DNA of 64,000 nt, from the IMG/VR virus record IMGVR_UViG_3300028175_000001; one strand, 5' to 3'. Below are positions 1-64,000 of the stretch, in pieces. The position numbers and the translations under genes were made by a program. Numbering within the stretch: position 1 is the stretch's first letter; each line of letters begins with the position of its first letter. Origin of the DNA: a virus. Below the pieces are notes generated by a model, which was not told where the DNA came from, searched no databases, and saw nothing but the letters and a program-made list of their open reading frames with translations.

Positions 1-444
1 TATTTCTTCTTTTGGATAAAGATTGTGTGCTAATCTAGTTGCTTGTATTCCAGCACTTAATCCCCATCCATCATCTTTCCAAGGTGTTTTTCTTATTAAA
101 CTTCCTTCTTTAGCCCATGAAATATAAGTGTGATCACCCCAACCATTATAATAAAATTCATATCCTGTCGGTTCGTTTTCATAAATTTTAGAATCGGAAG
201 GAATATCAATAGTGTCTCTAATCATTCCTGGAAGAGAATTTATATTGCTCAAATAAACAATATTCTTTAAACTATAATCAGTATCTAGTATTTCATGAGT
301 GACATGAGGATCAATAGTTAAAAGATAATCTGGTGCAAAATCACGATAAAGAGCATTACAACCAAATGTCCATGCCTTTGTCTTAATATTTTCTAGATCC
401 ATATGTTGTCTAGATTTTCCATTTCCTATTATAACTACTGCCAC
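1..444 (-). CDS. Partial (runs off left edge) GNG-motif protein, paralog of 435..1043; possible DUF115/glycosyltransferase-like fold
   Basis: Not in the ORF track. Manual translation from GTG at 444 gives MAVVIIGNGKSRQHMDLENIKTKAWTFGCNALYRDFAPDYLLTIDP, which aligns with IGNGESR...YGSNGLYRDFTPDILLTCDP of the neighbour. Frame open to position 1. Confidence 0.7.
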   Translation of the reverse strand, partial: MAVVIIGNGKSRQHMDLENIKTKAWTFGCNALYRDFAPDYLLTIDPHVTHEILDTDYSLKNIVYLSNINSLPGMIRDTIDIPSDSKIYENEPTGYEFYYNGWGDHTYISWAKEGSLIRKTPWKDDGWGLSAGIQATRLAHNLYPKEEI

Positions 445-1043
445 GTTATTTCTTCCATAAATTGCTCTGTTGTTATATTATCAATATTTTCAATTTTTGT
501 ATCATCATCTATAACTCTTGTTAATCTTATTTTTGGACAAAAATGATCCTTCAACAAATAAAACAATCCAATTCTTTCATCTTCCGCCATATGAAATTCT
601 TCATTGGATGTTATTCCCTCCTTAAACATTGTTGGATAATTAGGAGAACCCTCATAAATATTTTTTCTATCACCGAATAAGTCAAAACCTATCATATATA
701 TTTGATCTTCTGGATGAAAATGATATGCCAATCTAATGCTCTCCCATCCAGAATTTACTGGATATATCTTCTCGAAAGGCACTAAAGAAACTTTATGTCC
801 TTTGGGTGTTTTTTTCAGTATATCCTGTATATTACCATATCCATATTCAGTTGTATAAACTTTATTTTCTTTAGAATATCCAGACTCAATTATTTCTTCA
901 AGCATCATTGGATCACATGTAAGGAGTATGTCTGGAGTAAAATCACGATAAAGACCATTACTTCCATATATTGTACCGTATTTCTTCAAAAATTGCAAGT
1001 CTATTTTTTGTCTTGACTCGCCATTACCTATACAAAAAATCAT
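435..1043 (-). CDS. Hypothetical protein with N-terminal IGNGxSR and IYMIGFD motifs (DUF115/sialyltransferase-like Rossmann fold, tentative)
   Basis: IGNGESR, GSNGLYRD and IYMIGFDL motifs; ATGA overlap with the upstream methyltransferase. Confidence 0.55.
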   Translation of the reverse strand: MIFCIGNGESRQKIDLQFLKKYGTIYGSNGLYRDFTPDILLTCDPMMLEEIIESGYSKENKVYTTEYGYGNIQDILKKTPKGHKVSLVPFEKIYPVNSGWESIRLAYHFHPEDQIYMIGFDLFGDRKNIYEGSPNYPTMFKEGITSNEEFHMAEDERIGLFYLLKDHFCPKIRLTRVIDDDTKIENIDNITTEQFMEEITWQ

Positions 1044-1573
1044 GCTTTTTTATAAATTTCACGTTCTATGTTTTTAATACCATGTGTATACGAATATACA
1101 ACATGAACTTCAATATTTTCTTTTATTGTTTCAGCTATTTTATTTCTCCACCAATCTTTCGGTTTTAATGTACAATGAGCATTTTCACCGTTTGGTAAAA
1201 TTTGACTGGCTGGATACATTGCTATATTTAAATAAGTACATTTATTTGATAATGTAAAAATTTCTTTTAAAGTGTAATTTATTTCTTTTTCTGGAACATG
1301 TTCTAAAACATCTGTACAAATAACACAATCAAAATTGCCAGATGGCAAAAGACCCCATTTTGGTATTGCAGGATCATAAAGCCCCATCTTATCAAGTCCC
1401 CATGATAAATGAATCCTATCTTCTATGTAATGTTTTGCATTTCCACATCCATAATCCAATGCGGTTTTTGATTTTGTAGTTTTTATTAATTTTTTGATAT
1501 TGTCTAAATGAAGCGTAAGGGAATTGCCAGGATAAGGAGGAAGTTGTTTATATAAATCAATTTTAGAATGCAT
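1040..1573 (-). CDS. Class I SAM-dependent methyltransferase
   Basis: Motif I LDYGCG, YDPA, and FDCVICTDVLEHVP. Confidence 0.85.
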   Translation of the reverse strand: MHSKIDLYKQLPPYPGNSLTLHLDNIKKLIKTTKSKTALDYGCGNAKHYIEDRIHLSWGLDKMGLYDPAIPKWGLLPSGNFDCVICTDVLEHVPEKEINYTLKEIFTLSNKCTYLNIAMYPASQILPNGENAHCTLKPKDWWRNKIAETIKENIEVHVVYSYTHGIKNIEREIYKKA

Positions 1574-1582
1574 AATGTCTCC

Positions 1583-1619
1583 AAAAACAAAAAAGGAGAA
1601 GGTTTAACCCTTCTCCTTT
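1583..1619 (-). terminator. Rho-independent terminator after the major capsid gene
   Basis: Minus strand AAAGGAGAAGG-GTTAAA-CCTTCTCCTTT followed by a T-rich tail, about 30 nt after the gp23 stop. Confidence 0.85.
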
Positions 1620-1646
1620 ATGTATAATCTAAATTTTCAGAGAAAA

Positions 1647-2987
1647 TTACATTAAGTTATTTACTCTTACAATTCTGTAATACTCGTTGCCTGCGGCACC
1701 AGCATTATCTGCACTAATATCTGCACTACCTGAGCTTGTGCTATCTGAAGCTCCAGTTGCAAATGGATTTCTTACAAGACCATAACGAGTCTTAAATCCA
1801 ATTTTTGGCTGGAAAGTGCTTGTATCAACTGCACGTACCATTTGTAACGGAACGTATGGGCAGTAGAACATACCAGCATCATATGAAGATGATCCTTTAT
1901 ATCCAACTACAAAATAGTTAGCATCATTTGTTACTGCATATGGATCAACATAAACACGATAACGCCCGTTAAGTACACCAACAAAAGTATTTCCTGCATC
2001 ATCAGGATTAAGATTGTTGCTGTCAAGAGCAGGAGCGTAATCAAGAACTCCAGCCATTTGAAGTGCGGAAGCAACATCTGAAGAGGTCATAAGGATATTA
2101 CCTTTTCCTCTACGTGTCTTCTTCGCAATCTCATTGGCTTCTCTCTCTATCTGGAACATGAGACCTTTAAACTTCTCTACGGACCAGCGACCATTTGAAT
2201 CTGTGTCAAGATCAAAAATACCTGCAGTTGTGGTGTTATTTTGGGCACCGACTTTGGCTTCTCTGTAAATCTTACGAATAACTTCACGATTAATTTCTGC
2301 AAGAATCTCAGCGGAAAGAATATTGCTGAGTTCTGTTTCTGCATCAAGACCATGAACTGCTTTAAGATCCTGAGCAACTTCCATTGTGTAATCCGCTCTT
2401 AAGGCTCTTGTTTTCGCAGTAACAGTAACCTTCTCAATCGAGAAAGCCATGTTATTAGGCGTCATTGACTCACCTGCGGCAGTTGATAATCCTCCACTTA
2501 CTAAAGTTTGAGAAGCATTAGCCGTACCATCAGAATGAATATGAAGTCCCGGAACATTGCTGTCTTGGGCTATGCCAGAATTAGCAGAATAATTTGTGTC
2601 CGCTTCATTATAAAGTGCTTCTGGTGACTGATTCATTGTGACATATCTTGCTCTCATAGCAAAGATAAGACCAGTAGGACCAGTCATTGGTTGCACACCA
2701 CAAACATCGTATGCAATCAAATTAGGCATTGCTCTCCGAACAAGAGAAATCATAATAGGGTCATATTTTGCAACACCCCCCTGATCAGGGAATGAGCCTG
2801 AAGCCTGGCCGGCCTCTGTCAAGAAATTTTGTGAAGAAAGGACTTGATTGTCTTCCTGCATGGACTTTTCTTGATTCTCCAAAAGAACAGTTGTTACTGC
2901 CTTTCTATATGGGTCTGAAATTGTTCCCAATTCTGGATGATCAAGAATAGGAGCCCACTTTTTTTGTAATTGCTCTGATAAATACAT
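1647..2987 (-). CDS. gp23: T4-like major capsid protein gp23
   Basis: KWAPILDH, LVRRAMPNLIAYDVCGVQPMTGPTGLIFAMR, FYCPYVPLQM and FQPKIGFKTRYG motifs. Confidence 0.98.
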   Translation of the reverse strand: MYLSEQLQKKWAPILDHPELGTISDPYRKAVTTVLLENQEKSMQEDNQVLSSQNFLTEAGQASGSFPDQGGVAKYDPIMISLVRRAMPNLIAYDVCGVQPMTGPTGLIFAMRARYVTMNQSPEALYNEADTNYSANSGIAQDSNVPGLHIHSDGTANASQTLVSGGLSTAAGESMTPNNMAFSIEKVTVTAKTRALRADYTMEVAQDLKAVHGLDAETELSNILSAEILAEINREVIRKIYREAKVGAQNNTTTAGIFDLDTDSNGRWSVEKFKGLMFQIEREANEIAKKTRRGKGNILMTSSDVASALQMAGVLDYAPALDSNNLNPDDAGNTFVGVLNGRYRVYVDPYAVTNDANYFVVGYKGSSSYDAGMFYCPYVPLQMVRAVDTSTFQPKIGFKTRYGLVRNPFATGASDSTSSGSADISADNAGAAGNEYYRIVRVNNLM

Positions 2988-3006
2988 GTGTAAATCTCCT
3001 TAATTG

Positions 3007-4206
3007 TTATTTAATAATAGTTCTAGAAATAGCTGATGCATATTTTTTGATATTTTCAGGCGCTTGTGCCATTGCATCGTCTGAAGAATTTTCTTCATTG
3101 AATTCCATATCATCTTGTGTATCTTCGATTAAAACGGTTTTTGGATTAATCGTTTCTTCTGCACGGAAATACTTGTCTTTAATAATCTGAAGTTTTTCAG
3201 TATAGGAATCTTCATTTTCATATCCAATACCCTCAGCCAATTTAATCATTTTTTCTTGATCAACTTCAGTCATTCCTTCTGAAACCATATACAAAGAATC
3301 CATCTTTTTGTACTCTTTGAGGTCTTTAGATGAATCAATGTTTTTTTGTATTTCAGAATTTAATGACTCTTCAAGGTCTTCAACCTTAGCGAATAGGTCA
3401 TCAACAAGATCAACCTTTTCGTCAGGAATATCAACATAATGTTCGACAAACAGATTTTTAAGACCAACCATAAAATCTTCAACGATTTCTGAACGAATGC
3501 CCTTATCAACGGCAAGTTCATTTTCTTGCATCCATTCATTAACAACATAATTCATGAAATCATCTACTTTTTCAATCATAACACTATGGTTATTTTCGAT
3601 GGCTTCTTGAAGTTCTGTTTTATATTGTTCATCGAGTTTGTCTATTCTTGTGGAAACTTCATCGTTGACTCTAGCAAAAACTGCGGCTTCAAATATAGTA
3701 GCCGCCTTTTCTTTAAATTCGTCTGACAGTTCTTCTCCCTCAATAAGGGCTTGAACATCACTCTCTAAATCAAATTCTTCTCTAGTAACAACTTCTCGTG
3801 TTTCTTTTTTATTTTCGGAAACAATTTCATTACCTTCTTCGTCGAATTCGGCTTCATCAATTTCGTTAAGCGCACCGAGAATTTCAGCAACTTCATCTTT
3901 GCTCATCTCGTCTAACTTATCATAAATTGATTTAATAAGTGACATTTTTGATGCACTTTCAGAAACTCCTCCTTTATCAGCAGGACGCTTCTTAGCAGAT
4001 GGCACCCCTTTTGTAAAATCTGGTTTGGGCCCATCGGGAACCTCGTTATTTACTCCCGTATCTATTGCTTTTTTGGGAGCTTTTTTAATTGGTTCTTTAT
4101 TTTTTCCAGCACCTGGATATGAAGTCTCATGTACCTGAGATTCTTCATTTGTAATATCCTCTTGAGTTTCCTCTTGAGTTTCCTCTATTACGTTTTCTTC
4201 TGACAT
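3007..4206 (-). CDS. gp22: Prohead core scaffolding protein gp22
   Basis: Acidic coiled coil; LSDEFKEKAATIFEAAV and YVVNEWMQENELAV; lies between gp21 and gp23. Confidence 0.92.
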   Translation of the reverse strand: MSEENVIEETQEETQEDITNEESQVHETSYPGAGKNKEPIKKAPKKAIDTGVNNEVPDGPKPDFTKGVPSAKKRPADKGGVSESASKMSLIKSIYDKLDEMSKDEVAEILGALNEIDEAEFDEEGNEIVSENKKETREVVTREEFDLESDVQALIEGEELSDEFKEKAATIFEAAVFARVNDEVSTRIDKLDEQYKTELQEAIENNHSVMIEKVDDFMNYVVNEWMQENELAVDKGIRSEIVEDFMVGLKNLFVEHYVDIPDEKVDLVDDLFAKVEDLEESLNSEIQKNIDSSKDLKEYKKMDSLYMVSEGMTEVDQEKMIKLAEGIGYENEDSYTEKLQIIKDKYFRAEETINPKTVLIEDTQDDMEFNEENSSDDAMAQAPENIKKYASAISRTIIK

Positions 4207-4255
4207 TTGATAACTCCTTAATTTTGTGAGAATTTTGTTTTCTGTCTCATGTTTA

Positions 4256-4263
4256 TATTTATA
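4256..4263 (-). promoter_or_regulatory. T4-type late promoter upstream of gp22/gp23
   Basis: Exact TATAAATA on the minus strand in the gp21-gp22 intergenic gap. Confidence 0.8.
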
Positions 4264-4266
4264 TAA

Positions 4267-4911
4267 TTATAGATTTGAAAGAAAACTATTAAACGCTTTT
4301 AACTTTACATTCTCTAGTTTAATGGAAGAGGATTTGTTAATTTCTTTTTTAATAAACGAAAGAGCTTTTTCTTTAATAACCCCTGACTCCCAAACCCATT
4401 CTTTTCCTTCCATGATTCCTTGAACAAATGCCTCGGGTGCAGAAGGATCAGCAACTATATCAGCGGCTGTTGCTAAATAAAAATCATCTTTTACATATTT
4501 TGTTCCACCCTTTTCTTCTAAAGACCCCATTCCCCTAGAAGAAACGCCTAACTGTGCGCCATTTTCAATAAGATTTTGCACAATTTTTCCATATGGAGTG
4601 TCCATAATTTTTGCTTTACCAATAACATTATTACCGTCTTCTTCCAGCTCGGTAATCATATGAGACACCCTTTCTAAATTTATACCAGGACCATCTGGAT
4701 GCCCCAATTCTCCAAATGCTCTTTTTTTGTTAACATAATTCTCATTATATCTCTGAATTTCTTTCATAAGAATTTCTTTGGGATAAACTCTTCCATTTTT
4801 ATTTTTCACTTCTGCCATCATGAACGGTCCATGAATATATAGAGACTTTTTCCCATTGATAGTTTCTGTAATATATTCTATATTTTCTGTAATTTCTGTA
4901 ATTAATCTCAT
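4267..4911 (-). CDS. gp21: Prohead protease gp21
   Basis: MRLITE, NKNGRVYP, GELGHP, GVSSRGMGS and DIVADPSAP motifs. Confidence 0.97.
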   Translation of the reverse strand: MRLITEITENIEYITETINGKKSLYIHGPFMMAEVKNKNGRVYPKEILMKEIQRYNENYVNKKRAFGELGHPDGPGINLERVSHMITELEEDGNNVIGKAKIMDTPYGKIVQNLIENGAQLGVSSRGMGSLEEKGGTKYVKDDFYLATAADIVADPSAPEAFVQGIMEGKEWVWESGVIKEKALSFIKKEINKSSSIKLENVKLKAFNSFLSNL

Positions 4912-4920
4912 GACTTAGCC

Positions 4921-5319
4921 TTATTGTCCAGGTGTTTTTATCTTTGTCTTTCTTTTACGTTGCAATTCTTGATATCTTTTAACTTTTACTAGTCGTTTTG
5001 CCATTTTTTTAATTTTGGGTAAAAACTTATCTAATCTTGTTGATATCATCATTTTTTGAGCAGGAGACATAGATGCCATACTTTGTCCTTTAGCAATTCT
5101 ATTTTTCATTATATTTCTAGCACTTCTCTGAGCCCGTTTTTGCAATACTTTTGGACTAGCCATTCTTCTTAATGCTCTCTCCTTCGCTCTTGTCAATAAC
5201 TTAGAACGTCTTCTAGCTCGTTGACCCGCTTTCAATCTTTGTTGAAGAGTAAATTTTCTTTCCTCTAAGGGAACATGTTGATATTCTGATTCATCTTTAA
5301 ATTCTCTGAAATTTTTCAT
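4921..5319 (-). CDS. Basic prohead core/internal protein (gp68-like position)
   Basis: Very K/R-rich; N-terminus MKNFREF resembles a capsid targeting sequence; directly upstream of gp21. Confidence 0.55.
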   Translation of the reverse strand: MKNFREFKDESEYQHVPLEERKFTLQQRLKAGQRARRRSKLLTRAKERALRRMASPKVLQKRAQRSARNIMKNRIAKGQSMASMSPAQKMMISTRLDKFLPKIKKMAKRLVKVKRYQELQRKRKTKIKTPGQ

Positions 5320-5636
5320 TTTTTTTGATGATGCTTTCCTAATTTCGAAATTCCCCTATACAACCCAGATCTCAACGTTTTCTTTCTTTTTAAAGTTATT
5401 AATCTCTGTTTTATTTTTCTTTTTCTTAAAGACTGCCTTATTTTCAAATTAGTTTTAGGATTAAACCTTTTTCTTTCTTTAGCAGACATTTTTTTAAGGA
5501 TCTTTTTACCCGCAACTTTTCTATATCCTTTACCGATCAGGCTTCTGCTTTTTCTAAAAATATTTCTGAACGCCTTTCGTCTACCGCCAATAGTTCGAAC
5601 ACGACTAATTTTATGTATTCTTCTCGCATTTGCCAT
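5316..5636 (-). CDS. Highly basic small protein, putative prohead core/DNA-binding protein
   Basis: K/R-rich throughout; ATGA-coupled to the next gene in the head cluster. Confidence 0.5.
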   Translation of the reverse strand: MANARRIHKISRVRTIGGRRKAFRNIFRKSRSLIGKGYRKVAGKKILKKMSAKERKRFNPKTNLKIRQSLRKRKIKQRLITLKRKKTLRSGLYRGISKLGKHHQKK

Positions 5637-5642
5637 TTAACA

Positions 5643-5891
5643 TTAGTCCGAATGTGCTATTTTTGTCGCTTGACCCGTGAAGGTTATGCTATAAGCGGCA
5701 TCTTTATTAACTTTATGTATTCCTACAGGAAGTTTAATTGTTCCTTTAGACTCCCATGCCGCACCATTTAATCCAAGACCCTGTACTTCTACAACTCCAG
5801 CAGTTTCTATGTTACACGCAACCGAAGTCGCTGAACCTATTGTATTATTTGCTGGATCTGTTACTAAAGTTCCAAGTATTTTATAAGCCAT
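5643..5891 (-). CDS. Hypothetical small protein (possible virion component)
   Basis: ORF with GAGGAG SD upstream, in the head operon. Confidence 0.55.
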   Translation of the reverse strand: MAYKILGTLVTDPANNTIGSATSVACNIETAGVVEVQGLGLNGAAWESKGTIKLPVGIHKVNKDAAYSITFTGQATKIAHSD

Positions 5892-5894
5892 TAA

Positions 5895-6473
5895 TTACTC
5901 TCCTCTGCTTCTAGAAAAAGAAACCATGTTCCAAAAATCTTTCTTACTTTCAAATAGTTTTTTAGAAAACTCTTCTTTATTTTTTTCATTTAATCTTTTA
6001 TATGTTTCGTATAAAATTTTTGCATCATCAGGATCAACAATTACTTGAATATCATCTTTTAAACTTATTTTATGAGATCTTTGTTCTTTATAAATTTGTT
6101 TAAGCAATGGAATTAAATCATTAATATGATGAACATCTTCAATCATATCTGCATCATCATATTCATATTCTTCATATGGATTATCTTCTGAACCATGTTC
6201 CATTTCATAATCAAGATAATATTTTACAGAACTTAAATTAGAACATGCTTTTGAAATTTTATCTTGTACCCATGTTTCTAATTCAACTTGATCATCAAGC
6301 ATTTCAAAAAGGTCCTTACTGTATTTATGCACTTTATATAAACTTTGTTTAGCCAGTCTTCCTTCAAAATCATCATATTTCATTTTCATATGAGGAAATT
6401 CATGAGAAATGTTTACAGAATGTTCTTTTATTTCTTTTTTAGCTACTGATGATAAATCTTTAAATGTTTTCAT
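5895..6473 (-). CDS. Hypothetical head-associated protein
   Basis: Follows a late promoter; MKTFK start; LETWVQDKI motif. Confidence 0.6.
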   Translation of the reverse strand: MKTFKDLSSVAKKEIKEHSVNISHEFPHMKMKYDDFEGRLAKQSLYKVHKYSKDLFEMLDDQVELETWVQDKISKACSNLSSVKYYLDYEMEHGSEDNPYEEYEYDDADMIEDVHHINDLIPLLKQIYKEQRSHKISLKDDIQVIVDPDDAKILYETYKRLNEKNKEEFSKKLFESKKDFWNMVSFSRSRGE

Positions 6474-6507
6474 AACCCCTTGGCATTAAATTGTAATATC
6501 TAATTTA

Positions 6508-6515
6508 TATTTATA
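6508..6515 (-). promoter_or_regulatory. T4-type late promoter at the downstream edge of the biosynthetic island
   Basis: Exact TATAAATA on the minus strand, about 35 nt upstream of the ATG at 6473. Confidence 0.8.
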
Positions 6516-6533
6516 TAATCCATGTCCTTTGTG

Positions 6534-6920
6534 TTAAATCATTTTTCCTAAAATCATGCCAAAGTCATTAGGTAAATGGTAAATTATATTTTTTTCATCT
6601 AAAAGTGTTTTAACTTGATCATATATGGATTCATCAAAATCAAAATACCACATATAATCTTCTGCCCATTGCCCAGCACATGAAACCAAAGAAAGCAATG
6701 TTGAATTATTAGCAGTGTGTTTATATTCATTTTTAACATATCCAGATGTAGTAGGATCAAAAGTGCATATTAACGATGATGTTTGTAAATGTATTTTATG
6801 AAAGTCTGTTAAATCTGGAACAGGTTCAATATCACAATCCAATACAAATTCATTATCAACTATTGTTAATGTTGCTTCTATCTCTATTCCGCTCTCTGTT
6901 AAAGGCATATTCCGCTCCAA
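6534..6920 (-). CDS. Hypothetical protein (last gene of the island)
   Basis: ORF overlapping the upstream gene; start may be the ATG near 6908. Confidence 0.55.
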   Translation of the reverse strand: MERNMPLTESGIEIEATLTIVDNEFVLDCDIEPVPDLTDFHKIHLQTSSLICTFDPTTSGYVKNEYKHTANNSTLLSLVSCAGQWAEDYMWYFDFDESIYDQVKTLLDEKNIIYHLPNDFGMILGKMI

Positions 6921-7486
6921 AAATCATCCCAAATAAGTTTATCTGCTGAATCATAAGGTCTAAACCATTTATCCCCAACATGCATTTTTTTAACACCATC
7001 AAATGGAAGTTCGACCCAAAATAATAAGCGAGGTTTCCATTCTGGATTTAATTTCCAATTTTCCCAATGAAGAACACTACCTAAAAACGAATCCATTAAT
7101 AAATCGTCACCTAAATACAAATAATTTATAATTTTACTGCCTAATTTTCTTAACAAAAGAGGATTTTCTAAAATAACAAAAACAGGTAGTCCATAAGCAG
7201 AATCAGGAAGTTCATCTAATGATTGCTCGTTAAATGTATGTATTGTTGCACCTGTTTGTTGTAAATCATTCTTAATGGCTCTCATCATCTGAACTGCATG
7301 AATTTCATATTGTTCCATATCTAAGTCAGAATTAATATTATTATCAGGAAATAAAGATAAGGATACATTCATAAGAAAATGATTAATCGCAATATTAGAA
7401 CCATTAAGATGTGTAGGATATAAATCTTTTTTGAGAGAATTCGTCCAAGCAGTTTTAAATATTGTTCTTCGTTCTTCGGGAGTCAT
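6899..7486 (-). CDS. Hypothetical protein; shares a motif with the small ORF at 24939..25118
   Basis: LLRKLGSKIINYLYLGDD and DKLIWDDFWSGI segments; ATGA coupling. Confidence 0.65.
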   Translation of the reverse strand: MTPEERRTIFKTAWTNSLKKDLYPTHLNGSNIAINHFLMNVSLSLFPDNNINSDLDMEQYEIHAVQMMRAIKNDLQQTGATIHTFNEQSLDELPDSAYGLPVFVILENPLLLRKLGSKIINYLYLGDDLLMDSFLGSVLHWENWKLNPEWKPRLLFWVELPFDGVKKMHVGDKWFRPYDSADKLIWDDFWSGICL

Positions 7487-7983
7487 AATGATATTCCTTT
7501 TCGGTCAAAATATTCCGTTATACTATGCATAAAATCATAAATATATGCCCATTTCATATGAAATTGAGGCCTCCCCTCCTTACTTTGCTGTAAATATTCC
7601 ATCACGGAACTATTAGGATCAACAGTAGGATATGATGTATATAAATTTTCAAGAAAAGCATCAAAATGTTCTTGACCATATTTCGTTGCTAACGAATTAT
7701 ATCCATTTATTATAGTATTTATTCTCGTAGAATACGAATGAATATGATCAGGTCCAGGATGTAATTGTTTATCGATATATGTTCGACCTTCTTCTACGGT
7801 ATCATCTGTATATTGAGTATCATCTATGATAGTCTCTTTTGTAAATCTAATCTTTGATGTTGAATGAATTAAACAATGAAGTTCTATTAATAATGTATCA
7901 TCATCTAGTTCATCTTCCATTTTTAACTTTGACCACAGAGGAGATGTATCTATAGTCGGAAATTCTTCAGTAATTCTTCCCAT
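7483..7983 (-). CDS. Hypothetical protein
   Basis: ORF with AAGGA SD; coupled in the operon. Confidence 0.6.
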   Translation of the reverse strand: MGRITEEFPTIDTSPLWSKLKMEDELDDDTLLIELHCLIHSTSKIRFTKETIIDDTQYTDDTVEEGRTYIDKQLHPGPDHIHSYSTRINTIINGYNSLATKYGQEHFDAFLENLYTSYPTVDPNSSVMEYLQQSKEGRPQFHMKWAYIYDFMHSITEYFDRKGISL

Positions 7984-7992
7984 TTTATATCC

Positions 7993-8886
7993 TTACTTTA
8001 ATGCTTCCAAAAACCAGTCTATTCGTTTTTCTTCTTCTAAAAGGTATTTAGTAAACGGTTTTGCTATTTTACCATATTGGCAACTTTCAATAAAGGGTTT
8101 ATCTTCTGATAAAATGGTCGGTACAAAGTTTTTCGCACTCGTTTTTATAACGTCCGCCATTCGTTCATCCATACCTTCTTTATTAAAATATCCTTCATAT
8201 ACTACTGTTGTTTCATTATGTTTTTCGGGAATAAAATAACCAATAAACGTCACAATATCAGAAATATTTGATATAAACAAATTAGGAAATATATAGATAT
8301 TTTCCCATTTCCATTCATCAATATATTTTTTATATCGTTGAGGTGCTTCTGAAACTATTCGTTCTAATGAATGTTTTCCATATCTTATTTGTTCTGGAAT
8401 ATGGTCTAATGAAAGAAATGGTTTTAACATATTTTTAGATTCTTTATGTACGTGTTTTACATGCTGGTATTCTATAACATTTTCAACAAATAATTTCCAA
8501 TTTGCGTTAATTTTCAACTCGTAATGAAAAAAATGATTATTGGCTTTATAATTATATTTGCGTAATAAAGAAATCATTGAAGGATCGTGTTCACCTACAA
8601 ACAATAAATTTTTATATCTGTAATGAGGATATTGTTTTGCATGAGACTGGTCTTTACCATGATAACCACATACAAATTCTTGATTACCATATCCTAGGGG
8701 GTGTATTAAGGAAAGTCTATGGTCACAAACATTATCATAAACAGCACCATCTCTAACAACAACTGGGTGTTTTCCTATAAGAAAACTGTGATAATCATTT
8801 TTACGTAATGAACGATACCCAGAATCTACAAACATTCCTTTTAAGAATATTTTTTCTATTTCCTCACTAAATCGTTGTTTTTCCAT
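7993..8886 (-). CDS. Rieske non-heme iron oxygenase, alpha-subunit-like
   Basis: Rieske ligands CDH...CGYHG; mononuclear Fe motif NWKLFVENVIEYQHVKHVH; distal Asp in EDKPFIE. Confidence 0.85.
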   Translation of the reverse strand: MEKQRFSEEIEKIFLKGMFVDSGYRSLRKNDYHSFLIGKHPVVVRDGAVYDNVCDHRLSLIHPLGYGNQEFVCGYHGKDQSHAKQYPHYRYKNLLFVGEHDPSMISLLRKYNYKANNHFFHYELKINANWKLFVENVIEYQHVKHVHKESKNMLKPFLSLDHIPEQIRYGKHSLERIVSEAPQRYKKYIDEWKWENIYIFPNLFISNISDIVTFIGYFIPEKHNETTVVYEGYFNKEGMDERMADVIKTSAKNFVPTILSEDKPFIESCQYGKIAKPFTKYLLEEEKRIDWFLEALK

Positions 8887-9983
8887 TCTCTTTCAGGGAT
8901 CATAGGCTTCATAAATTTGTTATAAACCATAGTATCTTCAACACGGGACTGTAAATTAAGAATGTTTCGTATATCTTTACGTGTTTCTGTAAATTGTGTT
9001 TTATAGGGTTCTTGAGAATAATAGTTATAATCTTCAGGAATTAAATGACAATAATTACATGGTGTACGGTATGCTACTCGTTCATCTACAGGACCTATTC
9101 TATTATGTAAAGTTATAGAATTATCAAAAATACATATATCATTATTTTGCTGATATTTATGGTGATAAATATATTCATCTACAAATAATTCTTTGTCTAA
9201 ATCATCTAAAAACTTAGTTCTCTCTACGGTGCCAGGAGAATAGTGTAGTCCTTTTATTCCTCCAGGAGATGTAATGACCAGTGGAAGTTCAATCGGTTCA
9301 AACGTTTGATTCCACCGAAATAAATCATCTTGATCTTTGTCAATTTCAGGCGCAGTTTCATAATTCTGATATTTAAAAATGATGGTCATATCATCTAATT
9401 CTCTTTTAAAAGAATCTCTTTGCTTCTCGTACCAAGAAGCAGTAGTAGCAAATCCTGTTGAAGTACCAACCATTCCTTTTATGCCCATTAAAGCAATTCC
9501 TGGATTAAATACAATTGATCCCGGTTCATTAGAGTGCCAAAGCAATTCTCCTTCAGCAAACATTCCTATGGCCTTTCCGTTTTCTTTTATACCAGATATA
9601 CGGTGTAGTTGAGATTTCCAAGGAATCTTTTCCCCTATAAATTCATCACCTCCGGCCCCCATCCAAGCTAAATCTTCTGCATGTTTTCGGTCTTCGTCTT
9701 CTATAAGATTACGTTTAAATAGACTATAGAAATTGCTTATTCCCAATTTCTCTTTATATTTTTTTCTAATCCTATATCCATCTAAAATAAAAGGATCACC
9801 CCAAAGAATCATTTTTCGTTCAAATTCATTAGGATGAATATCAACACCTCTAATGATTGTTACTAAATCAGTAAGATGGTCTTTTCCTAGTTCTATCCAA
9901 TCATTATCAGACATTTCTGCTAATGATATATCATCTATAAATCGACCATAATCACCGAGTCCGGGTATTTTACTAGTTTTCAT
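8856..9983 (-). CDS. TauD/TfdA-family 2OG-Fe(II) dioxygenase-like protein
   Basis: LLWHSNE, TGFA and IFDNSITLHNR...R match the TauD layout; the usual HxD reads HSN here. Confidence 0.75.
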   Translation of the reverse strand: MKTSKIPGLGDYGRFIDDISLAEMSDNDWIELGKDHLTDLVTIIRGVDIHPNEFERKMILWGDPFILDGYRIRKKYKEKLGISNFYSLFKRNLIEDEDRKHAEDLAWMGAGGDEFIGEKIPWKSQLHRISGIKENGKAIGMFAEGELLWHSNEPGSIVFNPGIALMGIKGMVGTSTGFATTASWYEKQRDSFKRELDDMTIIFKYQNYETAPEIDKDQDDLFRWNQTFEPIELPLVITSPGGIKGLHYSPGTVERTKFLDDLDKELFVDEYIYHHKYQQNNDICIFDNSITLHNRIGPVDERVAYRTPCNYCHLIPEDYNYYSQEPYKTQFTETRKDIRNILNLQSRVEDTMVYNKFMKPMIPEREWKNNDLVRK

Positions 9984-10780
9984 TGCTTACTCCGTTCATA
10001 TTTTTCATTTCCCATATCTTCTGCAATGTCTTTTATTATATCAAATACTAATTTCTGAAGATCAAAATTATACGTAAAGATAAATTCATAATAATTTTCA
10101 CCCGGTAATGGTGCAGTTCGTAATAATGCTGGTTTCCAAAATCCAGTATTAAAACTTAACGTAATTCTATTGTTCGTTTGTAGAAAATTAAAATTTTCAT
10201 TATCAACCAATTCATTTTTTTCCCAAACTTTATTAATAGCAGTTCTTAAAAGAGCAGTTAAATAATTTAATCCATCAATTGAACACGCTGTCCATGTTAC
10301 ATATGCTCTACTCTGTGATGATTCATTAATTAAATGTCCCTCACATGATCCAAAAGTTCTAATACCATCAAACACGTTGAAAACATCAACTAACGGCTTA
10401 ATGCCCGTTTCTATTTCAAAAGTATCATTGGTCACACCTCCTCCCATAGAACCACTAGACAAATCTTCAGTTGGCAAAAGGTCTAATTCATTAAATAAGG
10501 CTATATCTTCAGTAGAATTTATATCTTTCCAATTATAACCAATTTCATATTTTTTAAGAAATTCACTAAAAACACTTATTAATAGTTCATATTTTAGATT
10601 AGCATGTCCACAAATTAATACATATTCTTTTTTTCTTTTCGCTCGTTCAATGTCTTGATCATTACCGCTAATCTTATCTACTAATGAAATTAATAACTTA
10701 TTTAACAGGTCCACTCGAATTTTCGAATCAGGATCATGTACAATAATATAATTCTGTCTCCACGTATTAATTGTAATCAT
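9980..10780 (-). CDS. Hypothetical protein with SCEGH motif (paralog of 20618..21439)
   Basis: IETGIKPLVDVFNVFDGIRTFGSCEGH...AYVTW. Confidence 0.65.
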   Translation of the reverse strand: MITINTWRQNYIIVHDPDSKIRVDLLNKLLISLVDKISGNDQDIERAKRKKEYVLICGHANLKYELLISVFSEFLKKYEIGYNWKDINSTEDIALFNELDLLPTEDLSSGSMGGGVTNDTFEIETGIKPLVDVFNVFDGIRTFGSCEGHLINESSQSRAYVTWTACSIDGLNYLTALLRTAINKVWEKNELVDNENFNFLQTNNRITLSFNTGFWKPALLRTAPLPGENYYEFIFTYNFDLQKLVFDIIKDIAEDMGNEKYERSKQ

Positions 10781-11565
10781 ATTTTTCTCAAAAATTTCTC
10801 TATAATAAAAACATTTAAAAAATCTGTCTCATACCATTTATCTGACATTTTCGTATTATATGCACTAGGATCATAATGGTGATTATTATGTAACATTGAT
10901 CCAGTAAAACCAGACAACCATTGCCCGAGTGTATTGTTTGTACTTTTATCTGTAGTTTCAAAATTACGATAGCCCCACATGTGTCCTATAGTATTAACTA
11001 AACCTCCAGTATGAAGTGTTATAATACTAGGTAATGCAAAAAAGAAAACAGGTATTCTCCAATCAATTAATGCAGTTAAAACAAGTGGTGGAACAACTAT
11101 AGTCAAATAATTTCTATGTAATAATTTTAAGAACGGATCTTTCACAAGATCAGCATACAGTCTATGTTCATATATTTCCTGTCTCCAATTAGTAAACCAT
11201 ACATCAAAAGGACTTAAATAATGTGGCGAATGAGGATCTTCAGGTGTGTCAGATTTCTCATGATGATATCTATGAAATGCAACCCACGGAAATTGAGTTC
11301 CTTGGTATATAAAGATTCCGCATATAGCCATAAATTTATGGGCCCAAGATTTTGCTTTAAAGCTTCTATGCGCAAAATATCTATGGGCGCCTATTTCTCC
11401 TCCTATATGTCGAAACAATATAACTCCTACAAGAGTTAACCACAGCCAGTACCATGAACTATATAACAATCCTATTACTGATGCAATATGAAATAAAATC
11501 ATGAAGCTAAAATATGCTTGCCATGAATTATTATACTTTGAGATAATTTTTAATAAACTTCCCAC
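10777..11565 (-). CDS. Membrane fatty acid desaturase (delta-9-like)
   Basis: His boxes HRYFAH, HRYHH and HNNHH; DPHSP; hydrophobic segments. Confidence 0.93.
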   Translation of the reverse strand: MGSLLKIISKYNNSWQAYFSFMILFHIASVIGLLYSSWYWLWLTLVGVILFRHIGGEIGAHRYFAHRSFKAKSWAHKFMAICGIFIYQGTQFPWVAFHRYHHEKSDTPEDPHSPHYLSPFDVWFTNWRQEIYEHRLYADLVKDPFLKLLHRNYLTIVVPPLVLTALIDWRIPVFFFALPSIITLHTGGLVNTIGHMWGYRNFETTDKSTNNTLGQWLSGFTGSMLHNNHHYDPSAYNTKMSDKWYETDFLNVFIIEKFLRKI

Positions 11566-12268
11566 AATAGTCCCTTTCTTTTCCTGTTACATTTTCATCC
11601 CAATTACTAGGATCTTGATGATGATTATTATGCAATCCACTTCCTAATGTTAAATCATTAACCCACCAATTGTTTGTACTTTTATCTGTAGTTTCAAAAT
11701 TACGATAACCCCATTTATGACATACAATATTAACTAATGCCGCGCCATGAATAATTCCTACACTGGGTATACTAATTAAAAACACAGGCAATCTCCAATC
11801 TATTAATGACAATAGTAAAAAAGTTATACCTATGATATAAAAATAATATTTATGGCTTTTTTTGTATATCGGATCTTTTAATAAATCAGCATAGTGTTTT
11901 ATGGGCAAATTAACTTTCCGCCACAATGTTAACCAAACCCTCCACCAAGAAATAATATGAGGTGAATGGGGATCTAATTCTTCATCAGAATTCATATGGT
12001 GGGCCCTATGCGCTATAGCCCAGGAGATAGGGGAACCATAACAATTAAATATTCCTAATGTTGATAACAAAAAATGTCTTATTGGACCTGTCTCAAAAGA
12101 GTTATGCGCAACATACCTATGATTACCTATTTCACTTCCAAATTTACCAAACAATAAAAATCCAATAGGAATCCATAGATACCACGGCAATGGAGAATAT
12201 ATAATTCCTATTACTGCTAAAATATGATTCAATATCAAAAGTATTCTTACACCTATTTGATGTGTCAT
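11531..12268 (-). CDS. Membrane fatty acid desaturase (delta-9-like)
   Basis: His boxes HRYVAH, HRAHH and HNNHH; start placed at the ATGA overlap at 12268 (track start 12319). Confidence 0.92.
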   Translation of the reverse strand: MTHQIGVRILLILNHILAVIGIIYSPLPWYLWIPIGFLLFGKFGSEIGNHRYVAHNSFETGPIRHFLLSTLGIFNCYGSPISWAIAHRAHHMNSDEELDPHSPHIISWWRVWLTLWRKVNLPIKHYADLLKDPIYKKSHKYYFYIIGITFLLLSLIDWRLPVFLISIPSVGIIHGAALVNIVCHKWGYRNFETTDKSTNNWWVNDLTLGSGLHNNHHQDPSNWDENVTGKERDYCGKFIKNYLKV

Positions 12269-12537
12269 TTTGATAGAAAATCCGCACTCTGTAAAGTTTG
12301 TGCTAATTGCTGTTGCCACAAAGTTACATCTCCTGTAACTTTTCCGCGACTTGTTAAATTAAACTGTTCGGATAAATTATTCAAACAGTCCAATATTATT
12401 TCTTCTTTCTTATTTTCTGGTTGACCCGCAGTTGCAATAAGAGCAATCCATTCCTGACATCCACCCGGGTATGAACCATAAATCGTATTTTCAAGTGATG
12501 TCTTTAATATTTCACTTACTTTTTCTATATTGCCCAT
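12265..12537 (-). CDS. Hypothetical protein
   Basis: GGAG SD before the ATG at 12537 (track start 12555); fills the gap between coupled genes. Confidence 0.55.
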   Translation of the reverse strand: MGNIEKVSEILKTSLENTIYGSYPGGCQEWIALIATAGQPENKKEEIILDCLNNLSEQFNLTSRGKVTGDVTLWQQQLAQTLQSADFLSK

Positions 12538-12538
12538 G

Positions 12539-13315
12539 TTATTCTCCAAAATCATGATAAGTTTGTTTTTCTGTTATTGATTCTTTCACTCTGATATCGT
12601 TCCATTGCTGTTTTGTCATTCCATGTACTTGAGATTCGTGATCTATGTCCATAAACATGATCAAACTATGTCGTTCTTTTTTTGTTGAATTTGATACCCT
12701 ATGGGGAGTAGATTTTAATTTATTTTGGGTCCACCACTGCATAAAATCACCACAATTAACTATTATAAAATCATCACCAGGATGTTTTATCAAAGTCCAT
12801 TCGCCATCAATGCATACTTCATATTCTTCTACAGGATCACATACATGCACTAATGTCAATGTTCCGAAATCACAATGACTGCCTAATCGATTATTTCCTA
12901 TTTGATCTTTATAATATTTTACAAATATCAAATCATTACTTGATTTCTCGTGTTTCAGTGTTATTGAATTAGGCGGCAATTTCATATATTCTTCAATAGC
13001 ATATAATATATCACACCCAACTTTTATATATTGGCTCCTTATAGTATTTACGCACTCCCAATCATCAGACATATTTTTTAGAACAACTCTTTCGTTTGCT
13101 TCTCCGGGAAACCTTTTTGAACTTGATCGACCTTCTTCGTACATAGGTAATGTCTTTAAATCCGCCGCTTTTAATTTTTCACGTAATTGTTCTAATGATC
13201 CTTTCATATCAATAAAAGGATTTACTACTAATAAAAAACCAGTATTTTTAAAACTATCTACAATTGATTTAGAATTCCAATCAGACGAATTAAATACTAT
13301 TGAACTTGGAGCCAT
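12539..13315 (-). CDS. 2OG-Fe(II) oxygenase, isopenicillin N synthase/DIOX-like
   Basis: GFLLVVN N-terminal motif, HCDFGTLTL (HxD), VNCGDFMQWWT, STPHRV and RHS. Confidence 0.9.
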   Translation of the reverse strand: MAPSSIVFNSSDWNSKSIVDSFKNTGFLLVVNPFIDMKGSLEQLREKLKAADLKTLPMYEEGRSSSKRFPGEANERVVLKNMSDDWECVNTIRSQYIKVGCDILYAIEEYMKLPPNSITLKHEKSSNDLIFVKYYKDQIGNNRLGSHCDFGTLTLVHVCDPVEEYEVCIDGEWTLIKHPGDDFIIVNCGDFMQWWTQNKLKSTPHRVSNSTKKERHSLIMFMDIDHESQVHGMTKQQWNDIRVKESITEKQTYHDFGE

Positions 13316-14055
13316 TTTATAAACCTTGCGCCGGGATCGATTTCACCAAAACGATATTTATTTTGGTCATTATGATGATTCAAGTGCCACCCCTCTCCAC
13401 CTGTTATCAATGCTATCAATAAATTATTAGAAGGTTCACCATGTCTATGACAATAAGCATTTATAAGACCGTATCCGTGATTTGCAAATACAATAGGAAG
13501 ACAATAACCAAATACTAACAATAAAGGATCTATTAAAAAAAATATTAATATGATTAATGCATGTAATTTAAGATAATTATCATAAAACCATTTTAAACTA
13601 GAATTTTTACTAAGACTTAACCAATCTTTAAGGTCTTCTCTTTCTGTTGGTATATACCTAAATCCTGCTTGAAACCAACCACTTGTATATACCCACCAAA
13701 AACCCTTATGTTTCGGACTATGTGGATCTTTCTCTGTATCGACGTATTTATGATGATCCCTGTGAACACCTATCCATACTAATGCGGGTCCAGGATTTCC
13801 GAATAATCCAATAATTTGACTATAAATTTCATACCACTTGCCGATCTTAAAACTATTATGAGTCCAATATCTATGGTAGCCACTTGTGCCAGCAGTTATA
13901 TGAACAAATTGCCACCATATAAAACTATACAATAACATCCACCATTCGCCATAAATTATTGCGGGTATAATAACTAAATGACAAAATACATTAATAGACC
14001 AAATACTATACCTGTTTAATGTAGCATTTTTTTCTAATGAGCCCATATATAACAA
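13297..14055 (-). CDS. Membrane fatty acid desaturase (delta-9-like)
   Basis: His boxes GYHRYWTH, HRDHH and GEGWHLNHH; DPHSP. Confidence 0.93.
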   Translation of the reverse strand: MLYMGSLEKNATLNRYSIWSINVFCHLVIIPAIIYGEWWMLLYSFIWWQFVHITAGTSGYHRYWTHNSFKIGKWYEIYSQIIGLFGNPGPALVWIGVHRDHHKYVDTEKDPHSPKHKGFWWVYTSGWFQAGFRYIPTEREDLKDWLSLSKNSSLKWFYDNYLKLHALIILIFFLIDPLLLVFGYCLPIVFANHGYGLINAYCHRHGEPSNNLLIALITGGEGWHLNHHNDQNKYRFGEIDPGARFIKWLQVQ

Positions 14056-14408
14056 ACTCCTACTACATATTCATCTGTATCAGACAATGATATTCTTACA
14101 TCTTGTCTTGGGCCTTTGTATTCTTTCGATACTGAAGCATGTACAACAGGAAATCGAACCCCCCTGCTTGTCAAATGCATGTAACTAACATCTAATCTTA
14201 AATAAGGTGAAGCTATTGCTTTAGAATATGCTTCCTTAACACACCAACATTTAGTTAAATATCTAGCAGTCATAGGACTGGGCGCATTTCTTTTTTCAAT
14301 ATCTGTTAATATTTTATTAACAAATTTGTCTCCCCATTTATCATATATCTTTTGAATAGGTTCGATTGTTTGTAAATCAATACCTATTAAATTTTCTCTA
14401 GCAGACAT
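14034..14408 (-). CDS. acpS: Holo-ACP synthase (AcpS-type 4'-phosphopantetheinyl transferase)
   Basis: IGIDL, F..KILT..E, WCVKEAYSKA and ISLSD motifs; 124 aa. Confidence 0.85.
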   Translation of the reverse strand: MSARENLIGIDLQTIEPIQKIYDKWGDKFVNKILTDIEKRNAPSPMTARYLTKCWCVKEAYSKAIASPYLRLDVSYMHLTSRGVRFPVVHASVSKEYKGPRQDVRISLSDTDEYVVGVCYIWAH

Positions 14409-15415
14409 AAATCAACTTGAAATCCTGGTCCATAAGAAATCATAACCAGTTTTCCTTCTTTCATAAAATCATTTTGTAAGGTTTTTATTACACTTGTGGC
14501 AGACATATTACCAAATAATCTAAACATCTCAAAAGAAGAATCTAATGCACCGTCAGGTAAATTTAATCCTTCTGCAGTATTTTGCAAAACAACTTTTCCA
14601 CCAGGATGACATATCCAATGATCAATATCATGACCTTTAATAAATTCTTCTACTTTTGGTAATAACGCATCAGCGGCTTTTGGTAGTTCCTGCAATTTAG
14701 TAGATTCTACATTATATAATAATCCTGCACTTGTTCCTTCAAGAGTAATAAAATCTTCTGTATCAGGTAAAATATGAGATGCATGTTTAAGTACTTTCCA
14801 ACCTCCGTGTTCATAATCATCACCAGCCATTAAAATAGCACTTACACCATCACCGAAAATAGTAATACCAAATACTGTAGTAAGAGAACGATCTTCAGGA
14901 TTTAAATTCATTGAAACTAAATCATTAGTGAGACAAATTACTACTTTAGTTGGGTTTGCTTTTAAAAATTCATCTGCAATTTGTATCACATGCGTACCAC
15001 CATTACACGCTAAACCAAACATGGGTATTTTAATTACAGAATCAGGAAAATCAAAATGACTAAGCAATTTATGTGGTACAGTAGGAATTCCTACACCTGT
15101 CATTGTTGTAGATGTTATCATACACACATCTTCGGGAACAAGAAGGTCCAATTCCAATACTGCTTCTAATGATAACTTATGTACTACTTCATTAAATGTT
15201 TTATTTTTTTGCGTAAAAGTTTGAGACTGTTCCCGCATTGTCTCAATAGGATAACAAGTATGTCTATATTCAACTCCTGTCAATGGCATATATCTGTCAA
15301 ATACTCTACCCGAATAACCTTTTTCTTGCCACCATTCTTTCAGCTTTACTTTGAAGTCATCATTATGTAATCGATTTTCAGGATGTTTAGTTACTATTTG
15401 TAAAATTTTACTCAT
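14387..15415 (-). CDS. Type III polyketide synthase (chalcone/stilbene synthase family)
   Basis: Catalytic Cys in FGLACNGG, His in WICHPGG, Asn in FGNMSATS; also IFGDG and YGPGF. Confidence 0.92.
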   Translation of the reverse strand: MSKILQIVTKHPENRLHNDDFKVKLKEWWQEKGYSGRVFDRYMPLTGVEYRHTCYPIETMREQSQTFTQKNKTFNEVVHKLSLEAVLELDLLVPEDVCMITSTTMTGVGIPTVPHKLLSHFDFPDSVIKIPMFGLACNGGTHVIQIADEFLKANPTKVVICLTNDLVSMNLNPEDRSLTTVFGITIFGDGVSAILMAGDDYEHGGWKVLKHASHILPDTEDFITLEGTSAGLLYNVESTKLQELPKAADALLPKVEEFIKGHDIDHWICHPGGKVVLQNTAEGLNLPDGALDSSFEMFRLFGNMSATSVIKTLQNDFMKEGKLVMISYGPGFQVDLCLLEKI

Positions 15416-16017
15416 TCTGCCTCTATTGTCATTTCTCTAATACGACCACTAAAATTAATCATATGATCTATACATTCTACACATTGTTCAGGAGAAAGCA
15501 TATTTGGTTCTAGCTTATGATCATATACTCGATTTACGAGAGTTGCCAATCTTGTTGTTCTTGGAGTTTCCACCCAACCAGGTCTTAGTAGTGAAATTTT
15601 ACATCCGTTATGTTTTGCAGTCTTTTCATAACATTCTAGATTAATTTTATCAAGTGATATTTTACCTGCTGTATAACGACTATGGCCTATAGGATAATCA
15701 TCTGTATCTTTTTCAGATGCGATAGAACTAACAGAGATTATATGTTTATTTGGATCATCTTTCCATAAATGAAAAACGAATAAAAGTGCTTGTGTTTGAG
15801 CCCACCATTTGTAGTCATTATATGCATTGTTTATGAATATATCACCTTTAGGATCAAACCATTCTTTAATATGTTCTATATCATGTTTATTATATCGCCT
15901 ACTATGACCTTCTACCTCAATTAAGTCTTTGTATTTTGCGAGATAATTTCCATCATATTTTTCACTTAGTGCTTTTCCTATACCGGAAGTCACACCAGTT
16001 ATAATCATTTTACGCAT
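15412..16017 (-). CDS. Short-chain dehydrogenase/reductase (SDR)
   Basis: ITGVTSGIG, FINNA, YTAGK (YxxxK) and PGWVET. Confidence 0.88.
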   Translation of the reverse strand: MRKMIITGVTSGIGKALSEKYDGNYLAKYKDLIEVEGHSRRYNKHDIEHIKEWFDPKGDIFINNAYNDYKWWAQTQALLFVFHLWKDDPNKHIISVSSIASEKDTDDYPIGHSRYTAGKISLDKINLECYEKTAKHNGCKISLLRPGWVETPRTTRLATLVNRVYDHKLEPNMLSPEQCVECIDHMINFSGRIREMTIEAE

Positions 16018-16261
16018 TTGCTTTTCGCTCTACCATATTATATAAATCGTTTATTGTTGTTGCTTTTTGAAACTCTTCTGCATCTAAGGCAATATTAAAA
16101 GTATCTTCAATAATTATCATTGTTTCTAAAATATGAATAGAATCAATTTCTAAATCTAAAGCAATTTTACTATCGGACTTTATCTCTGGAAAATCAATAC
16201 CCGCGGCCGCTTCTTCAAACGCGGATTTACATTTTTCTTCAATTTCTTGTCGTGTGTACAT
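16010..16261 (-). CDS. acpP: Acyl carrier protein
   Basis: 83 aa, acidic; DLEIDSIHILE (Ppant Ser), IEDTFNI and TINDL; GAGGA SD. Confidence 0.88.
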   Translation of the reverse strand: MYTRQEIEEKCKSAFEEAAAGIDFPEIKSDSKIALDLEIDSIHILETMIIIEDTFNIALDAEEFQKATTINDLYNMVERKANA

Positions 16262-17021
16262 CGTATAAATCCTCTTCAGTTATTTGTTCAATGGGTTCAG
16301 CAATATAATTAAGGTCACTATGTTTTCCTGTTAATCCGTAAGCATCTGAATGATGACATAATTTATAAGACCCCTCTTTATATCCTGCTATGCTAATTAA
16401 TAAATTAAACCGAGCTGTTAAACCGGCATTAATTACAGTATGATTAATGCAACTATCATCTTGATAAGAACTCCCATCTGCTGGTAAATAATATGATTGA
16501 TCGTCAATAACAAAACGACATCCTGCATTAACTTCAAGGGGTATATGTATATTTTCAAAACTATCTTGATGCCAATTTATAGTAGTTAAAGGGTTTAACA
16601 TCGTTATTCTAACTCGGTCTATCTCATAATATATAGACAACTTTTTATAAATGTTATGAAATTCTGTATCTAAATAATCTTCATTAAAAATAGTATAATC
16701 TTTACGTGTTTCAAATCTTTTTAATTTTCTATTAAAATTTGTCCCATCATGTATTATGCGCTTTAATATATTGTACTTATAACCAGAAGAAGATGAAAAA
16801 ACTGATGGTCTTTGAGGACAAAAACTTCTTACAGAATCATATAGTCTTTGTTCTGGTAAACAGTCTTTTGAATGTAAAAGTCCCAATACATAAGCATCAT
16901 TAAAGTCGTCTCTTGTATTGAGATCCCATGGAGCGAATAAAGATTTTAGCGGCTGAAGTTCTTTTTGTAAACGATCTATATCAAATTCCCAAGGTAATTT
17001 TTTTACATAAATTGGTCTCAT
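16239..17021 (-). CDS. 2OG-Fe(II) oxygenase, aspartyl/asparaginyl beta-hydroxylase-like
   Basis: RVRIT.L, WHQD (HxD), IHIPL and HTVINAG...R. Confidence 0.75.
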   Translation of the reverse strand: MRPIYVKKLPWEFDIDRLQKELQPLKSLFAPWDLNTRDDFNDAYVLGLLHSKDCLPEQRLYDSVRSFCPQRPSVFSSSSGYKYNILKRIIHDGTNFNRKLKRFETRKDYTIFNEDYLDTEFHNIYKKLSIYYEIDRVRITMLNPLTTINWHQDSFENIHIPLEVNAGCRFVIDDQSYYLPADGSSYQDDSCINHTVINAGLTARFNLLISIAGYKEGSYKLCHHSDAYGLTGKHSDLNYIAEPIEQITEEDLYDVHTTRN

Positions 17022-17755
17022 TGTTGATGTATATCAAATTCAAGCATTTCACAAGCAGTTTCTAATTCAGTAATAGTATCCAAATCTGTTTCCTGGAGCT
17101 GACTAAATGTTTCTCTAATATATGCCAGAAGATCCGTTTGTTGTACAGAAGTTAAATTTGCTAAAACATATTTATTTTCTTCATCCATAGCATCATATCT
17201 TATCGCAGAATCATAATGATTTTTATATATGATCATCATTTTTAAAAAATAGGAATATTTTGAATACGATAAACTTAATAATTTATCCTGAAGTGATTTA
17301 GTATCAGGATCAAGCCATGAACCGGTTTCTAATTCATCTGCTGACGGACCCCTTGCGGAACCATCATCATGTGTTCCGGGATTATCTGATATCCATGATA
17401 ACCAATTATCACGCATAAATGATGTACAATATTTTGTACTAGCATTTAATCTTTCATCAGTAAACCATGATATATCTTGTTGCGATAAAAAAGTTCTACT
17501 GAAAACGGGTTCTGCATCTTCGAAGATATTAGACGGGTTTAAAATGCATCCTTGATACTTAAACATATAAGTTCTATCTAACCATTGATCTTCTGTAATA
17601 CCACATTCCAAATACACATCTTTATTGGTTATTAAAATATCAACTATATCATTAAACCTAGCAATATCATCACTCTCCATTAGAACCATAATTTGTCGGT
17701 CAGCCTTTAATTGTTTCCAGCTAGGATTACTTTTAAATACTTCGGCTTCAGCCAT
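17018..17755 (-). CDS. Hypothetical protein
   Basis: 245-aa ORF coupled on both sides. Confidence 0.6.
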   Translation of the reverse strand: MAEAEVFKSNPSWKQLKADRQIMVLMESDDIARFNDIVDILITNKDVYLECGITEDQWLDRTYMFKYQGCILNPSNIFEDAEPVFSRTFLSQQDISWFTDERLNASTKYCTSFMRDNWLSWISDNPGTHDDGSARGPSADELETGSWLDPDTKSLQDKLLSLSYSKYSYFLKMMIIYKNHYDSAIRYDAMDEENKYVLANLTSVQQTDLLAYIRETFSQLQETDLDTITELETACEMLEFDIHQQ

Positions 17756-17965
17756 TTAAATGCTTTCCATTCTACGTGTATATCTATCTTTTAGCTCATT
17801 AAAATTAGATGTCAAATTAGCAGAAATAAATATAGACTCTGTTGAGTCTAAAAAGTTCAATATTTTTTGATATCCGTTTTTTGTGAAATCTTCACTTTCT
17901 ATTTTATTTATTTTAAATAAAATAGTTTCAAACGATAGGTTTTTTAAGTTTACAATTTTACTCAT
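17756..17965 (-). CDS. Hypothetical small protein
   Basis: ATGA overlap upstream; abuts the downstream start. Confidence 0.5.
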   Translation of the reverse strand: MSKIVNLKNLSFETILFKINKIESEDFTKNGYQKILNFLDSTESIFISANLTSNFNELKDRYTRRMESI

Positions 17966-18876
17966 TTTAGTATACCATCTTCTCCAGGCATTACTACAGG
18001 TAGACTTGGATCAAGCGCATATTCATTTGGGAGATTTACAGTATCGTCACAATATGGAAGTTTTCCTTCAGTTGATAATATATTCCCGTATTCATCAGCT
18101 TTTTCATTTTTTTCTCCAGTAATTTCTTCTATAGGATCGTCAATGGGTCTATTGTTTTGGCCGGCAAGTCGAACATCAACTATGCCCTGACCAGGAGTGT
18201 CTGCACCCTGTACTGCTTGAGGATGTTTTGCGGGAGGATATGGCCCTCCCGCATGTAAATCCAAAGAACCAACTCCATCTTGACCATGCGCATTTCCTTG
18301 AGGTTTAAATATTTGCCCTCCAACACCTTCATTAACAAAAGCATCAACATCAATAATCGCATCATCAAGAGTTTTTTTACTAAGGTCATCACGAGCAGTG
18401 TCTAGATATTCCATATAGTCTTTAGTGTTGCCTATAGCCTTAATGAGATGTTCTTTACATTGATTATCACAATATTTATGAAAGTCAGAAGCAAACTGGC
18501 AATTACAAATCATTCCTTTTACATATTCTGCCTGTTCACCTGCTTCTGTTGTATAAGTAGGAGAGTCGTGTTCAACCATTCCTTCCAATTCTCTCAGAGT
18601 GTATTCAACAAGCTCATCAACCTTTTTGTCTTGATTTTCATCTACTTGAATATTTTGATGAGCAGTTGGCAATCCACCGGCCGGCTGACCTGTATCGGCC
18701 GTTAAAGTTTGACTATTCATATCCGTCAACATCTGTTGCTTTTGCAACGCACTTAATCCCAAATCTAATGACTTTAGTAATGTCATACCTATTGGCTGTG
18801 TTATTTCATCATCCAATAGTGGTGATAATGCGGCAATAGCGGCATTTGTGCATTCAATAACTTTATTTTCACTCAT
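17962..18876 (-). CDS. Hypothetical acidic protein with a central Cys cluster
   Basis: CNCQF...YCDNQC; coupled to the upstream radical SAM gene. Confidence 0.6.
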   Translation of the reverse strand: MSENKVIECTNAAIAALSPLLDDEITQPIGMTLLKSLDLGLSALQKQQMLTDMNSQTLTADTGQPAGGLPTAHQNIQVDENQDKKVDELVEYTLRELEGMVEHDSPTYTTEAGEQAEYVKGMICNCQFASDFHKYCDNQCKEHLIKAIGNTKDYMEYLDTARDDLSKKTLDDAIIDVDAFVNEGVGGQIFKPQGNAHGQDGVGSLDLHAGGPYPPAKHPQAVQGADTPGQGIVDVRLAGQNNRPIDDPIEEITGEKNEKADEYGNILSTEGKLPYCDDTVNLPNEYALDPSLPVVMPGEDGILK

Positions 18877-20221
18877 GATTTATCTCTCTGGGGAAATTTC
18901 TTTTTTGGGTTTCAAGCATTTCTTCTGCTATGTGATCTAAACCAGAACCCTGGCCAGAGGTATCTATTATTCCCAATCTATCAATAGCAGTTGTCGGATG
19001 ACCGGTTCTAGGCAATATTCTATTTTTTTCTTCTTTATCTCCTGCATCAGGAAGATGTTTCATTCCTTTTCCTACTCTCACTAATCCATTTTGTATTGAT
19101 GCCAATCCTTGTTCTGTATAATAAAATCTATGATCTTTACGTTCTCCACAAGAATTACACATATCACAAAACATGTGGCATACAGGAGAAAATAATTTAT
19201 TTTTTATCCATTGTTTCCGTAAATAATCTATCTGTTCTTTTAATAACCAATTAATTTTTGCTTTATCTTCGGGACTATCTTTACCCGCTAAACTTTCATC
19301 TATAGATGTAACAACTCTATCCGGTCCATATGTCTTGACTATACGCAAAATATCCTTAGCAAAACATTGTACATTTGATCTGTGAATAGTATACCTGGCC
19401 CTCCATTTAATTTGGTCTTGGGGTGGCATATTGGAATTATAATCTGAAATATTTTTAAATGCTTTTAATACATCTGGAGTAGAATCTTTACCAGAATAAT
19501 ATACCCTATCTAAATTTCCTGCACCATCAAAACTAATATCAAAAGAAACCCGTTGTTTAATTCCTGGATTAGATTCCAAAAAAGTAATAACACTATTAAA
19601 AAATTTTGGCTTACTTAAAAGTATACCATTAGTTGTTATATTGAAATGTAAATTGTGCTTCTGAGAATATGCATAATTCATAAGATATTCACAATTTTTC
19701 CATTCTAACATCGGTTCACCACCAAAAATACAAAATAAAGTTTGTTCATCTGGTCTATCGGTTTTATTAATATCATCTACAAGTTTTTTCAACAATGGTG
19801 GTTCGGGTAAATGTTTTGGTCGATTTTCTAAATGTTCATAGCAATAAGAACAATTTAAATTACATTGACTTGTCATATAAAATAAATGTATACCTCCACC
19901 GTGTGCAACTCTTGTATTTTCGTTTTCACCATGAGTAAAATGTCTATCCATAATTTCATTAACATTGGCTTCTGCTAAATCAAGTCTTCCTTCTTTTAGT
20001 GCTTTAACACGGTCATAATGTTCATCTTTTGATACGCTTTCTACATGTTGTTTTACTACTTGATTCAATTCACGATCAGTTAGAGTTAATAATTTTTTAA
20101 CATCATGTTTTTCATATTTACATACACCTTCTCCTGTTTTCAATCCTCGTTCATAATCAATAACACCATCAAGAGATCCCATGGTGGGTAAAACTTTTTT
20201 AGAGCGTGTTAGTGTTTTCAC
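18869..20221 (-). CDS. Radical SAM enzyme (third of three), with a short C-terminal Cys cluster
   Basis: CNLNCSYC, FGGEPML, TTNG and ISFDG; C-terminal CHMFCDMCNSC. Confidence 0.9.
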   Translation of the reverse strand: MKTLTRSKKVLPTMGSLDGVIDYERGLKTGEGVCKYEKHDVKKLLTLTDRELNQVVKQHVESVSKDEHYDRVKALKEGRLDLAEANVNEIMDRHFTHGENENTRVAHGGGIHLFYMTSQCNLNCSYCYEHLENRPKHLPEPPLLKKLVDDINKTDRPDEQTLFCIFGGEPMLEWKNCEYLMNYAYSQKHNLHFNITTNGILLSKPKFFNSVITFLESNPGIKQRVSFDISFDGAGNLDRVYYSGKDSTPDVLKAFKNISDYNSNMPPQDQIKWRARYTIHRSNVQCFAKDILRIVKTYGPDRVVTSIDESLAGKDSPEDKAKINWLLKEQIDYLRKQWIKNKLFSPVCHMFCDMCNSCGERKDHRFYYTEQGLASIQNGLVRVGKGMKHLPDAGDKEEKNRILPRTGHPTTAIDRLGIIDTSGQGSGLDHIAEEMLETQKRNFPREINHE

Positions 20222-20646
20222 TATTTTCCCCTTACAACTGGTCTTTCGTCCAGTTTTCTGCGGATTTGTTCTTCTGGATTTTGTTTTAGAATATATGCTA
20301 TGTTTTTCATAAGTCTAGGAAAATCAATGTTATAATTAAATAAATGTGACTTTATTCTTGTACCATCTGATTCAGGATTCCAAGAATCATAAAGTAAATT
20401 TTTATCTCTCGCTTGTTTTTTTGATGGGGTGTCTTCTAGCTGTACTTGATTAATAAGAGTTTGAATATCTCCGTCTTTTGCGGCCCTTGCCGATTTTTCA
20501 TATCGCTCTACTGATTTTTTATTTTTATTATTTATTACAGCCTCTTGTCCTGAAATCGCAGGATGCCATCCTTCTTCACGATCTAGATCATTTAGTTCTT
20601 CTGGAGTTCCGTGTATTTTATTTTTTTCCATGTAACAATTTTCCAA
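20221..20646 (-). CDS. Hypothetical protein
   Basis: ORF filling the gap between coupled genes; start uncertain. Confidence 0.5.
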   Translation of the reverse strand: MENCYMEKNKIHGTPEELNDLDREEGWHPAISGQEAVINNKNKKSVERYEKSARAAKDGDIQTLINQVQLEDTPSKKQARDKNLLYDSWNPESDGTRIKSHLFNYNIDFPRLMKNIAYILKQNPEEQIRRKLDERPVVRGK

Positions 20647-21439
20647 GATATTTTATCTGTTCAAATACTCTTTCTTGTTCAATAGCCATATATTTGTAAG
20701 CAAATTCAAATTGAGTATCAGAATTGCCCCCATCAAACGTTAGCATTAATCCATTTTTTTCAAACCACGCTTTTGTTGACCAATCTTCATGGTTAAATAA
20801 TTTAAAATAGTTCCACATAATTTTAATATTTTTTTCTATGGAAGACGAAAAAATATTTAAATTTTTCATTGAATCTACAGTAAAAACTATATACGCACAA
20901 CATTGCCAGTCTGTATCATATGCGGGATCGTTTTGATCGTAATGGCCCTCACACGATTCTATAACATCAACACCATCAAATATATTAATTCCACTAACCA
21001 ACGGTTCTATTCCACATTCAACAATATCTTTTTGATGATCTTTAATTTCTATGTGGCCTATCTGTAAAGCACCAAGTCTATTAAGATTTTCATAAACTTC
21101 TGTTGGTAACCCAGACATATGATCATACACTAATCCAAATTTAGATAAAAAGTTATTCAATATTAATCTAAAAGATTTTGATGATTTCTCTGTATTTTTA
21201 ATAATGATAAAATCACCTATCATATTACCACAATTTTCAATACCTGTCGTTTTTTCAATTACATGATTTAATACCGTTAAATCAATAAGATGATCAATAT
21301 CTTTTATGATAAACAAATTAGACCTAAATTGATATACTGTTACATCCTTACGATCTATTAAATATCCAGGCAAATATTTTGTGGGACCGCCAGTGTCCGC
21401 AGTTCTGGTGTCTACTACTGGTTCATCAAATATTCCCAT
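20618..21439 (-). CDS. Hypothetical protein with SCEGH motif (paralog of 9980..10780)
   Basis: VECGIEPLVSGINIFDGVDVIESCEGH...AYIVF. Confidence 0.65.
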   Translation of the reverse strand: MGIFDEPVVDTRTADTGGPTKYLPGYLIDRKDVTVYQFRSNLFIIKDIDHLIDLTVLNHVIEKTTGIENCGNMIGDFIIIKNTEKSSKSFRLILNNFLSKFGLVYDHMSGLPTEVYENLNRLGALQIGHIEIKDHQKDIVECGIEPLVSGINIFDGVDVIESCEGHYDQNDPAYDTDWQCCAYIVFTVDSMKNLNIFSSSIEKNIKIMWNYFKLFNHEDWSTKAWFEKNGLMLTFDGGNSDTQFEFAYKYMAIEQERVFEQIKYLGKLLHGKK

Positions 21440-21452
21440 AAAACCTTTCTTC

Positions 21453-22781
21453 TCAAGTACCTCTTTGAAGTTTCTTTATGTTATGATTATCTTTAGATTG
21501 TAAAAAAGCCAAGGTCGAATTATAATCCTTATAATCAAAAGATTTAATTTTTTCTTCAGTTTTAATTTTAAAATTTGTTAACCTTTTATATTTTTCATTC
21601 TTTTGCCACGCCTCATCTATCATCTCAAACATATCTACTTCTTCTTTATCTGCATTTGGCTCATAAAATCCTGTCCTACCCCCCCAAAGCGTCTTAATAT
21701 ATGTTTGAAAAGTTGGCATATCTTTACATATTTCTACCATTCTTATCGCTTCATCATAATATATATGAAACAATTCGCACACAGAATCGATTGGTTGATT
21801 ACCATTTCTTAATTGCGAATATGTACAACCTGCATTACACACTTTATATAATCTACATCCTTTACATTTATCAAATGCTAAAGGATTAAATACAGATTGA
21901 AAATAATCAAAATTATATTCATCGCCTTTCATTGGTAATAATTTCTTTGAGCCAAATCTTGCACATGGATAAAATGTTCCATCTACTGCCATAATAGAAC
22001 CATGATGACCAGCAAAACACCCGAATGCTCGTTTTTGTTTAGTTAATCCTAATAACATGTCTTGTAGGGGAAGATTAAACATTCCATTAGATATTAATTT
22101 TCCTTCATCATAATATTGTATGGTTCTATCTGCCAGTCTTCGACATTCCACTCTAAATTTATGAATATCGTCTAGGGACCAAATATCATCTCTTACAATA
22201 GAAAAATCAGGAGCAGGAATACCGAAATCTACTAAAAATTCAAAATTTTCTGTCATTGAATCAACATTGCCTGGAAATATCATAATTTTACATGTTTTAT
22301 TATGTTTTGTAACTTTCTTTATAAGATGTTGTCTATCACTGTACATCTCTAAAACATTATTGTATCCTTTATTCTCTCCAAAATTTTTAATAATAGGTCT
22401 TGATTCGTTTGCTGATATACCATCAAAACTCCAACTAACTCCAATCTGATTATCTAATATCCAATCAGCAGTTTCTTCGTTAATTAACGATAGATTAGAT
22501 ATCATAGTAAGACCAACCAATCTATCCTCATATTCAGGAACTTTAACTTTTTTACAAACATGATCCATCAATGGCACATTTAATAGTGGTTCGCCCCCAA
22601 AAAAAGATAAATGAAATTGTTGACCATGGGCTTTTGATCTTTGAATTAATTGTAAAAATTCTGGCCAAGCCTTATCAAAAATTTCAGGAGTCATAAATTT
22701 ATCAACATTAGCAACATAGCAATACGGGCACCCCAAATTGCATTTTTCTGTTACAGATATTTCTAATTGATAACTAGGCAT
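21453..22781 (-). CDS. Radical SAM/SPASM peptide maturase-like enzyme
   Basis: CNLGCPYC, FFGGEPLL and SFDG; SPASM CFAG...DGTFYPC...CKGCRLYKVCNAGC...C. Start placed at MPSYQ (track start 22838). Confidence 0.92.
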   Translation of the reverse strand: MPSYQLEISVTEKCNLGCPYCYVANVDKFMTPEIFDKAWPEFLQLIQRSKAHGQQFHLSFFGGEPLLNVPLMDHVCKKVKVPEYEDRLVGLTMISNLSLINEETADWILDNQIGVSWSFDGISANESRPIIKNFGENKGYNNVLEMYSDRQHLIKKVTKHNKTCKIMIFPGNVDSMTENFEFLVDFGIPAPDFSIVRDDIWSLDDIHKFRVECRRLADRTIQYYDEGKLISNGMFNLPLQDMLLGLTKQKRAFGCFAGHHGSIMAVDGTFYPCARFGSKKLLPMKGDEYNFDYFQSVFNPLAFDKCKGCRLYKVCNAGCTYSQLRNGNQPIDSVCELFHIYYDEAIRMVEICKDMPTFQTYIKTLWGGRTGFYEPNADKEEVDMFEMIDEAWQKNEKYKRLTNFKIKTEEKIKSFDYKDYNSTLAFLQSKDNHNIKKLQRGT

Positions 22782-24324
22782 ATTTGCTCTCTGTAGTTTC
22801 TGATCTCTTTGGTAAGCTTGATATATTAAAAACTGCACCTATATTCTTGGCCGTTTCTGAAGTGGGCTCTTTGGATAAACCAGATATAACAGGAGTTTGC
22901 TGTTCAATAGAATTGACTTCTAAATTATGACCCTGCGAATAATTTCCTGGTCTATTCATCATAATTATTGAATCCGGATTCTTTTTAATCCACAGGGTTC
23001 TCCATGCTTTAGATACAGGCTCCAGTGTTTTCCATACTTGACACAATTGATGATTTGCTGGATGATTTTGCCATTTTTTACCAGCATCCTGTTCTTCACC
23101 AAATTTTGCATCTGCGGCATCAAATGAACCCGCAGGACACTTTAAACAAAAATCCGCTGTACATGTATTACACGCTAATGTTCCATCTGTTCTAAATTCA
23201 TCCAAATAAGAACGATATAATGATGTTGTTTCATCCACAAATTTTTGCATTTGCATACCAGATTCCATTAAATCGCCTCTTACATGATCCTCTCTTTGTC
23301 TATACATACACCCATGACAAGGATATGTTTTACCGTCTAAATCAATTGAAAGATAATTAATACCAGCCGCACAATTTTGTTTTTCTTTTCTGAACCATCT
23401 AAAGTGATTTTCTAAATTAATATCATGATCTATACTATATTTCACAATTTTCATTAAATTCACTCTTAGATCCTTTAAGTGACCCATATATTCTTCTTCC
23501 TTAACTGCACCATCAATTCTATCTGGATCTGTACTGTGAGTGTCAGGAGTGGGTCCATATGATTCTCCATTATCATAATGCCATTTCCAAACATCAAAAA
23601 GATATTTAAAATTGCGAGATGATATGACTGCTTTAATACCTATAGAAAAACCATCAGATTTTAACTCTTTATAAGTTGCATAAACAGTTTTAGATAATTT
23701 TTCACTTTCTCCTGCTTTAGTTCTACGTTCCATCGTATTAACAGGTTCACCATCAAAAGATACTTGAATATGTAAACGTGATTGTTGCGGCATATCTAAT
23801 CTATTTCCCAACAGACCTTTTAATTCTATTAACTGTTTTTTATACTTTTTAAGATAAGTTCCATTAGTATAGAACATAAAACATACTTTTTGAGTATCAG
23901 CCAATCTTTTCATTATATCTTTGCAAAAAAGAAAATTAGCAAAAGGTTCTCCGCCCCACCAATTTATATTAATATCTCTATACCTATCCATATCCAATGA
24001 CCTAACTGTTTTTTCTATATCTTCAGGAGTCATCTCTGTTTTTTCTTGATATTGTGATGACAATCCGCACGATTCTCCTTCAGAACAATATGTACAAGCA
24101 AGATTACATTCACTCGTTACATTAACATCTAAATTAAAACTTTGCATTGGATTAAAATTATTTGACATTGCACCACCACCCTGTCCCTGGGGCATTGTTG
24201 ATCCCCCCATCTGTTTTAACATTTTTTCTTGTTCTTCCATCGTTTTTCGCATTTGCATCATTTGCTGTTGCATTTGTTCGGGTGACATTTGTTCTTTTAT
24301 AGGATCAAATCGGATATTATTCAT
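22774..24324 (-). CDS. Radical SAM/SPASM peptide maturase-like enzyme with a Gln/Met-rich N-terminal extension
   Basis: CNLACTYC, WGGEPF, YTNG and SFDG; SPASM CAAG...DGKTYPCHGC...CNTC...CLKCP...C. Confidence 0.92.
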   Translation of the reverse strand: MNNIRFDPIKEQMSPEQMQQQMMQMRKTMEEQEKMLKQMGGSTMPQGQGGGAMSNNFNPMQSFNLDVNVTSECNLACTYCSEGESCGLSSQYQEKTEMTPEDIEKTVRSLDMDRYRDININWWGGEPFANFLFCKDIMKRLADTQKVCFMFYTNGTYLKKYKKQLIELKGLLGNRLDMPQQSRLHIQVSFDGEPVNTMERRTKAGESEKLSKTVYATYKELKSDGFSIGIKAVISSRNFKYLFDVWKWHYDNGESYGPTPDTHSTDPDRIDGAVKEEEYMGHLKDLRVNLMKIVKYSIDHDINLENHFRWFRKEKQNCAAGINYLSIDLDGKTYPCHGCMYRQREDHVRGDLMESGMQMQKFVDETTSLYRSYLDEFRTDGTLACNTCTADFCLKCPAGSFDAADAKFGEEQDAGKKWQNHPANHQLCQVWKTLEPVSKAWRTLWIKKNPDSIIMMNRPGNYSQGHNLEVNSIEQQTPVISGLSKEPTSETAKNIGAVFNISSLPKRSETTESKYA

Positions 24325-24327
24325 TTT

Positions 24328-24939
24328 TTATTTCGAGTTATTACAGTTACATGGACAGTGATTACAATCACATGGACAAAAATTACAGTTACATGGACAA
24401 AAATTACAGTTACAAGGACAGAAATTACAATTACAGGGACAAAAATTACAATTACAGGGACAAAAATTACAATTACAGGGACAAAAATTACAGTTACATG
24501 GACAGTGATTACAATTACATGGACAAAAATTACAATCACATGGACAAAAATTACAATCACATGGACAAAAATTACAATTACATGGACAAAAATCACAATC
24601 ACATACGCACACAACTTTCCATTCATCGAGTTTTGTTACCAGATCGTCTATATGTGCGGCGGCTATTAAATCTCCGACACTTACAGCACCATAAGATAAT
24701 GTTGGTGCGGGACTTGGTGGAGTTTGGGTATATAACTTACTTACTATTTCTCCACGCAATTCATTCCAAATTTGTGCGGCGACAGGATCTGCCATGCTGG
24801 TCCAAGATGAAATCGCTATACTTCTTCTTGTAAACTCATCATTTAATGAAGTTCTGCAAGTAGTTATCTCTGACTGCTGAATTAGTGTACCAGCTTGTGC
24901 AGGTAAACCAGTTAAATTGGTAGGACATGGCGAACCCAT
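24328..24939 (-). CDS. Cys-rich repeat protein, putative radical SAM substrate (RiPP-like precursor)
   Basis: ~110-aa non-repetitive N-terminus followed by 12 C[ND]C[ND][FH]CP heptads plus CNCN; GGAG SD; directly upstream of the rSAM/SPASM genes. Confidence 0.8.
   Translation of the reverse strand: MGSPCPTNLTGLPAQAGTLIQQSEITTCRTSLNDEFTRRSIAISSWTSMADPVAAQIWNELRGEIVSKLYTQTPPSPAPTLSYGAVSVGDLIAAAHIDDLVTKLDEWKVVCVCDCDFCPCNCNFCPCDCNFCPCDCNFCPCNCNHCPCNCNFCPCNCNFCPCNCNFCPCNCNFCPCNCNFCPCNCNFCPCDCNHCPCNCNNSK
24340..24603 (-). repeat. 21-bp coding tandem repeat (12.5 units)
   Basis: Unit approximately TGTAATTGTAATTTTTGTCCA; variation is mostly synonymous or N/D and F/H. Confidence 0.95.
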
Positions 24940-25122
24940 TATATTTTACTCCAAAATTTATTCCGTATTAATTTATCATCATTTCCCAAATAAAGAAAAT
25001 TTGTGATTCTTGAACCAAGTTTCTTTAATAACATTTCTTCATCTATCTCACTATCAAAATCAAGATTACCCCAAAAAGGTGCATCAGTTATATTTGCATA
25101 TTCCAATATCGTATACTTTCAT
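24939..25122 (-). pseudogene. Small unlisted ORF (TTG start at 25106, or frameshifted ATG at 25122), similar to part of 6899..7486
   Basis: 25118..24939 reads KYTILEYANITDAPFWGNLDFDSEIDEEMLLKKLGSRITNFLYLGNDDKLIRNKFWSKI*; its TAA overlaps the precursor ATG (TAATG). Confidence 0.55.
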
Positions 25123-28100
25123 ATTTTCACTTCAACAAATCCAGCATCACTATCAGACAATGCTATTCCAATTAAATCGTGTTTATGTGATTTATATTCA
25201 TATTTAGTTATAGATTTTCCTGCACCATCATTATAAGCCATAATAAGGTCCCCTTTAACACATCTTCCCACAATCTTAACTAATATTCTTCCGGTCAAAC
25301 AAATAAAGATCATAAATTCATTTTTTCTCTGTTCCATACTATCATTCATCCTCAATCCAGGATTATCTGAAACAACACCAGCATAAGGCATTTCAGCTTG
25401 ATATAGAGTAACTTCTTTTTCTCCTCCAATTGATAAAACAGTTCCTGGATCATATACCAAATCAGACTCATATCTCTCGGCCAAGTCAGACCAACTCGCT
25501 GATGTTGCTCTTCCATTAAATGTAACCGCATACATATCGTTATATACCATTGTAGATGTACCGATATCGTGTGTATTATTTGCGACAGGAACAATGGCCT
25601 TAGTTGTCATTGTTCCATCAAAACCAGAAGTTCCATATACTTTTAAAGCTGATAATCCAGTCACTCCACTTGAAGAAAAAATAGCACCATTAAAATACAA
25701 TTCTGTTGGTGTAGTAATATCATTTACTCTATATCCAGAATACGCTCCAAGCGAAGATGATGATGCATAATATTGAACATATCCAGCGGCTCCTGCTGGA
25801 CTGGTCGGCGCTCCATCAGCTCCAGAACTTCCAGCAGAGCCAGATGTTCCAGCAGTACCAGCACTTCCTGCACTTCCAGCAGAACCAGATGATGCATATG
25901 TTAATCCAGAAGAACCAGCAGTCCCAGACGTTCCAGAAGAACCAGCAGAGCCAGAAGTTCCCGCAGATCCAGACGTTCCAGCAGAACCAGAAGAACCAGA
26001 AGAACCAGCAGTACCAGATGATCCAGAAGTTCCAGAACTTCCTTCTCCAAAAGTTAATGCCGCCCAACCAGATATTGCAGTAGCAAAAACTAATTTAGCG
26101 GTATTTGAACTAATATAACGAATTGATTCTGGATAAATTACATCATAGTTAGAATCTACAACTTCAATATTTAAAGGTCTAACTCCTAAATTATGATTTA
26201 TTAACCAAACAGAACTTGCTGAACCTTGAACATGAATCCAGGAACCACCATCTTGACCAGAAGAACCAGCACTTCCAGCACTTCCTGCGGAACCCGCACT
26301 TCCTGCAGTTCCAGCAGAACCAGAAGAACCAGAAGAACCAGCAGTACCAGATGATCCAGAAGTTCCAGCAGAGCCAGATGATCCTGCACTTCCAGCACTT
26401 CCTGCACTTCCAGAAGAACCAGCAGAACCAGAAGAGCCAGCGGAACCAGATGTTCCAGCAGAGCCAGAAGTTCCAGCAGAGCCAGCACTACCAGCACTTC
26501 CTGCAGAACCAGCAGAACCAGCACTTCCAGCAGAGCCAGATGATCCAGATGATCCAGAAGTTCCAGCACTTCCAGAAGTCCCTGCGCTTCCAGCACTTCC
26601 AGCACTTCCAGCAGAGCCAGCACTTCCTGCAGTTCCAGCACTTCCAGAAGAACCCGCAGAACCAGCAGAACCAGAAGATGCATATGTTAATCCAGAAGAA
26701 CCAGAGGAACCAGTAGAACCAGCAGAGCCAGCAGAGCCAGATGATCCTGCACTTCCTGCACTTCCAGAAGAACCAGCACTTCCAGCACTTCCAGCAGAAC
26801 CTGCACTTCCAGCACTTCCAGCAGAGCCAGCACTTCCTGCACTTCCTGCAGAGCCAGATGATCCAGCACTTCCAGCACTTCCTGCGGAACCCGCACTTCC
26901 TGCAGTTCCAGCAGAACCAGAAGAACCAGCAGAACCAGATGTTCCAGCAGAGCCAGAAGTTCCAGCAGAGCCAGATGATCCTGCACTTCCAGCACTTCCT
27001 GCACTTCCAGAAGAACCAGCAGAACCAGAAGAACCAGCAGAACCAGATGTTCCAGCAGAGCCAGAAGTTCCAGCAGAGCCAGCACTACCAGCACTTCCTG
27101 CAGAACCAGCAGAACCAGCACTTCCAGCAGAGCCAGATGATCCAGATGATCCAGAAGTTCCAGCACTACCAGCACTTCCTGCAGAACCAGCAGAACCAGC
27201 ACTTCCAGCAGAGCCAGATGATCCAGATGATCCAGAAGTTCCAGCGGTACCAGAATCACCAGTTCTTGCGAATGAAGCAACAATTTCAGTATTGTTTTGA
27301 AAATTATTTAATGAAGAATCTAAAAATGTAACATCCACATAATACCATGAGGGATTTGTGGTATCAAATTCATTAATGCTGTATAAGAAATACTTTTCAG
27401 GAGCTGATTTATCATAAATTCGAAAATGGCCTTTTGGAACACTAAAAGCAACATCATCAATTGTCTGTAAGAAAGAATCAATTGTCGTGCCATCTTGATC
27501 AGTATCACTTATTCTCAATCTATTAGCAGTAGTGGGATATGTAAAAGCACCAGTAGTTAATGTAAATGCCAATTTACCCGTACCTGGATCATTCGTTGAT
27601 TGATCTGTACTGTAACGATATGCAAATGAAGCACCCCCAAAACCACCATCATGTCCAGATGAACCAGAAGTACCAACAGTCCCAGAACTTCCAGAACTTC
27701 CAGCAGAACCAGATGTTCCAGATGATCCAGAAGTTCCAACACTTCCAGAAGAACCCGCAGAACCAGCAGAACCAGAAGATGCATATGTCAATCCAGAAGA
27801 ACCAGCAGAACCAGATGTTCCAGCAGAACCAGATGTTCCAGATGATCCAGAAGTTCCAGCACTTCCTGCAGAACCAGCAGAACCAGCAGAACCAGCACTT
27901 CCAGCAGAGCCAGCACTTCCTGCAGTTCCAGCACTTCCAGAAGAACCAGCAGAACCAGAAGAACCAGAAGATGCATATGTCAATCCAGAAGAACCAGCAG
28001 AACCAGAAGTACCAATTGGACCATCAGCTCCAGATGATCCAGAAGTTCCAGCACTTCCAGCAGAACCCGCAGAACCCGCAGTTCCAGAAATTCCAGAAGA

Positions 28101-29015
28101 ACCAGCACTTCCAGCAGAGCCAGCACTTCCTGCAGAACCAGTACTTCCAGAAGAACCTGCAGTTCCAGAAGTTCCCGCAGTTCCAGAAATTCCAGAAGAA
28201 CCAGATGTTCCAGATGATCCTGCACTTCCAGCACTTCCTGCACTTCCAGAAGAACCAGCAGAACCAGAAGTACCAATTGGACCATCAGCTCCAGATGATC
28301 CAGAAGTTCCAGCAGAGCCAGAAGAAGCATATGTCAATCCAGAAGAACCAGCAGAACCAGAAGTTCCAATTGGACCATCAGCACCAGAAGTTCCAGATGT
28401 TCCAGCAGAGCCAGCACTTCCCGCAGAACCCGCAGTTCCAGAAATTCCAGAAGAACCAGCACTTCCAGCAGAACCAGAAGATGCATATGTCAAGCCAGAA
28501 CTTCCGGAACTACCCGCACTTCCGGAAGAAGTATCCCCTCCTCCGCCTCCACCAGATTCTCCCCAACCACTTCCACCGGCCACTCGTTGGGCAGTTAAAG
28601 TGGCTTTTTTACTAATCTTTTTAACAACTTCTTTAAAATTATCTAACTCTTTTACGAGTTTAGTTACATCAGCATCATCACCAGATTCTCCCTTTTCTCC
28701 CATTGGTCCTATAGGTCCAATATCTCCTAAATCTCCCCTAGGACCCTGAACACCTTGTGGACCAATTCTTCCTGATATTCCTTTAACGCCCACTTCGCCA
28801 GCAAGCCCCTTTTCGCCCTTTTCTCCCTTTTCTCCCTTAGGACCTACAGTGCCTTTAATTTCAAGAACTTTAACTGTTTCACCAGTAACAGGATCTAAAA
28901 TTTCTTTTATATCCTCTACAAGTTCTTCTTTAGTTTTTTTTAATTGTTTTTTAGTATAAGCAAGAGAAGTTGCTAGAACCTTACTTAAATCTAAATCTTT
29001 TTGATCGTCTTTCAT
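25119..29015 (-). CDS. Gly-X-Y repeat fibre protein: collagen-like N-terminus, long G-S/T-A/S tracts, C-terminal intramolecular chaperone-like domain
   Basis: GPKGEKGEKG collagen segment; hundreds of GSA/GSS/GTS triplets interrupted by two globular inserts; C-terminal DLAERY..D..Y.PGTV..GGEKEVT...GVVS...GR..VK...KGD typical of fibre chaperone/autocleavage domains. Confidence 0.75.
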   Translation of the reverse strand: MKDDQKDLDLSKVLATSLAYTKKQLKKTKEELVEDIKEILDPVTGETVKVLEIKGTVGPKGEKGEKGEKGLAGEVGVKGISGRIGPQGVQGPRGDLGDIGPIGPMGEKGESGDDADVTKLVKELDNFKEVVKKISKKATLTAQRVAGGSGWGESGGGGGGDTSSGSAGSSGSSGLTYASSGSAGSAGSSGISGTAGSAGSAGSAGTSGTSGADGPIGTSGSAGSSGLTYASSGSAGTSGSSGADGPIGTSGSAGSSGSAGSAGSAGSSGTSGSSGISGTAGTSGTAGSSGSTGSAGSAGSAGSAGSSGISGTAGSAGSAGSAGTSGSSGADGPIGTSGSAGSSGLTYASSGSSGSAGSSGSAGTAGSAGSAGSAGSAGSAGSAGSAGTSGSSGTSGSAGTSGSAGSSGLTYASSGSAGSAGSSGSVGTSGSSGTSGSAGSSGSSGTVGTSGSSGHDGGFGGASFAYRYSTDQSTNDPGTGKLAFTLTTGAFTYPTTANRLRISDTDQDGTTIDSFLQTIDDVAFSVPKGHFRIYDKSAPEKYFLYSINEFDTTNPSWYYVDVTFLDSSLNNFQNNTEIVASFARTGDSGTAGTSGSSGSSGSAGSAGSAGSAGSAGSAGTSGSSGSSGSAGSAGSAGSAGSAGSAGSAGTSGSAGTSGSAGSSGSAGSSGSAGSAGSAGSSGSAGTSGSAGTSGSAGSSGSAGTAGSAGSAGSAGSAGSSGSAGSAGSAGSAGSAGSAGSAGSAGSAGSSGSAGSAGSSGSAGSAGSTGSSGSSGLTYASSGSAGSAGSSGSAGTAGSAGSAGSAGSAGSAGTSGSAGTSGSSGSSGSAGSAGSAGSAGSAGSAGSAGTSGSAGTSGSAGSSGSAGSSGSAGSAGSAGSSGSAGTSGSSGTAGSSGSSGSAGTAGSAGSAGSAGSAGSSGQDGGSWIHVQGSASSVWLINHNLGVRPLNIEVVDSNYDVIYPESIRYISSNTAKLVFATAISGWAALTFGEGSSGTSGSSGTAGSSGSSGSAGTSGSAGTSGSAGSSGTSGTAGSSGLTYASSGSAGSAGSAGTAGTSGSAGSSGADGAPTSPAGAAGYVQYYASSSSLGAYSGYRVNDITTPTELYFNGAIFSSSGVTGLSALKVYGTSGFDGTMTTKAIVPVANNTHDIGTSTMVYNDMYAVTFNGRATSASWSDLAERYESDLVYDPGTVLSIGGEKEVTLYQAEMPYAGVVSDNPGLRMNDSMEQRKNEFMIFICLTGRILVKIVGRCVKGDLIMAYNDGAGKSITKYEYKSHKHDLIGIALSDSDAGFVEVKI
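25790..28560 (-). repeat. 9-bp-period coding repeat tracts with larger internal duplications
   Basis: Plus-strand units such as CCAGCAGAA, CCAGCACTT and CCAGAAGAA; 26266..26570 recurs about 597 nt later. Confidence 0.9.
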
Positions 29016-29041
29016 TTATTATTCCTGCACTCATCTACGGA

Positions 29042-30724
29042 TCAATCTACAAAATTTTCATCATCTTCTAAAACAGAAAAAAGAATATCATTTACTTTAT
29101 CTTTAATATCATTTTCTTTTTTCGCAAATTCAAATTTTTCTTCAATCTTTTTATCAATATTTTCATTAATTTCTTGTTTATTGTGTGTATCTATTTTTAC
29201 AGAATTGAACTGCATATTATCTTCTCCCGAAAATCTAGGATCATCAGTTTCTTTTTGAATTTGCTCATCATTAGTTTTAATTTCATCATCGGTCATCATT
29301 AAAACATGTTTTCTAATATATTCATGAGACCAATATTTTCCAGCATATTCTTGTAAATCTCTTAAAATATTCAATCTATCTTGCATAAGTTCATTCTGTT
29401 TTATTTCTACAAAATGACTATCATTTTCAAATTCATAATATATTTCATTTTTAATATTCTTCCAATCTTCTTTAGACATTATTCCCCTGAGGATCAACTG
29501 TCTTTCCATCATTTCATCAAACAGTAAACTAAATCTACTTTGAAGTTTATTAACAAATCGTGTAAATTTAACTTCATCTCTTGAAATTTCAGTAGCACGA
29601 CCAATCGTATAGTTTGCTTCTGATTCAAGTCTAGAAATAGGAACACCTAGTGATTTATAAAGTTTTTTCTGAAAATATAATACATCTTCAATATCTCCAA
29701 GATTATTACCACCGGGCAAAGTTGTAATTTCTGTTCCTCTCCCACCCTCTCTTCTTGGCATCCAATAATCTTCAAGCATTGACATATGTTTTCTATCATC
29801 TCTAACCTCACCCGTTTGAGCATCATATACAAGTTTGTTTTTGTATCGTGTCATTAAATCACGCATGTATTGTTCTGCTTTTAACTTGGGTAAATTTCCA
29901 ACATCAACATAAAAAATTCTTCTCTCTGGGGCTCGTGAAATACGATAAATTACGAGAGAATCCTCGATCATTCTTAATTGATTTAATGGTTTGATTGCTT
30001 TGTGTAGGTAGGACAAAACTAATGTACGTGTACTATTCATTAGTCCTGAATGTGTATATATAATCGCATCAGGAGCTATTTTTAAACCACTGGCGGCACT
30101 TGTAAAAGCAGTACCCATTGTCTGCCCCTGTGATTGATATATTCCTTTTTGATTATAAACATAATATTCCTCGACAGTAGTTTTTGAGGTACCATCAGAT
30201 TGTCTATCGGTTTTCTTTTCACGAATTTTCTTTATTTTTCTAGGGTCTAATACTCTTAATTCGTGAATTCCTTTTTCTAGATTATTTTCATCAACAACAA
30301 CATGATAATAAATTCGACCATCAATATACCATCTTTTAAAAACATCGTGTCCTAAATTTTGTAAATCTAGAAGTTTGCTTATTTGCTTAAATTCTACTCT
30401 TATTTTGTCTCTGATACTTTCAGAGATATTTAAGTTGTCTACATTAATTCTTACAAGGGGCTTGTCTTTGGAGGCTACAATGGCTTCATTAATTATATCA
30501 TCAATGGCATTTTCTACTTCTGCTTGAAGACCCATATCACGATATCTGTTTATTAACTCAGATTCGCTTTTTATGGCTCCTGCCTGATCGACATATGTTC
30601 CATAAGCACCACCAGATGCTACGGTTAATGATCCATCTTCATATTCTGGTTCAGCGAAGGTTTGGGCTTTTACGGTTTTCTTTTCGGTTTTTCCGAGCGA
30701 AAAACCGAACAATTCAATGGGCAT
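29042..30724 (-). CDS. gp20: Portal vertex protein gp20
   Basis: WYIDGRIYYH, LHKAIKPLNQLRMIEDSLVIYRISRAPERRIFYVDVGNLPK and EDYWMPRREGGRGTEITTLPGG. Confidence 0.98.
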   Translation of the reverse strand: MPIELFGFSLGKTEKKTVKAQTFAEPEYEDGSLTVASGGAYGTYVDQAGAIKSESELINRYRDMGLQAEVENAIDDIINEAIVASKDKPLVRINVDNLNISESIRDKIRVEFKQISKLLDLQNLGHDVFKRWYIDGRIYYHVVVDENNLEKGIHELRVLDPRKIKKIREKKTDRQSDGTSKTTVEEYYVYNQKGIYQSQGQTMGTAFTSAASGLKIAPDAIIYTHSGLMNSTRTLVLSYLHKAIKPLNQLRMIEDSLVIYRISRAPERRIFYVDVGNLPKLKAEQYMRDLMTRYKNKLVYDAQTGEVRDDRKHMSMLEDYWMPRREGGRGTEITTLPGGNNLGDIEDVLYFQKKLYKSLGVPISRLESEANYTIGRATEISRDEVKFTRFVNKLQSRFSLLFDEMMERQLILRGIMSKEDWKNIKNEIYYEFENDSHFVEIKQNELMQDRLNILRDLQEYAGKYWSHEYIRKHVLMMTDDEIKTNDEQIQKETDDPRFSGEDNMQFNSVKIDTHNKQEINENIDKKIEEKFEFAKKENDIKDKVNDILFSVLEDDENFVD

Positions 30725-30737
30725 GATATTTCCTGAA

Positions 30738-30790
30738 TGCGAGTGAGTAAAAATAATACAATACTATTAATTTATATTTATTCACTCGCA
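30738..30790. promoter_or_regulatory. Inverted repeat in the gp19-gp20 intergenic region, overlapping a late-promoter-like AATAAATA
   Basis: TGCGAGTGAGTAAA (30738-30751) versus TTTATTCACTCGCA (30777-30790), 13 of 14 positions complementary. Confidence 0.55.
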
Positions 30791-30810
30791 AAATCAGAAA
30801 ATTGAGATTT

Positions 30811-31398
30811 TTATGCAGAGGCACCAATAGAAATAGTATCCGCTGTTCCTTTACCGCCTGTTTGACTGCTCTTTGTTCGACTCCAGTAATCATAAGAGAA
30901 AGTTACGGTATATTCTTCAATAGTATCGTTATCTCCCCAATCAAGAGTGATTTCTGAAAGATCAGTTGGAAACATACCATGAAAGCTATATGATGCAGTT
31001 ACTTTTGAACTACCAGATTTACTAAATTGTTGAACGTTCCCCACTAATGCATAAGCACTAGATGAATCACCCGTTTGTCTTGTATTCGTAACATGATCGT
31101 TTATACCGTTCATCCACTTTTCAAATTGCGATCTTATAGCAAAATTTTCATCATTAATAACTGTTATTGTCCATTCTGGAAAAGTTCTATTTCCTGCTAA
31201 TTTAACTTCTCTACCAAAATAAGGAACCACAACAGTTCCTATTGTGGTACCGGGTATTGAGGTCCCTTTAGCAAACAGGTTTATATCAGTTCCATTAAAA
31301 AAACTAGCGGAACCATGTGGAATCTTAACCTCAAATAAATTAGGTCTTTGACCATCATAGACCAGGGCCTGTCTAAAAGTTGTTATATCGAATGCCAT
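30811..31398 (-). CDS. gp19: Tail tube protein gp19
   Basis: RPNLFEV, PYFGREVKLAGNRTFPEWTITVINDENF and IEEYTVTFSYDYW. Confidence 0.96.
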   Translation of the reverse strand: MAFDITTFRQALVYDGQRPNLFEVKIPHGSASFFNGTDINLFAKGTSIPGTTIGTVVVPYFGREVKLAGNRTFPEWTITVINDENFAIRSQFEKWMNGINDHVTNTRQTGDSSSAYALVGNVQQFSKSGSSKVTASYSFHGMFPTDLSEITLDWGDNDTIEEYTVTFSYDYWSRTKSSQTGGKGTADTISIGASA

Positions 31399-31409
31399 CT
31401 ATTTTCTCC

Positions 31410-33731
31410 TTAAATTGCGTTGACTACTTCAGAAAATTCAACTCCTGAAGCCACTGCGACAAAGTTTAATCCAATGAAATTAATTGATTTAGTCGGCTTG
31501 ATAAAAATATCTCCCCTAAACTCATTTCTATTTATCACCACAGGTGTATTATTTGTGCTGTCACATATTACTTTAAAATCCTCTATTCCCCTTTGTGACT
31601 GAATATCCCTTAAAAAAGGTTCTATCATAGAAACAAAATTTAATCGTGTAAAATCATCATTAAATTCAAACAATAAATTTTCAGCGGCATTTGCTATAGC
31701 TTTTTCTAAAATAATAAACAATCTTCGTACATTAATTCTATCAAAAGAAGATGGCCTCGCTAACATTGTTTTATCACCAAATAAAATTTTACCTTTTCCA
31801 GGAAATGATGCTATTGGATTAATACCATTTATATACAGATCGTCTCTTTCCCCTCTATTGGGAACAAATGCTAAAAATTCTGCTCCTTTTATATTTCCTC
31901 TGGCAAACCCCGCAGGCGAAACATAAGGATTAACATTATCCGCTTGGGCGCAAATTCCAGCAACATCAGCATTGAATGGAATCCATCTATAAACAGAGTT
32001 ATACCTGTCAAATATGTATTTGTAATTTCCATCCATAACAGCATAACTTGTGCTTGGTAAAGTATTTCTTCTAGCAACTATATTTGTTATTTCAGAACCT
32101 TCTTTATTTACAACATCTGACTCTTCCGGAGAAATAAACACAACACAATCTTTTCTGGTTTCTGCTATTTCATTAATTAAATAGGTAGCTAAAGTATTTG
32201 ATGCTTCCCCCGAAATCAATAAAGAAATATTTATTTTCGCAGGATCTTTGAAATAACTATAAGCAGTAATTTCATCTGAAGATGAAGAACTATGTCCATC
32301 AACACCGCCCGACATACTAGCAGTCATAATTCCGTTTGCACCAGAATCACTAAATGCTCCGGGAAAACTAGCTGAATCATTTCCTGTGACAATAGTAGCA
32401 CCCCAATCATAAGTAATTTTATTAGATCCGGCATCAAGAGGAGCATCTCCTGTACTATCGTGATCTGTCCATCTTATATAATTAGAAGAATTGTTTATTG
32501 CATCTTTATAATAGAGAGTTTGACCGGTAGTTCCTGTGGCACCATTTGCTACAGATACACCTTCATATTTTTCAATGACTTGTTTTTCTGGATTATTTCC
32601 GCGAACATCTTTTGATCCTAAAATTTCACCACCTTCATCTACTATTGCAACATGTATTTCATCTCCAACAGATGCCGATCCAGTAATATTATAAGCATAC
32701 ACACTTGTAAGAGGCGCAGATCCAAAATCAGACGCAAATTCCCATTCCCTTTTCCAGGTACCACCATATAAAGCGGCTGTTGTTACCGCCCTATCTAATT
32801 TAGTTGCAACGCCCATTGACGTTGAATTTGTAATAGACGATATTCTTCTTTTATTCTCTACTCCATCATCATCTTTAAAGGTAATAATGTCTCCTAAATG
32901 CAATTGCCGAGTAAAATTAGTATCTGTTCCTGTAATAGTAGTTGATCCTGCAGAGACAGAAAGATTACCAAGCATATTTACTGCTGGCTCTTCGAAGGCA
33001 GATCTTTTTTTTCTTACAAGACTTGCACCTGACATAGCGACATCATCCCCCATACCCGTAGTCTCTAGTCCACCAGTGGCCTGTGAAATTGTTATTGCGG
33101 TGTTAGACGTGATTGCCGTTACTATTCCGCTATTAGAACCATGAACAACTACATCACCAATTCTCAATTCTGTATCTGCTAATGTACCAACACCAGTAAG
33201 ACCTGTTGTAGCATTAGAATTGGACCATGTACCCGTAAGATTCCAGTCGGTGCTACTTGCATGAGAAACAGTGCCATCAGAAGCATTAACTTGTGTACTT
33301 GTTCTATCCGCAACACACATAGAAACTTTTATTGAATTACCAAGTGTTCCTGGATATTTTGACGTAAAACTTGTTCCTGAAGTTGTCGTGTCCTTATATG
33401 TATTTTGATATTCTTTATCATTGCGAATTAAAATTGCAGAACCACCTGATACTGCATTTTTAGCAGTCGATGTATTAGCCGCTCTAACAACTCTTAACTT
33501 ATTCGAATAACTCAAAAAACTTGTAGCACTAAAAAACGTTTTATACGTATTAGCATTCGGTTTTCCAAACACACCAACCATTTCATCTTCAGAAGTAATT
33601 AATGTAGCAACCTCCAAGGGCCCCCATGTTAAGTTACCTGCTATTGCACCATCTGAAATAGAAGGAATAGGAACTCTAGTAGTTAAATCGATCTCTGCTA
33701 CGGCTACGCCTGGGCTAACTTGAAATGCCAT
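31410..33731 (-). CDS. gp18: Tail sheath protein gp18
   Basis: MAFQVSPGV, FGKP, SPAGFARG, GDKT, FDRINVRRLF and FEFNDDFTR. Confidence 0.97.
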   Translation of the reverse strand: MAFQVSPGVAVAEIDLTTRVPIPSISDGAIAGNLTWGPLEVATLITSEDEMVGVFGKPNANTYKTFFSATSFLSYSNKLRVVRAANTSTAKNAVSGGSAILIRNDKEYQNTYKDTTTSGTSFTSKYPGTLGNSIKVSMCVADRTSTQVNASDGTVSHASSTDWNLTGTWSNSNATTGLTGVGTLADTELRIGDVVVHGSNSGIVTAITSNTAITISQATGGLETTGMGDDVAMSGASLVRKKRSAFEEPAVNMLGNLSVSAGSTTITGTDTNFTRQLHLGDIITFKDDDGVENKRRISSITNSTSMGVATKLDRAVTTAALYGGTWKREWEFASDFGSAPLTSVYAYNITGSASVGDEIHVAIVDEGGEILGSKDVRGNNPEKQVIEKYEGVSVANGATGTTGQTLYYKDAINNSSNYIRWTDHDSTGDAPLDAGSNKITYDWGATIVTGNDSASFPGAFSDSGANGIMTASMSGGVDGHSSSSSDEITAYSYFKDPAKINISLLISGEASNTLATYLINEIAETRKDCVVFISPEESDVVNKEGSEITNIVARRNTLPSTSYAVMDGNYKYIFDRYNSVYRWIPFNADVAGICAQADNVNPYVSPAGFARGNIKGAEFLAFVPNRGERDDLYINGINPIASFPGKGKILFGDKTMLARPSSFDRINVRRLFIILEKAIANAAENLLFEFNDDFTRLNFVSMIEPFLRDIQSQRGIEDFKVICDSTNNTPVVINRNEFRGDIFIKPTKSINFIGLNFVAVASGVEFSEVVNAI

Positions 33732-33771
33732 ATTGTTTCTCCCCTAAATTATTAAAAAATTGCTTTCGTTA

Positions 33772-33779
33772 TATTTATA
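33772..33779 (-). promoter_or_regulatory. T4-type late promoter for gp18
   Basis: Exact TATAAATA about 40 nt upstream of the gp18 ATG, which has a GGGGAG SD. Confidence 0.8.
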
Positions 33780-33815
33780 TTTTAGCAGATTTTAGAAATG
33801 TTTTATTTATTCTAA

Positions 33816-33823
33816 TATAAATA
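33816..33823 (+). promoter_or_regulatory. T4-type late promoter immediately before the HNH gene
   Basis: TATAAATA ending 4 nt before the ATG at 33828. Confidence 0.65.
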
Positions 33824-33827
33824 AAAC

Positions 33828-34250
33828 ATGGAGAAAGCAAAATCGAGATTTGAAAAAAAAATTATAAAGACAAATGATTGCTGGTTTTGGGTTGCAAGTA
33901 AAACAAAACAGGGGTATGGTATGTTTTCGTATGAAGGAAAATCAATTCCTGCTCATAGATTTGCATATATTGCATATAATGGAGTCATTGAACAAAATAA
34001 AATAGTACACCAGTCTTGCAATAATACATACTGTGTAAATCCAAACCATTTATATTTAACTACAAAAAGCGAAACAAGGAACAGATTTTATGAACTAAGA
34101 ATTAATCCTGAAATGGTATTTAAAGAATCTGTGAGATATTTGGATAAATTGAAAAAACTGAGACCCGATTTAAAATCAAGTATAATTGAATTAATAAATC
34201 AAATAAAAGATCCTAAAAACATTCATCAAATCAATGTAGATAATCAGTAG
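33828..34250 (+). CDS. HNH homing-endonuclease-like protein (possibly degenerate)
   Basis: CWFW...GYGMF...AHRFAY...CNNTYCVNPNHL, the typical phage HNH layout; opposite strand, between gp17 and gp18. Confidence 0.8.
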   Translation: MEKAKSRFEKKIIKTNDCWFWVASKTKQGYGMFSYEGKSIPAHRFAYIAYNGVIEQNKIVHQSCNNTYCVNPNHLYLTTKSETRNRFYELRINPEMVFKESVRYLDKLKKLRPDLKSSIIELINQIKDPKNIHQINVDNQ

Positions 34251-35883
34251 AATATTTCGTATCTACTATCCATTTTTCACCGCCCATATCAACAACTTCT
34301 GGATCATAAGAATTTCTACCATCATTTATATATCCGAAAGGAATCAATTGAGATTCCGCTTCGTCTAACTGATCTTTAAACATTTTTTCTCGTAAATCTA
34401 AATCTGTAACTTCTGTAAAATATTGTTGATTTACAAGCCAACCAAACAGTATTAAAGTCGTCATCAAATCATCATGATATCCTTCGTCAGCTTCGTAACT
34501 AGATCCTTTGGCTATATATGTTGTCATTTCAGAAATAGTATCAAGATCCCAAATGATTAATTTGTCTCCTTCTATCAAATCTTTGCAACTAGAACACCCC
34601 TTTCTTTTAACTTCTTTTGTGGTTCTAATTCCCAATTGCGAAGTTTTACCAAATCCCCCACCCAAAGTTTGACCAGATCTTCCCATTACACTTGTTTGAA
34701 AAATATTAGGATATTCTAACTCGTAATGTAAAATATCTGCTACTTGACCGCCGATGTCATTTATTTCGACCAAAATATATGCATGATTATAATATTTACA
34801 TACATTATCAATAACAGTTGGCAATAACATTGGAGAAATATTTGGATCTCTATATTTTGCAACTTGCTGATATGGAAACTGAGAAACATCAATTATCGAA
34901 AAGGCAGAATAATCTTGTCCTCTGCCTCTTGCAACATCAACTATACAAACATAAGAATGTGTAGGATCTGGTTCGACATAGACATCTAAACTATCTTTCT
35001 TTATAATAGGGGGTTTATATGGCAGAGTTTTTAATTTTGAAGGAGAAATTAAAGTATTTTGTGAACCAATAAAATCACACTCGTATTCTTGTGAAAACTG
35101 CAATTCACTTGTATTTCTTATCGTTTCTTCTTTCCATGCTTGATCTCTTCCTGGAGTCTGAGACCAATGAACTTCTAACGGAACATAATCACTTCTTCCC
35201 TCGTCTGCATCAACCCACATTTTATAGAACATATTTAATCCCTTCGGGGTTGATACAATAAACACTTTAGTTGTATTACCAGAAGAAATTGTAGGATATA
35301 CAGAATTAAAAAACTCTTCTGCCAACCTTGGTGGATCAATATGAGCAAACTCATCCATGAAGATGATGTTAAAAGATGATCCACGAACTGCGGAGGAAGA
35401 TGTGGAAGCAGATATAACTTTACTACCGTTTTCTAATTCAATATTTCCCCTGTTCCAAACAACAACTCCTTGTTGCAACCATTTTGGTAAATTTTCATAA
35501 GCAGTTTTTAATCGTTGAAGAATCTCTCTTGAAGTAGAGCCCTTATTAGCTAATATAGCAATATTAGATTGAGCATTAAAAAGAGCGTAATGTAATAAGT
35601 AAGCAACAATTGTTGTTGATTTTCCAGTTTGTCTAGGCATTTTACAAATAACAAACCGATTATCATGCATTGTCTGAACAAGTTCTTCTTGATAACCATA
35701 AAGATCAAAGGGCATCAATCCATGGTCAACATGAATAATTTTCATGTAGTTTTTTGCAAAATATACAGGATCATTAGAGCATTTAAGATACTCTTCTAAA
35801 GTATCTTTGTCATATTCTATTGGAATATATGCCGCTTTAAGTAATGGATTTCCTGCATAATTTTGTATACGGTCTATCGCCAT
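34231..35883 (-). CDS. gp17: Terminase large subunit gp17
   Basis: Walker A PRQTGKST, Walker B IFMDEFAH, STPKG, nuclease DVARGRGQDYS and HDDLM. Confidence 0.97.
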   Translation of the reverse strand: MAIDRIQNYAGNPLLKAAYIPIEYDKDTLEEYLKCSNDPVYFAKNYMKIIHVDHGLMPFDLYGYQEELVQTMHDNRFVICKMPRQTGKSTTIVAYLLHYALFNAQSNIAILANKGSTSREILQRLKTAYENLPKWLQQGVVVWNRGNIELENGSKVISASTSSSAVRGSSFNIIFMDEFAHIDPPRLAEEFFNSVYPTISSGNTTKVFIVSTPKGLNMFYKMWVDADEGRSDYVPLEVHWSQTPGRDQAWKEETIRNTSELQFSQEYECDFIGSQNTLISPSKLKTLPYKPPIIKKDSLDVYVEPDPTHSYVCIVDVARGRGQDYSAFSIIDVSQFPYQQVAKYRDPNISPMLLPTVIDNVCKYYNHAYILVEINDIGGQVADILHYELEYPNIFQTSVMGRSGQTLGGGFGKTSQLGIRTTKEVKRKGCSSCKDLIEGDKLIIWDLDTISEMTTYIAKGSSYEADEGYHDDLMTTLILFGWLVNQQYFTEVTDLDLREKMFKDQLDEAESQLIPFGYINDGRNSYDPEVVDMGGEKWIVDTKYSTDYLH

Positions 35884-37304
35884 TATTGTAACTCGTAATT
35901 TACCAAACCCTGTTTTGCTGTGAAATCTGTGGCACCCGACATTGATCCTAAAATTTTCAATGAAGCAGTTTTAGGAGAAACCATTTTAATATCAACAATT
36001 CCCCTTCTCCATTTAGTTTTACTTAAATTTGCTTGATAAAAATCTTTACCACCAATTATATCACCAATATATTTTTTTGATAGAGAATCATTATTTAAAC
36101 TACTTGCCACAGAATAATTAAAAAAAGAAGTAATAGTAAAAGGATAATTGTCTTTTATTGTTTGTATCACTTTGCTTTTTCCATCAAAATGACCTTTCTT
36201 TATAAAATAGTCTTCTATTGCCTCTATTACAACATCAAGTTCTTTATTTTCTTTCGATGAAAGAGAACGACCCATTGCAACCTTTCGAATACTTTCATAA
36301 ATAGAATGATTTGTGTTTTTTACATTTGTTTTTTTTATATTTAATACTGCTCTTAATCCAACTTCAAATGTTATATTCTTTGCAAATTTAAATCTGTTTG
36401 CTCCCACAAGGTCTGATGTATATCCCATATTAAACGCAATTTGACACATTTTTTTAAAAAAACAATTTTTATAATCAGAATAATATTTTATTCCGTAAGG
36501 AAGCACATTTGACATAAACGAAGCGGCGGCTCCTTTATCATATTTGCTTGATACACTAACAGTAGTTGAGTCAAAAATCAAACTACTATCAACAAGTTTA
36601 AAAGCAGGATCAGTTGGAACACTAAATGATTTTAAATTTATACCAAACATATTAGAGGGAGTACAAGTGTTTGATAATTGATTTTTGAATGCTAATAGTC
36701 CTATTAAAATTTCACCAAAATATACACCAAGCTCATCAATATGTCTGTCATCAATACCCGCCAAATCAATTCTAGACAAATCTTTTTTATCTAAATAAGA
36801 TTTTATTTTTTCTACCGCATAATCATTGTTATGTATTTTATTGTCTAGTCCCCAAATAATACTTTTTTTTAATTCATCAAAAGTTTTAAATATTTTTACA
36901 GGAACATTTTTTGCAGAAAGCACTGTTATTTTTTCATCTTTACCCTTTTCTGTAAAATCTTCTGCTAATATTTGTAATTTTGGGGGCCGTTCAGTGTCAA
37001 GATTATCTGTAGGTTTTCTTATTTTTGAAATTAATACATATCCCTTTTTTCTTTGATATTCGATATTAGCATACTTTTTTTTTTGAAATTCTTTATATTT
37101 GTTTGAAGCTAATTTTATCTCAGTTCTTGGTTGAATATTAATATTCATGCCTTCTAGTTCGTTATTTTTTTCTTCAAACATTTCGGCAAATTGTCCATTT
37201 TCTATTCTTAGGGTCAATTTATTCCAATCGGGATTTTTTGTAACATATCGTGTAAAAACCACGTCTCCCGGATTTCTTCTATCTATTTGACCTAAGTGAG
37301 CCAT
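35883..37304 (-). CDS. Hypothetical protein between gp16 and gp17, possibly PD-(D/E)xK nuclease-like
   Basis: 473-aa K-rich ORF; FGE...P....LVD.......VSSK arrangement is only loosely nuclease-like. Confidence 0.5.
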   Translation of the reverse strand: MAHLGQIDRRNPGDVVFTRYVTKNPDWNKLTLRIENGQFAEMFEEKNNELEGMNINIQPRTEIKLASNKYKEFQKKKYANIEYQRKKGYVLISKIRKPTDNLDTERPPKLQILAEDFTEKGKDEKITVLSAKNVPVKIFKTFDELKKSIIWGLDNKIHNNDYAVEKIKSYLDKKDLSRIDLAGIDDRHIDELGVYFGEILIGLLAFKNQLSNTCTPSNMFGINLKSFSVPTDPAFKLVDSSLIFDSTTVSVSSKYDKGAAASFMSNVLPYGIKYYSDYKNCFFKKMCQIAFNMGYTSDLVGANRFKFAKNITFEVGLRAVLNIKKTNVKNTNHSIYESIRKVAMGRSLSSKENKELDVVIEAIEDYFIKKGHFDGKSKVIQTIKDNYPFTITSFFNYSVASSLNNDSLSKKYIGDIIGGKDFYQANLSKTKWRRGIVDIKMVSPKTASLKILGSMSGATDFTAKQGLVNYELQ

Positions 37305-37306
37305 TG

Positions 37307-37531
37307 TTATTCTTTTTTATCTTTTTTATATTGAACAATTTTTTTTGCACGTTTTAAATCATCTTTAGAAAGGTTACCATATGGTCTCTCTAAAGAATCT
37401 GGTTGTTTATCTATTTTTCCACCCTTTTGTTTAAACTTATGTAAGGCTAATGCTTTTTTTAATGCATCTTTATTATCTTCATCAACTTCTACTTCTTCTA
37501 TTTCTTTTAAATATTGTTTAAATTTTTTCAT
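37307..37531 (-). CDS. Small charged protein with a capsid-targeting-like N-terminus
   Basis: MKKFKQYLKE start; ATGA coupling to gp16. Confidence 0.55.
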   Translation of the reverse strand: MKKFKQYLKEIEEVEVDEDNKDALKKALALHKFKQKGGKIDKQPDSLERPYGNLSKDDLKRAKKIVQYKKDKKE

Positions 37532-37929
37532 TTTTCTTTATCCTTTAACATTTGTTGAAGTTCTGCAGTACTACCAATAAATAATGCATTTGTTACTTTA
37601 TTAGGTGCCACATTGACTTCTTTTGTAATGTCTTTTACTTGTTTATGTACATTTACTAAATTTTGGTTTTGTTCGCCTACAGTTTTAATCAATTGACCAA
37701 CAACTTCGAACATTCTAGCATTACCGCTATCTCGTGCATCTTGCAATAAATCTTCAATGGCCTCTTGGCCCCTTTCAATAATATTGTATATGTTTTCACG
37801 AGCATATTTATAATCAGTATTCAAATCATTTGCGTTTGAATCAACCAATTTTCTTTCAATTGGGGGCTTAATAATAGAACCAGGCGGAATTTTTAACAAT
37901 TCATCTAATTTATCTTCAAAATTTTTCAT
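37528..37929 (-). CDS. gp16: Terminase small subunit gp16
   Basis: DYKYARENIY, ARMFEVVGQLIK and NALFIGSTAELQ; lies between gp15 and gp17. Confidence 0.88.
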   Translation of the reverse strand: MKNFEDKLDELLKIPPGSIIKPPIERKLVDSNANDLNTDYKYARENIYNIIERGQEAIEDLLQDARDSGNARMFEVVGQLIKTVGEQNQNLVNVHKQVKDITKEVNVAPNKVTNALFIGSTAELQQMLKDKEK

Positions 37930-37940
37930 TGTTATTTATT

Positions 37941-38876
37941 TTATCCATAAACACCTGTTGCAGGATCGTAATCAACTGGTGGATTGTAAAAAGTTATTGT
38001 AGTATTTGCATCAAAATCATCTCCCGGAGTAATATATGTATTCGCTCCTCCTTCAGGAACAACTGTAATTTTACTGATTATATTACCAAGGCCCAATTCA
38101 GTTTCACTTGCTTCGGTTATAAGATGATCTCCCGTTTCTAGTTGAAAATAATCTTCTGAAAAATTTGTACTAGATTCTAAAGACAATCTTTCAAATACTC
38201 CAGTTGAAGGCGTCTCGGGAACAGTTTCTTTAAATGCAATTTCCACTGATTTAATAATTGATTGTCCGGATTTAATATCAGGATATATGAAACCCTTTAA
38301 CATGAAATTTATTGTCCAAACAAGTGTTCTTCTGGCAGAAAATTCTCCTTCATAAGAATCCTCACTTGTTGCACTTTGAAGAACAATTGGAATATCTAAC
38401 TTGATTCCCATATCGGTTAAAATATTTACGCTTACATTGAATTCTGGAGTAAAAAAGGGAAGAATTTGTTCTAATATTTGAGTACCGTCTTCAGCATTTT
38501 CTACAAACGCATATAAAGAAAAATCAAAAATGTATGGCGAAGGATTGAACATTTTTTTAATGTTTCTTTCACCATTAATCGAATCTTTATGAGTTAATGT
38601 ACCTATTGTATTTAATTTTCTAATAGGATCATAAGCTATACCAGTCATTTCAAATCCTATTCTAGGAAGTTGAATAGCAACTTGTCTGTCTAGCGAAGCA
38701 TCTTGATTTATTCTTGTAAGAAATTTTTGTTTTGGTCCATAGGATATCGGTACTTTTTGACGAGATAAAACATTACCCCCCGAGTCCTTTTTTTCTATAT
38801 TAATATCATTAAATAATGTTCCAAACAACGCAACATATTTTCTTATTGTTTGATGATAAAAAGTTTGACCTAACAT
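37941..38876 (-). CDS. gp15: Tail sheath stabilizer/completion protein gp15
   Basis: FYHQTIRKYVALFGTLFNDI, VPISYGPKQKFL, LPRIGFE and QILEQILPFFTP. Confidence 0.95.
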   Translation of the reverse strand: MLGQTFYHQTIRKYVALFGTLFNDINIEKKDSGGNVLSRQKVPISYGPKQKFLTRINQDASLDRQVAIQLPRIGFEMTGIAYDPIRKLNTIGTLTHKDSINGERNIKKMFNPSPYIFDFSLYAFVENAEDGTQILEQILPFFTPEFNVSVNILTDMGIKLDIPIVLQSATSEDSYEGEFSARRTLVWTINFMLKGFIYPDIKSGQSIIKSVEIAFKETVPETPSTGVFERLSLESSTNFSEDYFQLETGDHLITEASETELGLGNIISKITVVPEGGANTYITPGDDFDANTTITFYNPPVDYDPATGVYG

Positions 38877-38900
38877 AACACTCCATAAAGATTGTAATAT

Positions 38901-38918
38901 TATTTAGTTGTATAAATA
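38901..38918. promoter_or_regulatory. Divergent late promoters: ACTAAATA (minus, toward gp15) and TATAAATA (plus, toward 38924)
   Basis: TATTTAGT at 38901-38908 and TATAAATA at 38911-38918. Confidence 0.7.
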
Positions 38919-38923
38919 GTCTT

Positions 38924-39274
38924 ATGGCACTTACTATAAAAACTCAAGGCATCAATTTAACAATGTATCAGGGTAATAACTTTGAAAAAGTTTTTACCGC
39001 CAAAGATGCAAATAATTCAAATGTAACCATAAGCACAGGTACATGTGCTTCTGTTATGAAGAAGAACCACACAACTACTAACACTTCTTGGATAATGTCT
39101 TTTACAGCGACAATATCTGGCAGTAATGTCACAATAACAGCTAATGCTACTCAAACAGCAAATATGACTTCTGGTTTATATGTTTATGATGTTGAATACA
39201 CCCAAGTGGATGCTATAACAAAAGAAAGGATAGTAGATGGTATGATCACAATTCTTCCAGAATCTACTTCTTAA
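38924..39274 (+). CDS. Hypothetical virion structural protein
   Basis: QGNNF..F, TATI, QTANMTSGLYVYDVE and RIVDG.ITI.P beta-rich pattern; own late promoter. Confidence 0.7.
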   Translation: MALTIKTQGINLTMYQGNNFEKVFTAKDANNSNVTISTGTCASVMKKNHTTTNTSWIMSFTATISGSNVTITANATQTANMTSGLYVYDVEYTQVDAITKERIVDGMITILPESTS

Positions 39275-40131
39275 TAATCTCCCTCACTAAATGGATTTGA
39301 TTCAGAAAAATCAATAATAGAATCCGCTTCTGTTTCAATAGTTATATTATTTGCAGAAGCATCATTAACAAATATTTGAGTATTTGGTGTTGTAGTTACA
39401 GTAAAATATGCACTGCTTGTATTACCGACAACATTTTGAGAGGTAGTAAAGGTGCCCACTAAATCCGTTAATTTCAACAGTCTATCAGTAGAATTCCAAG
39501 ACAACACTCTTCCCTTCGTATTTGCAGAACTTTCTGTGCTTCCAACATATACATATTCATCATCTACATAATTTCCTGTTCCACCAGCATCCAATGATAT
39601 TTCAATAGCATATGCATATTTATCTTCTATTGAGTCTATATCGTCAATTCCAGTATCAATTTTTTGATCATCATATTGAAATAGTTCACACGTTAAATCA
39701 AATATTGGTAATTTACCAAATTGATAAAACATAGATTCATGTTCGACAAATCTAACTTCGTATAATTTTTTATTTAAAGGAAAAAATATTACATCGCCTT
39801 CTCTTGGCCTATCATAACCAGTATCTAAATTTTCCCATCGTCTTCTAGCTACAGAAAAAACTACTTGATCTCTTATTTCTAATCCAAATCTTGAAATAAA
39901 GTCGCCCTCTCCCTCAAAACCGTCAACTGATTTAACATACATTTCTATTAAATGAGATTGGTTAAATTGTGAAATAGTATCTTCTCCCAAAAGAAGATCT
40001 TCATTCATATATTGTCTTGGAAGGTAATAGTTATCCACACCAAAATTTTTTATCGATTCTATAATCAAATCTTGATGTAAATTTTGTTCTGATGTATTGT
40101 GTAGATGATTAAAATAAGAATTAGTAGGCAT
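39271..40131 (-). CDS. gp14: Neck protein gp14
   Basis: EQNLHQDLIIESI, YLPR, FGLEIRD, RPREGDVIFFP, FYQFGK and FSESNPF. Confidence 0.95.
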   Translation of the reverse strand: MPTNSYFNHLHNTSEQNLHQDLIIESIKNFGVDNYYLPRQYMNEDLLLGEDTISQFNQSHLIEMYVKSVDGFEGEGDFISRFGLEIRDQVVFSVARRRWENLDTGYDRPREGDVIFFPLNKKLYEVRFVEHESMFYQFGKLPIFDLTCELFQYDDQKIDTGIDDIDSIEDKYAYAIEISLDAGGTGNYVDDEYVYVGSTESSANTKGRVLSWNSTDRLLKLTDLVGTFTTSQNVVGNTSSAYFTVTTTPNTQIFVNDASANNITIETEADSIIDFSESNPFSEGDY

Positions 40132-41135
40132 TATCCTGGACCAACCATAAAGTCAACTGGTAATTCATATTTAAGAGATGCTTGTTCTTCTGTATCTCTC
40201 AATTCTTGATTTGCTTCTTCAAATAAGGTTCTCCCATTTAATGTGGTTCCTCCGGGAAGCTGTACCCCTTCATATTTTATTAAATTAGCCCCCCACTGTC
40301 TTTTAAAAAGGGCTGTAATATATCTTTTTAAAAACATATCATTATATACATCTGCAAATGCAGTAGGATCAATTATTCTATATGCTTCTACTACAAGATA
40401 TTCATCGACTTCAAGATCATTTTCCCAATCTAAGTCTATGTACAATCGATTTTGATGTCTATTAAATCGTAGAGGTTTTTTTCCTACGAACATGTCATTC
40501 AACAATTGTAAATGTTGCATTGACATTTTATAATTTATTATAGAAGTAGCAGTAAGATAAGGCATTTCATTTAAATGAAATTGATATCTAAATGAAAACA
40601 TACTGCTTGATAATTGCCCCCCGCCAGTATCTTGTATATCAAAAATACCAGTCACACCAATTATGGAGTCATTTAATGTAATATAATGATTATCCATATC
40701 ACCAAAAGTAACTAACGATGCATCAGTATCGGCTACTGCGGCCGTCCCACTTGAACTTCCAGTTATCGTTTCAGCATTTGAAAAACTAGATGTAACATCA
40801 TTATTTGAAATTCCATTCGTATCGTTATGTGATTTGAATGTTATAATAGTAGAATTTGCCGAAACTACAGTTGCAGTTGCATTTGATGTTCCACCAGTTA
40901 TTGTCTCGCCATCAGTAAAACCTGTTCCAGAAATAATTTTAACAGTTGAGCCAGTAATTTGATGTATATTATACATTCTTTCAACACCATCAAAATGATA
41001 TTCTTGAAAAAATTGTAACCCCTCATCAATTCGATCTTCTAATTGATCATCTTCTACATTTATTTCAATAACCGGTTGCCCTAATGTTCTAAGACAATAT
41101 TGTTTTAACTCTTCTCTTGTACTAGGTTTTGCCAT
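40131..41135 (-). CDS. gp13: Neck protein gp13
   Basis: LKQYCLRTLGQPVIEINV, QFFQEYHFDG and KRQWGANLIKYEGVQLPGG. Confidence 0.95.
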   Translation of the reverse strand: MAKPSTREELKQYCLRTLGQPVIEINVEDDQLEDRIDEGLQFFQEYHFDGVERMYNIHQITGSTVKIISGTGFTDGETITGGTSNATATVVSANSTIITFKSHNDTNGISNNDVTSSFSNAETITGSSSGTAAVADTDASLVTFGDMDNHYITLNDSIIGVTGIFDIQDTGGGQLSSSMFSFRYQFHLNEMPYLTATSIINYKMSMQHLQLLNDMFVGKKPLRFNRHQNRLYIDLDWENDLEVDEYLVVEAYRIIDPTAFADVYNDMFLKRYITALFKRQWGANLIKYEGVQLPGGTTLNGRTLFEEANQELRDTEEQASLKYELPVDFMVGPG

Positions 41136-41142
41136 TTTTATC

Positions 41143-42864
41143 TTAATTAGTATTTACAATTGATCCACCAGTATCCCTTACTCCTAATAGATAAATTGCT
41201 GTAGTAGGATGTTGTGTGGTGAGAAACCCCCCGTGGGTACCTGTCCAAATTGATCCGTTTGCTGTGACTGCAAACATATCAGCAGACGAATTTGCAACTG
41301 TAAGAATTTTTGTTGTCGCTGTGGTAGATAATCCTTTAACCAATAAAGAAGTACCAGTCGCACTAGTACTAGTTGAAAGAAATTCACCCAATGGTTCTGT
41401 ATGAGCCTGATCAGACCAAATATTTATTCCTGGTTTATCTGCATTCTGTATAACACTAATTCCTATTCCTGCATCTGTTGTAACTCTTAGTCCCATTGTT
41501 CCAGTAGCACCTGTTGCATCTTGTACTATATCAAGAATTGCTCTAGCATTTGTTGAACTATTATTATCTGTAAGTTTTATCAAAGAACCATTGGCCGCAT
41601 GTGAAGTACCAGTACCCAATCCATGATGTAATGAAAGTACATGACCCGTTTGAAATGAATCAGCATTAATGTCAAAAACATTTGCGGTTGTTTGAGCCGC
41701 ATCAATTGAAACTCCCATTTGGTCTACATCGTTTAAGTCTAAATACATTCCAGCTATTCCATCAGTCGAACCAACATTTACATGTAATTTACCACCTTGA
41801 GATCCGATAGTGTCTCCGCCAGCAAGTTGCATATATCCACCATAATCATTACCGAATTCCACCGTATTAGCACCATCTGTAACTATATGCAAACTATCTG
41901 TTGAGTGATTATATACAAATCCTCCAGCATCAACATTATCAGGATCACCAAATGCAATAACACTATTTGATACATTATTTGAAAGTAGAGTCAATCCAAC
42001 CGCAGTATTACCTTCTATCACCATCTCATCAGCAACAGCCGATACTGCGGTTGCTGTCTGTAAACCTTCTGCAAAATCTGTTCTTATGTGCAATCTACCT
42101 TTAGATGAAGTTGCAAGAGTTGGACTTGTCGTATATTCTGGAAAATTACCAATAGCAACATTAGAAGATCCTACATCTGTACCAAAAATAGGCCCGGTAT
42201 TTGTTACAAGAACTGATGCACTATTTACGGATATATTTGCAGAATGCATAAATCCTCCAATAGAATATGCATTACTATATGTTCCATTAGAAAATGTTGC
42301 GCCAGTAAATAAATGAGGACCCGGAGAAGACACTGTAACAACTTTATCAGAAGCCGTAATATTAACGTTTACTTCATTAATTGTTCCACCGTCAATTGTG
42401 ACAAGGGAAACTGTACCTAAATCGGCAACCGTTGCACCCGTAAGTGTGATTACAGATGATCCATTTGCATTGAAATTTCGACCATTTAAATTTATTTCAC
42501 ATTCATTTATTTGGGCTCTTTCAATTTTACTATCGGGACTAGCTCCAGAAATAGTTGCACCAGCATCTTCAACTAACGCAAATTTATCAACAGTTCCAAT
42601 ATCAGTAACCGCGGCACCAGTAAAATCTACAATACCCCCAGTAAATATTAATCTAGAACCCGTTACATTTGACCCCGTGACAATATTTGCTGATATTGTG
42701 TTGATTAAAAACCCACCCAAAGAATTAGCAGAAATCAAATTAGATGTAGGATTTTCATCTGAATGCTCATTCAATACGGTGATAATTTGATTGGTTTTCA
42801 GGCGCCATTGCTCAAAAGTGTTAACCAATTCTACACTAGTAATACTAGTATCAGATATTGCCAT
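41143..42864 (-). CDS. Putative tail fibre / virion structural protein
   Basis: NTFEQWRLKTN N-terminal motif; G/S/T/N-rich beta repeats; occupies the wac/fibre position. Confidence 0.6.
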   Translation of the reverse strand: MAISDTSITSVELVNTFEQWRLKTNQIITVLNEHSDENPTSNLISANSLGGFLINTISANIVTGSNVTGSRLIFTGGIVDFTGAAVTDIGTVDKFALVEDAGATISGASPDSKIERAQINECEINLNGRNFNANGSSVITLTGATVADLGTVSLVTIDGGTINEVNVNITASDKVVTVSSPGPHLFTGATFSNGTYSNAYSIGGFMHSANISVNSASVLVTNTGPIFGTDVGSSNVAIGNFPEYTTSPTLATSSKGRLHIRTDFAEGLQTATAVSAVADEMVIEGNTAVGLTLLSNNVSNSVIAFGDPDNVDAGGFVYNHSTDSLHIVTDGANTVEFGNDYGGYMQLAGGDTIGSQGGKLHVNVGSTDGIAGMYLDLNDVDQMGVSIDAAQTTANVFDINADSFQTGHVLSLHHGLGTGTSHAANGSLIKLTDNNSSTNARAILDIVQDATGATGTMGLRVTTDAGIGISVIQNADKPGINIWSDQAHTEPLGEFLSTSTSATGTSLLVKGLSTTATTKILTVANSSADMFAVTANGSIWTGTHGGFLTTQHPTTAIYLLGVRDTGGSIVNTN

Positions 42865-43081
42865 CTCTATCCTTACTTAATAATTTTAAAATTTTATTTA
42901 CATTTTGTTGTATATTAATTATTTCATACTTTAAATTATTTATTTCCGCTTCATTAGACATTATCGTATTTGTTTGTAATACTTTATGCCTATGTTTCAA
43001 TAAAGCCTGTTGGTCCGTTGCAATAAGCGCATTAGAATAACCATCTCTGTGATATCTTGGATCATCTGTTTTTATTATCAA
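42851..43081 (-). CDS. Hypothetical small coiled-coil protein
   Basis: RD..SNALI N-terminus and heptad C-terminus; ATGA coupled. Confidence 0.6.
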   Translation of the reverse strand: MIIKTDDPRYHRDGYSNALIATDQQALLKHRHKVLQTNTIMSNEAEINNLKYEIINIQQNVNKILKLLSKDRDGNI

Positions 43082-46000
43082 GGAGCGCCCTCACTATCAA
43101 GAGCAATTGCACGTAAATTGATTAATTTAGGGATTCCTATAAAAGTATCTTGTGCAACTCTATCTAAAGTCATAACCAACTTAATCGCAAACGTTCTAAA
43201 TTTTTCATATTTTCCACCAGTTGCAGATATATAAGCAATTTTTTCATCTATAGTCTTAAATTCAAATCGTTTAAAATCATTTTCATTTAATGAGTAAGTA
43301 GCGCTTGCTGTTTTTTGCTCCATAAGAAACCAGGGTTTTTCATCAAAAGATTCAGAATCATCCCCCGAAAGAACTTTATAATAAACATAAATGTTAGATC
43401 CTCTTGGCTTATATGCATCCATATACACTTTAAGATCCATTGCATCAAAACCCTCTTCTAATGTTACCCGTCTTGAAATATATCTAGCTTTTAAATTACC
43501 ACCAGAAGAAAATGATACCACATTAGCTGGTTGAATATTTACACTATTATTAGCGCCTTCACCAACAATATCAACAACTGCGGTTGTCGTTCTTCGTACA
43601 TTATCAGAAATAGAACTCGTTCCGTTAATATCCCAGTTAGTAATAGTTGGTGTAGAAATATATCCTGAACCACCATGCTTAACAGTAACTTGATTTATAA
43701 TACCATTTGCATGTACATTAGCGGCTATTGTTGCGGTATTTGAACCAATATCAGGAGCAGACACTACAAACACGCTTGTATTACCTTCTGATGACACATT
43801 ACTGGTTATACTTCCGACTTCCGCGGTGTAATAACCAGTACCAAAATCAGACACAACAATATCAGAATTTGATAAACTTCCATTGTTAATAAGATTTTCA
43901 ATAGTAATAACACCTGTTCTTGTCTCATCTAATATTGGAGATAGTAAAGTGTTTGCAGATTCAAAATAAACATTAATTGTAAAACTGCTATTTGCGACTT
44001 GTGGATATGTAATTTGTTTTTGTTTTTTGAAATCAACATTTTTATTTTCTTTAAAATGCACTCCAACATTTTTTGTTATTCCCGCTAAATCTGTTGCATG
44101 ATAATTAAAACTTGTATATGTGTTTGCAAAGCTGGTTATTTCTGTCGATAATTTAAAAGTATCTATAGTTGTATTTGAACTCGTGTTTCCACTTGACACA
44201 TCAAAATTATCTAATCTGGCATATGCATTCGCTGAGGTAAATTCACATCTATTCAATTGAAACATTAAACCTTGATCCGGTAATTCTTCCCAAACACCTA
44301 CATTTGATGGATTGAAAAAACTTCCAACATAAGGCTGTTTTGTTATTTTCTTAGAAGTTCCAGTATGATAAGCACCATATTCAAATCCATAAAGTTTATA
44401 TGCACTACTATTGGTTTGTACACAAATTGAATATTCGTCTGGAGCAAGAAAAATAGGATGATCAAATTTAAACATCGTTCTTGTACCCCTATCGGTATTG
44501 CTTCTATTTGCAGTATATGAATTCCCTAAAAATCCGTCAGGAAATCCTCCACTAGTATTTGCGATAGGAGTATTTGTATTTGCAGTAATTCTTCCAGGAG
44601 ATAAAACAACCTCGCTTCCGGGTATAATCAAGGAAGTGCTTGGCATTCCATTAATCATAGGTCTGATCTGTAGACTTACGGGAGATTTAATTCCCTGTGA
44701 AGCGTCTTTTCCACTAAAAAACAAAGTTACAGAATCAAGAAAAACACCTGTAGAATATTGATTTTTATCAATAAAAAAAGACTGAGACATAGGGTTCATA
44801 TAATCGGTAGACGTTGATTGTCTTCCGTCAGAAGTAGATCTTGTTATTCTTTCTTCTTTAATGTTTTCTCGTCTAGAAATTAAAGGTCTAGGCGAAACAA
44901 TTCCTAAATCAGTTTTAGCATCAATCACTCCTGCTGAATGAAAAATTTCTTCGGCAACTGAGGTTGTAATAGCGGGAATATTGTCAGGATCATCTGTTAA
45001 TCTAAAAAGATTTTGTGAACCAGCAAACTTACCAGAAGGAACATTGAAAACGCCCCCTACAACACCTTCAGAAGAAACTGTTAATTGAGAATCTTCAAAA
45101 TTATAATGGGAAATAGCAGAAATAGAACCGTTTGCTTGTGTCCTGTCTCCTTGGATTACGGTCCCAATAGTAAAAGAAGTTTGGGCCGACATATCCGTAA
45201 GTAAAACAGTACAATTATTTTGATTGTTTCTATCGCTCATGTAAATAATTTTAGCAGTATTGCTGGCATTTACTCCAGAGCCCTGAATTGTAACTTGTTC
45301 AAAATTTCCCGAAGTCGTTCTAAATACATTAGACGAACTTACGTTTGATAAACTCACGATTGAGGCTTGCTTTACATTAGCCGACATATTGCTATCAGCA
45401 AAATAAGCATAAACATTTTTATTTGGCTTCAATCCTTTAGCAATAAAAGTTATTGATTGTTCTCTTACCTTTGGAACTATGCTTAAATTGACTGTTTTAT
45501 TTCCGATAGATTTAATTATTTTTTCCGGTACACTTCCTGTACTCAATCCAGTCAATGTTTTAGTTTGATCTGTTGTTTTTGCTCTTCTATCATTATTTCT
45601 TACATCACCGGTGTCTCTTATGCCTTCTTTAACATTGTTATTAATTTGAGTTCCTGACCAAATTTCCTCCCAATCATTCCAATGAGTCCCGTGTCCATTA
45701 TATGTTAATTCAGAAGAAGTCCAATTATCATATTGACCTTCAACGTTAACCTTTACTTGCACTAAACTACTTTGATCATACCACACATCACCATACGGAT
45801 CTAGTTTCATTTGTCCTATATAATTCTGAACGGAGAATGGATTTATTTGAAAAGTTTTTTGGACATTTTTACCATCATTCGTTCCTGTAAGAGGCATTTG
45901 TATAAACGTATTTGAAGAAAACGGTAATGTTAATATTCCGGAATTATTTACTAAAGTTGAAAAAGCGGTTCCACCTTCAGAATTTGCATTAAAATTTAAT

Positions 46001-49000
46001 GGATATAAATCTGAACTAAAGGATGGTCTTAATTGTCTCTTATCGTAGTCAATTGACATAGAATAATCTTTATTAAAAACATCCCCGACACTATGTCCCG
46101 CAAATGGGTCTACAAGAATTCCATTTTTAAACCGATCATTATTATTAGAATCAGTAATGATTAATCCGTCTGCTTCTTTTTCCAATAAGCTAAGAGAAAC
46201 ATAATATTCGAGATTTTCAATTCTTCTTTCGAGCTTACCGACATCTCTCATCGTAAATCTCTTATTTTCAACATAATTTAATTTTACATCTTCTGCATTA
46301 AAAGTATATGCTGGTATTTCAAGATTATACAGTGTCATTGAATCTTCATTATCAGGAGGCAATTGCGAAAATTTATCAGAAACTCCTTCAATAACATCGA
46401 ATGTTTTATCTCTATTTAATACAATTTTATCTTTTCTTGAAATATAATATTCATAATCTGCATTAAATGTATAATCATAATCAGGCATTGCTTTTTCATT
46501 AAATACATTAGATGTTGCTGTAATATCATTGATTTGCGAACTAGTTCCATCAGATGTTTCATATCCTATTCGTTTAGGCCTAAAATCGATCATATCTCGT
46601 AGTTCAACTTTTGTCCCAGTCGTTGGACTCGTATATGAAGGAATATTATCATATAGCGTATTGCCAGAACCAGCATACATATAAGAATCAACAGTAAAGG
46701 GACCATAACCTGTGTGATTATAATAATCAACGATTGCTATTACTTGACCACTTGGTTTTTGTTCTCCGGTTTTTAACGTTATGGTTCCATAATCATAATA
46801 ATTGTCTTTTTGACCATTATCAAATATAAAGCTACTAGATATATTATGAGCATTTGCAGTATTAGACATAGCCTCAGATATCATAGCATTTGTAACTTCA
46901 ACATCTTCATCTAACGAAGATACAATTGCGACTAAGTTTTTAATATCAGATATTTTTAAACTGTTAGTCACACTAGGCTGAGCATTTATCGATGTTCCGA
47001 AATAAATTTGACCAGAATCTGCCTGAACGGTATTTGTCGAAGAAGATGTTATATTAGCAACTGTAACATTTCCTGATACTAGGGTTTTTGTACCAATACC
47101 ATCATTTGATCTTGTTGCTCCTGCTCCTTTAAACATCATTGTAGCATAAACATATATATTTTTGTTTGAATAGTTTGACGAACCTGCTCCACCATCCACA
47201 TTCATGATCAATTGATCTCCAGTCTCGTTTAAGGTCATCGATCTATTGGTTCCCACCGAAGTACCTGAAGCATTACTAAATTCAATATAATCACCTTCTT
47301 TGTTTCCAAGGCTGGCTTCAGTACAAAAAACCAAATAATTTGAATCTATAATAGATGGAGAAATTGCTCCTGCACCAGTTGCAGGATAAAACAGTTCTCC
47401 TGGTTCTGAAGCCGTTAGAGTTACAGTATTACCCGTGAGGGTCGTTGTAAATGATCTTTTTAATTTATAACTAGCCTTTGACAAGCCTGCAAGTGTTTTA
47501 TTTTGAAAAGGAAATACTAATGATCTTTGGTCTTCATTATTATCAAATAGAACAGTGTTTCCCGTTTCAGTTATATCATTTTTACCACTAATATCAATAT
47601 TCATAGCATTATCAATAACTGTTGGTGTACCAGCCGTTGTTGTCACAATAGAACTAATATCTTTAACACCAAAATTTAAAGAATAAGTTGTAGTAGCTTG
47701 AGTTGGTTGGGTCAATTCACTATTTAAAACGGCAGTATATGCAGTCGCCGGAGTTAAAGTTGTGCTAGCCCCAGTCCAAACAATAATCTCTCTAGTATCA
47801 GAAGTATTAACCCCCAAATAAGCAGTATTAACCGTTATTGTTGATCCAAACAAACAATTCACTGTAGGATAAGAAAATGCACCAGTCGTTGGTAATTTAA
47901 TTTGAAAAGTATTTGCATCAGCGGCGCTTACAGTACCCTCAGTTTTATTAAATATAAAATCAAATAAATGAGCATCGTATATTGCAGGATATTTTATATG
48001 ATAAGTACCGTTTGCATCAGCACCGTACCCATATTCTGAGGTTACAGTAGACGATCTTCCTGATTTAAAATCAAGTTGTCTTAATCTTACTGTTCCTATT
48101 TTTGTATTTGCTACCGATGCGGCTGTAGTAGTATCAATACCTACGTATTTGAATGCTCCATTAGATATAAAAGAAATGCCATTTGATGTTACTGTTCCAT
48201 GAAGTTGAGTTGTTGAAGGCCACTTAACTAAATGTAAATCCATTAAGTCGGCCCCAGTACCCCCAGACATTGAGTTAATAGATGCAGAATTTACACCTAA
48301 AGTAAAAGCAGTATTGGAGATAACATCTGTTACAACTGCATATGGCCCAAATTCAATCCCCTGTTTCTCTGCTGAAACTGTTTCTGTATCTCTGGCTTTA
48401 TTTAAATTCACATATGTAGGGAATAAAGTTTCATGTTCAAATCCTTTAATATATGCTTTTCCTGGACTTAATTCCGCGGTTATTTTTGAAGAAACACCAA
48501 TTCGTTGATTGATTCCCCCATCACCTAAAACCGTTCCAGTTGTTAATGTAAGAGACGTAGTATTTCCTATAGCGGCAACTTCTGCGGTTTTTCCAGTATT
48601 ACCAGAAAAGAATATAGTATCGCCGACATTTACATCTGCTATAAAATTTGAACCATTAGCCGTAATAATCGAACTTGCATTTGTTGATGTTCTGTCACTT
48701 GCTGTTCCTCCGATTTTATGATCAATAACATCAAGTACAAATGGTTTAACCGTAAAATCACCAGAAGCATCAAATGTTCTTCTTGCTAAAACCTTTTCAA
48801 GATTTCCCATTATGGGAAATTTTATTTCTTCTATTTTTTCACCATTTTCTAATCTTAATAGTTCAATAAAATTAATATCCGAACTTCTAGCAATGGGATC
48901 AATCACACCTGTTATATATACAGGAGTTCCAGTAGCAGGGGTTGATGGACTACCCTGTATCAAATAAGAAAATTCTGTAGTAGATCCGATTGCTGAAATT

Positions 49001-49941
49001 GTGTGTTTTCCATTATATTCTAATTCAGATATACCTGACACAACTACAACATCACCAATAGATAAATTATGATCAGTCGTTGTTGATATACTTACTATCC
49101 CCGATCTATTATCTTTTGTGTTAATGGCAAACGTAACACCGGACGAATTTATTGTCTTACCCGATTCGAAATACTCTTTTGTTGATAACACCAGTTCAAT
49201 TTTGTATCTATTTGCCCCAGGTGCAGTATAATTAGGAGTCCCTATCGCATTATCTAAAAGCGAGGAATCTTCAATACTGGAAATGATATTTTCTACAATC
49301 GTTAATCCTATTCTTATGGAAGGATTGTCATTTTCAATATCTAAAATGAGATTTTGAAAAGGAGTTCGTACAAAATAACCACCAATATAAAATAATCCCT
49401 CATTAATACTAATAACAGAACCCGCACCAGAAGCCAGAGATGTAATATCTGTCGATTCATCCAATCCATCAGCACTTCCGGCCACAGTCGCAAAAAAGAC
49501 TGTTCCTGCATCAACTGTAGAAATCGTTTCATTGTCTAAAAATGCAATATTGTCAACATAATTTATCATTAAAACGTCTAAATTGTCAGTCGAAAACTGT
49601 TTACTGGTTACGACTTCTGCTTTTGCACCAGATGTTTGACCTTGAATAATTCTACCGTTAAAATTAGAGGATATAATAGCAACACCAGAATATAATGGAG
49701 TCAATTTTAAAGAATTGATTTTATTATTTAAAATTAACTCTGCGCCCAAAATTTTAGAACCATCTTGATAGATACTATCTCCTACTTTCTCTAATTGAGT
49801 TTGCAGAATAGACTGTATCTGATTTAATTCTCTCGCCTGTACAGAATAGCCAGGCCGATATAGTATTTTATGAAAATTAGTTGATTCATCAAAATCATCA
49901 TAATAAGGTGATATGTTAAAATCTTGTGTTAATTTAGGCAT
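43078..49941 (-). CDS. Very large baseplate/tail-associated structural protein (DUF4815/VrlC-like)
   Basis: PYYDDF, ILYRPGYSVQARELNQIQSILQ, APGANRYKI, ARRTFDASGDF, LERRIENLEYY and RFKNGILVDPF; 2287 aa. Confidence 0.8.
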   Translation of the reverse strand: MPKLTQDFNISPYYDDFDESTNFHKILYRPGYSVQARELNQIQSILQTQLEKVGDSIYQDGSKILGAELILNNKINSLKLTPLYSGVAIISSNFNGRIIQGQTSGAKAEVVTSKQFSTDNLDVLMINYVDNIAFLDNETISTVDAGTVFFATVAGSADGLDESTDITSLASGAGSVISINEGLFYIGGYFVRTPFQNLILDIENDNPSIRIGLTIVENIISSIEDSSLLDNAIGTPNYTAPGANRYKIELVLSTKEYFESGKTINSSGVTFAINTKDNRSGIVSISTTTDHNLSIGDVVVVSGISELEYNGKHTISAIGSTTEFSYLIQGSPSTPATGTPVYITGVIDPIARSSDINFIELLRLENGEKIEEIKFPIMGNLEKVLARRTFDASGDFTVKPFVLDVIDHKIGGTASDRTSTNASSIITANGSNFIADVNVGDTIFFSGNTGKTAEVAAIGNTTSLTLTTGTVLGDGGINQRIGVSSKITAELSPGKAYIKGFEHETLFPTYVNLNKARDTETVSAEKQGIEFGPYAVVTDVISNTAFTLGVNSASINSMSGGTGADLMDLHLVKWPSTTQLHGTVTSNGISFISNGAFKYVGIDTTTAASVANTKIGTVRLRQLDFKSGRSSTVTSEYGYGADANGTYHIKYPAIYDAHLFDFIFNKTEGTVSAADANTFQIKLPTTGAFSYPTVNCLFGSTITVNTAYLGVNTSDTREIIVWTGASTTLTPATAYTAVLNSELTQPTQATTTYSLNFGVKDISSIVTTTAGTPTVIDNAMNIDISGKNDITETGNTVLFDNNEDQRSLVFPFQNKTLAGLSKASYKLKRSFTTTLTGNTVTLTASEPGELFYPATGAGAISPSIIDSNYLVFCTEASLGNKEGDYIEFSNASGTSVGTNRSMTLNETGDQLIMNVDGGAGSSNYSNKNIYVYATMMFKGAGATRSNDGIGTKTLVSGNVTVANITSSSTNTVQADSGQIYFGTSINAQPSVTNSLKISDIKNLVAIVSSLDEDVEVTNAMISEAMSNTANAHNISSSFIFDNGQKDNYYDYGTITLKTGEQKPSGQVIAIVDYYNHTGYGPFTVDSYMYAGSGNTLYDNIPSYTSPTTGTKVELRDMIDFRPKRIGYETSDGTSSQINDITATSNVFNEKAMPDYDYTFNADYEYYISRKDKIVLNRDKTFDVIEGVSDKFSQLPPDNEDSMTLYNLEIPAYTFNAEDVKLNYVENKRFTMRDVGKLERRIENLEYYVSLSLLEKEADGLIITDSNNNDRFKNGILVDPFAGHSVGDVFNKDYSMSIDYDKRQLRPSFSSDLYPLNFNANSEGGTAFSTLVNNSGILTLPFSSNTFIQMPLTGTNDGKNVQKTFQINPFSVQNYIGQMKLDPYGDVWYDQSSLVQVKVNVEGQYDNWTSSELTYNGHGTHWNDWEEIWSGTQINNNVKEGIRDTGDVRNNDRRAKTTDQTKTLTGLSTGSVPEKIIKSIGNKTVNLSIVPKVREQSITFIAKGLKPNKNVYAYFADSNMSANVKQASIVSLSNVSSSNVFRTTSGNFEQVTIQGSGVNASNTAKIIYMSDRNNQNNCTVLLTDMSAQTSFTIGTVIQGDRTQANGSISAISHYNFEDSQLTVSSEGVVGGVFNVPSGKFAGSQNLFRLTDDPDNIPAITTSVAEEIFHSAGVIDAKTDLGIVSPRPLISRRENIKEERITRSTSDGRQSTSTDYMNPMSQSFFIDKNQYSTGVFLDSVTLFFSGKDASQGIKSPVSLQIRPMINGMPSTSLIIPGSEVVLSPGRITANTNTPIANTSGGFPDGFLGNSYTANRSNTDRGTRTMFKFDHPIFLAPDEYSICVQTNSSAYKLYGFEYGAYHTGTSKKITKQPYVGSFFNPSNVGVWEELPDQGLMFQLNRCEFTSANAYARLDNFDVSSGNTSSNTTIDTFKLSTEITSFANTYTSFNYHATDLAGITKNVGVHFKENKNVDFKKQKQITYPQVANSSFTINVYFESANTLLSPILDETRTGVITIENLINNGSLSNSDIVVSDFGTGYYTAEVGSITSNVSSEGNTSVFVVSAPDIGSNTATIAANVHANGIINQVTVKHGGSGYISTPTITNWDINGTSSISDNVRRTTTAVVDIVGEGANNSVNIQPANVVSFSSGGNLKARYISRRVTLEEGFDAMDLKVYMDAYKPRGSNIYVYYKVLSGDDSESFDEKPWFLMEQKTASATYSLNENDFKRFEFKTIDEKIAYISATGGKYEKFRTFAIKLVMTLDRVAQDTFIGIPKLINLRAIALDSEGAP

Positions 49942-49944
49942 TCG

Positions 49945-51726
49945 TTAAAACTCCAATACAATCTTAAAATCTTCTACTTGATTTTGTAGTCTAGTAATTT
50001 TAGCTCTATTTTCAATATAAAGCACATCTCCACTATATAATTTCATTTCGGGTTGAATGACACCATCTGCTGAAATGGTTCCTGTTGAACTTGTGTTTGC
50101 ACCAGTCACAACATTGCTGTCTTCAAAACTGCCCTTTACTTCATTTATTCTTAGTGTTGTAGTATTTAGAAAATCAACAACAACACCATTAGCTGTACTA
50201 GTTGCTAAAGTCGATCCCGTATAAACTTTTTCGTTTGGTTGAAAATCACCCGCAACGCTTCCTAAAAATAAAGTGGTAGATTGATCAGATAATGAATCTG
50301 TAAAAAACGCAAGAGTATTTGCAGTTTGTAGGGGGTCTCTCAATAAACCAACTTGTCTATAATCATTAGATGTTGTAAATCTCCCCGATTCATTACCGGA
50401 AATGCGAGTATCAATCAAAATTCTATTTCCACCTAATTCTTCAATAGCATTTATTCCATGTCCACCAATTGGTCCAATAATAACTGTGGCATTTGCCCCT
50501 GCTCCATGACTCGAATTAGCATAAATAGTTGCTTCCGCTACTGTATAATTTAATCCTGATTGAGTAACAACTATTTCAGTTACACCCAGTAACTCAGTTC
50601 CTCTCGCTCTCCCTTTAAACAATGATCCATCCCCATTTAATGTAATAGACGGAGTTACTTCATAACCGGAAACAGTATTTGGTGTAACACTAAAAGCAGG
50701 TGAAACAGTTATTCTCTGAAGCAAGGCATCATACTGAGTGATAGTAGTTTGTTCACCCTGTCCCGCATTATTTACTATAAAAATTGTTGAATTTACATAT
50801 AGATCATTTAGTGTATTATTTGCACCCGATGATAATTGCATTACGGTGGAATTAGTTACACTTGCAAAAAATCCAGTATCAAATTTATATGTTGATGCGG
50901 GCTCGACAGAAATTGTTGCTCTAGAATTAGAAGATTCCCCTAACACAATTTCACCAACAGTAAATTTCGTGTTTCCTGCACTAATATCATAAATTAAACT
51001 ATTTGCCGCTGAAACAAAACTGATAAGAGATCCATATTGATTGGATGTTTGACCATGCAACACTTCACCAATAATAAAATCTTGATCATCACCAGCTGAA
51101 TTTATAGGACCAGCAGTAAATTCAGCGTTAAAATAACCATTCGCAGTTTTATTAATAATATCTATTTGCCCATCAACAGTAGCATCTTCGATTGCGGATT
51201 GTCTAGCATCTATACTTTTTTGTACAGGAATATAATCAGCCGTTACAAATTTTAAAGTATCCTGAGACGTAACTGTATACATGTATTTCCACTTATACCC
51301 ATCGGCAATTTCAATAACCGCTGTACCAGTACCAGTTGGTTGAATTGTTGAAGTACCATTTGATAAATTATTTTGTAAACACTTATATACATTTAAGTCT
51401 TCTGTGACAACATAAAAATTATTTGATAATTGGTCTGGATTTGTATGAGTATAAGCAGTATATGAAGTATTTGATTCCCAATTTATCCTTGCAATAACAT
51501 GTTTAACATCTGCAGGAGTAACCTTTTTTGCGGCAATCATCTGATCCCAATAACTATATAAAGTGTTCGCTACAGCTTCATTAGGTGCAGGTGGATTGGT
51601 TTCATCATCCCACTCCTGAACTTTTCCTATAAACAAATATAAATTTGTTGCTGAAGTTTCACTAAGAGACTCAATAAATTGCTCTGCGTTGTGTATTTTA
51701 AATTTTGTCGTTACTAGTCTAGCCAT
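49945..51726 (-). CDS. gp8: Baseplate wedge subunit gp8-like
   Basis: YLFIGK..W, FYVVTEDLNVYKCL, DGYKWKYMY, GGHG and YSGDVLYIENR. Confidence 0.85.
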   Translation of the reverse strand: MARLVTTKFKIHNAEQFIESLSETSATNLYLFIGKVQEWDDETNPPAPNEAVANTLYSYWDQMIAAKKVTPADVKHVIARINWESNTSYTAYTHTNPDQLSNNFYVVTEDLNVYKCLQNNLSNGTSTIQPTGTGTAVIEIADGYKWKYMYTVTSQDTLKFVTADYIPVQKSIDARQSAIEDATVDGQIDIINKTANGYFNAEFTAGPINSAGDDQDFIIGEVLHGQTSNQYGSLISFVSAANSLIYDISAGNTKFTVGEIVLGESSNSRATISVEPASTYKFDTGFFASVTNSTVMQLSSGANNTLNDLYVNSTIFIVNNAGQGEQTTITQYDALLQRITVSPAFSVTPNTVSGYEVTPSITLNGDGSLFKGRARGTELLGVTEIVVTQSGLNYTVAEATIYANSSHGAGANATVIIGPIGGHGINAIEELGGNRILIDTRISGNESGRFTTSNDYRQVGLLRDPLQTANTLAFFTDSLSDQSTTLFLGSVAGDFQPNEKVYTGSTLATSTANGVVVDFLNTTTLRINEVKGSFEDSNVVTGANTSSTGTISADGVIQPEMKLYSGDVLYIENRAKITRLQNQVEDFKIVLEF

Positions 51727-51731
51727 ATATG

Positions 51732-51739
51732 TATTTATA
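51732..51739 (-). promoter_or_regulatory. T4-type late promoter 5 nt before the gp8 ATG
   Basis: TATAAATA-CATAT-ATG. Confidence 0.75.
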
Positions 51740-51753
51740 TCAATAAAAAGTTT

Positions 51754-54700
51754 TTATGCTTGTATAAATTTAGATGTTTGATTATTAAATGTTGATAGTA
51801 TTTCAAATTTAAAACTACCCTCGTTTGAGGTGTTTCCAGAGTATCCCGCATTAGCAGTACCAATTCCATCTTCAAGAAGCATCAGTCCCGTAGAACTTGA
51901 ATTAATAGACAAATTCATGAAATTATTTGAACCATCATAAGGATTCGATAAAGATATTGTACCTTCGTTTCTTTCTAGATCAAAATTTCTTAAAGTATGT
52001 AAGGTTACAGTTTGGTCAGTTGTTCCATCACCTATTGCTCTATTTAAAGTTAAAGTTTGATCCGTTATTGATAAAATTTTTGCTTTAAATAACTCATCAG
52101 AAGACACTGTAATAATATCATTTACCAATAAATCTTCACCAAAAACAGAATTTTGTCCTTCTAAATTAGTATTTCCTGATAAAATACCATTCGTATTGGT
52201 TGTCCCTCTTACTGTAGATTCAAGCAAATTATAATGCAGTATATCATCATTATCGAATTTAGTAGACGTAGGATCGATATTATTTAAAACAAACTTATCA
52301 CTATTTTCTGTAATAAAAAATTCACTTGATTCAGACATAAAATTAAAAGAAATATCCGTACTTATTGCAGTATTTCCCACTAAACATGTAGAATTAATTA
52401 TTTCAATTACTTCTGCAAGTTGCAAAGTTGATGATGGTTTAATCCTATCATTTATTCTAAAATCTGCCTGAAAATCTGTCGATATACCAAAAATCACATT
52501 TGATTTAATATATTGAAATGATGCAGTTGTAATTAGATCAGCATTTCGATATATACTATCTTCTAATGCAATAATTGATACTCCATCTTCTTCCAATACA
52601 AGATCGCCTATCAAATCAGCAGAAGTTCCTTCTAAAATCATATTATATGTTGTTATATCAAGTAATGAAGTATTACCAACTGTAGAATTTGCGTTGCTTG
52701 AAATGTCAAATTGACCATTACAAGAATGTAAAATTAATATATTATTATTTGATGCATCTAATTCATGTTTAAGCACAATCCCTGTTACCAATTCATTCGA
52801 TGCGGCTCTTACTTGTGTAACTATACTATTTGATATAAAATTAGCACTAGCATTAAAATCATTTGGTATCGTTGTAGTTTGGGGATAAGTTGCACCCATT
52901 CCTATAATAGAAATAACATTTGTTGATGATGATGATATTGTTCCTGCTAAATAATTTTCTAATCTTAATTCTCCATAAGAAATTTCAAAAGATTGTTCAT
53001 TGTCAATAATTACTTGGTCTCCCTCAGCATAGGTTAGTCCGAAATCAGTAGCTATTGGATTATTAAATGCTAATTTTACACTATCTTCTAATATAAGAAT
53101 TCCTCCAGAATCTAGAGTCATATAAGCATTTACTGTTCCTTGTAATATATTAGATCCACCCGTTAAAGAAATTAATCCTAAAGATAAATTTTGATTATTA
53201 TTAAATATAATTTCATGTTTTGGATCGGAAGATTCTTCTAACAAAATATCATCATCATCTTCTTTTATCGCAAAATCTCCGCCTTCATATTTTAATTTAT
53301 TATCAAAACCAACATTCAGTTCAACGAGTTCTGGTGTAAATTCTCCAAAAAGTTTTGTTCCCGTAGGATGTAATAATTTAAAAATTATTTCTTGATAGTC
53401 GTTGAGTTGTTTATTTACAATTAAAGAATAAGAATAGTCTTGATAAAAATCACTATCAATGAGTTTTTTATTAGAACTTAATTGCCCATTTTCATCAAGA
53501 TATATTCCCTCTTCTTTTCTCTGCGCACCAATTCTTGCAGTTAAAACCGCATTTTCTTCACCAAGACCAGGCAATGATACTTGAGGAGAAGATGTAAACC
53601 CAATTCCAGGATCTTGAATTATTATTGATTTAATAGAACCGCTACCAACATCAGCGGCAGAAACACCAATAATTGCATTATTTCCTAAATCTCCCCCGGA
53701 AGAAAAAGCAACACCTGTATTTACAGTTGCAACCGCTCCCGATTTGGAACCAGTAATAATGTCATTTGAAGCAAAATCAACAGAAGAAAAAGCATATTCA
53801 TCATCAACACTATGACCAAAAGGCAATGTAAATTTTACAGAAATATTTTCATCATATGTAATAGTTCCGGTTGCAGGAGTTACTGGAGAACCGTTTACAG
53901 TATACGTAAAAACAGTTGTATTTGCTAGTGCAATTGTTGCGTTCTTATTATATTCTAATTGATCTGCTCCTTTAATAGCAACTATTTGACCATCAACTAA
54001 ACCATGTTTCCCATATGTGATCACTGTTGCGGTCGTACTGGAACGTGTAATGCTTGTTATACCAAAATTTAATGTCTGATAACCACCCGTTATTTCTATT
54101 CCGCCTGATGAAGGATACCAATCACATGTTAAATTATTGTTAGCACTATTAAACAATTCTCTAGAATCAATACCCCGTCTATATTTTATTGTATTAATAA
54201 GGGATGATCCCCCAGAGACAAATCGTAAATGATATACTGATGGCTGTGAAGATGTTAAATAAGAAGAATTGTTTACAAGTATATCATTTCTTTGATCTGC
54301 AGGAATCTTTCGAGTTACTAGTTCATCTAGAAATTTTATAGTCTTTACTCTCATCCTAGAAGGATCGGCAATACTAGATTGAGAAGTAACTTCGCCAAAA
54401 AATGTACCTATTTTATTTCCACTGTTTGAAGTAATTTTTTCTCCAGGAACAAAAAAATCTGTAATTGCAGTTGTTAAACTATGGTCATCAGGATCGGCAT
54501 TTAAATTTAAAATTTGAACAGCCGCTTCTGTAAATTCTTCAGTGGTGGGCTCTACAATTGATATCGCAGGAATAGCCTCATACCCGGTACCTGATCCGGT
54601 TGTTTGTATACTAGAAATGTGTCCCGCATCTAGTTTAGAAAAACCCAACGCATCAATCAATTTATCACTTATATTTGATCCAGTATTTCCACTCAATTCA

Positions 54701-55995
54701 TATTCAGGATCATTTAAAAAAACTGATGAAAAATTTCCTATTATGTCTTCATTTTTCGAAAATGTAAAAGTATCAATGATATCTTTAACTTTACCATCAA
54801 AACCACTTCCCAATGTAGCAAAATTATTTACAGTCAACGTTTTATTTTCAACATATCCGTCTCCACCATCAAACACAGTAAAATGAGTTAATGAACCAGC
54901 ACCAATAGTTGATATTTTTGCTTTTGCTTCAACGCCCCCTCCACCAGTGATTGTGAGTTTTTGGCCTATTTTATAGTTCGATCCTGCTGAAGAAATGATA
55001 ATTTCAGTTATTAATCCTTGTGATACACCTGTACCATACACTCCATCAACATCATTTGAAATAATTTCTTCGCCTACAATAAATGTTCCACTTTGGTCGG
55101 TTAAAAACAATTCCATTACATCAAAAACACCAGCCGCAAATTTCAAAACACGATTTACAATTCCAAATGCACCAGATCGACTTCCTGTAATAGAATGGCT
55201 TTCAAATGATGATACGGGATCTGAAGTAATAATTCTAATAGATTGATCTTGTTGCCAATTACCAGAAGAAGGCTTAAGTATGTCTATTTTTGGGGTATAA
55301 AAAGTAAGAGCTTGTGTATCATATAAAGACTTAAATAAAAAATCGTATGAAGCACTTGTTCCTTTTGATCTGTAAACATTAGATATATGTTTTATTAAAC
55401 GAGATTTATCTGCACGTAGCTTCATGGGAAAGTTTACTAAAAATTCTTTAGTAAAATTATCCAACATAGATGATGTAACACTATCGATATCTCTTGATTT
55501 TAATAATGTTCTTGATGCGAAAAGGGGATTTTTTTCAAAACTAATTACAGTACCAATTGTGCGATTATTCGATCCTTTTATTATTTCGCCTACTTCAAAA
55601 TCTAATTTTGTTACATTTGTTACATAAATTTTACTTGACGCCGTATTAGTGTTTCTATCAACCCTACCCGTAGCACCTGAACTTAAACCAGTTATTGTTT
55701 CGTTTAAATCATAGGCGCTACTAGAATTTCTATTTCCCTCCAGTAATAAGTCATCAGACGTTTCTAAAATAAAACTACCTTGTTCAGACTCTAAATTAAA
55801 ATGATACTCGTCTTGAATCACCATTGAAATAGTTAATTCATGTGATTCCATCCATCTATAATAAAGTTTTAAAAACTCAGAAAAAATTGGACCTTCTTCT
55901 TTAACGAAATCTGGTAATTGAGTATCTATTAAATTAGATATTTTACCCACTAATTTAATATTATCTTCGTCTTTTAAGAAATCGTATTCTGACAT
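51754..55995 (-). CDS. gp7: Baseplate wedge initiator gp7-like
   Basis: QLPDFV, FLKLYY, YRSKGT..SY.FLFK.LY, DSDFYQDYSY and LLHPTGTKLFG; lies between gp6 and gp8. Confidence 0.8.
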   Translation of the reverse strand: MSEYDFLKDEDNIKLVGKISNLIDTQLPDFVKEEGPIFSEFLKLYYRWMESHELTISMVIQDEYHFNLESEQGSFILETSDDLLLEGNRNSSSAYDLNETITGLSSGATGRVDRNTNTASSKIYVTNVTKLDFEVGEIIKGSNNRTIGTVISFEKNPLFASRTLLKSRDIDSVTSSMLDNFTKEFLVNFPMKLRADKSRLIKHISNVYRSKGTSASYDFLFKSLYDTQALTFYTPKIDILKPSSGNWQQDQSIRIITSDPVSSFESHSITGSRSGAFGIVNRVLKFAAGVFDVMELFLTDQSGTFIVGEEIISNDVDGVYGTGVSQGLITEIIISSAGSNYKIGQKLTITGGGGVEAKAKISTIGAGSLTHFTVFDGGDGYVENKTLTVNNFATLGSGFDGKVKDIIDTFTFSKNEDIIGNFSSVFLNDPEYELSGNTGSNISDKLIDALGFSKLDAGHISSIQTTGSGTGYEAIPAISIVEPTTEEFTEAAVQILNLNADPDDHSLTTAITDFFVPGEKITSNSGNKIGTFFGEVTSQSSIADPSRMRVKTIKFLDELVTRKIPADQRNDILVNNSSYLTSSQPSVYHLRFVSGGSSLINTIKYRRGIDSRELFNSANNNLTCDWYPSSGGIEITGGYQTLNFGITSITRSSTTATVITYGKHGLVDGQIVAIKGADQLEYNKNATIALANTTVFTYTVNGSPVTPATGTITYDENISVKFTLPFGHSVDDEYAFSSVDFASNDIITGSKSGAVATVNTGVAFSSGGDLGNNAIIGVSAADVGSGSIKSIIIQDPGIGFTSSPQVSLPGLGEENAVLTARIGAQRKEEGIYLDENGQLSSNKKLIDSDFYQDYSYSLIVNKQLNDYQEIIFKLLHPTGTKLFGEFTPELVELNVGFDNKLKYEGGDFAIKEDDDDILLEESSDPKHEIIFNNNQNLSLGLISLTGGSNILQGTVNAYMTLDSGGILILEDSVKLAFNNPIATDFGLTYAEGDQVIIDNEQSFEISYGELRLENYLAGTISSSSTNVISIIGMGATYPQTTTIPNDFNASANFISNSIVTQVRAASNELVTGIVLKHELDASNNNILILHSCNGQFDISSNANSTVGNTSLLDITTYNMILEGTSADLIGDLVLEEDGVSIIALEDSIYRNADLITTASFQYIKSNVIFGISTDFQADFRINDRIKPSSTLQLAEVIEIINSTCLVGNTAISTDISFNFMSESSEFFITENSDKFVLNNIDPTSTKFDNDDILHYNLLESTVRGTTNTNGILSGNTNLEGQNSVFGEDLLVNDIITVSSDELFKAKILSITDQTLTLNRAIGDGTTDQTVTLHTLRNFDLERNEGTISLSNPYDGSNNFMNLSINSSSTGLMLLEDGIGTANAGYSGNTSNEGSFKFEILSTFNNQTSKFIQA

Positions 55996-55996
55996 A

Positions 55997-57862
55997 TTAA
56001 TAATTCACTATTGTAGTTTGAGTTGTTGCGGAATCAGTAGTAATAACTTGAGTTTGGTCAATAACTGTGGAAACATCATTCATTTTCAAATTAATATCCA
56101 TTTCTTGAATTGTAATTAATTGCGCCCTCAAAGATAAAACATCACTTAAAACTGGTATCATTATTATGCTAATTTCATTACCAATATATGAAAAAGGATC
56201 AAAAGCATTTAATATTAGTTTTCCAGTTATATAATTAACTGTACCAATATTATCTCTAACAAACAATTCAGTTCCTTCAGAATTTATTCTATAGATTTTT
56301 AGCACACCATTAAAATCTTTTATTCTACAGCCCTGTCTTAAAACATTTTGGTCATCTGTAATAGTAAATGAAGTAGAAGATATAGTAGCAGAATGATTCA
56401 AGTGAGGATGACTAATAGGATTATTATAGTTTAAAATATATGTTGATGAAGTATTCAATATTGGAGTTATTGTTTTTCTCAATCTAATAGCACAATCATT
56501 ACCTAATATAGAAAAATCAGTACTGTCAATTTTTGTTTGTAATTTTGACAGTCTAAATGTCTGTTCGAATTTATAAAGGTCCTCAGAAACATATGATTGT
56601 ATAGACCTTATAATACCACTTCTTAATGTTTGTGAAGTTTTTATTGTTTTTCGAGAATCAAAATTAACAGTTGTTGTTAATAAAATATAGATATAATCTA
56701 AATCAACAAACTCAGGCGTTATAGACGCAACGTTATATTTTTTAATAATATTGGTTTTAATATGATTTTTTATCGAATCAGTTAAATAAAGTCCTGATTT
56801 AGGTTTTATGCCTATAAAAACCTTCCCATATTCTGGTGGATCTGCATCTTCTCCGCCATATACAACTATTGATTCTGCTAACGGATAATCTCTTAATATT
56901 ATTCTTTTATAATCGTCCGTTGTTACTGCTCGATTTTGAGTACTATAGTGCCTAGGAGCATTAAATCTTATAGAATTAATAGTTTCTTCTTCTGACCCAC
57001 CCTCTGCTTTACTATTAGTCGTAATATTAACGGCCGAATAACCACCAGCAGTTGTCGCAACAGCGAAATTATTTGCACCATTTCCTAAACCACCCGAGCA
57101 GATATTATAATTAATAATAACAATATTACCCGTTATTAATTTTCTTCCTAAAACCCCGTCTCCAAATTTTATTTCGGTTAAAAAATCTGTACTTTCTTCT
57201 ATAAAAAACACATTTGACGTTGAACTAAGTTCAATCAAATCGGATGCTTGATTATAAGGAGATAATATTGTACTAGAAGAATTTTCTTTAATAGAAACTG
57301 TAATTGTCGAATGGTCAACTCCTCTATTAGGGACAGTAAATCTTTGTGACGAATCTTGTGTATTAGCAGTATAATTATAAGTTAAAGGATCTCCCTCGAT
57401 TAATGAAACATTTTGCACAACAACAGTTGCATTATCAGAATTTGCAGTTGTTGAATATGACTGATCTGTTACAAAAGTATAATTAATACCATTTATGGCA
57501 GAACCGAATCTTGTATTTTTTGCTATAGTAATATTTGCTGGAGCATCATCAGGAGTTATTGATATATTTACATTTGCTTTTGCGCCGGTTCTTGATTTTG
57601 GAACATATCCTAATAGTTTAGACAAAGAAATCATGGCACTTCTGGTAGTCGCTGAATCTATAAACATTTCATTTGCAACCATGTTCAAATAAAAAGCATT
57701 ATAATGAGTATTGTACGCTAAAATATCTAATAAATGAGCAATAGTAGAACCATCTAAATTATAGTCTCTAAAAACATCTTGTTCTTTAAGATAGCTTTTA
57801 AAATTGGTTTTTATTTGATCAAAATCTAATTCTGAAACTCTTAATTTAGTAGTTTCTGACAT
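55997..57862 (-). CDS. gp6: Baseplate wedge subunit gp6
   Basis: LDFDQIK, LLDILAYNTHY, NEMFIDSA, FGDGVLG, QNRAVTTDDY and YGKVFI. Confidence 0.95.
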   Translation of the reverse strand: MSETTKLRVSELDFDQIKTNFKSYLKEQDVFRDYNLDGSTIAHLLDILAYNTHYNAFYLNMVANEMFIDSATTRSAMISLSKLLGYVPKSRTGAKANVNISITPDDAPANITIAKNTRFGSAINGINYTFVTDQSYSTTANSDNATVVVQNVSLIEGDPLTYNYTANTQDSSQRFTVPNRGVDHSTITVSIKENSSSTILSPYNQASDLIELSSTSNVFFIEESTDFLTEIKFGDGVLGRKLITGNIVIINYNICSGGLGNGANNFAVATTAGGYSAVNITTNSKAEGGSEEETINSIRFNAPRHYSTQNRAVTTDDYKRIILRDYPLAESIVVYGGEDADPPEYGKVFIGIKPKSGLYLTDSIKNHIKTNIIKKYNVASITPEFVDLDYIYILLTTTVNFDSRKTIKTSQTLRSGIIRSIQSYVSEDLYKFEQTFRLSKLQTKIDSTDFSILGNDCAIRLRKTITPILNTSSTYILNYNNPISHPHLNHSATISSTSFTITDDQNVLRQGCRIKDFNGVLKIYRINSEGTELFVRDNIGTVNYITGKLILNAFDPFSYIGNEISIIMIPVLSDVLSLRAQLITIQEMDINLKMNDVSTVIDQTQVITTDSATTQTTIVNY

Positions 57863-58339
57863 TTAATTACCTCTTGTTGATTCTAAAAATGCTGTAAATG
57901 TTACTGGTTCAGATTCATTTACAACTGAAAAAATTATCTTAATGCGATAACCTGCACCATCTCTCTCATTATTAACAATTACGTCTAATATATTTGCTCT
58001 GGGTTCAAAGTTCGCAACTACAGATCTAATTTCATCTTCAATCAATTGTTCAGTAATTATATCGTGCGGCTCAAATAACAAATCCATTATGTTTGAACCA
58101 ATACCGGGCTGAAACACCCTTTCAAATTTTCTAGTTAGAATTAATTTTTTCAAAGATTCTTTTACTGCATTAGACCCTGTTTTTAAAGCAAGGTCTCCTG
58201 TATTAGGATTATGATAAAATTGTATATTTAAATCTCTAGGTGATAGTAGAGACAAAAATCTAATTGATTGCCTATCAGTAAGATCTAGTTGAGCCTGATC
58301 AAAGGTATAAAAGTCTTCTTGAGTTGAATTTGTAGCCAT
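57863..58339 (-). CDS. gp25: Baseplate wedge subunit gp25
   Basis: NAVKESLKKLILT..FERVFQP.IGS, LLFE and FEPRA; start placed at MATNS just after a late promoter (track start 58435). Confidence 0.9.
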   Translation of the reverse strand: MATNSTQEDFYTFDQAQLDLTDRQSIRFLSLLSPRDLNIQFYHNPNTGDLALKTGSNAVKESLKKLILTRKFERVFQPGIGSNIMDLLFEPHDIITEQLIEDEIRSVVANFEPRANILDVIVNNERDGAGYRIKIIFSVVNESEPVTFTAFLESTRGN

Positions 58340-58344
58340 ATGTA

Positions 58345-58352
58345 TATTTAGT
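58345..58352 (-). promoter_or_regulatory. Late promoter variant ACTAAATA, 5 nt before the gp25 ATG
   Basis: ACTAAATA-TACAT-ATG; same spacing as at gp8 and 38924. Confidence 0.6.
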
Positions 58353-58361
58353 CTTATTTTC

Positions 58362-58601
58362 TTATGAGAGAGTTCCTTTGCCTGTTCCCGCTCCAGAACC
58401 CGTTGTTGGACCCCCACCAGTTGAGCATACACCAACTCCAGTGGTTACAGTAGTCACTGAAGTAGTAACATCTGCGGCACTTACATAAGTGTGTATTGCA
58501 GTAGCCAATAATTCAGCAACTTTTTCTTCTGATCCTGCCGCAGATCCAATTTTAAATGCGGACTTTATATTAGTTTCTAATGTTTTTTTAAGCAGTGGCA
58601 T
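58362..58601 (-). CDS. Hypothetical small protein (possible baseplate spike tip/accessory)
   Basis: AAGGAG SD; LATAIHTYV then a T/G-rich tail; upstream of gp25. Confidence 0.6.
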   Translation of the reverse strand: MPLLKKTLETNIKSAFKIGSAAGSEEKVAELLATAIHTYVSAADVTTSVTTVTTGVGVCSTGGGPTTGSGAGTGKGTLS

Positions 58602-58610
58602 ACTGTCTCC

Positions 58611-61600
58611 TTATGCGGCAGTTGTGAATGAATTAAACCACGTTACATTTGTGGTTAAAGATTTTCCCCCTTCATTTGTTCCCCCCACAGTAGATCCGAC
58701 TCTTAAAAAATATCGAGTTCCCGCACTTAAACTTGCACCAAGTTGTATTTTTATTTGTGTTCCGAATTTACCGCACGGTGTAAGTGTTCCATTACCTATA
58801 GCGATAGTGGTTCCTGGAGAAAAATCATGAGCCGTTCCTAATTCTATTTCTGAATTCAATGCAAACGATGTCACATCAGGAACTTCATTAAAGTGTATGA
58901 TAATAGGAGTTGATTTTGATATTACTGAAGATTGACTCGGCATATTTACAGCCAAAGCGGAACCTACTTCTAATTCTATTTCTTGACCGTCTGCGGTGTA
59001 AACAGAAGCGTTCACTGCTTTAAAATCAATATTTGTGGCAGTATTAGCATAATACAATGTAGTAGAAAAAGCATTCTGCAAATTCATATCACCTTTATTT
59101 TTTGCTGTCTGAGTCACCTTAGCATAGAGGTTTTTATTTTGTGTTAAATTTAAACTCGTGTTTGACAATATTGCTGGTTGAAATTCAAATACAGTTTCAT
59201 TATTTGAAGTAATAAAGCTTGTACTCAATGGTATTGTATTCTGAAACCCGCTATCGTATGAAAGTAATATATTATAACCACTACGGACAGCGGAATCTAC
59301 AGCATTAAAATTAATACTTTCATCATCCATTGTTTGATTAAACGTGTAGATAACATTTGACTGAACATTAATAGAATTTTTAATTGATCCGCTTGTTGAC
59401 ACTAAACTGCCATCAGTATTAGTAAAAAACACATTTGCTACAATTGCAGTAGATGCGGTTTTAAATCCTGCACCAACCAAACCAGCTGTCCCAGCACTTC
59501 CTGTCCAAGCATAACCGTTCGATGTTCTTCCTACAATCCTTTCTATTGATGAAGTTCCGGCTAAAAATTCATTATCTTTTTTATTGTCTCTATACAATAT
59601 TCTTTTAGTTCCTGATGTAAAAGAAACAACATTTCCTTCTGCGGGATCAGTTATTGCAACATTATCAATTGTAAAATTAACAGAACTATTTACTTTACAC
59701 TCTTCGCCAGGAACCAAGGATTTAATAGATCCATCTTGACCGGGCAATTCCGTATATCTAATAGACGTTATAGCAGAATCGACTTCAATAGCATCTAAAA
59801 TTTGTCCATAACCCTTTGATGTTGTTCCCAAGAACGTATCTCCAGCAGTTAATCCAGTAGTTATTGTTCCTGTATTTGATTTAATCGTTAAAGTAATAAT
59901 ACCCGATATAATTTCCCCTGGAACAAAATAATCGGCAGAAGAAGGTGGATTGCTTTCTATCGAAAAAGTTTTTATAGAACTCACATTATCTGCTATCATT
60001 TGATTTCCTTCTTGCGAAGAATCACGAACGCTCTTAAAAACTTTTAAAGTATAAACAGTGTTTGCTGACAAATTCGCTACAGGAGTGAATTTAAATGTAT
60101 CATTATCTTCATCTGTCGATGATACACGCGGAATCGATGACATTTGTACAACTGTATTGTAATTATCAGAAGATAATTGGACTGTCCCGGTAGGCACCGT
60201 ACTTGTGGTTGCAGAAGTTATTGAATTTATATTCATACTCTCGGAAAACTGAATTACTAAAGATTCACCATTAAAATTTATGGGAACAGATTGATAATCA
60301 TCAGGAGAGGTTATTTCAGAAAGAGTTCCGCTTTCAAAAACTTTTCCCGCAAATCCAGAAGCACCAAAATCACTTGAACCAAATATTTTTTTAATTTCTG
60401 GCGGATCTTCGTCTTTTGAATAAATCACTTCTTTACCGGTTATTGGATCTCTGACAACCAAACCAGTCGCAATACCTTCAGTTGTTGTGAATTCATAAAG
60501 ACTATTTGTTTTTCCCAAATCTTGAATAGATGTTGTTGCTTTTATTTTATATCGATGTTCTCTTTTAAGAATTTCAGGAATAACCGCAAAAACAGAATTA
60601 CCCGCACTTGCTACTATTGAAACGCAAGATTCAATATCTTCAAAACCAGAATCGGATAACTGTATTGTGCTTGAAGATGAATCTTGCAAATATGCCCACG
60701 AATTAGAAGTTACAAAATCCCCAGTTGATCCATTTGCTGAAATTAAATGAGTACTGTTCGCAACTATAATGGTGCTTGTATTCATAGATTGACTGAAATT
60801 TATGAATATAGAATTAAATCTTTCATCATAAGTAGCTCCATTATCATTACTAATTTGAAGTTTGGGATTGCCGGGAGCGGGACTCTGTACACCTGAAAAA
60901 TTACTAGTTGACCCCATATCATATTGAAAAGTATTTGAAGACGGAACATACAAAACAGTTTTTGTCGTATTATAAATCGATTGAGTAGATCCAACAATTT
61001 TTATAAAACTACCGGTAGATAAATTATGAGGATGATTTGTAGACACAAGAGCAATAGCACCTTTTCTTGTAATTTGGGTAATTGTCAATTTTCTAGGAAA
61101 CGATCCTCCATTTTCAGGAAAGGTTGAAATCACTTTCGGAGCCGATGAATGAAAAGGATGCACATTATGTTCAGGAGAAGTATTCGCTTTTATATGAAAG
61201 CGAGTATAAGTATTCTGGGTCAAAGAAGTTGAAATATCAACTATAGAATTATTAACAAAAGAATCAGTTGTGATTTTTGCTTCAGAATCAATTGGAACAT
61301 ATGATAGAGTTGAATTATTGAACTTTATTAAGTTCCCTTTTGCACTTGAACTGGTTGGTCCGCTATCTTTAATTGTATAAAATGTTTTATTCATCAAGTT
61401 ATCGAGCCCATTAATCGAATTTTTCTGAGAGACAGATAATGATTTTTTTCTTATAGTATACGTATTAGACGCACTATTCGCTGATTTAGACCACATTAAT
61501 AAATCATTTTTATTCACATTTCTGTAATAATTTAACCCACCGGCATCACTTGCTCTACCATCCACTGGAATAGAAAAAGTGTCTGAAGTAATTTCTGTTA

Positions 61601-62543
61601 TTGTATATTCACCTATAGTGACTGCATTTCCACTTACGACATCGTAAATTTCGATTTTATCATTATCAATTAGGTGATGATTTATGCTAGTTATCACTAT
61701 AGGATTTGTAGCAGTATAAGTCACATTCATGTTATACGAATCAGGCTCTAATTGATATGTTAATTTCGTCCCATCTATAGATTGAATTTTTAAAACAGTT
61801 GATGCAGAAATTGTTCCATTTGCCCGATATAACCTCATATCATCCCCGCTCTCAAATTGTGGATGAGCATCGTTTGCTGAGACAGGACCTATTTCAGTTC
61901 CAAGCAATGAAGCAGGTTCAACTTGCATTGAAAATCCGTTATAATAATCGTTTGTAGTCACAAAACTCATTGTATTATCAGTAACAAACCCCTTTTCAGT
62001 ATTATAACTAATTTTTGATCCAGTCCAGTCAACTAAAGCATCATTATCTATTTTTAAAAAATAAGTGGTATTAGAAGAAAGATTTGCTTTTGGGGTAAAT
62101 TCATAAGTTATATTATCATCTGTTTTTGCAAGAGAAGACATTTCTACAAATTCGTCAATTGCAATGTTAGTATATGCGGTTTCTGGTAAAGAAGTCAATT
62201 TTAAGGATTGTAGATTATTGTCATCAGCAACATTTCCGGTAGTTCCAGTGACAACATGCGTTAGACCAATAGTTCCTATTACATTTTGATAAGCAACAGG
62301 TAATTCAATATCTTTATTAAATGTTTTGACAGAACTATTATCAACTTCTTGTGTAAACTTTATAGAAATTTTATTATCGATATCAGTAAAAATAGAACCG
62401 TTTTTTAAATCATCATTAGAATAATAATCCACGCCAGAAATACCAGATGTTCCAGCATATTCATATATTCCCGAATCACCAGCACTTCCGCTTGATGAAT
62501 AAGTTGTATAAGTTCCTGTTCTAGAAATTGCATTGTTAGACAT
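58611..62543 (-). CDS. Large virion protein with repeated Ig-like (Big_5/SbsA-type) domains
   Basis: Repeats of I.I.FSxxM...S and F.P..NLS.NT.Y.L; APKVISTFPENG. Confidence 0.7.
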   Translation of the reverse strand: MSNNAISRTGTYTTYSSSGSAGDSGIYEYAGTSGISGVDYYSNDDLKNGSIFTDIDNKISIKFTQEVDNSSVKTFNKDIELPVAYQNVIGTIGLTHVVTGTTGNVADDNNLQSLKLTSLPETAYTNIAIDEFVEMSSLAKTDDNITYEFTPKANLSSNTTYFLKIDNDALVDWTGSKISYNTEKGFVTDNTMSFVTTNDYYNGFSMQVEPASLLGTEIGPVSANDAHPQFESGDDMRLYRANGTISASTVLKIQSIDGTKLTYQLEPDSYNMNVTYTATNPIVITSINHHLIDNDKIEIYDVVSGNAVTIGEYTITEITSDTFSIPVDGRASDAGGLNYYRNVNKNDLLMWSKSANSASNTYTIRKKSLSVSQKNSINGLDNLMNKTFYTIKDSGPTSSSAKGNLIKFNNSTLSYVPIDSEAKITTDSFVNNSIVDISTSLTQNTYTRFHIKANTSPEHNVHPFHSSAPKVISTFPENGGSFPRKLTITQITRKGAIALVSTNHPHNLSTGSFIKIVGSTQSIYNTTKTVLYVPSSNTFQYDMGSTSNFSGVQSPAPGNPKLQISNDNGATYDERFNSIFINFSQSMNTSTIIVANSTHLISANGSTGDFVTSNSWAYLQDSSSSTIQLSDSGFEDIESCVSIVASAGNSVFAVIPEILKREHRYKIKATTSIQDLGKTNSLYEFTTTEGIATGLVVRDPITGKEVIYSKDEDPPEIKKIFGSSDFGASGFAGKVFESGTLSEITSPDDYQSVPINFNGESLVIQFSESMNINSITSATTSTVPTGTVQLSSDNYNTVVQMSSIPRVSSTDEDNDTFKFTPVANLSANTVYTLKVFKSVRDSSQEGNQMIADNVSSIKTFSIESNPPSSADYFVPGEIISGIITLTIKSNTGTITTGLTAGDTFLGTTSKGYGQILDAIEVDSAITSIRYTELPGQDGSIKSLVPGEECKVNSSVNFTIDNVAITDPAEGNVVSFTSGTKRILYRDNKKDNEFLAGTSSIERIVGRTSNGYAWTGSAGTAGLVGAGFKTASTAIVANVFFTNTDGSLVSTSGSIKNSINVQSNVIYTFNQTMDDESINFNAVDSAVRSGYNILLSYDSGFQNTIPLSTSFITSNNETVFEFQPAILSNTSLNLTQNKNLYAKVTQTAKNKGDMNLQNAFSTTLYYANTATNIDFKAVNASVYTADGQEIELEVGSALAVNMPSQSSVISKSTPIIIHFNEVPDVTSFALNSEIELGTAHDFSPGTTIAIGNGTLTPCGKFGTQIKIQLGASLSAGTRYFLRVGSTVGGTNEGGKSLTTNVTWFNSFTTAA

Positions 62544-64000
62544 TAAACCAATTCCCCAAATTCTACAGTTACAGGATGTATATCAAAGCCAATATTCAAC
62601 ATTTTTTTTTCTCTTAATGATTGTCCTTCGAGATTGGTGATACCCCGTTGAACTAAAATTTTATATTTTTCATTAGATCTTGTCAATGGGACTTTTGATT
62701 TTAAATCCACATTAAAAAATTGCTGTTTAAATTTACCAGTTTCTTCATCAGCATGAGCATCTCCTTCAATACTAGTTTTTGGTTGTTGATCAAATTGATG
62801 AAAAGATGTGTCGTCAGAAAACGAAACAGCTTTGGAAACCAACGATAAAGACGATGTTCCTTGATATAATACAACCGTATCATTTTCTGTAGGGGCATTC
62901 GCAAAAATAAAATTACCCATTTGTATTTTTGGAGAAAAATCTACAGTTTTTTCCATTTGTTTATTGATCGCATTTCTAGCAGATTTGTCTAATTTATAAG
63001 CATCGTTTGTAAATTTAATTCTTATAATTCCATCATCATCTATTCTTCCCAAGTTCTCTATTTCAACCCAATTACCGTCGCTGTCTTGTCCTTGTATTTC
63101 TTTTACATAAGGTGCTATTTTTTGAGCAATACTATCTTCTCCATCATATAAATTAGCAAGAAATCCTTGCCCAAGAGTTGCCAGTCCATTAAAATTGTTC
63201 ATAAACTTATCAAATTTTAATATATCAGGACCCTGAGCAAAAAACACAATAGCACCAGAATATTTTAAATTATCAAGCTCACTTAAGCTTTTAGGGATTC
63301 CGTCGGGTTCTATTTCATCATCAGACTTTACTCCTGGTTTTAAAACTTGTCTTTTCACCGTTTTATTTAATCCAGTAAAAGGGTCTTGTATTGTGGCATC
63401 TATTTCTATTGTTTCAAGACTTATCTCTCGTACTTTATTTTTAGCAGTCTGCAATGCTTTTAACTTTCCTAGTTTCTCTTTAAAATCACTAACACCATCA
63501 CCATTAAACATAACAGAATAAAGACCAGCCGCATTTAATCCCTTAGAGAAAAATGCGATCAATTGTTGAATTTGATCATTTAATCTTTGTATTGCTATTA
63601 TTTGTCTTTCTAAAAATGCTATGTACTCATCTAATTTTTTGGATATACTTTCAACTTGTTTTTTAAAACCCTTTACCATGCCAATTGCTTCTTGTATAGT
63701 TGCACCGTATGCTGGAAATAAATCTGATACTCTTAAATATTTCCAATTAGGCGAAATATTTTTATTAGACGAAGAAATTTGAAACGGTTGATTGGGAGGA
63801 CCATTACTATCAGCTTCCGAGGGTATTCTTGTTTTCCAAGAATAAACTACACCATTTGGTGGAGATATAGCCCCTTTCATATCAAAATTTAAAAAAGCAG
63901 TATCATATGTCCCATCATAATCTAAAATTCCTAATTCAATTTCAAGCGTATTCATTCCGATGGGTCTGGGCGATGCTTGAGAATGTGCTTTATCTGAATA
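62543..64000 (-). CDS. Hypothetical structural protein, 5'-truncated by the window edge
   Basis: The frame of 62543..63955 stays open to 64000 (YSDKAHSQASPRPIG before the Met); central coiled coil. Confidence 0.6.
   Translation of the reverse strand, partial: YSDKAHSQASPRPIGMNTLEIELGILDYDGTYDTAFLNFDMKGAISPPNGVVYSWKTRIPSEADSNGPPNQPFQISSSNKNISPNWKYLRVSDLFPAYGATIQEAIGMVKGFKKQVESISKKLDEYIAFLERQIIAIQRLNDQIQQLIAFFSKGLNAAGLYSVMFNGDGVSDFKEKLGKLKALQTAKNKVREISLETIEIDATIQDPFTGLNKTVKRQVLKPGVKSDDEIEPDGIPKSLSELDNLKYSGAIVFFAQGPDILKFDKFMNNFNGLATLGQGFLANLYDGEDSIAQKIAPYVKEIQGQDSDGNWVEIENLGRIDDDGIIRIKFTNDAYKLDKSARNAINKQMEKTVDFSPKIQMGNFIFANAPTENDTVVLYQGTSSLSLVSKAVSFSDDTSFHQFDQQPKTSIEGDAHADEETGKFKQQFFNVDLKSKVPLTRSNEKYKILVQRGITNLEGQSLREKKMLNIGFDIHPVTVEFGELV

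Follow-up and report, generated by a model that had tools for sequence, protein, structure and literature searches.

A phage cassette with a cysteine-repeat protein as the likely target of neighbouring radical SAM enzymes

The cassette and its genomic context

The window analysed here is the whole stretch of 64,000 nucleotides from the IMG/VR record IMGVR_UViG_3300028175_000001. Its carrier is a marine T4-like phage, in which a cassette with a Cys-repeat gene and three radical SAM genes (rSAM-A, rSAM-B and rSAM-C) is located downstream of the portal and fibre genes (Table 1). As reported in the initial annotation, only 3 nt separate the repeat gene from rSAM-A, and the third radical SAM gene lies two genes past rSAM-B. 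The same annotation described rSAM-A and rSAM-B as overlapping genes that are both of the SPASM type, and both points stand. However, the start of rSAM-B, judged by sequence, is most likely the ATG at 22781 (MPSYQ; a relative begins with MPEYH), and therefore the overlap is 8 nt, not 65 nt.

Table 1. Features of the cassette and its surroundings in the window.
Feature	Position	Strand	Remark
Accessory protein Y, 304 aa	17962..18876	-	N-terminal part corresponds by position to a distant-locus protein
rSAM-C, radical SAM, single C-terminal CxxxCxxCxxC, without SPASM	18869..20221	-	PF04055
Accessory protein X, 141 aa, small, conserved	20221..20646	-	usually just before rSAM-C
273-aa protein, no family above cut-off	20618..21439	-	close relatives only
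rSAM-B, radical SAM/SPASM, without RRE	21453..22781	-	ORF caller start 22838; probable start 22781
rSAM-A, radical SAM/SPASM, without RRE	22774..24324	-	PF04055
Cys-repeat protein, 203 aa, putative substrate	24328..24939	-	phrog_26958, E 1.4e-22
13 units C-x-C-[N/D]-C-[N/D]-[F/H/N], residues 111-201, 39 Cys	24337..24609	-	
N-terminal domain, about residues 16-110	24610..24894	-	three G-x-x-I...N-E-L-R-type repeats, one helix each
55-aa ORF	24939..25106	-	probable short form of a longer gene in relatives
Collagen/Ser-Gly-rich tail-fibre protein	25119..29015	-	PF01391, tail-fibre PHROGs; phrog_22593/19602 at C-terminus
T4-like portal, tail tube and tail sheath genes (context)	29042..33731	-	PF07230, PF06841, PF04984

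Protein X, which is 59-126 aa long in relatives and present in 17 of the 38 locus groups (alignment of 19 sequences), has no family match, and neither X nor Y matches a PqqD-type model. A relationship between X and Y was considered and rejected; the two proteins are unrelated. In distant loci a protein of about 125 aa adjoins rSAM-C, and since its identity to Y is 7-15%, it is a positional counterpart of Y and at most a candidate homologue. The 273-aa protein has matches in the loci L004/L062 and L172-L176, and none in distant loci, while the 55-aa ORF probably represents, in short form, a gene that encodes 155-180 aa in relatives. Other phages also have the C-terminal domain of the fibre protein (25119-25520) next to the cassette, and the 108-kb contig has one copy of it. 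A further, downstream protein, Z (phrog_25260), occurs in 28 of the 38 groups, but is missing from this contig. In metatranscriptome contigs from four runs (three studies), the cassette and its neighbours are covered alike; this coverage was left out of the argument because contigs cannot show transcription.

The repeat protein and the three enzymes

The Cys-repeat protein contains 41 Cys, 39 of which fall within the last 94 of its 203 residues, in line with the earlier count of 39 in about the last 95. The initial annotation read the tail as 12 heptads of the form C-[N/D]-C-[N/D]-[F/H]-C-P. Indeed, 12 exact C[ND]C[ND][FH]CP heptads span residues 113 to 196, while 10,000 shuffles of the tail gave no heptad in 9,915 cases and one heptad in 85. 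However, the natural register is C-x-C-N/D-C-N/D-aromatic, because the optional linker in relatives comes after the aromatic residue, and in this register there are 13 units at residues 111-201. The protein belongs to a phage family of 218 clusters (E<=1e-3), whose members consist of a three-repeat helical domain followed by CxCNCNY units, and among 21 full-length cluster members the alleles have 4 to 17 units. In 760 units from 140 clusters, N/D makes up 90% of position 4 and 95% of position 6, and Y/H/F makes up 94% of position 7; N, D, Q or E occupies both acceptor positions in 694 of the units. It had been proposed that the Asx and aromatic residues are under selection. Within the single gene the argument is thin, since a single base separates N from D and the two His are each encoded by CAC, but it holds across loci: 80 units from seven loci retain Cys at all three positions while both Cys codons are in use, and all four Pro codons occur in them.

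The N-terminal domain is predicted to be folded. With 89 sequences, the AF2 model has helices at 22-38, 55-69 and 94-109 and a pLDDT of 70.5, which exceeds 90 for most of residues 21-100 and is about 50, that is, low confidence, in the repeat; with 14 sequences the pLDDT was 58. The three-repeat pattern is also visible in the family profile, and the domain accepts inserted domains in relatives. No known fold exceeded Z 8 in the VIA structure comparison, whose top matches (Z 7.8-8.0) are a designed filament and then BARA domains, which are unrelated helical folds. These were rejected as homologues and read as a common three-repeat arrangement. Likewise, no known fibre-part structure resembled the domain (best Z 7.8), Foldseek found no match in PDB or BFVD at E<=0.001, and a profile search of PDB sequences gave nothing significant. 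The ESM Atlas features, a lead only, link the domain to viral clusters with PF27846 in 19-52% of members (scores 0.81-0.86).

All three enzymes pass the PF04055 cut-off of 29.5 bits (A 45, B 42.3 and C 39.7) with the CxxxCxxC cysteines conserved. In rSAM-A, C73/77/80 and C318/336/385/388/393/396/428 are kept in 35-36 of 36 homologues, and in rSAM-B the three radical SAM Cys and seven SPASM Cys are kept in 33-34 of 34. The seven auxiliary-cluster Cys of both enzymes are of the SPASM type and alignable to CteB/anSME, although the SPASM model PF13186 scores rSAM-A below the cut-off (16.7 vs. 21.5 bits) and does not match rSAM-B. The SPASM set is absent from rSAM-C, where C120/124/127 occur in 24 of 24 homologues and the only other motif is CxxxCxxCxxC at 348-358 (C348/352/355/358, in 21-23 of 24). 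For each of the three, the best NCBIfam match is the PapB model NF047865, with 75, 135 and 63 bits for A, B and C, respectively; the cut-off is 340, and therefore the reaction type is unassigned by homology. The nearest structure is in all cases CteB: rSAM-A matches PDB 5WGG/5WHY best, rSAM-B matches 5WGG with E 3e-13, and rSAM-C with E 7.4e-9 (5WHY is identified as CteB in the accessible part of PMC13692751). No RRE was found on A, B or C; the alignment of A and B with CteB begins only at CteB residue 101-103 (101 for rSAM-B), and their homologues mostly have just 11-39 residues ahead of the radical SAM motif. An affinity to sulfatase or cofactor maturases, which had been raised as a finding that would speak against the proposal, is not seen: the enzymes score best to the PapB model and CteB, and the anaerobic sulfatase maturase TIGR03942 reaches 32-47 bits vs. 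a cut-off of 349. The cyclophane models XyeB/YhhB, at 31-49 bits, likewise stay below their cut-offs of 445-450.

Linkage across phages and association with fibre genes

Does the repeat gene accompany the enzymes in other phages? Among the loci with rSAM-A, 33 of 38 contain the repeat gene, which corresponds to 20 of 22 groups at 95% identity, while B is found in 21 and C in 19. Homologues of the enzyme are therefore not routinely found without the repeat ORF, and the suggestion that the repeat protein is a likely target of the adjacent enzymes is supported. In the reverse direction, a scan with the DNA pattern of the repeat, blind to the enzymes, yielded 75 loci in 36 groups. A, B or C is present at >=100 bits in 67 of these loci; at least one enzyme lies within 10 kb in 31 of the 36 groups and all three in 24, and among the groups that fed no sequence to the HMMs at least one was found in 14 of 19. 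The misses fell mostly at contig ends. The exceptions are L110 and L125, with the repeat gene and none of A, B and C nearby, and two loci with rSAM-A alone (L059/L060, fragments 4-23% complete where estimated). The linked enzymes are diverged, with an identity of 19% at the low end and 47% at the median, and for A, B and C the identities between pairs of sequences are correlated (Spearman 0.87-0.89 for 29 sequences, a figure that includes shared ancestry). In one locus (L016), of rSAM-C only a 169-aa ORF with its terminal Cys motif remains.

A GTDB scan with rSAM-A found no cellular version of the cassette. Of its 15 loci, two are real homologues, both on phage-like contigs: L071 is a whole cassette and L072 a 2.9-kb piece. 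The other 13 are distant SPASM genes (19-31% identity) without a CNCN-aromatic ORF. A tblastn search of cultured phages with the window precursor and two relatives gave nothing, but the DNA pattern recovered a homologue, CPT_0180, in the cultured Campylobacter phage CP220, which carries the set. In CP220, 2.2 kb separate the repeat gene from the orthologue of A, and B and C are located far away. The repeat gene is present in all 15 Campylobacter phage records with B, which belong to one lineage.

On present sequence evidence, the substrate looks like a virion protein rather than a secreted RiPP. Of 140 relatives, 72 carry SDxx[LVFI]K, a tailspike-type S74 cleavage motif, no more than six residues from their last Cys, and 9 of 11 long-tailed relatives scanned pass the Peptidase_S74 cut-off; the window protein itself has no S74 motif or domain and no insert. 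According to the accessible part of PMC8326128, the S74 domain folds and trims phage tailspikes. In addition, two relatives contain a Gly_rich_2 domain, one of which matches phrog_863 'tail fiber assembly', and Hint fusions also occur in relatives. In 22 of 38 groups the repeat gene has the fibre C-terminal domain no more than 8 kb away, and in the other 16 no such domain is in range; in L110 the repeat gene is among fibre genes although the enzymes are absent nearby. The initial label of RiPP-like thus holds for the chemistry, which fits, but the product looks like a retained protein, because there is no RRE, a folded N-terminal domain stands in place of a leader, relatives carry S74, Hint and glycine-rich fusions, and the context is one of fibre genes.

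Proposed maturation, its rivals and known systems

The repeat protein is likely the substrate of the neighbouring peptide-maturase-type radical SAM enzymes. We further propose, as a reading with about an even chance of being right, that two Cys-to-Asn/Asp i+3 thioethers per unit stiffen a predicted tail-fibre-associated virion protein. The genes, the cofactor motifs, the unit grammar and a linkage that holds in both directions over distant phages are established. A conserved kit, that is, the SPASM enzymes A and B, the non-SPASM enzyme C and small accessory proteins, would install Cys-to-carbon thioethers along the C-terminal repeat. Within the unit C1-x-C3-N4-C5-N6-aromatic, the pairs would be C1 to N4 and C3 to N6, both of them Cys-x-x-Asx. 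Since there are two such pairs per unit and the variable linker is outside them, A and B may each form one i+3 S-C(beta) ranthionine per unit, with -2 Da each, whereas C5 may remain unlinked, act as a metal ligand or be the Cys that C links to the aromatic residue. The folded three-repeat domain would serve for enzyme recognition and fibre docking instead of a cleaved leader, and the stapled tail would form a stiff, protease-resistant rod of adjustable length, like gp38 capping the T2-type long fibre. The earlier idea of one enzyme per Cys position is unsupported, as rSAM-C is without SPASM and several lineages keep their three-Cys units although just A and B are nearby (L102, L140 and L146, and L016 with its remnant of C). 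More tentatively, and with some doubt on our side, a class of phages could mature its own particle protein by a three-enzyme radical SAM line into a multiply linked, S74-trimmed fibre-tip adhesin rod. Each seven-residue unit would then hold up to three different links, namely two Cys-Asx thioethers plus a third that joins Cys to the aromatic residue or is of another kind, and a length-tunable stapled rod on a modular adhesin, with the S74 protease fused or split, would be widespread among tailed phages. In this case RiPP-type chemistry would take part in virion morphogenesis.

It is unlikely, in our judgement, that the same substrate, probably in the same virion role, is changed at the N-aromatic positions by a different radical reaction, such as the formation of aromatic C-C cyclophanes, while its Cys form a metal-binding ladder. 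The near-constant aromatic residue at position 7, the lack of SPASM in rSAM-C, a homologue of which reaches 48 bits on the HxsC model (cut-off 268), and the weak matches to YhhB and XyeB would suit such a reaction. Metal-ligating residue ladders do occur in fibre tips (T4 gp37). HxsB/HxsC give +8 Da on a His-x-Ser repeat protein (accessible part of PMC13128918). However, for A and B the thioether models PapB, QhpD and SCIFF outscore the cyclophane models, and the two near-fixed Asx stand exactly three residues after Cys. It is quite unlikely that the modified protein stays out of the virion and acts inside the infected cell or at the cell envelope, where superinfection exclusion and counter-defence are examples of what it might do. 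It would then resemble the HXS effector, which according to the accessible part of PMC13128918 is a radical SAM-matured repeat protein that acts at phage DNA entry. The homologue CPT_0180 is missing among 11 excised virion bands of CP220 (Timms et al., 2010; a gel with major bands only), many cassettes also border sugar-modification or metabolic genes (UDP-glucose dehydrogenase, epimerase and other radical SAM genes), and some groups have no fibre C-terminal domain in range. The S74 fusions or stubs, the glycine-rich inserts and the position of the repeat gene amid fibre genes, also where the enzymes are not linked to it, argue against such a role.

That the N-terminal domain is the cleaved leader of a classical RiPP, with the stapled core set free to act as a toxin or signal, is very unlikely, although a leader-like part and a Cys-rich core beside SPASM enzymes, together with S74 and Hint cleavage domains in relatives, recall one. 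The N-terminal part is confidently predicted to be a folded domain that takes inserted domains; the cleavage domains are C-terminal to the core and would trim its end, not free it; an RRE is missing from A and B; none of the 23 window proteins scanned matched a protease or transporter family; and the core length ranges from 4 to 17 units among close alleles. Most improbable of all is that the enzymes act on other substrates (sugars, bases, lipids of the neighbouring PKS cluster) and the repeat gene merely co-travels. T4-like phages do hold many radical SAM genes without known substrate, for example 11 in CP220 (PMC2853527), where B and C are distant from the repeat gene; however, the two-way linkage persists despite the divergence of the enzymes, the A orthologue of CP220 is still close to the repeat gene, and none of the 15 Campylobacter phage records with B (one lineage) lacks it.

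Sulfur-carbon stapling has so far been shown for cellular peptides and proteins. If the thioether reading is correct, this radical SAM chemistry would extend to virus particles, and phage assembly would gain a covalent maturation of a new kind. A substrate would be at hand for three of the 11 unexplained radical SAM genes of CP220, and the 21-bp coding repeat noted in CPT_0180 would be explained (Timms et al., 2010; PMC2853527). RRE-free enzymes acting along a tandem repeat would also be useful stapling tools. Since the cultured phage CP220 carries the set, the claim is testable by mass spectrometry on particles. No published description of the repeat/A/B/C system was found in the literature searched, mostly without subscription journals; PMC12801897 and PMC10783043 deal, in their accessible parts, with other radical SAM genes.

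Among known systems, PapB (NF047865), CteB/SCIFF (TIGR03974; 5WGG, 5WHY) and QhpD (TIGR03906) share the radical SAM and seven-Cys SPASM layout with A and B, provide the best-scoring models and structure, and have a Cys-rich substrate with Asx acceptors nearby. In contrast, the phage enzymes are three in number, far below the cut-offs, without RRE and phage-encoded, and their substrate is a folded domain with 4-17 tandem units, in which Cys-to-Asx would be i+3. PapB acts on Cx3D/E spacing. The CXXX-repeat system (target TIGR04114; maturases TIGR04115 and TIGR04119) likewise has a Cys-repeat ORF beside paired radical SAM-type genes, but its Cys recur every fourth residue, whereas the phage protein follows a 2-2-3/4 pattern. 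TIGR04114 does not match the phage protein, the maturase models stay below their cut-offs (TIGR04115, 70 bits for rSAM-B vs. 350; TIGR04119, 25 vs. 150), and no demonstrated chemistry for this system was found in the literature searched.

The gp38 adhesin of the T2/S16 type, as described in the accessible part of PMC12032242, is small and modular: it combines a conserved attachment domain with a glycine-rich module that can be swapped, and it is encoded near a fibre gene. S74-chaperoned fibres undergo C-terminal S74 autocleavage (PMC8326128, accessible part), which would also be expected for relatives of the repeat protein with an S74 domain. The likeness to gp38 is an analogy only: the accessible parts of these two papers mention no Cys repeat or maturase for it, and the profile search and VIA fold matches linked the N-terminal domain to gp38 neither by sequence nor by fold. 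In HXS (HxsA-D), according to the accessible part of PMC13128918, more than one radical SAM enzyme and a small partner likewise mature a repeat-bearing protein, and one enzyme partners a small protein, as X may partner C; HXS differs as a bacterial defence effector with His-x-Ser repeats, +8 Da, periplasmic export and no Cys units.

The CrpC/CrpA pair of Methanococcus voltae (TIGR04463) likewise combines a SPASM enzyme with a protein-sized substrate bearing a C-terminal Cys repeat (accessible part of PMC13692751, as for the statements on it below). CrpC differs in having an RRE, working alone, and acting on a 17-residue repeat in an archaeal cell; rSAM-B reaches 38.6 bits on its model vs. a cut-off of 525, and the word 'phage' is absent from the main text of the paper. 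The modified motifs of CrpA go beyond Asx acceptors, which counts against our Asx-based reading. Its C-x-x-Q/D motifs pointed to thioethers and its product remains a protein, and CrpC/CrpA is a precedent for protein-scale ranthionines on a Cys repeat.

The cysteine-repeat gene and its family

The window comes from a linear virus record of 107.8 kb, whose completeness was put at 60% by CheckV. On the minus strand, T4-like sheath, tube and portal genes are followed by a gene for a 1298-aa collagen/Ser-Gly fibre, a 55-aa ORF, the repeat gene and then three radical SAM (rSAM) genes, termed A, B and C. The Cys-heptad ORF claimed in the initial annotation was recovered, with 12 exact C[ND]C[ND][FH]CP heptads against a maximum of one in shuffled versions. 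From residue 111, it can also be read in an alternative register, that is, as 13 units of C-x-C-N/D-C-N/D-F/H, which is used for the unit positions below.

Features of the window and of homologous loci (L numbers) on other contigs
Feature	Location	Strand	Remarks
Repeat gene	24328-24939	-	39 Cys in last 94 residues
A	22774-24324	-	rSAM
B	21453-22781	-	rSAM; start probable
273-aa protein	20618-21439		I-E-P-L-V...S-C-E-G-H motif, common to ORFs in L071
X	20221-20646	-	small protein
C	18869-20221	-	rSAM
Y	17962-18876	-	304 aa, helical
Lipid/polyketide cluster	10777-16261	-	phage-borne; acyl carrier protein, SDR, type III PKS, AcpS, 2OG-Fe(II) oxygenase, two fatty-acid desaturases (Pfam-confirmed)
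ORF	10777-11565		resembles the two desaturases; candidate
Tandem precursors	L032 13798-16362
Tandem precursors	L044 9501-11558
Split S74 gene	L049 15179-15478
Split S74 gene	L146 10192-10500
Split S74 gene	L017 11789-12112
Split S74 gene	L032 16362-16628
Deletion locus	L057 13775-14200
Protein Z (phrog_25260)	L029 14462-14863
C-derived ORF	L016 7065-7574		169 aa, between B and A

A profile built on the first 126 residues matched 218 clusters (E<=0.001), and the Cys repeat is present in 140 of the best 150 of these. Their 760 units have mostly Thr at position 2, N/D at position 4 (90%) and position 6 (95%), and Y/H/F at position 7 (94%). The commonest junction between units has no linker (370), and a single Ala, Ser or Gly occurs at 180. 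Four units are the commonest number (63/140 relatives), and close alleles of the window protein contain 4-17, based on 21 full-length members, some of which may be artefacts of assembly. In 80 units from seven loci, the Cys residues are invariant with variable synonymous codons; therefore, the constraint acts at the protein level, in agreement with the selection initially proposed. The N-terminal part consists of three copies of a G-x-x-I...N-E-L-R motif and is predicted with high confidence to fold as three helices; among solved folds it gave no confident match, and the taxa listed for its nearest ESM Atlas clusters are mostly tailed phages.

In L032 and L044, three or four paralogous tandem precursors stand behind a single enzyme trio; they share the same four-unit core but differ in their N-terminal parts. 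A cluster akin to the lipid/polyketide cluster comes after the cassette in a relative with a 57% identical precursor (L004/L005). The 273-aa protein is, we presume, reminiscent of TYW3-like folds.

Linkage of the repeat gene and the enzymes

In a reverse test limited to rSAM-A, viral contigs were scanned with the rSAM-A alignment, and 33 of the resulting 38 loci contain the repeat gene; at 95% identity they form 22 groups, with the repeat gene in 20, B in 21 and C in 19. As for the loci lacking it, the contig ends at L028 and L045; L057 shows a 284-nt deletion relative to the near-identical L047, either natural or an assembly artefact, by which the entire Cys repeat is lost and the frame shifted; and L059 and L060 have A without partners, on fragments 4% and 15% complete. 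The forward test searched at the DNA level for the pattern CNCNYCxCNCN and detected 75 loci, every one in frame; at 67 of them, at least one of the three enzyme genes lies within 10 kb. Among the 36 groups, at least one enzyme is found in 31, at least two in 28 and all three in 24, and among groups absent from the HMM seeds, at least one in 14 of 19. In four of the five negative groups, the contig runs out on one side at the repeat gene itself or no more than 1.6 kb away from it; the real local misses are L125, and L110 within an otherwise positive group. The co-occurrence to be checked according to the initial annotation is observed from both sides, with the exceptions given above.

The pairwise identities of A, B and C covary (Spearman 0.87-0.89, 29 sequences, uncorrected for ancestry), and C is flanked by X and Y in most compared loci. 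In GTDB, true A homologues occur on two phage-like contigs only. L071, a 161-kb GTDB contig in a Chloroflexota MAG with fibre genes and a full cassette, looks like a mis-binned phage of the same group. The conserved protein Z or its equivalent comes after the precursor in 28/38 groups and is found in CP220, and is absent from the window's contig. In L029-L048 and L050, a UDP-glucose dehydrogenase gene lies ahead of the cassette, and other-type rSAM genes and a glycosyltransferase-like gene lie 3-7 kb downstream.

A cultured carrier is Campylobacter phage CP220, in which gp140 is a 534-aa family member. Its A orthologue, gp136 (E 5e-30), is 2.2 kb from gp140, B is gp023 (E 1e-66), located elsewhere in the genome, and a C-like gene is also present (E 2.6e-19). 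B occurs in 15 Campylobacter phage records, which form a single lineage, and each of them also contains gp140. We infer that gp140 is CPT_0180, because the annotated repeat and the gene order agree. A 21-bp repeat in CPT_0180 and 11 rSAM genes were pointed out separately, and CPT_0180 is missing from the list of 11 excised virion bands (Timms et al., 2010, PMC2853527).

Enzyme resemblance and proposed chemistry

Two rSAM/SPASM genes and a third rSAM had been proposed. All three are rSAMs, and seven SPASM-type Cys are kept in 33-36 of 34-36 homologues of A and B, whereas C lacks SPASM, its sole conserved Cys set beyond the rSAM motif being a terminal CxxxCxxCxxC. B probably overlaps A by 8 nt, since the starts of relatives support its start. 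The best NCBIfam model for A, B and C is PapB (75, 135 and 63 bits against a cut-off of 340). The runner-up models for A and B are thioether or putative Cys-peptide maturases; cyclophane models score lower, and so do those for sulfatase maturases, the alternative considered at the outset. The best structure match for all three is 5WGG/5WHY, which is CteB (PMC13692751). The alignments leave out its first 100 residues, and fewer than 40 residues precede the cluster motif in most homologues; therefore, the enzymes have no RRE. TIGR04114, 04115, 04119 and 04463 gave no match above cut-off. Judged from sequence, A, B and C fall outside every named family, and we infer that they work like ranthionine maturases. 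In L016, the ORF between B and A keeps from C only the terminal CxxxCxxCxxC (E 5e-8).

Because the linker past the aromatic residue varies, a conserved link would be expected inside one unit. Two pairs, C1/N4 and C3/N6, have the form Cys-x-x-Asx, and in 694/760 units both acceptor positions hold N, D, Q or E. In CrpA, which is the size of a protein, bears a Cys repeat and is modified by a SPASM enzyme, a C-x-x-Q/D motif was what pointed to thioethers, although the mapped CrpA motifs went beyond Asx (PMC13692751). Based on these pairs and this precedent, A and B would each install one i+3 ranthionine per unit (at C1-N4 or C3-N6). C5 has no constant i+3 partner. C, which lacks SPASM and is cut down to its terminal Cys motif in L016, could act on C5 or the aromatic residue; alternatively, it might be a partner subunit, by analogy with HxsC, which pairs with HxsD (PMC13128918). 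The repeat protein is very probably the substrate of A, B and C; given that role, thioether chemistry is favoured with some confidence, and the exact link register is tentative.

Probable virion association and comparison with known systems

Immediately past the last unit, SDxx[LVFI]K occurs in 72/140 relatives, preceded by Tyr in 63; 16 of the 72 run on into a long tail and 56 end after 12-16 residues. Nine of 11 long tails scanned passed the cut-off of Peptidase_S74, which folds tailspike triple beta-helices and self-cleaves via a Ser-Lys dyad (PMC8326128). For 5/19 stub-bearing precursors, HMM search found a separate nearby downstream gene for the rest of the S74 domain. In such split S74 chaperones (also L137 and L145), the precursor ends with a 12-residue SDxRLK stub carrying the presumed Ser and Lys. 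Pfam also shows Hint-like tails, below cut-off, in two long relatives; Gly_rich_2 domains occur in two relatives, in one of them, the L058 precursor, as an insert within the N-domain. The fibre encoded upstream in the window has a C-terminal domain that is single-copy in the contig; in 22/38 groups, counted on some members per group, this domain lies no farther than 8 kb from the repeat gene. A PHROG scan of 79/122 flanking proteins is consistent with a fibre neighbourhood but reveals sugar and replication genes as well. The window protein itself has neither S74 nor inserts; therefore, its virion case rests on family and position, from which a virion location appears probable. By analogy with the gp38 monomer, which does so (PMC12032242), the three-repeat domain might dock on a trimeric fibre end; a homotrimer would fit the S74 fusions equally well. 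For the whole outline of substrate, thioether and virion, the chances are about even.

Protein-scale ranthionines are already known from QhpD and CrpC, and HXS is a known case of repeat-protein maturation by more than one rSAM enzyme. Literature searches revealed no phage-encoded, RRE-free rSAM trio with a likely particle protein as its substrate.
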